The notes under the pieces were generated by a model. The model was given only the letters and a program-made list of their open reading frames with translations, was not told the DNA's origin and searched no databases. A stretch of 64,000 nucleotides of DNA from Ramazzottius varieornatus (lineage: Eukaryota; Animalia; Tardigrada). The number at the start of each line of letters is the position of its first letter. Positions within the stretch are counted from its first letter, which is position 1. This document shows, piece by piece, positions 1 to 64,000 of this stretch. The translations under genes were made by a program, and so were the position numbers. The stretch lies in the NCBI GenBank assembly GCA_001949185.1, contig BDGG01000004.1, positions 707,620 to 771,619 on the forward strand. Reading direction: 5' to 3'.

Positions 1-3000
1 GCTTCTTGGCCGAAACGCTCATGATGGTGTTGGATTTCTTGCGGCTCGGGAGTGAGCGCGAGCCGTGACTCTTCCTTCCGGATGACATGACCGAACCGGA
101 AAGCGACATCATGCCCGAAGCTCCATCGATTATCTCATGCAGGAAGTACGGCGAGCTGGTGTACTGCTTCAACAACCGGATCTCCTTGGAAATCATTCGC
201 AGCTTCTCAAAGTTGATCAGGTCTCCGTCGTACGAGTCATTTCCCTCATGGAGAAAGGTCAGATCTTTCCTACAAAAAAATTTACAAAGGTGAGACAATC
301 TTCCAAGATATTGTATATAAGATAAATATAAGATTAAATATAAGTATAAATATAAAATACAAGATGGGAAGCCGGCAAACAAAATGTACAAGATCGTCGT
401 CTTGAGCGGCGCACGCTTTCTCTGAGCAGATAACAATGAGAACGTGCGCCAGTTGGGAAGCCAACGCTGCCGCGTAAGTTTGCCGTCCTCCCGAACAATT
501 TTGAAATTTCGGCGGAGTAATTCTCCTGATTTGGCGATTCGATCTTTTACCTGACAACGGGGTAGAACGGGATGACCGGGGGTGTAGGTGCCCACTTCGC
601 CAAGAGCTGCCTGTACTTGTTCATGTTCCTCGATGGATCCATCAACATACTCAGACTTTCGAAGATCTTCATGTACTTTCCGCCCACCCTATCCCACGTC
701 TGCTTCAACCTCGCCACACAACCATGGTTCAAGCCGGACAGGATCGCGAAACACGAGTTGATATTCTTTGCTTCATGGAGATACCTAGACAGATCAACCC
801 AGTTAGCATAACATGAAAATTAATGGAAGCTTGGTGAACAAACTGGAAAAGATTGTTTTTCCAAGTGGCGCACGTTTTTAGTGTTATTCGCGAAAAGCGT
901 GCGCCACTTACAGAAACGATCTCGTTGAGTTGGTTCGCCGAGGTCCGAATGGGGTAAATTTAGTTTTGATGAATTCTTACTTTGCAATTTTGATGAAATG
1001 TTTGACGATCTTGACTCTCCTAACCAAGTTACTCTCCCCGCAGACTTCCGTGATGACCCAGAACATTTCTCGATTCACCACATTCTCAAACTTGTGTAGT
1101 GGGGAATCGGGGTTGTTATCAGGTCTCAGGCTAAAGAGTTCCTCAATGTAGTCGGTGGCGACGATCTGTTTGAAGATGGCGAAGTCTTGGAGGGTTAGCT
1201 GGGCGGCTAGTTCAACTGTGTTCAGTTGGAGGAGTGAGATCTGGGATTCCCGCCAGATGTCGGGTGCAATATCATCGGCTACGAGTGTTTCTTGCAGGCG
1301 GTTGTTCTTCAGGTAGTAACGACCGTTCAGAGGAATACTGTCAGCTAAGTTGGCGATCTCGTCGGGAAGACGGCGTTGCTTTATCACATTTTGTGCTTCC
1401 ACCGAAACCTAAAATGCCAAATCATGAGTAAGCGCAAAACTAAAAGCTTCAGTCGGTTTTTTATTGTGAAAAAGAATCGTGAAGGCAGCTTAATGTCGTA
1501 ATCTACGTCGTTTTGGTGGTTGATTCGGCAGAAGTAACATGATTGTAAATTTCGTCCCCATCTTTATGAAGTTTATTGCTTACTGGGCAGCCTATTCTTA
1601 GATTAACCGATCATTATAGACGAAATCGAGCTTGTTCGTATCTTACTTGGCATAAGCAGAAGTTATGGCTGGGTTCATGAATGCCGAACTCTGCCAGCGC
1701 CAGCATCACGACCTCCCGTGCCGTAGTTTCCTTGTGGACGAGGAGGTACTTGCAGGTCTGATCAGCGCCCTTGTACACTTTCAGGACGTGGTCAGGGTAT
1801 TGCGAGCGCCCAGTGTCCTGTTGAACAATGTTGTTACCACTCATGGGCTCTGGTAACAGGCATTCTTGCTTGAAGCCGGCTGTAAGGTCTGGGTTGCTGC
1901 GACTGTGCTGGAGAGGTCGAGGAACCGAAGCGGACGTGAAGACTGAGTTGCCTGTTGGATCCGTACAGATGGCAGCCAGAACTGGCATACCTTCTTCCAC
2001 GTACTCCCTAAACCATACAAACAGTAAGAAACCATCGAATAAATTTGCAAGCTGACACCGAACACATTTAATGACCCAAGAATACATGCAAATTCGAACA
2101 CCGTACTAACTGTACAGCCCACTGTAGGCAGGTTCGTGATGTACTGCTACGTTTGCACATGCATACTCACACATCGTACTAACCGTACAGTTGTGTGTAC
2201 GCAGGTGCGTGACACATCGTTAAAAACTTACGCAGGCAAATCTTTGGCAAGAAGGTTCATCTTCATCAGGGCTTTCTTCAGTCTTGCTTTACTACCGAGC
2301 GTCATGAAGTGTTTCTTGGGTCCATCAACGAACTCTCTCCCGTTTTCCACAGAGGCCGGAAGGGCGTCCTTCTCGAGGACATCCGAGCTGGACAGGCGGT
2401 GCTGTGGTGTGCCCCCAGCGCCCATCCGATGTCGATGGCGGTGCCGCGGGGAGTCAGCAGGTGTGACGAGCATCTCGCGGTAACCCAACAAGTTGCTCTT
2501 GACTGTAATACTGAGGTGAGTGGCGGTCCGCAACACTTCGAGAGCTTTGCTGTGCGTTACGTGCTCAAAGCGGACACCGTTCACTTGGAGGATTTGGTCA
2601 CCTCGCCTGAGACCGAGCTCCTCGGCTTTAGCGCCCTTCTTGACGTCACAGATGAACACTCCGAACCCACGATCCCAACCACCTATCAAAATAACCGTAT
2701 CGTAAAAACTGCAAAGTATTGGGACCTAGGAGAACAAACACGACAAGATGGTTTCCCAAGTGACGCAGGCTTTCAGCCAACCGATCTGAAAACATGCGCC
2801 AGTTGGGAAACGATTTTGTCCAGTTTGTATGCCAAGCTCCCATACTTCATTTATTATATTCGTAATGAATATCTTTTTAATACATTTTTAGTGAGGGTTT
2901 CCGAACTGAAAAACGAACTTATGAAACCGGTTGCTTACCCAAGATGGAGAAGTTAAGGTTTTCTTCGCGAGTGGATCGTGTGAGGGTGATGGTTCGTTGG

Positions 3001-6000
3001 CGGGCTTTGGCCGCACAAGCGATGTGAAGGAGACGAAGCTGGGAGGCTTTCTTGTGCGTTTCTAACGAATACTGGAACTGCTCCAGAAAGGCGATCATGG
3101 CGGGATAGCGCTCAAAATCGATGAAATGATTGTTGACCCACAAAAGCACAATCCGGATGGCCTGTCAACACATTAAAACCATACCCACTTAATAAGTCAT
3201 CCCCCACAAACCGCAAATCACTCCAGGGACTCTATTTCACTAGTATTCGATACCAATATCAACGCATTTCAATACTTCAACATTTTCGAGAAGCACGGCG
3301 GTTCAATTCCAGACTCATCCTGACTTTACGTCCCATTTGTCCACCAAAAACAGAGATCAAGGCTTTGTCTTACGCAACTTACAGTAAACGGACCTCAGTT
3401 TCTATTTCAACGTGCCATATGAGTTATTCTGTCGGAAGTAAATTCGGAATATCGCGAAAAATTCTTACCCGGTCGCGAAGTGTAGTATCGGCGTACCACC
3501 GCATCAGACAGTCTGTAATCTCAATGGGAGACGGTAGGAATGTCCTGTAAGCTAGCAGGAAATCTTCAATATAGAAGGGATCATTCATGGAGTTTTCCTC
3601 CATCAGATGGGCGATTAAGCGTTCGGGTGTTGCCTACAAAGAGAGATGCAAACTAGTTCACTTCCCACTTTACACTTGCCTTGGTCGATTTTTCCAGTTA
3701 GTTATTCTAACCCATCTTTAAGTAATGAAGATGGGATGGGGTTTAGAATTGAGAGTGGGTGGAATACTGTACTTTGATGACGAGAGGACAGCGCCGTGTG
3801 TGTCCAGTCAGGAGCCGATGTTCAATGACCATCACCACTTGCCCCGTCTCATTCTCAATTTTGCGCGTGTGCTCTTCCCCTTGCGACATGATCTCCCAAT
3901 AGTCTTCCTGAGCTACACAGGCAAACTGACAGTCTTCCGTTAGGGTTCGCATCACACCGCGATGGTACAAGGCTTCCATTGTCGGACTGAGTATCCCGTA
4001 ACTGTGAAAAAAATACTTATTATAGCAATCACAAATGAGTACGGTATCCCGATACGAAAACATCCAGATAGACTTCTTTAGAATACTTGGAACATTTAGA
4101 AGATTGTCCGCCAGTTACGCCCATAGACATTGGCTGATCTGATCTCATTTTGACAGCGATGGAATATTGAATGAGACATTGAGATTCTTAATGTTTATCA
4201 CATAGTAAACAAACTATTGAAATTCCTTTCAGTGAACAATCTTCGAGAAGCCTTTCAGGTAACAGGCAATGCTTACCAGTCACCGGCGTGGAGTTGAACC
4301 GAGGTTCTATCGGGATACTTCACTTCGACAGCACCATTGATGATTACCGCCCAAGAATCCAACTTTTCGCCATCGTCCAACACGACGTAGTCTTTCTCTT
4401 CTAACGTCACATACTGCATCTTCTACAATAACACACCAAAGAACCCATCAAATACCACCTTCCTCCATGACTCATCATCTGGTATTCATCTTAACGTTTC
4501 GACCATTAAAATCTTCATCATCGGTAAGCCACACGAAAACAGCCTCATTAAAAATGAACCGACCACGCCGAAATTTTTATTCTTAAAATTAACAGATAAA
4601 ACCACGTACTTCGCATAGTTCTCTCTGAACACTTTGGGTGAAGCCGGCGAAAGCCGGCAGGCGTTGCATGAAGTCCAGCAGGATCTCCATAGCTTCCTTA
4701 TCGAGGCATCTATCGTTAGGCGGCATCTCCAAGGCTTCTCTTACGGTATCACGGAATGTGCAGGAAGATGCCGAAATGGACTCTTCGCCGTCGGCTAGCA
4801 GATCCTACATTGAAATGAAACACATTCCATTATCATATAGAGAAAAGGAATGATGGTGCAAGAGTGAAAGACAGTACCTCGATATTATCGACATCCTCGT
4901 CATCCTCTGAATCGTCGTTGACATCACTGTCCATACCCACAGACGATGTGGAGAGGAGGCTGTCCGAGGTGGTGGAGTGGACTCCGCTGGCTCCTCCATT
5001 GACTGGGGGATGAGTACCGCTAAAGGCTCCACTGGAGGATGTATCGTCAGAGCCGCGGGAGGAGCGGTCCGAGGAAGATAAGTCCATGGTGGAAGCACCC
5101 ATCTATGATAGAGAAAAGCCATTAGGAGCTAAGACTCGAAAGTATTTCACCATTGCGCTTGGAGAGACACTAATCTTCCGGGCAACAATATCCATTTCAT
5201 TGTTTAAAGTCGAACCCTCCATCTATTATCCGCCACTTCCGCTGTCTCGACAACGGCTGGCTCACCACTTTACAAATCAGACTTGTCAAAAATCGCTAAA
5301 AGCATAGTGCGCTCTCAGCAAAAAAAATGAGGCCATTTGTACAAGCAAAAAAGGAGAACATGTGACGTCCTAAAACACTCCCTTAATTCTTCTAGTAGAG
5401 CGTAAAACTAAACGCTCAGAATGTTGAAAGATGGATTCTACCCGGCCCTGGGAGAACGGAAACTCAGATCCATCCACCTCACGTACCTGCATACAACAAG
5501 CCATGCTTGACCTACTGTATCCTTGTATGCAGGTGCGCGAGAAAAAAGAAGGCCTGCTGTACTGGCTATGTCCAACAATGGTCTAACAGAAGAGACGACA
5601 ATTTTTTCGGATTTCTAAAATGCGGCTTCTGAAGGAGGGCGTTTACCTGTACACTGTTATCGCTGAGAAGTCTCCTTCGAGGTTGGCCGCTGTTCCTAGT
5701 CTGGACCGTTACAGGATCCCTCGTTGGACTGTGATGAAGTGTGTAGACATCGCCGCTCATCCTTGGAGGGTCGCGAGCGTTGTAAGAAGAAGGAACGTTG
5801 CTGTAGACCGCTATTCTGGATGCTGCGACATCAGGGTAGTCGACCTGTAAAGACATAAGAAAATTAGTAACGATAGATTATTCGTAAAATGTCTACACTT
5901 CTGAATACCACGACCGTAATCTCGAAAGCGCCTTCAGCTCAGAAATTTTAAACTCTGTTTGCTTGAAGGATTATACGACTTAAAAATGATGGAGATGGTA

Positions 6001-9000
6001 CTGGAAGCCGTTTCCGGCTCGTACCGTCAAGTGTTTTCCGCGGTTGAAATGCAATAAATTCTCGAAAACGATTTGTACGCATGGATCTCGATGCTTGTTG
6101 GAAGATCCACCATAGCTAGAACAAAACTTCAGCTGAAGAAACGGAAACGCAGAAAATGACCACAATTATTACGACACACCGCGAGAGTTTGTCACTTTGC
6201 TCTAATTGCAGAATGACAAACTGCCAACCACACGTAGAAGTTCTAACCTCAATTCAGCTAATTCACAGGTTAATGTATAAATCGAGCGGAGAACTGCTCG
6301 GAAAACTAGACAAGATGGCAGCAGCGCATTAACCGAGGTGTAAAAACAGCTCAAGTCCCACAAAGGCGATCTAAAGCAATGTCATTCAAACACACAGCCA
6401 ATTAATTAATCTTTCTGCCGATCTTATGAAAGGTGTCATTTTGACTTCTGACTTGGCTGTCTTACGGAAGAATCGAAGGAAACGTAACTCCGCACCGTTT
6501 CACTATTTTTCTCATGACTCGAAAACAGAAGAATGGCTGACTTGTTTTGTTCCACATGCGACAATATTTTCTCTGTTCAGAATGTGGCAACAAACAACGT
6601 CCGAACAGTTCATTGGTGGAGAAAAAGACTGTAATTTGAGGATCCTGATGCAGTGGTTATCGAGAAAAAAGCGCAAAGCCGGCAAAAACGATGCCCTGTT
6701 ATTATTTCAGCGGAGAGAAAAAGTGCATTCGGTCACTTTCCGCTTTTTGTCACACTCCGAGTCAGAGTGCTCTTCAATTTCTGCATTCTAGCGCGACACG
6801 CTCCAACCCAATTTGCGGTTACAAAACCTCCGGTAATGGTGGTACTTACAGCTATCATTTCCGATGGCTCCAGAACGAGGCATTCGGTAGTCCGCACTTG
6901 CTCTGGGTCTGCATTCCCGTAACGCTTTCCAAAACTGCAAGAACAAAATAACACTGTTAATTTTCTCGTAGCGTCCACTAGTCCGGTTCATCCGAGAACA
7001 AAACGTCTCTTCGTGACACCAACACCGCAGTCAACACCCTAAATTCCAGAGTATTCGTTAAAGTGGCGAGGCACAGCACATTCAACCACGTGGCCACTAT
7101 TGTGTGGCAAACACCAAACCACGTGAGACTTCGTGATGCCTCGCGCGATTGAATGTGACGTTCTCAAATAGAAATTTTGAGCTGGTTCTAAACGATTTGC
7201 ATGCTCATTTTCGTTAACAGCCCTAGGAAATTATCCTCTGCGAGCACTGAGCCTACAGGTACCCGAATAATTCCAGGAGACGACAAGGCATAATCAGGAA
7301 AAAACACGGAAACATAAGGCCGAGCAGAACTACGAAGAAGACTGCTGTACGAACACTCGGACTGCGTTGTGTTTGCTGTCGAAGAGTCTACACAAAGAAT
7401 AAATCTCGGCCGGAATTCCTGCTCGTGCAGCATTCTAACCTCTGCTCGTCCAACCTTGGTTCAACTTCATGCATGAAAATTCCCTGTAATCATTGACAAA
7501 CACACGAGATAAGGAAAGCATCAAACATCGAGAAGCATCACAAGACAACAAAGCAGATATCGCAGCTGACAACACCTGACAATAACACCCTGGTTTATTC
7601 CCCTTTAACGGGCGGATTCTCACAGTAAAGCACCAGGCGCAAAGATTAGGGGATAGTTCCACTCAGGTGTTGTCTATCCCTATTTCCCTTCAACGAACGG
7701 AGCCGGAAGACGAGAGAGACAAGGAGGGATTATCAGCATCGTGGTGGAAGCTAATTCTCCAAAACCCGTTACGTGTCACACTCACCTCAGAAGCTTTAAA
7801 ACCTTCTTCAGTCGATGCCTTCCAGAGGACTATCCTCCACAATACTGTCCAGATCAGTGAACAGGAACGAAGTCCAGATGTCAAGCAAAGGAAGAAACTT
7901 TAATTAAGCCGACGAGCATGCATATGTCGAAACTCGAAAGAAACACCTGTTGCGTACAGTATCTCACCAGCCGAATGCGCTCAATCAATATTGCTCAATC
8001 AACGCACAGCGGGTTGCAATCCGCGAATATGTCAGCGATGACGACACGTCAGTTTTACCAATCAAAACAATCAATCGCTCGCACTATGAGTATTGTTTGG
8101 TGTTGGCGCAGCTCAGACCGACCAGCGACCCAAAGTTTCCGTTTTCAGCAAGATTTTCTCAGAAATAAACTGACGGATTCCAGCCAAGAATCATTGAATG
8201 CGATATCTAGAGCAAATGAAAGTCTTATACCACAACACTGACTATAAAAATCAGGGCAGTTGTAATGCAATTTAGCAGGCCATAAAGCGTCCAAATGGGA
8301 GTAATAAAGCGTGATGCTATGCGCGTGAATTCTTTCACCCTGACGCACTCTGCTAAGAACGACAAAAGTCAACAATATTCGGCTCGTTTTCTCGAAAATG
8401 AGAGTAATTTCATTGACTGCTGCTACTAGCAATCGAGGTCGAACAACAGCAAAACTGCTCGCAGGCCACGGTTGAAAGTATGGCGTAGGGTGTTACCGTC
8501 TATAGTATGCATGATATGGTCTGCCCATGTGGCTCAGCTGTTGCAATTATAATCTGATTGTCGGTCCTTTGCTTTTCTGCTCTACGGTACTACACGGTTA
8601 TGAGTGTCTGAAGTGTAATCGCTCAGCTACCCGAAGGTGCAGCAAACCAGTAGCTGCTGCGGAGTATGAAGTGCCGTTATTCATGTTAGTCGCTACGGAG
8701 AACCCAGTGGGTTGCCGCATCATGCAAAGACGCTTTCGCTTCGAAACGACGTAACAGCACGTTGCGCTCTGCTACACAACAGCGGCCACTATATCATTTC
8801 CGTCGAGTATTAGGCGGCAAAACGTGGTGTCAGCGCTGTTATCAACCAGCACAAAGCCAAGAAGCGTGCTTGAACAAACGAAAAGAGCTCAAAGGTTCCC
8901 GTCGTTTGTGCAGGTTCTACTGTAGAAATCGGTTAATATTGGAAAGTGCCCTGTACGCGGAGCGTTGATGTTGATGATACTGATCGTATTTGATTACACA

Positions 9001-12000
9001 ATGTACGCTTGGTCTTTGGTGCCGCCGCAGAAACTTTGACTTTCTTTTGACAGAGAAAAGAGTATCTAAAAGACTAGACAGACTGGTTCGATCTCCGAGT
9101 TCGATTTCAATGTGACGGCCCGTTGACCTTGTAGTGAGGAACTGAGTAAAGTTCCTTGTAGCAGCGTCAAGGACACTTCAACGCTATCATCTCTTCATCA
9201 TCTGCTATAAGACTTTCAAGCCAATGAGGCTTGCCACCGTAAAAGCCAGCCACAAGGAAAAGCTGTACGTGCGAGAATCCATGCTTTATTAACGGCTTCC
9301 CTCCTCCTTCTTAACATCCTCGCTATAGCTCCTATCCTGGAAATATTGCATCTTACCCCTGAACTTCCTGGCACCTACAAATCGTGCAAAATGCTTTACG
9401 GCCGGCGAAATCATCGTAGGGGGTTTTCTATCCATATCTCAAGAGCCAAAAATCCAGTACTGATAAGAAGAACACCCGGTGTAGGTTTCCGAGTTCTTTT
9501 GGTCTATGTATGATACAGATGGGCGTGACCGATCGATCGGGAGCCAGACAGATTATAGTTGCTACTTTGCACTTTGCAGAAAAGGCGTCGTATGCAAATG
9601 ACCTCGTCTAATTGCCAGGCTTTCTGCACTGGACGTTGGCTAAAGCAAATAGCGAACTTCGTATCCTGAAGCGGCGATTAAAGCCTGCATCCGTATCTTA
9701 ATAGACACAGACTATCTAATTGCCAAATTGGCTATACAGTCTTTGTTTCAGAATTCAGACTTGAGCGTCGCAGTGGAATGTATTTCGAACTAAGCTTATC
9801 TGACGGAAACAGCTGTAACAACGCCGCACTTGCCACTTCTTGCTTCTTCTCTACTTTTGGCTTCAAATGTTGGTGTGTCCTAAAGCGCAGGCGGGTCAAA
9901 TCCTCTCGGATTAGCAGCTTCATAACAACACGGCACATGAACTGTCCGCATTTCAGGAAGTAACCATTCTAAAACGACCGCTGATTGATACATTTGTGAC
10001 CATATCTACGGGAAATGAGCTCTCTAGAACCGCTTTCTATTTTTTGACATACCTGCAACTACGGAGCTTTTGTAAGAAAAAACTGGTTCGACCTGTAGCT
10101 TACGCACAATAAGACCAAAGATGCACGCTGCGTTGTTTCTCACGGCTCAATTGCAAACGCAGCGACGTATATTTGTGTCAGACATGACAGTCATCTAATA
10201 TAATATTCCATCCAGCTCGCTGATTTAATTATCAATTCGCGGTCAGGGGAAAAAATAGTTCGATGCTTACCGGTGCGTGAAACGATAGTCAGCCCTGAGA
10301 CAGTGCTCAGAACGTTTCAGATTCATCTTTGTAAGGAGGTTAGTCCACTTCGATATTCCACATGATCGGTAAGGGATTGGTTGATTCAGCCAAAGGAATT
10401 ATTGAAACGAGTGTAATGAGAAACGAGGATCTGCGTTCAACCACTAAACGATGGGACATCAGCGCTAATTGCTTGAGACACCGAAATCGGTTGCAGTGAA
10501 GCTTGGCATCAGTCGATGTGGCGTGCGAATAACATGAGAGAAGGTACCACCAGAGTCAAAAGCCGGAAAGCAACACGAAGGAAAAACACTTGCGAGGTGC
10601 AGGTTCGCTTCGCATCAATTCTGACGCTTTCTCAAATGGGTACACGGTACACCGACTGTTAGCGATAAGATAAAGATGGCACGTTCCAAACCGCACGACC
10701 GTTACCAATCCTCAGTTCAAAGCATACGTATCCTTCCATCAGATGCGCTAAACACTCGTATCAAATATGCTCGAGCGTTCCAAAACCCGACACTGTCCGA
10801 TCAAGACCCATTCTTTGATCGCGCAGGTCCTCAACACGTCACAGTAAACACCCACTTGAATGCGTCCACCGTTCATTCGGTCTCCACTCTCGAAAAACAA
10901 GAGGCTTGAAAGAAGATTTTCAAGGTTAGAAATACACGTATCGATCGAAGCCTGAACCGTAATAGTCCATCTCGTGACCGTTCGAGAGAAAGAGAGAAAG
11001 GTATAAGGTTTCCTTCACCAGTGTACCTTTCGAACATGGCTTCTGGCTAAGCTTAGAATGGCATGACGGCTTATTCTATTTTCCGTCAGACTCTCAAGAG
11101 CAAAACCGGCCTGATCTGCGCTTACCTCCTCTACCTCTGTAACATCTCTGTGTACCCCCGTTGTTCCACGCATTGCACTGTAACTCAGAGCAAGCTAGAC
11201 CAACCGGTCCAGCGTCCACCTACTCGTTATATTCGTTCAGGTAATGGCAGGCTCTCTGTCTGACGTTTGACCATCGCTCAGTCCAGTCTTTTCCTCTTCT
11301 CGAATAACGGCAAGAACACAGAGAGGAGACTCGCCATGGTCGACGGAAGAAAGGGCGTGGTCGTCCGGACAGAAATATCAAAATGCACACACGAGCATGT
11401 TTCGGAGATATTGTCCTCTACAGCTTTTCAAACGGAAATCAGGTACGTAGGTCATCTGGCATGGCATAGGTGTAAAACAGACGCGGGTCAGATATCGATT
11501 GAAAACATGACACATCAACCTCACTGAAAACTGTGGAAGTACAAGAGGGCGACGCAGACAAGGGCAGATCGGATTTAAATTACATCAAATTACAGTGCTG
11601 TCTATACCAGTATATACCAGTATATCTATCTAACGAAAGTATGTAAAGATGCTGTATGGATCGGTCTAGCTCTTAGGCCTTTATTCCAGTTCAATTTTGA
11701 TGGAATCAATCAATGCCGTTCTTTGCTGATGAGGGATTATTCCCTGCGCCATCTGTCGTTTCGGTTTTTCGTCTTGAGCGGTTCGTAACAGGTCGAAAGC
11801 TGCTGTACATGTAGCGCCACCTGGGGTGTTAGGCTACAAGCCAAGAACTCGAAGCACTCGGCCACTCGCACAATACCGTACGTGAATTTTGTGTCACTTT
11901 TGGCTCCTCGACTTGATCACTGGCTCGTAAAAATATCCTTACGCAGCAAAAAAAGGTTTTATGGGCGCTTCAAGTGTCCAAACTGGTGAATTAGCTGGTT

Positions 12001-15000
12001 GTTATCTGCGAGCATAAACGTAAACAACGCCTATCTAAGTAGAACCCCGTAATGCATGTAAAGTTCCTCGGAGAAGTTGACAGTTCATTTAATACGTCCT
12101 GAGCTATTCGGGACTGACAGCCCCACACTTTCCTGCTGGCTTCCGCCTCTCACTACAGTTCCTCAAAGCTCGTTAAGCTGTTTCCGCTAAAACTCTGACT
12201 CATGTAAACACTGGATGCAATATTACATAATAAGTCAATCATTTTCGGCACAAAAGGTCCATCAATGGAGATAAGACAATTCAAAATACGCCACTTGCTG
12301 TCATTGAAGCGCTCGATAGTAACCATTCACAGCCAAAATCCTTGCCAGCACAACGCCACTTCCGGCAACAGCTGAACCCCTTAAAGTCATCTGTTGACCA
12401 AGAAAAATACTCGAAGAAAGAAACACATCCCTCAGACCTTGGCGTTTCATAACTTTTCCCACGTCCGTTTGGTCTATGAATTCGTCGAAGTCTTGTGCGG
12501 TTTACCTGCGAGAACTTCTGATTTTGAAACGGAAAGCTTTTTGGAAAAGCACTAATCGAACTGAACAGTTTTGGTGCTCTTGAAGTCGATCTCTGACGTA
12601 CAGTATAGCTGTCCAGTTATGATTGACCACTAGTCACTTTAGCCATCCATCTATTGATCCAAGTTGACGTTTGAATTACGTCGATACAGCCAAAGATTGC
12701 GCAGAAGAGTGCCACACCCATCGTCCTCTCGCAATACGGCAGTTAATTTATACTGAAGGAAGCTGGTTTGAGACAGTAGCCGTCAACTTCATCAAGGTCC
12801 ATCCTCGTCCTTCAAAAGCCCCCTTCAAATCTTCATAGCTCAGCTGGACACTGCCAACAACATACTTAAACTCATCGCATTCTTTTCCTTGTACATTACA
12901 GATTCCACTATCACCCTGAGATTTCTTCGTGCATAAGACACAACAACAGCTGGGTGGAACCGATTCGATACGAAACCAAGAACAAATTTCAGGGGCAACA
13001 TCAGTTTCAGGTAAGAGTACGGCTTGCTGTCAAGCGAGAAGTTCACACCACTTTGACGATCTCGGTTCTGTCTGCACAGATGACATCCATAGCATACCCA
13101 TGTGGCTCCCGTGAGTTTCTGGACGTCTGCATGTGGCCAGTTTGCTACAGTATCACAGCAATTTTAAATTGTAATTGGGGATCCTACCTCAAAGAAGCGC
13201 TACGCTGAAGCGCTTTCCGCCGCTCATGGATAGCTCGATAACGCCGCAACGTGGCGTAGTCCGAGTGACCAAAACCGCTGATATCCGGAGGTGTCGAGTC
13301 GGCCACATCGTAAAGTAGCGGATTTTTCTCCATATTCTAACAAAAAGCTTCTCAGTCCGTCCTTGTAAAGTCCTTACGGCTATCCGAAACTGGTAAGAGT
13401 TTGATGGCACCCAGCAATTTTAATCCAGACAGCAAACAAGAACCCTCAAGTCCACAGGGACAGCTCCCAGTCGGCTTTCCGTTTTTGCATCGTATATCGA
13501 TCAGATGTTGCATATGGAATAGGTAAACAATGCAATCGTATTGCCTCAGACCAGGCGTAACAAGATTATACAGTGTAAGTAGTGCCGGCCAGTCCTTCAC
13601 AACGGCAACTTTTCAAACCACACAAGCCGGCGGACTATATCATCTGAGGGCAAACATCAAAGATGCGCGCGAGGTATCATGCCGTCTTAGGAACACACAC
13701 AACTACTACAATGGGACGTTCGCCTCATTCCAACGCAATGAGACATGCGCCATATCTCCACACAATTCATAAAGGTAACATGTATGCCAAAGACATCAAG
13801 AACGGATCGGATGACACTGTTTATAGAGTCCGAGCTTGTTCATCAAAGGAGGTAAGAAGCGCGGAGCAGTGAAGAACGTGCTGAGAAAAAATGTAGCGGA
13901 CTTCATTCAGTCAAAAATTGAAAGACATCTGCCTCACAGTGACAAAGCCAAGTGCAATTCACCGCCAAAGTGATTGGCGAAAAATAGTTGCGTCTTCATA
14001 CTCCATCTCGACTGGCAACTCTGACACTGCTCGTGGTGGATATCCTGCTGCACACAAGCGCTCATTGCACATTCTACAGGTTTATTCAAACGCGCCGTAC
14101 AGCGAACGTCGACGGAGAGATGATAGCCTATGCAGTGTGCATATTAGCAAGTCAAAATATGCCACTAATCGCTGCCCGACGGAAAATGTTGTGATAAGCG
14201 CTGAGTATATGGTACTTATGCGTTGACATCATTATCATATCTGCCTGCTACTATTAATGATTAAATTCACAACGCAAACATTGCATCTGGTACCCTGCTC
14301 TTTTGATTACAGCAGCGCGAAATACTGTGGTCACCTTCAAGTATTCGAATATTTTAGGGCGTTGTCCCCGTGTGAAACCGATTCACAGTTCGACTAGCTG
14401 ACGCGGTGGGCACAATGATACAGTTTTGGGATTTGACTTTTTTTTGTGCAGGTCATAACTTACAGATATGTTGACATATGTGCGATACATTTCCATAAAT
14501 TGATAAGTCACAAAGAGAGCATCCAGGTCATATTTGCAAAACGCACCAAATCTGCGCCGATCTAGACTGCTGTGTCAATGATACTATCGTCTGACAGAAC
14601 GCCTGGCGCATTCTCATGTCAAATACTGCCAAGTCGACACAAAAATCGTTTGACCATGGATACTGAGTACCAGCCTCTGGTAAGAACGGTGAACCCCTGA
14701 GAACCCAGCTGACAAGACAACGCTAAGGGGGAGCGGAGAATTGCAAATTCACACGCAACAGCCTGCACTTCAATAGTCGGTCAGGATTCTCCCGACAGTG
14801 CCTACAAGCTTCTTCGAGTTCGAAGAACTCTGGCGCGAATACTTTGCAGCTTTAGTCATGGAATGCTTAAGTCGTTCTTGTAAGCTGCCGCACCGTACGT
14901 GCCGCTTGGTAAACGGACATAGAGGGCATAATTCATTGCCGAGGCATATTTTAGCTGGGTGTGAAGTGGGTCTACCTTCACCTCACCTCATGTTGTTGCT

Positions 15001-17219
15001 TCAGTAGCAAAACATGTTGATCATCAGCTCTGATGTGAAAACCACAATACAAAGTCTTCAACTCGTCCATTTCGTTGCGAAAGCGTGTCGTGAAGAAAAT
15101 TCCTGTCTTGCAAGTCAGGTGATTTACGCCTTTACGTGGACCCACAATGGTCTCAATCACAAAACTGACAACTTCTAGTACTATTCCAAAATCCAATCAT
15201 TTTTATGCCTGTAAAACAGTATACTGTGCATGTACACTGTTGATGACCAGTAATGTCATTTCCGTCAAGAGCGCAAACAGGTTTCCTTCGATCCGCCAAT
15301 ATTAGTTTCGGTCAGAAGTAGGCGTACGGAGAGTAATTAGAAGGTATGCTGTTGATCGAAATCTGATCCAAACATTGCAACAATACCAGCTATAATTACA
15401 GGGAACGCTAGAAGGTCGAATAGATCTTCCGTTCAACTGCATGGCTAGCTTATGCAATGGACGCACTTAGTGGATTCGACCAAGTCTTGGTCCGACCAAC
15501 TGGGTGACTTTCTGGCCCATATTGGTCAACGAAAAATTGACCAAAGGGACGACCCTTGGCCAATTTTTCATGAACCAAATTTGGCTCGAAATTTGACCAA
15601 CTGGCTCGACCACAGCTTAGTCAAATCCACTCTAGACAGACCTGTGAACCTTTTATTAATACATGTACATGTGTTAGAAACAGCGCAATGAATGGATGCG
15701 AGCAAACGGAACGAACAGACATTCGTACTGATGACTTCCCTTTATGAATTTTGTGCTGAATTTTGAGGTAACAACAATGCAATACACTAATTTCTCGCGC
15801 AGGGAAGCCTATTCATTGTGGTAAAGTCACTTTGTACACCGTTTACGGAATCGTCAATATGCTTTTGTTTACTACAGAGTGCTGGTTAGTTCGATCTGCT
15901 TGATCGCAGTCAGTATCAAGATCCGGCCGCCACAAGTCCACAACACGTCTTCACGAAGGCCGAGACAACAAGGAAGTTAAGCACTTTCCACATTAGCAAA
16001 GACAAGGGCGGATCCTTGTCGGTGTTCGTTTTAGCAGCAACGTCAGGTCTGTCACCCGATGGTAAACCCGAGGTAATAAAAAAAGCATCAAGCGTTTTCT
16101 GTGGTGAACTCAATTAATAGCCGTGGCGCCTTGCCTTGAAATGTAATACAGTCGGAACTTCCTTGCCGCTTTGCAATGATGACAAACGAGCATGTGCTTT
16201 GGGGCCTTGTTCGGACCTGTCACTATGTTGAGCTCCTCGGAGGGTCATTTTGACTCAACTGAACTCTCCGCTGAGTATTTCTGCGATACTCTGTTTCTTT
16301 TTCAAGAGCAGACACTCCATCACTGCCTCCAGCTGCTGCAAAAAAAGCTGGCTCGAAGACAAGTGTTTGCAGAGGCCTTTATCCCATTTTTTCTTCACAG
16401 CCGAGCGGTTGCATGTACAGGAAGCGGCATGTTTGCATTCTGTTGTGTTACAGGGGAGTGAGATACACCGGAAGTGTGGGTTAAGTCTAATGGCAAAGTG
16501 TTACGACAGACAAGCACTATGCGGCACATTCCGCGTGATTTTCAGTATGTTTGTTTTTTTGAGTGACAGAACAATTACCAGGACAGTTTTTCCCATAGTC
16601 AAATAACCTCCTAACAATATTGTGATATAGTTTCCCCCGAGCGATTTTATAGATATCTCAAAGATGCTTTTCTAATTTGGAATGTCCAACTACACCGAGA
16701 ATAGCTTTTGAAATGATGGTGGCGCCATCGCGCATCTACTTACCAGTGATAAGGTAAAAACATAGTTCCATCGATAAAGGTGGCGCCAGTGAGGAGAATA
16801 TACCAGCTGGCTGCAGGTTCGTCTCGGCTAAGAAACAACAGAAAAACCAAGTGTACATAATTGACGTAGTTTCGAAGAATCCAGCGAAACCAGTGAAAGG
16901 CGAATCTTGGTGGACCGTTGTCGTACCAGAAGAGAACTTCCTCAGCCTCGTGGTGTTCATGACGAACTCGTCCGCACATGTTGGCTACTTCCTGGTCCGA
17001 GATACTGTGCAAGGTCGAAATACTCCGCAGGAAATCATAAATCTCATCCAGGTCCTACGATAGAATTGTCTGGTTTCGAGTATTGTTCGGGTAGTAGGGG
17101 TAGGCTTCTCGCGACCCACCCCTCCGGAAGCTTGTCATACACGTCTTCGTTCGGCTTACCTGTTCAGTGCGGAGACCAGGATGGACCAAAAATGCCGACG
17201 GAATTTTCGGCATTTTCAT
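1..17219 (-). CDS. RAPGEF2: Rap guanine nucleotide exchange factor, PDZ-GEF type (RAPGEF2/RAPGEF6, dizzy/pxf-1 orthologue); 3' end runs off the window
   Basis: Spliced exons: 17219-17160 ([20 protein letters not shown]), 17054-16927 ([11 protein letters not shown]...HEAEEVLF), 16827-16744 ([18 protein letters not shown]), 6934-6850 (FGKR...[12 protein letters not shown]), 5844-5647 (VDYPD). Downstream exons encode a second cNMP-like domain (~4800-3770), REM (~3630-2940), PDZ (~2683-2230; [18 protein letters not shown]), RA (~2005-1645; [20 protein letters not shown]) and RasGEF (1405-1; [32 protein letters not shown]). Splice phases checked for the five 5' exons. Confidence 0.93.
364..490. 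mobile_element. MITE-like palindromic repeat, family A (copy 1)
   Basis: Core GGCGCACGCTTTC-spacer-GAGAACGTGCGCC with flanks gcaaacaaaatgtacaagatcg, matching the copies at 822, 2717, 24138 and 47261; intronic. Confidence 0.7.
822..945. mobile_element. MITE-like palindromic repeat, family A (copy 2)
   Basis: AAGTGGCGCACGTTTTT (863) ... AAAAGCGTGCGCCACTT (909), extended by agattgttttt/agaaacgatct arms; intronic. Confidence 0.75.
2717..2843. mobile_element. MITE-like palindromic repeat, family A (copy 3)
   Basis: caagatggtttcccaagtgacgcaggctttc ... gaaaacatgcgccagttgggaaacgattttgtccagtttg. The right arm is the approximate reverse complement of 822-870. Confidence 0.75.
13190..16300 (-). mobile_element. 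Highly decayed hAT-superfamily transposase relic inside the RAPGEF intron
   Basis: Fragments in hAT order across stops and frameshifts: BED-like CHHCK...GATAIN*VHH (~16190-16105), QKTLDAFF (~16100), [12 protein letters not shown] (~14890-14860), [14 protein letters not shown] (~14682-14641; cf. TRWNS..M..R) and C-terminal [14 protein letters not shown]...KRFSVA (~13350-13195; cf. dimerisation domain). No TIRs identified. Confidence 0.45.
15469..15631. repeat. ~160 bp imperfect palindrome (hairpin, MITE-like)
   Basis: agtggattcgaccaag...gaaaaattgaccaaaggg / cccttggccaatttttc...gtcaaatccact; the arms pair over most of their length. Confidence 0.65.
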
Positions 17220-20200
17220 TTGCGAAGGTCGAAGGATACGGAATATTCCAGAAAGGTAAGTTTGGCTGTTGCACAGTGAAGCAAATTCCGAAGGCGGATA
17301 AAACCGGAGAATCAGGTTGAGTTCAGTCAAGCAGGCAACACATAAAGTCTGTTCCAATGTCCGAGACGCTTAAGCACACAGAGCGGAAATGACAGTCTCC
17401 TCTCCCCTTTCCCGTCCGCCTTCCAGTTTCGGCCGAACTGTGGCTGGATGTATCGTTATTTAGTCGGTCGGTTTCTCAAGTGGCAATATCGAACCCAGAA
17501 AGTGCTGTACTTCATGTACCGCAGTGTAGCAAGGCGTCGTACATAAAGTCCGTCAAGTGGAAACTCAAACGGGAGCGGACTGAAGACAAATCGCTTTGGC
17601 GGCTAGTGCAAATGTCAATTTTCTCGTATTAAGAAGACTGGCTGAAATGCACATTTGAATATGGACGATGCCATCAGACAAGAAAAGTCAGTTCCACAAT
17701 TAATTGCCTGTGGGATCACAAGCGCCACTCGATCCAGCAGTAGTCATTCTCAATACACAGGAAAGCCTTCTCCCACCTCACATCTGAAAAACAGAGAACA
17801 TGATGAAGGATAGACAAGTCGCGAAGATGCACGTGACAGGGCTCGCGATATCGAGTGTGTTCTAACGTACGTACGTAGAACAATTTTCGGAAAATGGACG
17901 TGGCATGTACGAACTCAGGCGACCACGAATCAAGATTTAAAAAACGATTGTCACTTGCTAATTACAGAAATTGATGGAAATTCGTACAGTACGAAACAGT
18001 AAAGAAAAATGTGTTGGATCCGGACTTTTTCAAGCATGCATATGGTTCACCGATTAAAATGTATCGATTTTTGGAAAGGTAATCGTTGCACACTTTGGCA
18101 TGTTGACGTTTGATCAAGGCGAGATTGACAATCCGTATTACATCGGAACACGAGGCAGATTGTCACAGATAAGCTGTAAAGTTGATCGAAGCCAGAGAAA
18201 ACAAATGCGAAATAAAGAGTAATTACCGTGGTCAATAGAGTAAAAACTTTGAAGCGGATTGATAGACTAACTAAGTCTTAACTTAATCTACCTTTCCGCT
18301 CTTCTTCACTGCTCTGCACGCTGTATATCCATTCTGACAACGGAAAGAAACTTTGGTTCGACTAGTGAGAATCTCAACCTAGAAAAAAACTGCGAAACAG
18401 ATAGTGGAAGTTTACTAAAGCGTATAATGCCGGGACAATTATGCACGGAGAAGAGCGCGAGAAGAAGAGCGGAAACGTGTGTGAAACGGCGGCTCAGGCT
18501 TTCGGTAAGCTGCGTAATGTCCACTTGAGAAACCCTTACGCCATGACGGATCAATGCGGTAGCTATCACACTGAACCACTTTTGCCGCGCAATATTGTCA
18601 TCATCCCCTTCACTAGGGTCTTCACCCTATTTCTCAAGTAAACCGTGTAGCGTAATGTACTTGAAACAAAATATCTTCAATTCTCCGATCAATCTTACCT
18701 TCCATAAACGTCAAGGACCGAAAATATTGGTCCGAAGTCCGAAACCACAATCGATAACCAAACGAAGAAAAGATTTCAGCTACGGAAGATATAATTAGAT
18801 ATACAGTAAAATGGAATAATCTTGCCTTAAGCTCGGCGGGAGTACTACAATATGCGAAGGCGATGTGGAACTCAAGGAAGTGAATGTTGAAGACTCACTG
18901 GTGGAGCGGAAGTTCCAGAATGGAAAACATTCCGAAAGGCTTACAGAGGCTTCTGTTGAATGGGTTCCACAAAACAAATCCGATTTCCGATCTGGCTGAT
19001 TCAGCACGCTCAGTGCAGATGTTTTTCTTTCCGGACTACACTGCCTTGTCGATTTATCCAAACATAATATTGCAACCAGGAAAGAAAAACACATGTATTC
19101 CACTCAGCAGAATATCCGAAGGTCAGAAGAAAAGACCATCATGTGATGTCTTTCATGGACTGCGAAAGTTTTTTGCGGTCAGAATTCAAGATGTTAAATT
19201 TCAAAAGTGCCCACACACGATATGGTTTCTGAAGTGTTGTGGAAGAAAAGCAGGCATAAAGTCAAGCGGCGATTAGAGTGATTACAGAGTCGTAAAGATA
19301 TGCGAGAAGCTCGGTACATTTGCAGCAGACAATATGGCTGCCAATAAGGAAGGAAGGGCGCTCTTGAAGTGGGTGCAGTCGATCAACACAATACAGTCTT
19401 GGGGTACAGAGTACAGATGGTAACGAGCGAGGGAAGGCCAGAGCGGACAGAGGGGCGACAAACATGAGCTTGCCTCACCTGTATCCAGCGTAATCCACCC
19501 AAATCCCCCTTTGGTGGCACTGACCACTGCATATCTCACGCTAGATTCTCACCAGTGCACATCCATGCGCCGCTACACGATCGACTTCACCACTAAATTG
19601 CTTCCTGTCTTACTTTTACGGTAGTAAGGTGGTGCATGAAGACAACTGAGCGTTTGGACAACTTTACAAAATCAGACGACACCGAATCGGTTACGCATGA
19701 GTGCGGTGGGCGAATGCTGCTGTGTCCATCCACTCCCTGCGCTGTACTTTCCCACCACCCTGCTCTTTTCTGGTATAAAATGCTCTCAGTTTCACTGTCC
19801 TACGTACTTATACATATACGGGAGGCTGTTCTAAAACTTTGCGATGGTTGTGTTTTCGATCGGAAACGATGCCCCCAAACCAAACTTTCAAATAAACAGC
19901 CCGTATGGGGTAGTCGATGGTTTTCCACGACGGTTCGAGAAGGCTCTTGATATTGGCCAAATCGAAACGCAAATCCGAAGCACTCCATGTGACGTTCGGA
20001 GTTTAGGGTACGGATACCTGAATACCGAGAAAGTCCTGTAATTAAGCCAAGACAGCTCTCTATTTCCCAGATGGCGTTTCTGTTCCACAACCCTGAATGA
20101 TATGTGGGTTTCGGCGGCCCAATTTCCGGAAACTCATCTTTGCTACCAAATGACCCTTTTCTGACATGAACTTCGAACTATTCTAGAGCATCGGATGGCA

Positions 20201-20605
20201 CTTCGCCTTACCTCGCCGTGACTCAGTCTCGAAAAAACTGTTCGCCTTTCTGGGAAGACACTCTGGAAAATTTCAGGAGCAACCAACAAATGAAACATCC
20301 CCGCCAGGGGGTCTGATGCCAGAACGAAAACCTACGCATTTTCATGCTACCTGACGTCAATGTGTCGTCAAAAGTTTTTAGTTAGAAATTCGAACCCCTT
20401 CAGATTTTCCCGACGTAGCCAACTGACCACTGGTCAGACGGCCGAATGGATGTCAGAGTTGGTTGCTCGGTGTTTATTATACTAGATTGCATCGGCAGTT
20501 GAAGATTGCCCCTGGGGTGCTAGAGTTTCAAAAACGTTTCCTAAACATTCGGGTTATTAGTGAATGTTCCGGAAATAGTGCTGCAGAAACCCATGTGTGG
20601 TGAAC

Positions 20606-20763
20606 TACTGTAGTGCTACCAAATTATAGCACACTCAACCACGTGAACAGCAAATGATACCCGAGTGGGAGCTGGCGAGGCTATACTGATAACATCCGAT
20701 CACACTGGGCAGCGATGACTCATCACGTGGTTCAGTGCGCGATAATTTGGTAGCACTGCAGTA
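20606..20763. mobile_element. TA-flanked MITE with ~40 bp TIRs
   Basis: TA-ctgtagtgctaccaaattatagcacactcaaccacgtga ... tcacgtggttcagtgcgcgataatttggtagcactgcag-TA. Confidence 0.8.
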
Positions 20764-21023
20764 CAGTCCAGTCGCTCGAAATCCGTACCAAATTTTTGGA
20801 TCTCAGTTCAGGGCTCGCCATACATCCACTATGCAGCATGCCATGCTAAATGCCAAAATTACATAACACAGACACTACAGCCTGTCTTAACTCGTGAAAT
20901 GAAAGTAATCAAATGGCAGATGACCGGCTGTCTGAGCACGGCGAGCACTGTGGTTAACTTTGAACGATTTTCGCATTTTAGAAATGTGAAAATTTGGTAC
21001 GGATTTCGAACGTCCGGACTGTA
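20762..21023. mobile_element. TA-flanked Tc1/mariner/pogo-type MITE with ~33 bp TIRs, abutting the previous element
   Basis: TA-cagtccagtcgctcgaaatccgtaccaaatttt ... aaaatttggtacggatttcgaacgtccggactg-TA; shares the TA at 20762-20763. Confidence 0.8.
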
Positions 21024-22253
21024 ATTGATTCGACGCCAGCGCCACCTCGGATGCTGGCGTCGGATATTGTAGTGCTGACTACTAACTAGGTGGCGCCACT
21101 CCGAGAACCAGTGGACTGCAGTAACAACCGTCTACATCTGGGTTTCGCTCGGCGGGAAGCTCCATCCTGAGTTCGAGCGTTAGGGAATCCAGAAGTACCA
21201 TCGCTCCTCTTGAAACAGCCGCACGTTGATGGAAGTATCCTATATATAAGTCGCTACGTTTCTCCCCAAACAAGCACGTATCCGGAAGATTTGAGATCGC
21301 AAAATCTGTTTATAACAATATGTAGCATAGCCTCTTGTATTAGCCCTTATTTAAGTTCTTGCTGTACTTCCTGCTTCACAGGAAGCGCGATGCAGTAAAT
21401 GTTTGCGTCATTCGCTTTCCCTTCTTTCTCCCACCCACACGCTCCTGTTTTCTCAGCCGATTTCGCCTTTTATTACATGTGCTTTTCATGTTTACCGGAA
21501 CGCTGGTGCCAGAGGTTATAAAATCCTGACTTCCTGCCGCGCGTTCTCATGCCGCGACGAGAAACAGAATTATGGGAACTGTAACTGGCCAGGTTCTAGG
21601 AAGCTCGTCGTCACGAGAATTTCCTCACAGGGAAATCATTCGCAGAAAGGAGGCTCAAACTGAGAATCAATGATGCGCCCTAGCACCCAATAGTTTCAAC
21701 TTAAAACCTCGAGCCAGGCGCTGGCACGGAACTTAGCGGGTTTTCACACAATCATTTATGGCGTCATCATAAAACGAGGGTCTACCAAACGTTCCATCAA
21801 ATCACGCACTCGTGAAATGTTTGGGAAAGTGCGAGTTTACGGCTCCAAAACCATCAAATATGCATCGCGCAGAGACAGAAGCACTTCCCATATGCGGGGT
21901 CCTAGATCGGGTGAGGAAAGGAGCCTGAACTCCTCGGAGAGCGCAATCACAAGTTGATTGGAAACATATCCCCCTAATCCTCAGGAGATCGCCCCAGCTG
22001 GCACAGTGCTGGTATTATCCGAGACCTCGAAATGATAAAGAGAAGCCACGTGAAGCCAGCAGTAGAGAGAAAGAGTTTTTCTGGTCCTGCCTGCGCGAAC
22101 ACCGCGCAGTCCGCGACCCCCAAAGGACCACGACCGCAGTTTCCTTCAGAAATCGAGCTCAGCTTTCCAATGAACTTGAATCTCCACTGATGCCGCTAAC
22201 AACATCAGACGTCGTCTTGATCCAATTTTCGGGGGGAGTGCTGTCATGCTTTC

Positions 22254-22370
22254 TAGCTGTAGATTGCAGAGAATGCATCCCTTCTGGTGGTCACGTGGTC
22301 TTATAGGATTAGTTAATGGTAGCCCATGTCACATGATCACCGGAGAGAATGTATTTTCTGCACTGTAGCT
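22254..22370. repeat. Imperfect inverted repeat (old MITE-like)
   Basis: agctgtagattgcagagaatgcatcccttctggtggtcacgtg versus the reverse complement of cacatgatcaccggagagaatgtattttctgcactgtagct. Confidence 0.55.
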
Positions 22371-23123
22371 GTCGGCAGCCGTCTTCAGCTACTGACAGGA
22401 ATGTAGACATGATTGGCTATCCCGGAATGTGGTAACAGAAGATGGTGGCTGTTGCCTCAAGAGTTCAGGGCCTCATCTGCGAGGAGCAACAGACTCGATC
22501 AGCCTAACGTGCTAATACGCTTCTGCCCGAGTCTCCGCGACTATACGAAGAGCAACAGTAGCTTGACAGATAACTGGTTATTCAGAGGCCCAACGTCACT
22601 GCTCCTCCCGCTTACCGCCGGCAGATTAAATTAGTCAAGTTGCGGCACGTCAGAATCGATATCTATTCGTTATCAACAGATGAACTCGCCGTTCTGCCGA
22701 TTAAATCATTTTGTGTCTTCGCATTGCAGATGTTTTGATGCTGTATTGTAGCACACTTAAAAGCCTTTGGTGTGTGTGTTAGTTCTATTTCGGCTTTATG
22801 TACCATGTGTCCACTTTGAAAACTTTTAGGGATATTGCGGTCGCCATTGAGTTATTTTGATCCGTCGACCCAACAGTAATCCCTCCAAATCGCCCCGTTG
22901 AACCCTCGGAGAAGTTTAGACCATTGTGCAGGAGATGAACAGTTTTGAAGTGTGGAAACGTTTTTGCAGTTTCTCTCCAATATATACCATTTACAGTCGT
23001 GCGCATTTGTACAATGTGTGTTTTTAGCGTTAATTGAGCGTTAGCTCTTTATCGCGACAGCAGTTAAGTCAGCGCAATTGTCTATTCAATTTCATAAGTA
23101 GAGCTGTGCTTTTACGGCAATGC

Positions 23124-24782
23124 ATGGCTACGAATGTGAGTTTTGCCAACACTTCGGTGGAATATGATCAGTTATGGGATCCGGATGAACCATCGGAAGA
23201 AATCAAGTTGATGGTTTATTATGTCCATCTAATTGGATATCCTGTATTGTTATTGATATGTACCATAGGGAATACGCTGAGCCTGTCGGTGTGGCTCCGA
23301 CTGCCACATAAAAGCAGCACAGCTATCTATCTCACTACCGTTGCTTTTAGCGACTTGTTTGTCCTGTAAGGAGTGATGATGTGTCCCTGTTTGGCAGTGT
23401 TCACCGCATAGCCAGAAAATTTGGCACAAAGAGATGTATTGATCTATGTGCACATTTTTAGGTGGTTTTACATGGGCCATTTCGTACACAACGTCGACCC
23501 AACCTGCGACTTCGACACTTCATTATGTTGGGAACAGTATTTGCAATCCAAGGGAGTGGTCGAGTGGTGGCGTGACACTTGTATGCAGCTGTCTGACTGG
23601 TGAGGCAATTAATTCAAGATGAGGTCCTTCTCCAATGTACGGAAGGCTGTTAGGTGCTTACACTTACCCACCTAACACATTTCGCCCGTCACAGGACACT
23701 AATTATCTTTTCAACGGAAAGGCTTGTCATGGTATGCCATCCTTTGCGGTTTAATGAAGCTGTCAGTATGTGCACAGCCCTCCGCAACGTCTTGATCCTC
23801 TTCCTTTTGGCGGCCACCTTCTGTGTGGAGCTGCTGGTTGTCCCCTATGTTTACCTGTGGCGCCGGGCAGACTACCCACCCGACACTCACACGAAAATCG
23901 TCATTGGACCCGGGCTGACGGACTGGGATAATCTTTATGATTATTCGGAGGTAGGGTTTGCCGAAACCACACCAATTGTTTTGCATTATCGATACGGTAA
24001 TAGCCCAATACGGTTAACCGTAATTAGACATACTTGGTTGCGTTGCGCAATGAAGCACGATATACCAAAAACGGTTGATCAAGAATTGTTGTGGCTGTAG
24101 TCCACAATGTCATACAGACATCCAACAAAAGGAATGTATTTGGAAGGCCCGCAAACGAAACGTGCAAGATTGTTCTTTTAAGTGGCGCACGCTTTCAGCT
24201 AATTACAATGGAAACGTGCGGCAGTCGAAATAACGGTTCTTTGGGTTTCGTTTGCCGACCTCACATTTGATTTTGCAGCTGATGGTGACCGTCAGTAAGT
24301 GGATAATTTTGGCGCTGCTAAACTGCGCCTTCGTCCTGCAGTTATCCCGACAGTCGCGTCCCGCTCTTGCCAGTCAGCAATTACCGCCTGAAAGAAGCAA
24401 CCAAACACGACACATCAATTACATCCTTCTGGGCAGTGCCGCTCTGTACTTTGTGACGCAATCCCCCAACGCGTACTGCAAGATGCTCAGAATTAGCGGA
24501 AGTAGTAAAGGCTGCTCGAAATACTACTTTCATCTCCTGTCAATCATTTCCTTATCTAATTACTCGCTCAACTTCCTGTTGTACTGCATGGTCAGTGCTA
24601 GATTCCGTCAACACTTATTCCACCGGAGCCTCTCCGGAAGGAACAGCATGCACATGCCGGTTGCTTCGGTCCGCTCAAACAGCTTGCAGTCCCCACGGAG
24701 ACCAAGCTGCGTCAAAAATGGTCGGGCCACTCATCAGAATACAATGTATCATGAAGAACTAGAGGAACTACAAGCACTCTGA
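23124..24782 (+). CDS. Class A (rhodopsin-like) peptide-type GPCR (FMRFamide/sex-peptide-receptor-like group)
   Basis: Exons 23124-23365, 23462-23599, 23695-23950, 24279-24782. N-terminal NxS/T sites; TM1 GN (IGNTLSL), TM2 AFSDL, TM3 FSTERL..CHPLR, TM6 FVTQSPN, TM7 NYSLNFLLYC.VS.RFR. Confidence 0.85.
24138..24250. mobile_element. MITE-like palindromic repeat, family A (copy 4)
   Basis: gcaaacgaaacgtgcaagattgttcttttaagtggcgcacgctttc...ggaaacgtgcggcag aligns with 375-460; in a GPCR intron. Confidence 0.7.
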
Positions 24783-25009
24783 AGTCTGCCGGTTCTTTCT
24801 TCTTTTTTACATACAGTTGCACATTCCTGATGACTGAGCAATTCTCTAGCCCTGATATGGCTAGAGATTAGAACTGTCAGTATTCAGAACGAAGCTTATA
24901 TTATATTTTGGGAAAATTCCGGAATTGAAGATTCAAAAATAAAGGGAAAGATAAGAGGGCGTATTTTCCATCTCGGAACAATGTAGCAACAACAAAACAT
25001 TTTCACTAC

Positions 25010-25584
25010 TCAAACGCAACCAGCTCGCGTAGAACCTTTGTAAAAGCACTTTGGGCTCATGTACATTCCACCAACCGGTTCCGGTGTCTGTAAGGAAAGC
25101 GGCCATCAGATTAGTCACTTTTTGGCACTTCTGGGATCCCAACACATATTGATTAATGTTTCGGGACAGACAGATGACTTACGTCAAGGCACTTGTATTC
25201 GACTCTAAGACGCATTTTTGAGCCAGTTTTGGGTAGCGTGGGACAGAAGTATATTAGGTCGGTATCATCGGCAAAGACCTCACAGACGGCATTCCCCGGT
25301 CGACAGCGTTGTCGCATAATTTTCAGCACTTCACTAGCTTGCTGGCTCAAATTACAGCTTTCGGTTGTGACAGTGTCACACTGAGCTTGATCACAGACGG
25401 CTTCCCATTCCATTTGCTCCAAGTAGAAGAAGGGTTTCTCGGGATCCACGCACTCGTAGAACTTGGTGTATCCTTGCGGTACATAAGCCGTATGGAGATT
25501 AGGGCTCGGTGTGGTACTTTCCAGCAGGGGTGCACAGTAGGCGAGGACACTGTGAAGGAATGCCGATAAAGCCAAGATCCACAT
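25010..25584 (-). CDS. Small secreted protein with a divergent SUEL/galactose-rhamnose-binding lectin-like domain
   Basis: Signal peptide MWILALSAFLHSVLA (alternative ATG at 25617). Cys spacing ...C..SEVLKIMRQRC.PGNAVCEVFAD......CP.......RLRVEYKC resembles the SUEL C-terminal half. Donor at 25182; predicted last exon 25087-25010. Confidence 0.6.
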
Positions 25585-26489
25585 GCTGTTTGACACAGCC
25601 AACGCTAAAGGCAACATATTGCACATTGCACAGTTCAGTCGGTTGGAAGAATGTCAAAAAAAAGACTGCAAACTGTAATGACATACGATATGTGTGACGA
25701 TTTATTCAACTTCCATCTCTTTTGACAGATTTTTATGGGTTCCGACGTGAACAACCGACGCACACGCCCGTAATGATAGCTGTACAGGCCGGTTTTGCGA
25801 AAGTAGACACTTCTGCGAATCTTAATCGATCATCTCAGTTCTCGATCTATGTTTTGAAATTTGAACTCTGGATCAGTGACATGATATGACTCGTCGAGCA
25901 GTTCATCGTCGGCTGTCAGGCTCGACCGTACGTCAAATCGCGGGTTTCTCACGCTGAGCAGACCGTACGAGCCTGAAGCTTCTGGCATGGGACGGGCCCT
26001 TGTGATGTATAATTTCGCAGCGACGTCACTTCAGCGTTACGGGTAAGTTAGAATGGATGACCACTTTGCTCCAACTGCACCTTAATGACGCAAATAAAAT
26101 CAGTGGACATGATGTACCAAGTTGCACCTTAGGGTTCATATTTACTTATCGCTATTATGAAGGACCTGAAATTTTCATAGCGAGATTGTTATGTATGGCA
26201 TTGTATGCGCTCGTGACTATTTACCGAGTTCCCCATCCCATCTGTAAGCTAATTGAGCAGTGAGAACACCTGCATGGAGCATCACTGTCTAGCAGTTGGA
26301 AAGAAACTTCAGGTACCCGCAAAATTTCCTTTAAGACAAACACGACTGAAGTTAGAAAACCTAACGCTAAAGTCGCTCGGCGAAGACTTTTGCACTGTCC
26401 ATTCAGCCATAACTCTCACAAACTGGGTTAGCGCGTTGGATACAGCACCATGGCATCACAATTATCAGCTCGCTTCTCGCCGAAATCGT

Positions 26490-27919
26490 TCAAGTCATCC
26501 TTCTACCTCGCCGAAAAGTGTTCAGCAACTTCTTAAACTTGCCGGTATAGGTATGCTCGAACAGACTCTTGCATTTCTTCGCTCGGGTATCTGGTCTTGT
26601 CTGGTCCATAGCCGGCTTGATGAAGTCATGAAGATATTTTTCAACAGAGGTGAACATCGCTGCTTGACCGGGTTTTCCACACCTGCAAAAACACCAAACA
26701 TACGGTGAAACGTATTTCGAGGACGGTTCGCCACACTGGTTCGGAGTAAATCCACCGGCCTAACACGTACCCCGCACTAGAAAAACTTGCGATCCCAAGG
26801 ATTCGATGTCTCCATCGTGAGTCCCCTGGCAGCAGGTACCGCTCGATTAATGGGCCACCACTGTCACCCTGTTAAAAATAAGAGGTAGGGTACTATTATG
26901 ACCATGAAAACACCATGACAGGAGCTTTTACGAAAGAGACCTGCACGGCCCGCGTACCTGACAGACGTCTGTATTACTACTGTCCGTACAAATTAGCGCA
27001 TCTGTACTATCAACGACCCCACGCCAAATGTTCTTGCACGTTTCGAGGTCAACCAGAGAGCTGCTGGCAACTTGTAGCTTTAATGACTTCTCATCGACAG
27101 TATTAACGTCGCTCGAATTCCTTTCCGATTTCTTGGATGTAAGACCCCAGCCCATTATGAGGTACTCCGTCAAAGCTGGCGTAGAGCTGTTAGCAGAGGC
27201 GTTATCTGGCAATTCAACCCTTTCAATGCTGAGTAGACTCGACAGATAGGTTACGGAGCATTTCAATCTAACGATTGCAATGTCTTTGGCCATCTGCGCG
27301 TCTGCTGGGTCGAAACCCTCGTGAGGAATGATAAGTTCTACAGCCATCTCATGATCGATGGCATAAGAGGAATTCAAATCTTTGATGCCCACCACGATCT
27401 TCAGCTCTGTGGGCGCTATCAGTTTCCTAAGAAAAGGTTACAGTATTGAAATTTCTGAATTTGCCAGAGGGACCCAGGGGGTTGCGCGAAATAGATTTCG
27501 TTCTTCACTTACGACAAACCATCTTTTTCTTGTCGGGCAAAAACACAGTGCGCCGCAGTTAGAATTAGCCGATCGGTTATCAGCGAGCCTCCGCAAATGT
27601 GGAACCATTCGTCGTTTCCTTCGTCATTCGTAAAATTCCGCTGCAGGCTCACCATCCAACCATACAAGTGTGGCGGCGCAGAGACTCCTCCTGTTTGGAA
27701 AAAACACACAGGTTATGTTTGGACGATGACGCGAACAGAACATGGAAGAACTGCGCGAGTCTGTCCCATATGGGGAAAACCTTTTACAGAGTTGAACCTA
27801 CCGATGATGAAGCTCCGTTGAGGTGCGAAGGATAGCGTGTCCGGAGCATCACGGCCCATCGAGAACGGTTCTGCAATATCCCCAACGAGTAGTAGGATGA
27901 ACCCAAAAAACTGAATCAT
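26490..27919 (-). CDS. Secreted trypsin-like (S1A) serine protease
   Basis: Signal peptide MIQFFGFILLLVG; IIG|G mature N-terminus; CGGSLI, TAAHC (His), KDIAIVRL (Asp), DVCQ|GDSGGPL (Ser, with Asp at the S1 position). About 6 exons; stop at 26490-26492. Confidence 0.92.
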
Positions 27920-28390
27920 TTCACAAGCTGACCTCATCCTTTCTGTTGTATCGTAGATCAGAAGAGACTGGAACAACATCAATGCACGATACTGGTGTGT
28001 GGGATCACAACACATACGTGCGCACTCAACCGTTGGAGAAGAACGAACAGAATGCTCTGGCAGCTAGAAGCCTGGAACTGTACCGAATTCTTGGCGGTGG
28101 TTTCCATTGCTTTGGCGTACCGCGTCCGAGACGCGGCATGACTCAAATAAATCAGCTGCCTATTCATCATAGCGTTGCTGCAAGTATCTCCGTCCGGATT
28201 CGAGAGCTATCTTCGATGCTGTTCAGAGGAATAGTTAATTTTTTGGCCCGTACTTGAATTTTGCGAGCTTGAGGGCGAACATCATCAGCTTTATGCATAC
28301 AAAAATTTGAAATCAAACTATAAAATGCCGCAACGGATAATAATCCCAAAACATGCGCATCTGTATGACACGCGTTTTCGGAGCAGTTGA

Positions 28391-31300
28391 TCAGGAGAGA
28401 GGGTTTTCCGAACTGCTACGGCTCGTACAAAGATTTCCCCGCCCTGTTTCTTCGGATCCATACAACGCTTCTCTTGCGCGATAATTCTCGCGTAGTATCT
28501 TGATTCTCAGAGCTGTTGGCACCTCAGGCAAGAGCACAGCAACGATCTTGGTCAGGACGATTATGAAGTGCTGAAACAGATTGTAATAATTATAGAGCAA
28601 AAGGTTCGTCCTCCGGCATGTATTTCTCACCTCCAGGACGATTACCAAGATTAAACGAGCAGCCAGGACGTGCCAAAATACCGTGCTCAGGGTGTAAGGA
28701 ATACTCTCTTCGGGTCCAGTTCGGAACTCTCGATACCTGCACCGTGAAAAGCCACTTTATGGTGTAACCGTATCGTGATGGCAGGTATTTTCCTCACCAG
28801 CATGAATCAGGTAGCTCGGACGAATTGAAGCTGGAGACAACAGTAGCCGGCATGGCAGACTTGGCATAATCGGTAACTGCGAAGTCGGAAAGTCGCCAGT
28901 TATTGTACCCGTGTAAAGATCCATCTTCCGAGAACGCCAACAGGTAGACCAATTCCGGAACCAAGTCTGTTGAGAACGCAATCACGAAGGCCTGTAATAA
29001 AGATTCTTCGTCGCCACATGATTGTGACGACAATATACAGTGACTGTGGTCAACTGAAACCTTACGTTCGTGATGATTGCAACTCGTGATAAGTTGCTGA
29101 GGATATCATCCCAAGCTCCGATGTTTCGCGACCACAGTGGAATTGGGCGGCGGTACAAAGTAAGGTACTTGTAAGCACTCAACCGGATTTCTATAAGGTT
29201 GGTAATGAGGGCGAACAATGGCGCTAGTGGAAAGGCCGCGACGAACATTGTGATGAATCCGAACTGCTTCACTATAGAAAAACGACAAAAAAATATCAGT
29301 ATGAAAAGAAGCAATGAGGTGATAAACGGATAAAGCGAACGAAGCTCAGGATGCCGGGATACCCATTCGGCTGTATTCCTTGAACAGACCCATGGGCGGA
29401 AATGGTAAGAGGTCGTTGTCTCTCTTCCACCGGGTTTCCACACTTTTGAGCATCGACAAGCGTCTGCGTTTTTCCCTCCGAAAGTAGCGCAGTACGGAGG
29501 GGTAAATAATCTCTTTCACAAAGGTCACTGTCGTGGTACCCAGAAACAAGACCATCAGTTGGATAGTAAGTTCCAAAAGGCAAGATCCCTTGACGCACTG
29601 AACCTGCATAACCAAACTCCAAAACCGAGGACACAGCGTAATGGGTAGCGTATCTTCTCGATACATACCCGGTCAACCGGTAAACCCAGGTGCCCTTGTG
29701 CACCCGGAAGTGCGGGAGGTACCCTGGAACAACGTATGCAAATAAATTATGATATCTTGCTCACGTATGGTGTTGGCGGGAATCGACGACTTTGCGCATT
29801 GCTTGAAAGGATTGAAGTAGACTTACCGTCCTTTGAAGAATGCCACGTAGAAGAGTGAGGTGTACGAGTTTACGAAGTCGAATGCAAAGTACTTGAAGGT
29901 TAAACTATCCTGATACTCCGTTTGAGTTCTGGGCATCTCTACAGCATGTAACCTGACCATGCATAATTTATGTACACTACGAGTAACGTGGAATATTTTG
30001 CACTTGCCTCTTTCGGTTAGCCATTTCGCGAGAAAGTAATACACCTGCAATCGGACATCCAGAATTGGGAACTGCTGAAAATTTCGATTTAGGATTCTTC
30101 GCTTACGTTACTGAGGGCGAGGATGACAATCAAGTTGAGAATTGATGCACTGAAGGCGACGATCAGTCCAGAGTTCCGAACAGCAAACGGTTGAAATGCC
30201 GGACTGGATATCATGGAAGAAAAGTTACCAGTTCCGACTGGACTTGCACTGGCTTCAATAGCCACGTTGAGAACGATTCGATAAACCACCAACGCTGGAA
30301 TCAATGGTAATCTGTGAACTTCAGTTGCGTTCGGTTGGAAGTACTGGGTACCATATACCTGTCGTAGCAGCCAGAACCAACAGCACCTACGAGCAACGTC
30401 ACAGTGCTACCACCCTTTAAAGTTGGTCGACAGTTTACCCACCATGAAGACGACAGCAACACTCGACAGAAAGCCGTATAGTGCTCGAATCCCACCCGGC
30501 ACATACGGTTCCCGAATTCCTGTAATTGGATTTTCCCGCCATTTTTCCGGCTTGATCTTTCTCATCAACTCCGGGCGGACCGGTTCCTGAAACCGAAAGC
30601 TGAATGATAGAATGCGTTTCGATGACCGACAAGCGCAGACCACAAATTTGAGAAGAGTGTACGCATACTTCGTGCTCGGTAACATCGAAGGTGTCAAAAC
30701 TCCATGACAGTAAGGTTTGCCGGCGCTTCCACAGAACGATGAAAAAGGATGACCAAAGTGCCATGAACATGGCAAATGCAAAGGTCGATGGGTTGTCCAT
30801 CAGGTAAGCCAGCTGAAACGAGACCGGTTAAGTGTCTACTAATCCGGCGCAGCAGCTTCGTGATTGGTACTTTTGTATTGACGCAGCCATCCCGTAGCCT
30901 CCAAAACGAGCAGCGCCTGCGTGACAGAAAACCAAATCCTTGCCAACTGCGTGTGTACTTTGGGTATATGTGGTTTCAATTGAGGGATCTTACTTATTGC
31001 AAATCGGACACATGACAGTGTCACCAACGGTGCTATCCGAATGGCAGACCTCGTGAACAGACACCGATGATCCCATCGAAAAAGCCCCAAAAAGCAGACA
31101 AAGAAGCCCCACCACAGCAGCTGGCAGGAGCATCAAGGTGTAAAATTCCATCCATCCAAAGTAAAATCCCATACGTTCTCCAAAGTAGTTTTTGATGTGG
31201 TCAATCGGCTGTAGTTTGTAAAACTTTCGGAACCGACCCCACTGGTCAAATAGCGCCTGAAAAATGTGCAATATACTGTGTACGTGTATCGTGAAACTGA

Positions 31301-32920
31301 TTGCGGAGTCCAGTAAAGCACCTAGGAAGAACTATTTGCATACCGCCCGACTTGTTTGATGGTCCTTAGTTGGACGCACATCATCCTCACATGAGCCGTC
31401 GTGCAGAGGGTAGACTGCTAAATATGTTTTGTTGGCCAGAAGGGATCCCATGCCTGAAGCCGAATTTCGTTAGCGGTGTACGAGTATCGCCGACACAAAC
31501 GAGATTACAACACATTGATCACGACAAAGAACGAACTTAGTTGATCATGGTGGGGATCCGTCGACTGGATACGGTTCAGAGCTTCCCATAGAAGGCGACT
31601 TCGTTGAAGTGGTGAAAAGAACTGACTCTCATCGTGCGGGATTTTGAACCTATGCCAGAATGGTAAAAACCCATGCAGTGCTAAAGACTTAGTATACAAG
31701 ATGCCCTTACAGGTTTTCCTTCTGTTTCGAGAAAGCGGTCGAAACAAAATGTGGTTTAGGCGGAAGTATGCTTGTATCGATTTGACAAATCTTCGGCAAG
31801 AGGCGCGCCATCTTTGCTTCCACGTATTTGATCTCTGATGCGTCCTGAAGAGTAAATTTGGGGCTGATTAACCTACGAGGGAAAGGTTGTAAAGTTAGCC
31901 GTCTAAGTTCGCCTGTTCTCTACTACTCAATCCCAAACTTTTGAGGATAGATCGAAAGATAAAATAATGAGCTGTCGAATGGTAATAGGCACAGTCAACA
32001 CGAGAAGTTAGAGAATCCAAGAGATCGGCAATTAAAAGAACGTTGAAATCTCATGTTAAACAGCCAAGACTGACAATCAAATAGTCAATCAAGCAATAGG
32101 CGTCACAGCCGTGGCAAACTTTACAAACCCAGTATGGGATGGCTAAGTTTACAACCTTTACCTCGTACAGACATTTGCCGAAAGTCGCGCACAGTTGAGG
32201 CACAGTGTGTACATACAGTTCGTAAGGGCATCCTCATTTTCAGAAAGTCGGCGTACCTAGGTAGAAAACCGGGGAATAGGAAACGGCATGGTGAAACGGT
32301 ACGGTGTAGCGGAGCATTCCTTACTTCGTAAGAAGATCCCAGCTAGCGTGTAACATCAGGTAGTTGTCGTACGAAGATCCGGTGCCGTCAAGTATCTAGA
32401 TACATGGTATACAGGAATACCGATAGCAGGAAACAGAGACCTGTCGTAAACAGCAGGAAGCCATACCAAGTGCAACCGGGTTTCAACCTGAATGCCTTCT
32501 TCTTCCATCAGTTCCCGGAATATTGCTCTGTTTCTCTCTCGTTCTGCCTCGGCCAAGGTTGTAGTGGTACGATAATGACTTTGGTAATGTATCACTAGAT
32601 CGACACGGCGTCGTCCATCGCGGAAGTGCAGGTCTCTGTTCGTAAAGCACACTCCACTGACGGCCTGATCAGAGTTAAAAAATATTGTCGTGACATCAAA
32701 ATGGAACAAGAAACAAGCAACCGACCCGCAAAGAGATATATTCCGGATCGCGGCCAGCAGGATCTGGATCGTCGCAGTCCATATTCCATGTGATGACTCC
32801 CGACATTCTGGCTCTCGAGATTGTTCGATGCTGGGGAAGCAATTGCGGACTTTTCGCTTAAATCTCGTTTTAACGTCCACAATACTGTACGTGGGAAATC
32901 TGACAGATGCTGTTTCTTCT
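28391..32920 (-). CDS. Anoctamin/TMEM16 family membrane protein (5' end not resolved)
   Basis: FRDGRRRVDLV, QPIDHIKNYFGERMGFYFGW, MCPIC, DNPSTFAFAMFMALW, EMPRTQTEYQDSLTFK, FVNSYTSLFYVAFFKGR, QFGFITMFVAAFPLAPLFAL, IGAW, FWHVLAARL; many short introns. Confidence 0.92.
31874..32167. mobile_element. Mariner-type MITE, family B (TACGAGG ends), in an anoctamin intron
   Basis: tacgagggaaaggttgtaaagttagcc ... ggctaagtttacaacctttacctcgta; TA at both ends. Confidence 0.75.
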
Positions 32921-33206
32921 TGAATAAAAAGTCATGACTGATAGTCTGGGCTATACCGATATCTATGAGCTTGCTATATTATGTCTCGCCGAAAGCTAAA
33001 TGCCCACGGAGGTGTCAGTTACACGTTACACCATTGTCCACACTTCTCTAAGATGTACAGTAAACACGAAAGCCGCGCAGAATACTTGTTTAGTCTCCCC
33101 AGTCACCACAAATATTTCTCTTGCCATTCAAAACGATTCCGCATGAACAACAGACTAACAGTTTGCGTATTCGAATGGTGGGTAAGCCTTTGTCGAGTAA
33201 ATAAGT

Positions 33207-33367
33207 CACGAGGGCAATGGTGTAGAGTTTAGCCGGCGTAGGCCGAGGTTGTGAAGTAAGCCGCATCTTATAAAGCGTAGGCCTTTTAACGGCCTACTCC
33301 TAATATGCGGTGGTTAACTTTACAACTGCGGTACCAGCCGGCTGACTTGTGCAACTTCGCCCTCGTA
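33207..33367. mobile_element. Mariner-type MITE, family B
   Basis: cacgagggcaatggtgtagagtttagcc ... ggctgacttgtgcaacttcgccctcgta; approximate reverse complement of 43447-43601. Confidence 0.8.
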
Positions 33368-33516
33368 GTGCCGCACTGCACAGAAGCTAAAACAATCTTG
33401 CTCTCAAACGAAACTGCCGGGAGAATCGCTGCAGAATTGGTATACATGGCCACAAGTGACGAGGGAACCTTTCCCCAGGGAACTCGCTGAGGATTTCTAG
33501 TCGCGGCCAGTGATCA

Positions 33517-35095
33517 TCAGCCTAAGGACCCACATCTGGCTTCCGAAGTCCAATAAGGCTGCCGAAGTTTGCGGTACCGGAATGTTAATCTAGAAAAACA
33601 CATCAGCCTGTTCGACCCTCTGAATGCATGGTGGAGTTCTTCTCTCGTGCACCAACCTCATTCTGGGATCTGTGAGATGCCGAGCGCTACAGAAGGCACC
33701 TTCACTCCATTGTCCATACACAATTTCCTTCACGGACTTAGCAGGAACCCAGCAAACGAACTCGTTTATCAGGGTGTCGGAGGTCAATCCCGAGTCGGTC
33801 ACTTGAACACGTAACGCTGCCGTCTGAAATTATCCAACCCGGATGTTAGATCTATCAAACTGAGACAAGTTCAACAATCAACTCACATCGGAACTTAGAC
33901 ACATCGACTGACTGAATTTCCGCTGTATATCGAACATGTCCTGGTAGTCGTGTGCTGCAATGAGCGAGTTCCAGACATGACCGTGACCTGGCCATTCCGC
34001 CCAAGGAGTTGTCCTACCAGAGAAACACCGAGTTATTTCTTTTACGCCGTAAAGCTGCACCTGTACGTAGCACGTCGTGGTCGATGTCCCAGTTTACCGT
34101 CTAAACACTAGGACTTACGTGTCCAGTTCGTCAGCATATATGCGAGGCGAACACTTCCAGAGAAAGTGACACCACCTGCCATCCGATCGTAAACTTCCAG
34201 GGTTTTCGAACCGCAGCAGCTCGACCTCGAGTAACACGGAGAGATCGCGGGGCGTGGTAATTTCAACCGCTGGAGGCATGGTCTTTATTGTCGAGGTTGA
34301 CGTCGTTCGTGTAGTGGTGGAAGTGGTAGCAGGTGCTGTCGAGGTCGTAGCAGAGGTGGTGGTAGAGGTGGTCGCTGTGGTCGTGGAAGTTGCAGGTGCC
34401 ATCGTAGAGGGCGCTGTAGAGGGTGTCTCATACAACGTCGACGGCATGGCTGAGCTGTTCAGCAAGACATTTAAGGATATTTCGCCTAGGTTTGTCTCAT
34501 TGACACCGCTGAGTAAGTCTATTAAAGGCGAGATTTCGGATCTCAGCTGTGGATATCTCGTCAGGTTTAGACCGGTAATGTTATTAACTTGAAATGCAGA
34601 CTTTGACTCGGTGGTGTTGAAGGTACTTGTACTGTTGTCGGATAACGAGCTGGACAGCAGATCCTGATTGAAGCTGGTGAAGTTGAATTCTTGAAATTCA
34701 ATTTCCTCCTCGGTGCCTCCCAAATCCTTACTGGAAGACACGCGGAAGAAAGTGCTAGGATCAAGCAGGATCGACAGGTCCTCCGGCACTTCGCGAAAGT
34801 AGATCTCGCCTGGCTGACGAGGAAAACTGACAAACAAGATGTTCATGTTAGACAGCAGTTGCTGTTGTTCGATCGGGTCACCATTGATGTCATGAGGATA
34901 GAAGGTGGGGCCGTAAGCCATGTGGGTGAAATTTACGCGTTCTTCTTCGGTCAAGGGTAGTGCTGAAACATTGAAATGCTGGAGCAGACTTCGAAATGAA
35001 AACTTTTCACTGACAACTCCGCGAAACAGGAAGATAGCACAACAAGCGAATAGGGTCATTTTGTTCAGAGACAGAACTGAAGCCAAGGAACCCAT
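33517..35095 (-). CDS. Secreted protein: long Ser/Thr-rich N-terminal region plus a C-terminal AMNP/g12777-like C2-type domain (tardigrade Mn-peroxidase family-like)
   Basis: Exons 35095-34119, 34013-33887, 33823-~33657, ~33589-33517. Spliced domain: VLLEVELLRFENPGSLRSDGRWCHFLWKCSPRIYADELDTTTPWAEWPG...MCLSSDTAALRVQVTDSGLTSDTLINEFVC...WSEGAFCSA...RMRLTFRYRKL...RCG. The NPGS, C-x5-C, TP...WPG and LRV.V.D....D.I..F.C pattern matches my recollection of the family. Confidence 0.65.
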
Positions 35096-35744
35096 TGTGA
35101 GAGGGAACTTCACGTCGCAGCCGAATATTCTTTACTGGCCAACGATTTTCAAGCTCATGCGTCCATCACGTTTTCGAACCTGCGAAGCGCCCTGCCTTCG
35201 AACGAGGAAACTATGGAAACCGGTTGGACGTGATCAGGAAGAAAAAGCAGACCAACTTGTAGGAGGACCGCAAGTGTCCGGAACAGACAACTTTTTCACG
35301 ACGACAGCAATTAAAATCAAGACGAAGTGGAACGCTCATTAGCTTTCCCCTTCCGACTTTCCAACAAGTCGGTCTCTGGCTTGCAGCGGATTTCCCGTGA
35401 GTAGCATGCCTCTCCACCAGGGGGCGTAAGTGCAGTCGTAGTACTGTGCTGTCCGTACCGCCTGGCAAACGGAAATGCCACTGCACTCGTAGTCCGAGGT
35501 ATTAGCTCGAAACAGGCATGCGGCCACAGCTCGAGCATTTTGTTCAGTCGGAGAGTTTAGCCCTGATGCCGAAATGATGCCTGTAAGTCGAAGCAACCAT
35601 GAAATGTCAAAGGTAGCGTGACAGGGAGCCGGAACGCATGAAGTGCCATCAGACCCTTGCATACTGTACCATCGGAAAAGTCCCAATTATGGGACACGCT
35701 CGTTTTGCCATGACATGCCCTCTTTTCCATCTTTACTAGCGGTG

Positions 35745-36452
35745 TCAGATAAACGATACTAGTCTCTTCCGAACACTCGTCCTGACATTCAGCGATGTGG
35801 TTCGCCAGAAAGATACACTGAAAAAATTCACGCTTCGGTATACAGGGGTTGCCTGCAAGAATTCTGGAAAATATCCTGATAGAGACTGTACCTTACCTGG
35901 ATGATACCGCCGATAACTTCGGTCAATGTGGTTTCGTCATGGTTCCGATTTGGTGAGATGGTGGTCCGGAAAGCAAATGGGACAGGCTGAAATGGCTGTG
36001 TGGTGGTCTTAAGCTGTAAGATCGTTTCTGGTGGCGCAGGCCCACACTTTTTCAAGTTCCGTATGGGTGACGCGCCAGCTGGAGCACAGAGATTCCAGCC
36101 AACATCCAACCAGTTATTGTCGGCAATTCGCGGGTTGAAAGTCATCCATCGGTCCACCGACGTCGAGGATGCCTCAGCCAACATGGACAGGCAGTCCCCT
36201 TCCCGTATTTGAATTCGATATGGACTATCTGGTGCGCACTCATCACGCACTTCCGGCTCCTCGCCGATCCAAATGCTGCGTTGAGAAACAGCCTGAAATA
36301 GCTGACTCCTTAGTTTTTAGATCGTTGTTTCGGATCGAAGGATCGTTGGTTTAGAAAGCTTTTCGAGTTGCGGAAGCCAGTGGGTATAAAACAGCGCTCA
36401 CCTGTTGCAATCCTAATGACACTAACAAGAATAACCTGAATTCTGACCGCAT
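35745..36452 (-). CDS. Small secreted LysM-domain protein (3' exon uncertain)
   Basis: Exon 36452-36402 gives MRSEFRLFLLVSLGLQQ and splices to exon 36292-35897 (AVSQ..., completing a signal peptide). LysM: C....YRIQIREGDCLSMLAEASSTSVDRWMTFNPRIADNNWLDVGWNLCAP, then a Pro/Thr linker. Confidence 0.75.
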
Positions 36453-36850
36453 AATGGGAAACCCACAGGCATGCCAATTCCGGGAAGTGGTTCTTCCATC
36501 ACGCTGTAGCCGGATGCATCAGCAGAACACGGAATAGCGATTATTCTGTTCAGTTCCAAAGAAATAGTGTTCTTCGAAATATCAAGTGTTACATACGGTC
36601 TCAAAGAGAATTGCACGGAAGGACATTATCTCACGACTTGCCCGAGGTGCAACGAGCTTTGCACAAGCGAAAAGTTTCAGAGAGCATAAAAAGGCCTCCA
36701 GGCATTTGCAGCGTTCTTGCTTCAGAAGTGAGGATCGAAGGATCGTTGTTTTCGAGTTTTTGGAGACAAAATTGGCGCGAAATGTACAGTGTGCGGCGGG
36801 TTCAGTGGTACGAATCAAACTATACAGGCACGCACCGTGAAAGGATTCGA

Positions 36851-39150
36851 TCAACAGATCAAATTAACAAAGGCAAAGAGGAAACCTATAAGTATTGCTT
36901 TCGATGGCTCGTTTCTCCCGAGCGAACTGCTGGTGTGTACCGGGTTATAACTGGCTGAGCTCGGTGGCGAGGGCCTGGTGGAAGGTACCGGTATGTCAAA
37001 TGTGGGGTTCGGTGTTTTTGACATGGCCTTCGTCGATGGACTGATCGCCTTTCTAATTGCAGCAAGCAAGGGAAACTTCGGACCGCAGGCTCCTTGTCTG
37101 TCGTCCAGTCCAATATGCCAAATGAACACTCCCTTCATATTCTGACTTTCCGCCCATTTTACCTGCAAAGTTGTAAAACCGAGGTCTCCAAGAAAACTTT
37201 GGGAAGCACTACCGAACAGACCTTGATAGAAATACTGTCGTCATCGTCGTAGCTAACCCACTGATTGCCGGAGTAGGCGTAGGACGTGCTGCTTGCTGGA
37301 TCAGTCTTGCGTGTCCATCCGGTTTTCAAATTTATACAGATTTCCGTGTATGACAATGTTCCGTTGTCGTATGTTAAGAACCCACCCACTCCGGGCCCAA
37401 TAGCTTCGTGTCCCATGCCAACATCTCTGGTTGTATTGCCAGTGTCGTTCGTCAAAGTCCAGGTTCGGCCGTAGAATGGAATACCTAATGACAACTCGGC
37501 TGGCGTAATGCCCGCGTTAATCCAGTCAGTTACAGACTTTCTCTGCAAAGAACACGGAATGCAAAAAAACAAAGAAGAAAAAAGCGGGCGCAAATTCTTT
37601 CATTGGCTCGGTTTGGGAATGTCCTTAATCAAAATGGAATCCACTGACCACGTCTGGGAACCCAGCATTTACTGCTGTTTTCTGAACCGTGGAACCCCAG
37701 TTGCCTTTGTAGTCATAAGTCAGTACGTTAACACCGTCCACGTACCTAAAACCGCCGATGATCAACAGGAACTCTACAGAGATGGATCAAGCCGCTTAAG
37801 CTTGTTTTTTGATTTGGGAATCCTTACTTTGCGATTTCTTTCGGAAGGTAGCCAAGTCGTACTGTCTGGGTTACGGTGGTCGTCAACTTTAATCGCTCGC
37901 GCTGGGTTTTGTTTGCCTCGAGTTCAAACGCTTCCCGGAGACTCTGGCGAGGGAAGTAAGAACTGGGGATCGTATTGATAACTGAGACACGGAGCGTGGA
38001 CATTGTCCACTAACCTGAAGCAGTAACGCGTGGTCTCGCGCACCGGCTGGTTCAGGGAACTGCCAGTCGATGTTCACGCCGTCCAGACTCCACCTTCGAA
38101 GAGTCGTGACCACCGCTGAAGCAAACTTTATACGGCTCGCTGGGTTACTCGATGTGCTGGCAAATTCTTTCCCACTACCCCACCCTCCAACACCCAGAAG
38201 AATTTCCAGATCTGGTTGTGCCTCCTTCAGATCATTCAGCTGCGCGAAGTGCTGACGATATTTGCTACCGTTGGTAGGAGCGGGTACGCCATCTTCTATC
38301 TTGAAGAAAGCGTAGATAATGACGTCACATGCCTTGGTCGGCGCAATGTCACTGATGCGAAATGGATTGTTTCCTTCATTGCTTAATGTCCACTCCGGAA
38401 GATAGCACTGGACTCGGAGATCACCTACGGTACGTGCAGCCCGTTACAGCAAAGTTATCCCGTTTTGTAGAAAATTCTGTGGTCAGTCGCGGGTCGAAAT
38501 TACCAGTTGAAACACTTTTGTTTCTGTCATTCTAGCTTTCTAGTTTTATATGAGCACAAAAAGGATCGTTTAGATGAGACCTTTCGAATAATTCAAAACA
38601 AAGTTTCACCCGTGTTTTTCGAAATTTGCTGAAACATGCACGCCAAGTGACCACGGAGAACCTCTAGTTTCTCATTCGAAAATTCACATCCCCACAACGT
38701 TTTCCATTGTTTCCAAGAAGTGTTTCTGTAAACGGGAAAAATTTCATTTTGCCACCGAAAAATGTACATCAGAGCGTTCTAGCTTTCGAACGAAAAATAC
38801 CTTTTCGATAACACAAGCAGAAATCAAAAAACGTTTTGCAACCAAATTTCAAAACGAAGCTCTCGAACTAGTTTGCACCTCCGACTCGTAAATTAACGTT
38901 TAACAGTTAGAAGAGAGGCTGAATTTTATGAAGCTAACTGAAATGGTGCCAAAAGTACTGATTTAGATTTTTGAGAGAAAGTTACGAGAGCAGCGGGGAC
39001 GACTTTGCTCTAAATAACGGGCTGTATATGGCAAAGATAGCCAACTTGCAACAAATTTGCAACTGATCGTAAATAGTCCGTACCTGCTGAAGTCCAGCGA
39101 GAAAATTCAGCTAACAGTAGAGATAACCACGCAAAACTGCTCATATCCAT
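36851..39150 (-). CDS. GH18 chitinase-like protein, predicted catalytically inactive, with a C-terminal GPI-anchor-like signal
   Basis: Signal-peptide exon 39150-39084. CYLPEW, CDVIIYAF, LLGVGGW, DGVNIDWQFP, LTYDYKGNW, LGIPFYGRTW, LSYTEIC, NQWVSYDD..SI, GVFIWHIGLDD. Ser/Pro/Thr stalk and hydrophobic end AILIGFLFAFVNLIC*. Exon phases appear consistent. Confidence 0.9.
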
Positions 39151-39227
39151 GTGGGCCTACAGGTGAGATGAGAAACCTCCGTAACTCAATCTTGATGATC
39201 CGTTTATTTGGAATACTGGACGATCCG

Positions 39228-39255
39228 TGACCACTAGATTCTGACCACTAGATTC
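39228..39255. repeat. Perfect 14 bp tandem duplication (TGACCACTAGATTC x2) in the divergent promoter region
   Basis: Read directly at 39228-39241 and 39242-39255. Confidence 0.9.
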
Positions 39256-39612
39256 CAGAAGACGGCGAGTTCATGCGGCTTTAAGCGCAGACCCGCAGGC
39301 ACAGGTTTTATGGGGATCTCTAAACACGTCTGACAGAAAAGTTTTAGGGTAAACAAGTCCACTCGTTTCGTCCGTCACGGGTTATGGATTTCGGGTAAAC
39401 TGCGTGAGTTTTTAGAAGACACAACGTGATCGTACAAGAAGATAAATGTCCGTAGGCCAGCCTCTGCAGTACCTCAAGGCAATGCGCGTTTTGAACTGAT
39501 CATAATAACGATCGAGTGAATTGTCTGGCCCGCGGACTTTCTCTTAGTCGTCATCTCAAAACATGAATTACCAAGATCGTGGAACAGAATCTTACTTTGC
39601 CTTGAAGTCGCC

Positions 39613-42953
<3,341 letters not shown>

Positions 42954-43446
42954 TCTCATCAGCCGACGCTCTTGCTTGATTGTTTAAAATTTTATTGTTT
43001 GTTGTCCCTTTTTCTCCTGACACTCTTGCCTCTTTCTCCAATTTTGTTCGTACATGCTTGAGCCTGGCCAGCATTCCAATAAGGGTGTAATTGTATAATG
43101 TATTACCTCCTGCATGCACCGGTGCCAAGTGCAAACCTTTGCGGGCAGAGTCCTTCCAGGTACCACCTTAAACAGCCTGTATTCTCAGTGCGCAATAGAT
43201 CCAAACTCACTTTCGCAATTGTTCAGCATTATTTTTCTCGCTAGTTCTCGTGAGGGTTGTATTTGAATGCCGCCCATGAAATCGACGTGGCGCGCCCAGC
43301 CCGCCAAAATAAGTGGATACTCTGAGTCTCGCACTCGCGGCGCTGAATTGCTAGCGACCGAGCAACCAGTGTTTTGAACCTCACGTAATTATTCCCCTCC
43401 AAGCAGCTACAATTAGGAACGAATTTCCATTTGCGAGTTACTGCTG

Positions 43447-43601
43447 TACGAGGGCGAAGTTGCTAAGTTAGCCGGCTGGTGCCGCAGTTGTGAAGTTAAC
43501 CACCGAATATCAGGCGTACGCCATTAAAAGGCTTACGCTTCACGAGATGAGGCTAACTTTTACCACCTCGGCCTGGCTAGCTTTGCAACTTTGCCCTTGT
43601 A
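43447..43601. mobile_element. Mariner-type MITE, family B
   Basis: tacgagggcgaagttgctaagttagcc ... ggctagctttgcaactttgcccttgta; TA-bounded; inverted copy of 33207-33367. Confidence 0.8.
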
Positions 43602-43748
43602 TATCAGTTCTTCCTCACGTACGAGGTAATCAAGAATGGAAAAGTAAAAACAAAGATAATACAGTGCAACTAAGTCCAACTTAGAAAATGTGTTTTGAAA
43701 TCAACATCATATGGCTGATACTCAGCAAAACAAGTTTGTCACAGAACT

Positions 43749-46700
43749 TCAACATTCATTAACGTCTTGGGGGTCGACACACTGATTTCGGTGCTGATTA
43801 TACCGCCACTGAATGCCATTGTGGGGAAGACACATGAACTCAAACAAATTATACTGTTTGGGTCCCACTTTGACGCACAGGTAAAACTTCGAGCATGAGA
43901 CGTCCCTTGCATTCCTGAAGTACCCTTCCGATCGGCACTTGAAGCTCATCCCAGTCGTGATGTTGTTCAACTGGCCGGACACCGTGTTGAAGTTCAGGAT
44001 CAGTGCAGAGGGCGTGGTAGTGGCCATGGGTCCGATTAGTGTTTGGTCGAAGGATGTCGGCGGACTTGGCGTGACCCAGTCCGACATTTGAGCGTAGAGC
44101 TTGTTGAACGTGTTGCGGTAGGACGTGAGCGAGAGCTGAACACTGGTTCTGTCGTTGTAGGTGTCGTGCTGCGACGACACTTCCAGTGACCCCTTACCGG
44201 GTACCTTGATGGCCACAGCCTTGTTACCTATCCAGCTGCTGACAGTTGGGCGAGGCTCTTTGTTTCTCCATGGATTCAACATGGTACTTGGGAGTGGCAG
44301 CGACATGGTGACGCCACCGGGTCTTCGGGTGGATTGCGTCCGTGTGGAGGACCCGGTGGTGAAGGACGACGTGGCCGTGGTTGACGGGGAGTTCAGAGAT
44401 GTGCTGCTGGCAGACACATTTGTACTCGAAGTGGTGCTTGTGACCGTGGTGGTTGGGTTCGTATAGTCTTTTTCAGGTCGGCAAGGGTCGTTGGAAGGTG
44501 GAGCCACACATTGGCCGCTGGTCACATTCAGGTAGAGCGTTTCGCAATATATCTGGGAGAAAAACGAACAGCAAATCATGAGAGAATATTTCAGTCATGA
44601 ACATCAACTACGGTAAAAAAATGCAGCCCCATTCTTGCGGAATTTTGATTAGCAGCTGTCTTCACCAGACTACTGTGCTCGTGCATGAGTTATGAACCAA
44701 TAAACTACCCGAACATTTGCACCAGTAGTCAACCATTTTCTGCACGGTAGTATCTAAATGACTGACAACCATAGAGAAATATCACTGTGGTTCCATGATC
44801 ATGAGCCGTGCCCGTATGAACTGTATAATTCTGTACGCGACGTCGATCGGGTCATTCTTATTATCGATCATTCAATGCAAGGTAAACAAATTTCGTTTCT
44901 CTTTTTTCCATTAAATCAGTCTGATCTTTGATAAGTGGTGCCATCATGGATATATTAATTTGGCACGCAAAATTGATTTGGTCGGACCCTGCGTAAGTCT
45001 GCTTACCTCTTGCAAACGGAAGCGTCCTTTCTCGACCTCAAGACAGCTATAATAATAGCCACACGTCTGAAGTCGGTAAACCTGTTGGGTGGTGCAAACC
45101 AGTGGAGCAGCGCCGTCCTGCACACCGTCACTGCCCGTCTGCCACACTTTGGGCAGCACCACTTGTGGAGCATGACTTGACACGGTGCTGGCAGTCTTGA
45201 TGGGTGTTGTGGTGGTGGTGCCCGCCGAAGGTTGCATCAGTTCGGGCAGGATGTCCAGCCCAAGACCCGACTGACAAGGGTTACTGGCAGAGGCGGGCGC
45301 CATGCAAGCGTGCGAGATGGTGTCAAATACAAATGGTCCGTCACACCGGTAGTGGAGCATGACGAAACTGTTGGGTTCCGGAGTCAGCTGAAGGCATCTT
45401 GAAAGTCGAAAAAGTCTATATTATCGACCTTCCGTATATATTATCATTCACAGTTATTCAAACATATTTTTCCATATTTACGGCGTATGATTCGAGCCAG
45501 TAACAATTACTCGATTTTCACCAATTTAGTACGTTTCACTATGCTTACCGGTAGAAGCGTTGGCAGGTTTCATCGCTGGGATACAAGAAGTATCCCGATG
45601 AGAAGCACACAGGCTGGGCCTTTTGTGCGAACTTTGGAACGTCCGGCTTTTGTACTCCCGGCTTGACGCTGATAGGCGCAGGTGTTGGGGTCGTCAGAGG
45701 GATCGATTTTATTTCAATGAAATTCGCACTGTTGTCATCGGTAGTACTAGAGTCGGTTGTGGCTCGTTCGGTGGCCGCCAACTGCAAATTCTCTGTTACC
45801 TCAGGGCTGAGATTCGTTGTCTTCGTTTCTGTTTCAGGGCTCGACGGTAGGCTGGTTGAGCTGGAGCTCAATACTTCGTCAAGAGAATCAGGTAGGGTCC
45901 AAACATCCGGACTTTGAGTAGCGATTGGTAACAGGAAGGGTGTGAACGACTCTTCTTCGGTCGAGTCATCCACCGAATTCGGCGTTGAAGCGCTTATTGC
46001 GTGATTTTGTGGTACTGAAGGAGTGTTTTGATTCTTAAGATCGCTGGAGGAGATAAACGTCCCAGCTTGTGCATCAAAGACGGTTCCATCGATACCACAG
46101 TTGATTTCGGCATCGTACTGGCACGTGCCATTGTGAAACGCTGTATGTGGCGGACACTGGAACCGAAACAGCAGGAAGGCTTCCATCCAAACGTACTTTT
46201 CGCATTTGAAAAACACACACGGGTTCGCCGTCGAGAACACTCCCACTTGCCCACATCTGAAATCTTCTCCGTCCGTTACCAATACCCCAGTGGCTGTTAA
46301 GTACGTCATAGGTTTGATAATGGGCTGGAAATTGAACGTTGATTGACTGTTTTCGCCGTTGTCACCGTTGTTTGTTTGTAGCGAGACGCCGACAGTGTGA
46401 GAGAATCCAGTAGACGTCGTGGTGACGCTCGGAGTTCGCGTTGTAGGCGCCACGCTTTCACGTTCTCGACCATACGGCAACGTGAACACTCGTACCACGT
46501 CTTCCAGCACGGTAGGGGATGGAGTCGTGAAGGATGGTTGGGACGGCGATGGGGTCATCCAGATTGTAGCAAGTGTACCAGGTGGCACAATGCTCGGTGC
46601 TGATGTCGCCGCAGCATATTTGTACGGAAGAGAGTTGTCGAGGTTATCCAGAAGGGTCATGTTGCATACTGAGGTCTGGCTCGTAGCCCACGTACATAGT

Positions 46701-47721
46701 TTCTTTTCTTCATCGAAGAATAGACCCGTTGGGCAGGAGAACTGTTCGATCTTGAGCGTGGTGGCGATCGTTGAGCATCGAATGAACCGACGACAGTTGA
46801 TCGGGCTTCGGAATAGCAGAGTCGTAGAGGCGGAAGCTTTGTTCTGAAAGCCGTCTCGACAGCGGGAAACTTGCCAACGCCGTAGAGAGTCGGACAGAAG
46901 GGTTGAAGAGATTCCTTCTTGAGTAGTGTTGAGATCGGTGGCGGAGACCCGCCACGGTGAGATAACGGTGGCGTCCAATGATGCTGCAGCTTCCATACTT
47001 TCTTCGCCCAAAGCTTTTACGCAGGCTTTGACCGTTGGCTCGTACACTAGACCGGCATCACACGTGAACAAATAAACCTGAAACCAAGTAACATAATCCA
47101 CGTCGCTACACTCTTTCCAAAATCATTCTATCTATTGTTCTAAACTGTTAGTATTATAGTTTGAGTTCACCACCCTGGTCGAGAAGCGGGTGGCTCGAAA
47201 TTGTGAATACCAAATCTACAACTGTCGCAGAGGATCACAGAATTTTGAAAGGCGTTGTGTTTGGGAGGCTGGCAAACAGTCTCGGAACGATCATTACCTC
47301 AAGTAGCGCACGTTTCCAGTCAAAAACACAAAAAATTGCGCCACTTGAGGAAACGATAATGCTGAGATAGTTTGCCGGCGTCCGGTTTACTGTCAAGTTT
47401 TACCATGTAATTGCTTTGGGACTGTAAAGCCACGCAGCGGAAGAACTTGGTGTTGTTGGTGGGATGTGGGAAGTACCCTGACACCGAGCATGTTAATCCC
47501 GATAATTCGGAAACGTAGGAAGCCGGTCGTCGATCTCCACTGGGGGTTCTCCGCTTGATCCTCCACAGCTTTTTGAAACTGTCACTTTCCGGGAATCTGT
47601 CGTCCTTACTAATGGTCCGGACATCCTGTGTGCTTAACACCATGGGTCTTCCCGGAACACTGCCGTGTGCATTAGCCACGAAACCCAACAGGAGTGTAAT
47701 AATGAAAAACAGCCACAACAT
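43749..47721 (-). CDS. Secreted peritrophin/CPAP-like protein with six CBM14 (ChtBD2) domains and Ser/Thr mucin linkers
   Basis: Exons 47721-47404, 47077-45549, 45397-45007, 44552-43749. Signal peptide MLWLFFIITLLLGFVANA. Repeats such as CSVSGYFPHP...KFFRC...FTCDAGLVY, FSCPTGLFFDEEKKLCTW and CRSEGYFRN...CSKFYLC. Confidence 0.88.
47261..47383. mobile_element. MITE-like palindromic repeat, family A (copy 5)
   Basis: ggcaaac...cctcaagtagcgcacgtttcc ... aaattgcgccacttgaggaaacgat...gtttgcc; in intron 1 of the CBM14 gene. Confidence 0.7.
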
Positions 47722-48385
47722 TTTCCTGTTGAAGTACGGAAGATGACTTATTCCAGAATGAGAGTAACCGTATAACTGGGTGGTTCAAGGTAAGACGCAG
47801 CCATGCTATTGTGTCGGCTGAATGTCTGAACGGCGATGCGCGACGGAGAAAAGAAACCTATATATGCCATTGTGTTGAATGGAGCAAAAAATGGAGAAAG
47901 CAGTCGAGTGTCAGTGAAACATGGTGCATTGACCATAACTCACTGACTCTTCTTCCCAAGTTCAAAGCTTCAAAAGCAGCATTTAAGGTCCTAATAAGCA
48001 GTGTGACTACGCGCAGGCGACCATCACTGCCGCATCTGATTGCCGCTTTCAAGTTTACTGGACACTGCCTACAAACTCTACCAAATGTTCAGCACGGTCC
48101 CAAGTCAAAACGTAGCCGTCAGTAACTTTCCACAGTAGCAAGCTCATAAGTTGAAGAGTGCATCAATAGGGCAACTCTCAATTTTGCATATTCCCACCGG
48201 ATTCTGAAAGACACTTTAATACGCTAATCGCGAAGGTGCGCGAAACCGCAAAAATGGTTAAAAACTGTTCAAAATTTTCGGTTATACCGATGCCAAAGCA
48301 GACCTTAGTGTAACTCGTAACGTTTCCCAGTGTTGATAAGCTTCCCATAAGAAAAGGCGAGAAAAACTGTTTTACTAGACAGAGT

Positions 48386-51300
48386 TCAAGGGATGGTGGG
48401 GGACGATCGTGGAGTTCTCTGAGTACTTGGAACACTGATAAAAGAGTTGTACCCGCTACCGGACAGGTTCATCTGAACACATGGGCGTCCCTTTGAATGC
48501 GTGGAACCACAGAGGAAGCACTTCACACCACCAGGTTGTGTTTGACTGAAACGTGGTGGTAATGACTGTGCTTTGCTCTGACCATTTCGATTGTAGTCAA
48601 TCAACGGCAAGGAAGCCGTATGACTAGCCGACCGCAAGCTGCTGCTGGATCGAGGGACCGCCGATCGGGGACCACTAGACCGCATAGATCGAGGAGCTGT
48701 ATAACGCCGACCGTTCGCCCTCAGGGAAGCGTTGTTACTATCCCCCGGTAGCTGATGGTGGTAAATACTACGTCGAAATGGACCTTGAGTTATATTGGGC
48801 ACACTTCGGCGTAAGGCAGCAGCTTCACGGCGACTTTCGGAGTACGTAAGACATTTTAGGCAATGACGATCCAACAGAGACCAAAAGTCGTTCTGTAATA
48901 GAAAAAGCCATTCGATTCACAGACCAGACTTAAAAAATCAAAGACGAAGTCCTGAAGTTACCTTGAAGTTCTTGTTGACCACGACGTAAATTATCTGTAA
49001 GTTCAGAACAGGGAAATGTGGAGTATTGATGCTTTTTCTCCAAATTGTTCATCTCTGTTGGATTTGGTTGCAAAGTTAAAACTCTTGTGTGGGACTTACT
49101 ATATTGATGGCAACAGTGAGCATAGATACGAAGTGGCAGCATACAAACAGCATGTGATAGTATTTGGGCGGGAGGTTCTTAAGAAAGGCGGAGAAGTCGT
49201 GCAGGAGGAAAAAAATGTGAAGTGGCAGCCATAGTAATCCGAAGGACAGTACCATCAGCGCCAACATCTTGATAACCTATGGAAGCACAAGTGATCATCA
49301 AAGTTCGGCTGGCTTTCTGTGTTGACTAGGATCACGTATGTGTCAGGACCCGGAGTAAGTCATCAGGACTGTATCCGCCTCAACACGCCAAACTAATCAT
49401 GTGGTGGACATGTAGACCGCTTTTGCTTACATATGCGTCAGCCGAGCGGAAGTGAACCTTCTTTCGTCACGTGAGCAGGCTTACGTATCAGCAAACTCAG
49501 GCGTACCTGAAGTCTGGTATGATCGGGTTGTTTTTGGAATTGGATACCCATGACAGCAAATGATTTGACAAAATGAAGGGGTGTTAGAGCGATGACAGCA
49601 CATACCAATCTGGTCTACGGATGTTCGCGGGTCTCGGGTTGCTTTTCGGAGCGGGAAAAGAACACTGTTTCTGTAACCGGAGACCAGAACTACACAGAAC
49701 CGCGTCAAAACATTCTTCGTGTTTTTTTTTGGCAAGCGTCAAGAATTTCCATGTGCATCTTTCTGGACAAGTTACCGCTCACCCGCACCATGCATGAACA
49801 AGAACGCCGGTAACTGATACCAACCGGCTTGCCAAAATTAATTTTGTCTTGGTTTGGGTGAGCGCTAGTTCTCGCAATAAATCCGACCGTACTCTCATTA
49901 AACCGTTGAGCAACCCAGATGTTTTTGCCCGTGTCAGACTAAGAGACTATTAGCCCAATTGACAATAAACCCGTGAGCGATCGTAGGTGTAACTTAGCGA
50001 TTACAGGCCGGTCTTCTGTTCGGAGCAGAGCCCAGGGGCCGGGTACTCGTAACTCTAATCCTTAGATTCCGTTACCGACAAATTAACTTGTTGATCATTC
50101 AACCTACCTTCCGCTTCGATTGTAGCTGATGCTTGTCTCTAGTCTCCGCCGCTTCACCCGGTGTCGTTCTCTCCCATAATTTGCGCCCAATGTACGAGTA
50201 GGCGCAACCGATGCAGAAGAGCGGTATGACATAGTCCACCGAAAAGACCCAAATTGTATAGTATCTGCTGTACAACGAGGTCTGTCGGTCCTCTACATCC
50301 GTTCTATCCAGATCATCGGGCCAGGTCTCCAAGCACAGGTAGATATTGGAAGCGTTACCATCCTCGGAATGTTCAGACGTAATCTGTACTTGACTAACAA
50401 ACAGCTGCACGCTAGCTTGCAGCAAAGACCAGAGCCAGATGAGGCAGAGGATGATCAAGAGCTGATTTGAAGTATTTGTGGCCCGAAGGAGCTGGCGGAA
50501 AGGTCGGCAGATACTGCGTAATCGATCGATGGATATGAAGGCTTGAGTGTAGATACTGGCGGAAACTGAAATATAGGATTCAGGTTGCCAGAAGAGCTAG
50601 ATTGAACTGCGTTATCGGCACCGTCCGGTTCATACCTGAGGTGTGCTGCATGAAAGACACGGCGGGACACAGAAAGTGCGGGTAGATCCATTTTCCCAGG
50701 AGCACTACAAAAGACAAAAAGACGGCTAACCAAACCACATCATACTGCGTTGATCGACAATGAGGCAACCGGAAGTACAGACGAGAACGCTGCAGATTTT
50801 CCATCTGAAAATGACCAGACCAGCAACGCTGAAGTCGTAAGCAACTCTTGCCAACGACCTATTCAACTGTGGATACAGGGTTCGTCAACCCATCAGTATA
50901 ATTACAAAGCTTTTCAGAGGCGTTCAGTGATTTTCCATCACTCTGACATTCTGTGAAAGATCGTAGTAAAATGGCGCGGATATGGTTCTGTACGTTCTTA
51001 CGTCAAGTCCTTTTTCGATAGTCCAAGTAAAGTACACACCGGAAGACAGAAAAGCCTTACCTTGGGTAGAAGTGAAAGGCATACAAAAAAGCGCCATGAT
51101 CAAGTCAGATATGGCCAAGTTTATCAAGAACGGCGCCAACTCCGTCCGCGACTTCCGCCCGTAGGAAAACACATAGATGACCACAATGTTTCCCGCCACC
51201 GAGAAGAAAATGTTGAGTCCATACAGGAACAACAATCCGACCTGGACCTCATAGGGCAACGTATACTGGTCCAGTTCCGCACTACCGGCAAAATCACTGT

Positions 51301-51391
51301 AAAAAGTCGAATCATTGCCCAGAGGAAAGTCCACATAGTTCAAGTTCACTTCACCCTCCTCGAAAGGCGACGAGTTCCCCACGCTGGACAT
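48386..51391 (-). CDS. Class A neuropeptide GPCR (tachykinin/leucokinin/RYamide/NPY-receptor-like)
   Basis: AGNIVVI, FLINLAISDLIMALFCMPFT, W.YPHFLCP, SIDRY, C.ETWP, DYVIPLF, LWERTTPGE...KRKV|IKML, CWLP-like LLWLPLH, 33 nt micro-exon IIYVVVNKNFK (48994-48962), long Ser/Arg-rich tail. Confidence 0.88.
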
Positions 51392-53387
51392 GGCATCGCC
51401 TATTTAACTCATTACGAAGACTTCAAAACCGTACAGAACAGCCCTTCAGTAATCAAAGTTTCAGGGTCGGAAACGCTCTGGTTGGCATATAGAGGAGAAT
51501 CCGGCTGAGAGGATAATGAAGTCCTGCTGACTAACAAATTGAAAAGTATGGTTCTGGTTCCCTGCATCCGTCGTACCTCATCATGACCAGCGCGACACTG
51601 TCACATCCGATTGGAGGAGAGACTATTACTGGGTACTTCATCCAGCTAGCCAGCAGGATTTGGACGAGCACGAGTGTGTGCATCACTACAGTATAATGGC
51701 TCTTGGGCGGAGTCGCCCACTTGACGCAGTCAACTACAAAAGGCATTAAGCTCCCATCCTACCCGCATTATCCTGTCAATTCTAAAACATGGTAATCCGC
51801 ATTTCCTCCCTTTCGTCAGGCCAATACCCAAACACCATTGTTTTTCTGGCTCTGTTTAATTTCCTACTGATCCAAAACATGACGGTGTACGCAACGGAAA
51901 ACGTCTGCACTGATTCCGCACAAGATAACAGTACTCTTCCCGGTAGACTTCGATGTGAAAACAGCTCCGCTAAAAATAATACTCGTAATTGGAATTTTGC
52001 AATTCAAAAATGCCATGAGTGCAGTGTGGAGTGATTTAAGTAATTTGGCGCTAATAAAGGGAGTGGTTTACTGTACATTCATTCCACATTTCCTCTTCCT
52101 TCAGCTTCACAAACAGCACAGCTGACGATTCTTCAAGCTTTGCACGCGATAAACTCTCTCATCCATCTGCTTACAAGTCTTCTGGATTATTTTGCAACTT
52201 ACAACGACGAAGCCAAAGTAACCATCAGCGACCTTTGAGCGGAAGCCATTAAAAGATTTCTAATCGACCTTGGGACCATTTCCTTTTCTTAACTGTACGT
52301 CTCTTCCCTTAGTAAGCCTAGTCGCTGCGGTTTTCTCCGGAAGCACACGTTCTGGATCTCTCTCGCTGATGTAATGTCAGTTGGACCCAAATGTTCGGCC
52401 TATGACCACGCACTGTCCCAGCTCGTGCAAGAACACAAAGAACGGAAAATCACGAAGGTCATTTACTGTACTTTCTCGATGGCTAGATTGAAGTTCAAAT
52501 GGGAAAGATCCAGGCTTCTGTGGGGTACGCCGACGTCTTTTCAAGGACAGAGAAAAACAGCCCATAGCTAAATTAACGAAACATCTGCGACCTGACAGTG
52601 AACTGAGTTTAAACATCTCGCTAATAGAATTTGGGACAACAAGTCGGAGTTGATGAGCTCAGCCATGCGCCATTCACTGTTACGCCAACATCCAACGCAA
52701 ATACAACGTAGTTCAATCCGTTACTTTGATACAGGAAGTAATTATCCGCGTCAGCACTAGATCGTTAAGTCATGATCCGATAACGAACCGAAGTTTTTTC
52801 GAAGTAGACGCACAATAAGGATAAAAACAGAAGACGGTATTTGTAAGAAACTACAAACACCGTTTACAGTTTGGGAAGTATCATTTTTCCTTCCTTGAAT
52901 TTTACCAGCGATGTTTAGGTACCCAAACTAGAGACAGAGCCCACTGGCAACTCTTCACTGATCCTTCAACACAGGAAATCCCCAAATCTCAATGTTTCCT
53001 TAAGATCTTTCTTCATTATGTTTGGCGTAATTGATTTTTGTCTTGCATGGCATTTCACAGGACGCGGGGAATTCCATTAAGACTGTCAGGTCAGATAACG
53101 GTTTTGAAAACGTTTTCAAGAAATCTGAAAGACAGGGTACACTGACCGGATTCTACATGGTGTATATGCAACGTTCGAATCAACACCATGTTTACAGTTC
53201 AAAACAACACGGCACGTGATACGCATCCCCAACGGCGTAGGTCTGAATACATTTGAAGGGTACATCAGATCAGCGCCAGGCTAACATGCGTGCAGAAGAA
53301 TCTCGCTCACCTTGGTACGACCCGACGTGAGCAAGGTACCCATTCGACCATTCGCTAAGCTCCGTTTGTGCCGATATTAATTCTCGT

Positions 53388-55481
53388 TTACGGATGAGGT
53401 TTCTTCCCGCTTGAAACCGGAGCGTTGTGCGCACTGCTTTCCTCCTTTCGCCGCTTGCCGCCACTTCCGCCACTGAGGTTCCGTATTTGAGGAAACGTCG
53501 GCATCAAGTCGGGACTACAGGCTGCCAACAGAAACCTCATGAAGAACGGTCTAGTCGGAATCGAATACCAAGAAACCGTACGAAATATCAAATGATTATG
53601 AAATCTCAGCTCATATACGGTGAAAATTTTGTTTGGTGCTGGAAACGTGTCAAAAGCTGAATTACCAACATACAAGTCACTCAACCACCATCTTTTTGAT
53701 ACGAAAGCCCAACGAGGTATCGACTTGGGCTCATGGACAGAAGACCTTTTGCACCAAGGCGAACCTCCACTTACGTAGCGGATGTTCCTTGAAGTAAGAG
53801 CTCTTCAAGGCTTCCCTAGCTGTCGACCTCTTGTCGGGATCGTAGGTGAACAGAGCGTTCAAAAGGTGCAATCCGGAAGGACTCAACCAGCGGAACGTAT
53901 GCTTGAGGTTGTTGTAAGGCTGCTCTCGACCAATATGGAAAGACTTGACACGGGGTAGGTCAGAAAACCCCGGCCATAGTGCTTCCGTCGGGTTGCCCAG
54001 TAGATCCACTATCAGGCTCAACTGAAACGGAAAGAAAGCTGAGTTATCACACGTCAGCATTTATGTGAAAATTTTTAGTTTTTGTCTGCCGTGTGCTACA
54101 TATTCAAAGCCGTGCCTGATGAATCTCCGTCTTTCCCGGAAGCAGCGGTTTGTACAGCAGAAGCTCACCGAAAATGCACCCAAGCGACCACATATCGACC
54201 GCGGTGGTTTGCTTCGGACTTTCCAAAAGAATCTCGGGCGAACGATACCTGTAACAATAGCGTCCGTAGCATTCAGACCGGTGAGTACAACTGCTATTCG
54301 TATTACTGTATCTTACGATGGCGGATGAGCCGGGACACGTCATTTGGAGCCACAACGGCCATGAAAGAATGCTGTACATTCTGTACTAGTACGCATTTTT
54401 CTGCGGTCTCTTCGAGACGTCAAGTTGTTCGAAGCTTGATATTATGGTATACTAACCATAAAGTGACTACTCCGGGCGTCATACTCGCTTCTTCGTGTTC
54501 GTTCTCCGTGGTGTCATCCCCTTTTCTTCTTTTGGTGTCGGGAGACCGAGACGGAAATTCAGCAAGAGGTCTGGCCAGCCCAAAATCCGCCACCTTCAGA
54601 CAACCTCTGTCCGTCAGCAGGAGGTTCGACACTTTGAGATCCCGATGAATGATGTAGTGGGAATGCATGTACTGGACACCCTGCAAGGTCTGCTGGAAGA
54701 CACACTTGATCTGCGATTCCGAGAAGAGTGGCGGTGCAGATCCAGATAGATGCTGGGAGGATTCGCCCGTCTGGCCGAACTTGTCTAGCAATGTGGCAAG
54801 ATCTTGTTCGCAATACTCCATCACGAGGAATATGTCATGGAGCCGATGTCGGCCTACCACCACTTCGTGAAGACGGACGATGTTCGGATGGCTTAACCGG
54901 AATAAGCACATAATTTCACGGAGACCACTGATGGGTATACCTGGAATGCAAAAATCTCAACAGAATTCTACAACGACATAGCACAGCATGTTGAATGTGT
55001 TGGCTGATCCGTCTATGCATGCTAACGGTGACGGCTACTAACCCGACTTCTCGGTCTCCATTCGCATCTTCTTCAACGCCACCACCTCTCCCGATTTGGT
55101 ATCGCGAGCTCTGTAGACCACTCCATAGGTTCCTTCGCCCACGCGATTCAGCTTCTCGAATTCAGATACGCATCGACATGCCCCCAGCTGTAACCGGAAA
55201 CCCCAACAAAGTAAGTGACGAACAGTGCAATCAACAATCAACGGAGAACACAATTAAGCAAGTCACAGCAATGTCGAACAAACGGATAACACATAACTGG
55301 CTGCTTATTCTTCACACATTCAACTCAGATGCTGGTTACTTACCGGTGCGGACTGAATCAGGCGACGAACGCTGCTTTTCGGAGCATCACTCGGAACTGG
55401 TGTTTTGAAGCCGGACACTTCAGTTATATTATCCGCGGAGTGGGCATCCTTCGTCGCTAGCGACGACTTCTCCTCGTCCAT
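53388..55481 (-). CDS. CDK10: Cyclin-dependent kinase 10
   Basis: [38 protein letters not shown] (PISSLRE-type helix), [59 protein letters not shown]. Confidence 0.93.
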
Positions 55482-58447
55482 CAGGTGAGCGGGTGAATTC
55501 TGGGAGATTCGGCGTTCCACACGGCTGACGACTACTTTCCCCGTAAACAGCCGTCATTCACTCGAAGCTTTCGGAGTATAAAGTTTGAGGACCACAGAAC
55601 CTGCTTCCAATTTCTAACCAAAAAGAAATTAGAAACTCAAAATTTTAGAATAATCGGAAATTACTTCAAAGAAATCCACTTACACCTTTCAGTGGAATAC
55701 AACTGCCCATATGAACCGGCGCGTCTTCCTTTGCCGCAGAGTGCGCCACTAAAGTTAGCCTGCACACAGAAAGATGTTTTACGAAAGATGCAGTACATTC
55801 ATCGGGAGCAGCTTCTGGTTCTTCTGAATCACCCTTCTGTATGGCGCCGTTGGGGTACTGAATGGGACGTAGACACGTAGGCAAAAGAATAGAACCGGAT
55901 CGTTTTTCCGAGTGGTGCACTTTTTCCGGCTTATAACAATGTCAGTATGCCCCAGTTGGGCTACCGAACTGGTTCAGTAGGTTTAACAGCCACCCGCGTC
56001 CCATGTCATAATATACATTGCACATCAAAGATCATCGGGTGATAAATTTCCTTCTGATTCTCGGTTTTCTGTCTTTCTGGCATCAAAAAGCTTTTGTCGA
56101 AGCCACCCGAACGAAAAGCATTTGTCTGCAGCCGGGAGGATGAAGAGTGCCGCCGCAGTGAAATTCGAGTGTGGGTTCCCAGCTTAGTGGGCTGCTGGAC
56201 AGGTGGCACCATGATCGAGAGAAGCGCCAGAACCATCGCATTGCCCGGAAGTCGGCTCCCACTTGAGGTCTTCGCTGGTGGTATTGATCGAAGATTATTG
56301 CTGCACGCGTCGTCAATCTATGAACGATATACCCTGGCGGCTGTTTAAGTTCGCGGTGCGTTACCAACGCGTTGGCGATATTTGCAGGGAGAAAGATTGG
56401 CAAAGTGGCAGGAGTTTGACAACAGGCAGCAGCCGGGATCGATTTTTGAGTTTTCACGGAAATGTCCATCATATACACCGCATGGCTCGTCCTTCCCCTA
56501 CTCCCAGCTGATTCCACAATGGGGCCACCGACAAAGCTCCCTTCTACTATTACAGACAGGACTCTAGTAAAGTAGTAACAAGTTGCCTGATGTTATTCAT
56601 CCTGTCAGTAGTTCTGGATTAATCTGAAATTCAGAGTACGCGTTTACCACACGTTTGAGTGATTCCCAATTGTCATTCTAAATTACCTCCTTGTAGCCTC
56701 TCGATAAGAGATGATTATTGTTATTTATTGATCCTCTTTACGTTTTCAGACTGGTGAGAACAGTCTAATGACGGTACGGCTGCCATTTGAACGGAGTTCA
56801 TCGTTCATGAATCAACCACGCTTATTGCGTTTTTCTGCGAGGAAGGGACAACTCAATCTCAGGACAAGCTGCTGCTGACTGTTTTTTTTTCAGAATACAA
56901 TCTCCAGCAAAGTATCCGTCACCACTCGAGCTTTGGAATCAACTAATCCGGACAAGTTCGTCTTACAAGTCCTGGCTGCTGTGCAGAACGGCAGTACAGA
57001 TGGATAACGTTCCGACAAGGAAATAAGGTAATTGAGAAACAAAATGGCTTGAGGTTCAGTTTAGCGATTATAACATTGTAAACTGGTGCACGAGTTGCAG
57101 CGGTACCGTGTCTCCTACCGAAGGGAAGACTTGCAAGTTGGGTTCTGAATATAGCTATAGCTAGAACCAAGCTACTACAGTGTACTATAGAGGGGAGTCG
57201 AATGGAGTGTTGCGGGAACGTGACGTCATCTGCAAATACGTCACAGTAGTTATAAATGTCAAGAATGCACTTTTTCAAACAGCGGCGCGGGAAATGAGAG
57301 GCGGCTATGATAACATATGGATGTTCCGTGGTGCTAGAGCTCCCTGCGTTCTTACTTGTCTGTGCAAATGGGAGCTGTATGGTACGACGAAACACGCTGG
57401 CTGGAAAAGGAAGATAAACGAATGATCTCAGGTCTGGCCAAGAAATCAGCATGCGACGATCTTCTATCTCTTTCTATGGAAGGATAATGAGGCGAACCGC
57501 GTTGTTTTCCCTATTTGTGCCGGCCGTAATTGACCGTGATCTGACACATGCTGACATCGACAACCGGCCATGTCGTCTCCCTTTTTTCGCTAAGAGGGAT
57601 ACTTGTACGGAAGTCACGTCAACGTACAATTAGAGAGTACTCGAATGTCGATATTGTTTTTTTATTCAGACACTTTGTGTCTGATAAGCCATCGGGGGAG
57701 ATGAATCGGCGTTTTGCATGAGAATGGCTAGTTTGCGCGCACGTCTATCGATGCACGTCTCGACGTCACGTAAATAAAGTTACTTGAAGGATGATAATTG
57801 TCAGCGACAGGATATGATGCCTGTTTTCCTTGGTGGCTCTCCCAGATGATTCGCTTAACTAGCGGCCGAATCACCACAAAGTGGCTCCTTTTTGCGAATT
57901 CCTGGCTCCGATTACTCGCGGCCATATCCGCTCGTCCTGTTCTTCCCGAGCGCGATTGTACAGGGGTCCTCAGTGCATGCAGCTGGCAATCTGATGAAAG
58001 TCATCACGGGCGGCTCGATAACTCGCCTTTGTTCAATCATGAAGTATTCGCCCCAACTCTTCCCATATACAGTACGACCATCCCCCAACCAGCATCCTGT
58101 AGTTGAACTATCTTTCCCATCCTCTGATGCGAGAGCTTGTCAAACGCATTTAGAAGTGTAAACCTTTGTATCCACCTCTCATGATTCTCATCGTCTAACA
58201 TGTTAACCACACACTGTGTTTGCTCACAGTCAGTCGCTCCAAACTTTCTCTGTCCTTTCAAGCTTTCCACGTCCTCCGCAGCATTGGCGGCGAACCTTAT
58301 CGCGGAAGGCTAGGTCAAACCTCGCTCCACGGTTTTCGATTGCAAAAATGGGAAAATCGTTCTGTTTGACTGGTGCAGTTTGCAAAGTTGGCTGTCAATA
58401 GTGACCCCAATTTCATCACTTCGCTGATATCCATTACCTAACCCGAT

Positions 58448-61227
58448 ATGTATCCCATTACAGCCTCCACGTCGTCCCCATCTTCGATCAATCTGCCAAA
58501 GAAGCCCGAAGTGGGTGCCTTACCGTTCAATCGGAAATCGAATCGCGGTTCGAAGAAGAGTCTACATCGCCCGAGAATGGATCAGGGCGATGGCGGCGGA
58601 AGCTCACCTGCCACTCGGCACACCCTCACCGTAACCCCTACCGGTTCTGGCTCGTCCTCGCCCTTAGGAGGTCGCGACATCTCTTCACGCAAAAGTAGCA
58701 CTTCCGGAGAAGATCTTCACAGTCAACTTCACGACTTTGCAGTCAGCAGCCTAACTTACCGGGACTTCTTTCCTAAAATGAGGGAAGAGGGTGGTACCTT
58801 CAGTAGCCCGACCTACGAGGAGTTTGGGACACTGGTCGAACGAGCTAATGAATGGCTGGTGAACCATAGAGAGTTCGACATACTGAACGTGGAGTGTGTG
58901 GAGATTTTGGCGGTACATAACAGCAAGACGGTGGACCCCAACAAGGCATCCTATTACGAAACGTCGAAGGACTACACGGAGTTCGTGCGAGGTTTCCGAA
59001 TGTGGCTGATACCGAGCAGTGCTTCGGAGCAGACGCGGTCAAGAGGACAACGAGGTGGCTACATACAGTACTTCGACGTGGTACCCGAATGTACACATGC
59101 CGGCATTGTGACGATTGAATACACGAAATTGAGTGGGCTCGTCGAAGCCCTCAACGACAAATTACGCCACAGTCCGATCAATGGAGATATCCTTACTGTA
59201 CAGACGCTCACCCTGCGATTTCATTCCAACGGTAAGAGCATATGTTTTAATTCTTTGGTCTGCTGGGCGAAATATAGGAAGATGGTACCCTCGAGTGCTC
59301 ACCTGAGTCGAAACCTCACCGAAAGCCCTTCCACAACACTTTCAAGTTCACCGACTTGGCTAATCATCAGGTCGAAATTCAGTTATTTTTCTTATGCACC
59401 ATCGACGGAAGAAGAAGAAATTTTGCGGTTCGTCCCCACGGTCCCATAGCTACTTATTGCGAAGGGAGTCTTCTTCGGATTACTGCATGTGGACTGATGT
59501 TTTCGAGCTGCCCAATAATCAATGTCAATATTAGATGAGGACATTAGGCGGCACCGATGTGAGCGATTGGGAGTGTTTGTTGGGCGAAGCCTATTTAACC
59601 AAATTTCTTTTGCTTCACAGAAGCCGTTGATTCCAACCGCACATGTTTTTCATTGCACGGGCACAAGCAAAAAATTCGCCTGTACTTCCTCCGCGTTTTC
59701 TACATCGATTTCGGTGATACCAGCAGTCGCAGCAAGCTGGAATGTCTCGAAGAAATTGGCTTGGCTGACTTTGTCCCGCAGATCCTTCGTCACAACACCA
59801 ACGCACGCCAAATGATCGAGCCTTTGTCCTCGACCGTCACGCGTGCTGGTGACTGGTTCATCCGCTACCAGGAAGACGGTCATCCGGGTCTGCGCATCGT
59901 CGCTCTGCAAACCGTGGTCCTTCACGTCAAAGACGCCAAGAACATTGACACGCAACTAACGTTTTACATGGCCGGGGGAGATGGGGAGCGTTATCAATAT
60001 GAGCTGCGTTTTGTCCGCTTGATTTACGCAAGACAAACGCGCCTCGATCAGGAACGACTGCCGGCGTTCCCTCGAGTCTTCATGAAGCTCTTCTGCCCCA
60101 GCCAGTCCTTGGGGAATCCCAGCGGCGGTCCACTATCGGACCCTCCTTCCCATTCGCAGGCCAAACGCCATGTCAAATTCGGGAATGTGCCTGACATGGT
60201 GGGAAGGATCCAAGAGTGGATTAGCGAGGAGCGACCGCCCATCATCGGCATTGAGACTCACGGTTACAGCACATATTTTGGTGATGAGATTATCATCACA
60301 GCTGAATCGCCCTATCTTTTCGATCAGGTACTCCTTTTCTGACTTTACCGCCAACCCTTAGCGCCAGTTACAGGTCTCAGTCGGTCCAACCCAATTCATA
60401 ACGGTACCTAATTTTGCCACATGAAAAACGAAGTGAACAAACGAACCCGGAAGTATAATTAGGTAGTATGCGCGATACATTCACTGTTCATAATATCACT
60501 GCGGTCGTTTATGTAACCGAAAGAGGTAATCGGTAATTCAGTTACGAAAAATAAAAAAGAAGTAAATACGGAAGTTGCACTTTCAGCGGGAATTCGATAG
60601 ACGAACGTTTAAACGAAACGACTGCATTCAGAAATGTCTATAACATGCTCGAACCACTTTTAAATCTGATCGTTTCGTTTAGACGTTCGTTCATCGAATT
60701 CCTCTGCTGAAAGTCCAACTCCCCTAATGTAAACAAACGCGGTATAATTCGAAGTTAATTTCCGTAATAAGAAAACGACGCACATTTTCCGTTTTGTTCA
60801 GGGTCACGAGGACAAGTTCTGGATACAGTCGATAAGAGTGTACTACGAAGGGGAGTACGTTGAGTCCTCGCACGAGTTGCCTTCACCGGGATCCCGCAAA
60901 GAGCGTCGAGGGAGCTCCCTGCACAGAAAACAGTCTGTGGAGCGGAAAGCTGCGGGCGTAAAAGGCCAGGGTCAAGCGAGCTGGCCACCACTGGCTCCCG
61001 GTTCCATTCTAGCTATGGATGCCACGAAGACCAGTCCGACGAAAGAGCAACTAGCAATTGGTGTGAAATTGGGCCTACCGGTGGACAGCTCCGGAAGAAA
61101 CCAACGACGAGCTAGCGTTCATGATCTCCCGCGAGACAACGACTTACCTGAAGATGAAACGTACGCTGGTTTCATGAAAGCTGAGAGAGCTAAACAGGCG
61201 CATGACAAAGACTGTGTAATTTGCTGA
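58448..61227 (+). CDS. Uncharacterised protein with ~4 internal repeats and a C-terminal CaaX box
   Basis: Phase-consistent exons 58448-59231, 59621-60327, 60802-61227. Repeat motif DF.P....(Y/F)E....V.RA..W.......(L/I)..(VE/LQ/IE)T.....(F/L)R..Y. Ends DKDCVIC*. Confidence 0.75.
60570..60723. repeat. Intronic inverted repeat with ~50 bp arms (MITE-like)
   Basis: ggaagttgcactttcagcgggaattcgatagacgaacgtttaaacgaaacg / cgtttcgtttagacgttcgttcatcgaattcctctgctgaaagtccaactccc. Confidence 0.8.
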
Positions 61228-61556
61228 GGTCTACTCGGTTTACTCTGCTTCATTAACCACAGCAACTTCCGGTTTTGAATTTCTAGGTTACTTCGAAGTG
61301 TAAAACGGTTAAGCTATGGGTATAAATTTTGTTGGAAAACAGTGAAACAGGAGCTGGTGGCCACGTCGGACCGGTCGAGATAAAACGTCAGGAAATCGGA
61401 GGAAGATGAGGTGCAGTAAAGCCAACGACAGAACACAATGGTGCCGAGCGAGCTGGAGTTCTTCAAATTTCAAAGAGTACTCAAGACAGTATTTTCATGT
61501 AGTGACAAGACGAGAAATTTGGAAAGGAGAATGCGAGTAGTACAAAGTGTTCGAGA

Positions 61557-62876
61557 TCATGTGTGGAAAAAGTGGAAGGCATCAGAGAATTCACATGATG
61601 GGGACTGGAAACCCGGAATCGGTTTTACTTTGTTCATGGTCACGAGGAGTCTTCCGAAGAACGCCAGGTTAACCGTCTGTAGTTTCTGCCCATTGCACGG
61701 TGCTTTCGTGGTCAGATGCAAGGTTTGGTAGCTGTCAGGAATAAGGCTCCCGTAGTTGCAACAGCTAGTATCGAGAAGTTTCTCATATGAAAAAACTGTC
61801 AAACTGAATACTGCAAAACAATTTGAATAACGTGTCTCATGCCACTGTTCCTCGGTCCGTTTAAGCGATTCCAGGGCGGTTCCTCCCAGACCATCCACAG
61901 TGTCCAAAAGCCACTGCAATTGTTCGTCAGGGTAAGGCCAGATGAGCTTCTTGACATTCAGTGTAGCTTTCATCCACTTGTAGGTCGCTTTTTCGGCGTC
62001 CCTATCCTTGGGATTGAGCAGACTGGGATTCATCTCCAGATGAGACACTGGCACTTGCACTGACCACTTGATGCCATAGTAATTTGGTTCATAAAGGCGC
62101 ATACCAAACACAGCATGCTCCCTGGGATCTAACTCCAATTTGACCATTTAGGGGAAGACAACTTTCAAGAAGCCATCCGATGGGGAAAGCCTGGGATAGT
62201 AAGACTCGAATCAACCGTACAATTGACAAGTTGCACAGGTGGCAGTGTCAGGTACCAGCCACCTGTACACTCAAGGACGTCCATACAGAACGTGACCTTC
62301 TTCAGTGATTTGGAAATGAAAAAAGGCTCTCCTCCGTACTTTCCATAACACTGCCAATGTTCTCTACTGATGGCTTTGAAGCATCGAAGGAACTTCCCGA
62401 CGAACACGAAATGGACGATTCTTTGTGGTGCTACCAGAAACAGTTTTCTGCACCAGTCTGGTCTGCTACGAAGCAAGATTCGTATGGCCTCCTTTGCAGC
62501 AACAGGTTGCTGAAGAACAGCCATGCCTTTGTTTCGAGTTGGACATCGCATCAGAAGTGACTTCCACAGGGGAGAAGTGGATCGCGTTGAGGTTTCTCAG
62601 ATCTGAGAAGAAAATGGTCATATGGTCGTACCTACACAGTCTGGAGGCATCTCGAAGGTCCGAAAAGCCAAACAGCTCTTCCAGAATCAGCAATGGAACC
62701 AGCTTGTACACTTCGTTCAAGTTGTACTCACTCTGGAAGTTTTCGTCGGTGTGGTCAAAGTCGATCTCGGCGGTCACCTCGCTAACTTTCCGGCTCTTCC
62801 CCGTCGTCGCGGATATCTCCTGCCTTCCGGCTTCCTGGAGCGACGAAAGGTCCTCGGATTCTGAAATATCTGTCAT
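61557..62876 (-). CDS. Uncharacterised protein, possibly F-box-like at the N-terminus; exon structure unresolved (may be a pseudogene)
   Basis: Three consecutive same-strand ORFs (62876-62466, ~62600-62165, 62147-61557) with protein-like composition. KLVPLLILEELFGFSDLRDASRLCR...SPLWKSLL resembles an F-box. I could not find clean splice junctions joining them. Confidence 0.4.
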
Positions 62877-64000
62877 TCCTTTGGGAATATCCTTCAGCTA
62901 CTGTAAGATAGAAACCACCTATGAAGCGTTACGTGAAACTTATCCCGAATCATGAAAGAATTCTTGAAAGCTACAGTCCGGAAATGTTTTGCGTAATGCG
63001 GACAGTGAATAGCCATCAGCCATCGTATGACATTATGACTAAGTCTTAACACCATTACATTAACGTTGCTCGAATTCAACACTGGTACACTCAAAACCGG
63101 TCACTGTACGTCATCTAACACTTTGCATCCGTGGCTTGATTGATGTGAGAGTCGTTTGTTTTCTAAATGCAGATAGGGCCGAAAGGCAGAACTCTATTGC
63201 GCTGTTTCTTTACGTCGTGGAGCGGAAATCGATCGACCAGTGGCCTTCTCCTATCTCAGTGTTGTTTTCTAAGCTTTCTTCTGCGTCTCCTCGCAAGCCT
63301 CAAGGATCTATCGTCCCTCAAGTCAGTCTGATTTCGAGATCTACTCCGTGGGACGGGAGCTTCAAGCAAGCAGTAGGAGCAGATCGGTTAGTGCTGACTC
63401 GTGTGTGTTGATTTATTATCACGTTTGTAATCAGCTAATGGTCTTTCTATAAAAAGGATTCGGAATTCTCTCACGCTGCGGATCTGTCATACGAAGGAAC
63501 GTCAGCTGGGGCAAAGAAGTCATCCTTACTCTCCGGCGTGAAAGATCCTTCCGCTCAACTCGTAGACCAAGTATGTAACTGTATATACTTGTCGAAGTAA
63601 ACCATGGCTATTTTCATACGATGTATTGAACGTCTGCATTGAAGAGATTCACTGGACTTCCGCTGCTGTTGAACCAAGGCACGAAGAAAAGAGGACAGGA
63701 GCTGGTCGATGTATGCCTGAATGGATAGCAGTCCTTCCACCGCCGTCTTCTTGCCAGGATGCCGCTGACTTAATCTCATCTCCATCGCACCGTACGTCGT
63801 CCTTGTAAAGCGTCAAAACCATCACTAACCGTTAACTCTCTGATAAATTTTAACACACACCTGCTGTCTCATACTTATATCTTCGTAGTTGCGTTTGCTG
63901 ATAAGGAGCTTACAGGAATACATTAATTGGCCATTCAAAGGTAAACATTTCAGATAAAAGCCATAAACGCGTAATCGACCATCATCTTTGTAAGTTGGTG

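Follow-up and report, generated by a model that had tools for sequence, protein, structure and literature searches.

A receptor tyrosine kinase with a dead-enzyme ectodomain in a chitin-matrix gene neighbourhood of Ramazzottius varieornatus

Organization of the locus

The window, i.e., the whole stretch of 64,000 nucleotides of Ramazzottius varieornatus DNA that was analysed, contains four consecutive genes coding for a LysM protein, a GH18 protein, a receptor tyrosine kinase (RTK) and a CBM14 protein, on the strands given below. No other sizeable ORFs were found between the four genes by ORF inspection of the window.

35339..36452, minus strand: RvY_08609, small secreted LysM-like protein (splice model and deposited protein)
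36851..39150, minus strand: chitinase-like GH18 gene of six exons, presumably RvY_08610 (Pfam, genome scan, splice sites)
39151..39612, no strand: divergent intergenic region from the GH18 ATG to the RTK ATG, 462 bp
39613..42953, plus strand: RvY_08611, receptor tyrosine kinase, 975 aa, five exons (protein match)
43749..47721, minus strand: CBM14 (peritrophin-A) mucin-like gene, presumably RvY_08612 (cysteine pattern, Pfam)

A first-pass annotation of this DNA had described four neighbouring genes with glycan-type extracellular domains, and all four were recovered at near-identical coordinates. The span of 35745-47721 assigned to them holds essentially the four genes, but the LysM gene extends past 35745, down to 35339. 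The GH18 and RTK genes are arranged head-to-head as described, with divergent start codons at an ATG-to-ATG spacing of 462 bp. A further mucin-like gene was observed upstream of the four-gene set. The LysM, GH18 and CBM14 neighbours of the kinase and this upstream gene encode chitin or extracellular-matrix proteins.

Receptor tyrosine kinase RvY_08611

The 975-aa protein RvY_08611 (P0001) matched the window with 100% identity. It consists of a signal peptide, one transmembrane segment and a tyrosine kinase domain, preceded by an ectodomain of two parts.

39670..40347, plus strand: N-domain, GH16 beta-jelly-roll, catalytically degenerate (AF2, Foldseek, BLASTP)
40336..41229, plus strand: middle domain, gluzincin metallopeptidase fold, HExxH lost (structure comparison, homologues)
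41287..41358, plus strand: transmembrane helix
41613..42863, plus strand: tyrosine kinase domain, exons 2-5, with kinase insert

The kinase domain scored 255 bits against Pfam PK_Tyr and carries the motifs HRDxAARN, DFG and PxxWxxPE (as PVRWMSPE). The nearest classes were KIT/FLT3/VEGFR/FGFR, and RvY_08611 belongs to the PDGFR/VEGFR/FGFR type of tyrosine kinases.

The N-domain was modelled with AF2 at a pLDDT of 82.4 and a pTM of 0.83. The top Foldseek matches listed were GH16 laminarinases, lichenases and carrageenases (E 1e-10 to 2e-8, probability 1.0, TM 0.5-0.68), which identifies a GH16 fold. BLASTP connected the domain to the second GH16-like domain of the paralogue RvY_06820 (E 3e-7). 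The Pfam GH16 profile matched the paralogues RvY_06820 (82.6 bits) and RvY_11618 (32 bits) and gave no match for RvY_08611 itself. By alignment, the catalytic strand was assigned to Y-I-T-F-E-L; of the GH16 motif ExDxxE, neither the Glu nucleophile nor the Asp is retained, and the domain thus lacks the residues of an active enzyme.

The middle domain was modelled with a pLDDT of about 90. Structure comparison with VIA-align gave a Z of 12.4 to 5ev7 (rmsd 4.7, 259 residues aligned), 12.2 to AM0627 and 11.9 to BT4244, and about 11 to M1, M30 and M61 peptidases. Z values of 11 to 12.4, at an rmsd of 4-5 A over 210-260 residues, indicate a gluzincin fold, and the top Foldseek matches were all zinc peptidases; a Pfam search of the middle domain returned no peptidase match. 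The Z values are tied across several gluzincin families, and therefore no subfamily is assignable. HExx(H/N)xxE is retained in 30 of 30 bacterial homologues, and HExxH is gone from all tardigrade copies, which accordingly do not have the motif of an active metallopeptidase. Outside Ramazzottius, every named homologue that was looked up was bacterial; these proteins combine HExxH with lectin-type modules, e.g., discoidin/CBM32, CBM6/35 and ricin. The middle domain is thus probably of bacterial ancestry, and since its only other relatives are bacterial, horizontal transfer is likely to have fed receptor innovation in this animal.

The RTK had been annotated with one disarmed-enzyme domain in its ectodomain. 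This was borne out by the GH16 fold without catalytic Glu and Asp, and a second such domain was added with the metallopeptidase fold without HExxH. Structure models and comparisons show an ectodomain of two disarmed enzymes, one with a GH16 and one with a gluzincin metallopeptidase fold. A literature search yielded no description of RTKs whose ectodomain has the fold of a glycoside hydrolase or a metallopeptidase.

GH18 and CBM14 genes

The GH18 gene scored 72.7 bits on one exon against Pfam GH18 (PF00704), which places it in this family, and the genome scan gave two exon matches of 89.3 and 70.1 bits. The exons were located at 39150-39084, 38425-38015, 37943-37828, 37745-about 37652, 37542-37213 and 37162-36854, followed by the stop codon. 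The first of them codes for the signal peptide and ends in a donor of correct phase (CAG|GTACGG). Canonical in-frame splice sites are available for all six exons, so that the gene looks intact.

38060..38086, minus strand: GH18 active-site motif LDGVNIDWQ, second Asp replaced by Asn and catalytic Glu by Gln
36854..36931, minus strand: GPI-signal-like C-terminus of the GH18 protein (read by eye)

The loss of the catalytic Glu, claimed in the first-pass annotation, is directly legible at 38060-38086, with DGVNIDWQ in place of the DxxDxDxE of an active chitinase. Of the 12 GH18 loci of R. varieornatus examined, this is the only one without the Glu, which is kept in the 11 others. The sequence supports a putatively glycan-binding protein of the chi-lectin type. 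The GPI-type tail that had been proposed shows the expected layout (small residues, polar spacer, 15-residue hydrophobic end), as read by eye, and the signal-peptide exon is present; GPI anchoring itself is putative.

The product of the CBM14 gene comprises a signal peptide and six cysteine-patterned modules with Ser/Thr-rich linkers between them.

46655..46873, minus strand: CBM14 module 2 (41.2 bits; genome scan match C4:754292-754435)

With 41.2 bits, module 2 is the sole module above the Pfam CBM14 (PF01607) cut-off of 22.1 bits and assigns the protein to the family. Module 6 reached 20.1 bits, and the halves of the intron-split module 1 reached 18.4 and 18.6 bits. Of the six CBM14 units counted earlier, all six exist as cysteine modules and three have some Pfam support, but modules 3, 4 and 5 were recognised from cysteine spacing only.

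LysM protein RvY_08609

RvY_08609 starts with the ATG at 36452; exon 1 ends with the donor CAG|GTGAGC, and exon 2 begins at 36292. Isoform 1 (P0316) has 278 aa and ends at 35339, and isoform 2 (P0315) has 235 aa and ends near 35560. The deposited P0315 agrees with the splice model.

36080..36211, minus strand: LysM-like domain, P0315 residues 45-88 (Pfam, atlas features, UniRef name)
36248..36292, minus strand: N-terminal peptide, residues 18-32, directly after the signal peptide (interface list of the complex model)

Signal cleavage after residue 20 was derived by eye with the -3/-1 rule. The protein covers profile positions 2-43 of 43 of Pfam LysM (PF01476), but its 16.8-18 bits fall short of the 20.9-bit cut-off, and the genome-wide LysM profile scan (E<=0.01) gave no match at RvY_08609. 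Its UniRef name is 'LysM domain-containing protein', and in the protein-atlas features (score 0.91, 179 shared) the ten best named matches were LysM clusters (10/10). The first-pass description as a secreted LysM protein agrees with the name, the atlas score of 0.91 and full-length profile coverage, but not with the Pfam score below the cut-off; the LysM assignment is weak and consistent across sources. A search with the RvY_08609 protein detected no homologue.

RTK family and linkage at other loci

Domains of the RvY_08611 ectodomain were found at at least nine loci of R. varieornatus. Three-part RTK copies account for five or more; there are also two RTKs with only the GH16 part, two loci with only the middle domain, and an array of N-domains. 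The paralogues with GH16 ectodomain (RvY_06820, RvY_11618, RvY_12496 and RvY_18527) share the kinase class and the GH16-like N-domain of RvY_08611, and the middle domain also occurs at four paralogous loci. As seen so far, this RTK family is almost confined to Ramazzottius; no counterpart of the RvY_08611 ectodomain was found in Hypsibius exemplaris.

In the genome scan, no GH18, CBM14 or LysM profile match was present within 140 kb of the other loci with RTK-family domains; RvY_08611 is the only family copy beside GH18, LysM and CBM14 genes. A conserved linkage, proposed as a check on the arrangement, was thus not seen at the paralogous loci. A CBM14 match was found within 12 kb at 5 of 15 GH18 loci (immediately adjacent to the GH18 match at four), and LysM matches lie just beside one GH18 locus, which argues that chitin-type domains co-locate regardless of kinases.

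These data bear on the full four-gene module that had been suggested, in which the GPI-anchored dead GH18 protein and the LysM protein, possibly together with the CBM14 protein, would bind and present chitin or wall glycans to the RTK, as an animal analogue of CEBiP/CERK1. All four consecutive genes encode glycan-type folds, the 462-bp divergent region is common to GH18 and RTK, and the GH18 protein is the sole Glu-less one in the genome set examined. A run of 4-5 consecutive glycan-type extracellular genes is also unlikely under random gene order, which could favour a module. The linkage is, however, absent at every paralogous locus, and GH18, CBM14 and LysM matches are close together at several loci that are free of kinases. 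Although the LysM-RTK pair passed the complex test described below, the predicted contact is made by a peptide and not by the LysM domain or a glycan. Such a module is considered improbable. As a functional unit, the four-gene set was not sustained: the linkage is missing at the paralogous loci, no homologue of the LysM protein was detected, and no ectodomain counterpart was found in H. exemplaris.

Predicted complex of RvY_08609 and RvY_08611

The pair of RvY_08609 and RvY_08611 was modelled as a complex, with a median ipSAE of 0.67; the highest of three controls scored 0.00. Among solved complexes, 51 of 78 attain the ipSAE mark, and among mismatched pairs 2 of 108, a calibration that does not extend to peptide or disordered interfaces. 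Of the blind neighbour pairs, 7 of 44 were successful, and unrelated pairs reach the mark in about 2 of 108 to 126 cases. At least 48% of the contacts agreed between runs, and 125 contacts were predicted, 65 of them confident. The interface comprises Y105, W111, Y127, T129, E131, F133, Y141 and H145 of RvY_08611 and residues 21-29 of RvY_08609. The contacts land on the aromatic-lined former active-site strands of the GH16 domain. On the LysM protein, 13-15 residues are in contact, and the N-terminal peptide is the only part predicted to touch the RTK; the contact is a peptide in the GH16 cleft, with neither the LysM domain nor a glycan involved. The partner has a pLDDT of about 50-52 in the complex model. 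Compared with one orthologue fragment, 25 of 34 interface residues are identical versus 108 of 175 in the rest of the domain, a difference that is not significant (p=0.24).

An association of the LysM protein with the RTK ectodomain, which had been proposed as a check, was hence favoured by the ipSAE of 0.67 versus 0.00, but with a partner pLDDT of only about 50. The peptide does not appear generically sticky in the model, since all three controls gave 0.00, one of them pairing the LysM protein with an unrelated protein of 507 residues. From the prediction of a peptide across the former GH16 active-site cleft, RvY_08609 emerges as a candidate ligand or co-receptor. The two proteins are a candidate pair, and this is the sole link between the genes that found support, from one complex model.

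A chance neighbourhood would account for the locus differently. The RTK would have been moved among chitin-matrix genes by rearrangement, its neighbours would neither bind nor regulate it, and the passing model would be a false positive produced by a floppy hydrophobic peptide in an open cleft. This fits the fast turnover of local synteny in tardigrades (PMC5531438), the lack of chitin-type neighbours at the other loci with RTK-family domains, the low partner pLDDT and few partner residues in contact, the interface without significant conservation, and the pass rate of the blind neighbour pairs. The three negative controls, the rarity with which unrelated pairs reach the mark, and the exact placement of the contacts on the aromatic-lined strands speak against it. 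Chance is regarded as a realistic possibility with considerable weight.

Proposed interpretation

A novel dead-enzyme RTK is located in a chitin-matrix gene neighbourhood. The tentatively preferred reading of the locus is that the LysM protein is a candidate partner of this RTK, and that the GH18 and CBM14 proteins are independent of the kinase. RvY_08611 would then most likely be a ligand-gated kinase that binds through the former GH16 cleft with its aromatic lining and perhaps also through the pseudo-peptidase domain. The N-terminal peptide of mature RvY_08609 would lie across the former GH16 cleft, and the LysM protein would act as ligand or co-receptor. Both the ligand binding by RvY_08611 and its pairing with the LysM protein are putative. 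The GH18 and CBM14 proteins would most likely act within the chitin matrix. They may share a tissue context with the kinase at most, and GH18 in addition the divergent promoter region.

A more elaborate version was judged to be unlikely. Here, the secreted LysM protein would dock its peptide in the dead GH16 cleft, and chitin (via LysM or GH18) or a competing beta-glucan would switch this contact, in a receptor derived in part from a horizontally acquired bacterial metallopeptidase domain and convergent with plant LysM/CERK1.

Comparison with known systems

In plant chitin perception, CEBiP, a LysM binder with a GPI anchor, is combined with the LysM receptor kinase CERK1. The locus resembles this system in the co-occurrence of a LysM protein, a non-catalytic binder of GPI type and a receptor kinase with a single membrane pass, and in the logic of binders that feed a kinase. 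The kinase of the locus belongs to the metazoan tyrosine kinases, with PDGFR/VEGFR/FGFR as its type, whereas that of plants is an RLK/Pelle Ser/Thr kinase, and the RvY_08611 ectodomain contains no LysM; neither kinase nor ectodomain is thus of the plant type. Moreover, the GPI-type protein is a GH18 and not a LysM protein, the contact is predicted as peptide-in-cleft, and chitin binding is putative. With insect GNBP/betaGRP, RvY_08611 shares a GH16 fold without catalytic residues as recognition module. GNBPs act as soluble triggers of protease cascades, whereas the GH16 fold of RvY_08611 is fused to a tyrosine kinase; unlike in GNBP/betaGRP, a Pfam search of RvY_08611 found no CBM39-type N-terminal glucan-binding domain.

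In chi-lectins (Drosophila IDGFs, mammalian YKL-40/CHI3L1) and in the GH18 protein of the window alike, another residue stands in for the catalytic Glu of the GH18 fold, and the sugar-cleft motifs are kept. In IDGFs, the catalytic Glu is substituted by Gln. The window protein differs in the additional change of the second Asp to Asn, and in a Ser/Thr/Pro stalk with a GPI-like tail in contrast to a soluble protein. The middle domain of RvY_08611 has the fold of M60-like/gluzincin O-glycopeptidases (BT4244, AM0627, ZmpB) and of M1/M30/M61 peptidases (Z 11-12.4). Unlike these peptidases, the tardigrade copies are without HExxH, and the domain is fused to a GH16 fold on one side and to a transmembrane tyrosine kinase on the other. 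The CBM14 protein resembles peritrophins, CPAP/obstructor-type CBM14 proteins and insect intestinal mucins in its signal peptide, multiple six-cysteine modules and Ser/Thr-rich linkers; it differs in that one module is above the Pfam cut-off and three are recognisable by cysteine spacing only.

In the RvY_08611 family, a tyrosine kinase directly carries a GNBP-like dead GH16 module. Should the LysM protein not be the partner of this receptor, the locus still illustrates that a neighbourhood of glycan-type genes in R. varieornatus is no evidence of a pathway. If it is the true partner, the two proteins would be a tardigrade orphan ligand-receptor pair tied to chitin or extracellular-matrix biology.

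Gene identities and arrangement

The window was placed at C4:707620-771619 within the 55.8-Mb Ramazzottius varieornatus assembly. The open reading frame at 39613-41544 (644 aa) was 100% identical to residues 1-644 of the receptor tyrosine kinase (RTK) RvY_08611 (P0001, 975 aa), and the LysM gene was identified as RvY_08609. Given these two numbers, the GH18 and CBM14 genes are presumably RvY_08610 and RvY_08612. The start codons of the GH18 and RTK genes are divergent with 462 bp between them, as expected from the head-to-head arrangement described in the first-pass annotation. The genes flanking this cluster of extracellular proteins are unrelated to it. The following features were located in addition to the RTK reading frame.

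27000-33000 (-), anoctamin gene, flanking
34115-35113 (-), fifth consecutive secreted-protein gene
39150-39084, signal-peptide exon of the GH18 gene, with a phase-compatible CAG/GTACGG donor
50927-51391 (-), rhodopsin-type GPCR gene, flanking
54423-54911 (-), Ser/Thr protein kinase gene, flanking

Immediately upstream of the LysM gene is the fifth secreted-protein gene. Its product begins with a signal-like sequence and contains an extended mucin-like region rich in Thr, Ser, Ala and Pro, for which Pfam gave a weak Mucin match (19 bits). A full-text literature search turned up no paper on RvY_08609 to RvY_08612, and searches of the supplements of PMC9145152 and PMC5531438 gave no entry for them.

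The LysM, GH18 and CBM14 proteins

RvY_08609 starts with an ATG at 36452; its signal-peptide exon closes at a CAG/GTGAGC donor, and exon 2 begins at 36292. The resulting splice model matched the deposited protein exactly. The gene was present where it had been proposed, with its left edge drawn too short: the two isoforms extend to 35560 and 35339. A 90-residue Cys- and aromatic-rich C-terminal tail is encoded at 35339-35686 (-) in isoform 1 and is missing in isoform 2. The Pfam LysM profile was matched with 16.8-18 bits, under the cut-off of 20.9, over all 43 profile positions. In UniRef the protein is labelled LysM domain-containing, and by protein-atlas features (0.91, 179 shared) the best ten named matches were all LysM clusters. 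RvY_08609 therefore agrees with the proposed secreted LysM protein, having its own signal peptide and a probable divergent single LysM. Homologues were not detected, a word-based search returning RvY_08609 alone. Adjoining GH18 and LysM matches on contig C8 could suggest that RvY_08609 supplies the GH18 gene with a C-terminal exon; this was rejected, because the GH18 reading frame closes with a stop codon behind its hydrophobic tail, and RvY_08609 possesses both an ATG and a signal peptide of its own.

The spliced models of the GH18 and CBM14 genes were inspected exon by exon. The GH18 gene gave clear Pfam matches and reads DGVNIDWQ at the catalytic motif, where Glu is kept at eleven other GH18 loci of the genome; the loss of the catalytic Glu was thereby corroborated. 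Canonical in-frame splice sites were found for all six exons, so that the gene is no obvious pseudogene. The C-terminus, judged by eye, is arranged like a GPI signal. We take the protein to be of the chi-lectin type, comparable to IDGFs and YKL-40, from which it differs by the unusual GPI-like tail.

Following a signal peptide, the CBM14 gene encodes six cysteine modules joined by Ser/Thr-rich linkers; introns interrupt three of the modules. Modules 1, 2 and 6 had Pfam support and modules 3-5 were recognised by cysteine spacing only; on this basis the sixfold CBM14 secreted protein stands as proposed.

The ectodomain and kinase of RvY_08611

The kinase of RvY_08611 is intact ([22 protein letters not shown]; G-loop and beta3 Lys present), contains a kinase insert, and is closest to KIT, FLT3, VEGFR and FGFR (35-39% identity). 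The ectodomain consists of an N-domain and a middle domain. For the N-domain (residues about 20-245) no Pfam match was obtained. Its AF2 pLDDT was below 50 in the whole-ectodomain run, and reached 82.4 with a pTM of 0.83 when the domain was modelled alone with paralogues. Foldseek returned GH16 enzymes among the matches listed (E 1e-10 to 2e-8). Within the paralogue RvY_06820, the N-domain also aligned with the second GH16-like domain (E 3e-7); the first domain of this paralogue matched Pfam GH16 with 82.6 bits. At the position of the ExDxxE strand of GH16 enzymes, RvY_08611 reads Y-I-T-F-E-L; to judge from position, the last Glu is retained and both the nucleophile Glu and the Asp have been substituted. 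The degenerate GH16-like domain ascribed to the receptor was accordingly supported by fold and by active-site position. Literature searches gave no RTK with a GH16 ectodomain; the module recalls that of the insect GNBP/betaGRP proteins, RvY_08611 differing in that it carries the module as a fusion with a kinase.

The middle domain (residues about 242-539) was modelled with a pLDDT of about 90 and has the fold of gluzincin-type zinc metallopeptidases, with VIA-align Z scores of 12.4 (5ev7), 12.2 (AM0627) and 11.9 (BT4244), and of about 11 against M1, M30 and M61 peptidases. Foldseek concurred. To the M60-like O-glycopeptidases and other gluzincins the domain is alike in fold only. Its sequence homologues were about 200 bacterial proteins of Bacteroidota, Actinomycetota and Polyangia, in which the domain is joined to lectin-type modules and FN3. 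The motif HExx(H/N)xxE occurs in the bacterial homologues and is lost in every tardigrade copy. Contamination was excluded, because a single 1.9-kb exon encodes the middle domain together with the GH16 fold and transmembrane helix, and the contig, 4.7 Mb long, also bears spliced kinase exons. The simplest reading is that the middle domain was acquired from bacteria by horizontal transfer. The TPS gene of R. varieornatus is reported to be most similar to TPS from Bacteroidetes species, including Chitinophaga (PMC5531438).

The full three-part layout occurs in at least five copies in the genome, namely RvY_08611 and one pair each on C19 and C7. Further members are two RTKs on C3 that have GH16 domains only, and RvY_11618; the middle domain occurs alone at two loci (C4:271457-272290 and C10:62466-63128), with no GH16 or kinase match near. 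In the C4 copy the motif, NEIGVIVEH, looks closer to the bacterial form, and this copy may be nearer to the original acquired gene. A kinase-less tandem array of GH16-like N-domain copies was found at C5:1746811-1750577; one of these copies is interrupted by an in-frame TAA and may represent either a pseudogene or a paralogue that is only secreted.

Outside this genome, an ENA assembly contains a fragment of 257 aa (P0153) that has 62% identity to the N-domain and probably represents an orthologue in a related species. The searches gave no Hypsibius exemplaris protein with an ectodomain of this type, only a VEGFR-like kinase match, and a metagenome search with the ectodomain gave no relative.

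Linkage of the four genes

Genome-wide profile searches yielded 15 GH18 loci, 80 CBM14 matches and 16 LysM matches. The four genes had been proposed to form a glycan-perception module; at the other loci with RTK-family domains, the nearest GH18, CBM14 or LysM match was more than 140 kb away, and local tblastn with the GH18, LysM and CBM14 exons of the window gave nothing within 15-20 kb. The linkage is therefore unique to the RvY_08611 copy, and the paralogous loci speak against the module. A CBM14 match lay within 12 kb at 5 of the 15 GH18 loci, directly adjoining the GH18 match in four, and two LysM matches lay directly beside one GH18 locus on C8. This C8 locus is part of a cluster at C8:1550528-1557692, in which it neighbours a second GH18 match with an adjacent CBM14 match, and no kinase is present. 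As such genes co-locate elsewhere without kinases, the chitin-type cluster is explicable without the receptor. That the RTK has no functional link at all to its neighbours is a reading to which we give somewhat less than an even chance, with these loci on its side and the complex model described below against it. For the two sequenced tardigrades, local synteny is reported to be very low (PMC5531438).

Predicted complex of RvY_08609 and RvY_08611

RTK residues 20-550 and RvY_08609 residues 18-235 were modelled as a complex. The median ipSAE was 0.67, and 0.00 for the best of three controls. Solved complexes attained the pass mark in 51 of 78 cases, mismatched pairs in 2 of 108 and blind neighbour pairs in 7 of 44; the test is not calibrated for peptide or disordered partners, and a pass denotes model confidence, not binding. 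Contact agreement between runs was at least 48%, the partner pLDDT was at least 50, and 65 of 125 contacts were confident.

The predicted contact is made by RvY_08609 residues 18-32, best defined at 21-29, which directly follow the likely signal cleavage site; the LysM domain takes no part. The peptide is modelled across the concave GH16 sheet, where its RTK contacts include Y105, W111, Y127, T129, E131, F133, Y141 and H145, in the former active-site cleft. All eight are identical in P0153, and interface conservation in this fragment was not significantly above the rest of the domain (25/34 versus 108/175, p=0.24). The peptide predicted to occupy the cleft, S-I-W-I-G-E, alternates like the GH16 catalytic strand E-I-D-I-x-E (36248-36292 (-); 39991-40008 (+)), a likeness that may be coincidental.

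On the basis of this model, RvY_08609 may be a true partner of the RTK, a possibility that falls only a little short of an even chance; the full four-gene module, which is one part of it, is unlikely. The proposed likeness to plant CEBiP/CERK1 holds in general outline only, and the arrangement described here differs in kinase class, in a receptor free of LysM and in a predicted contact made by a peptide. As a functional unit, the four-gene module is unproven. RvY_08611 itself is a receptor tyrosine kinase whose dead-enzyme ectodomain is of an undescribed type.
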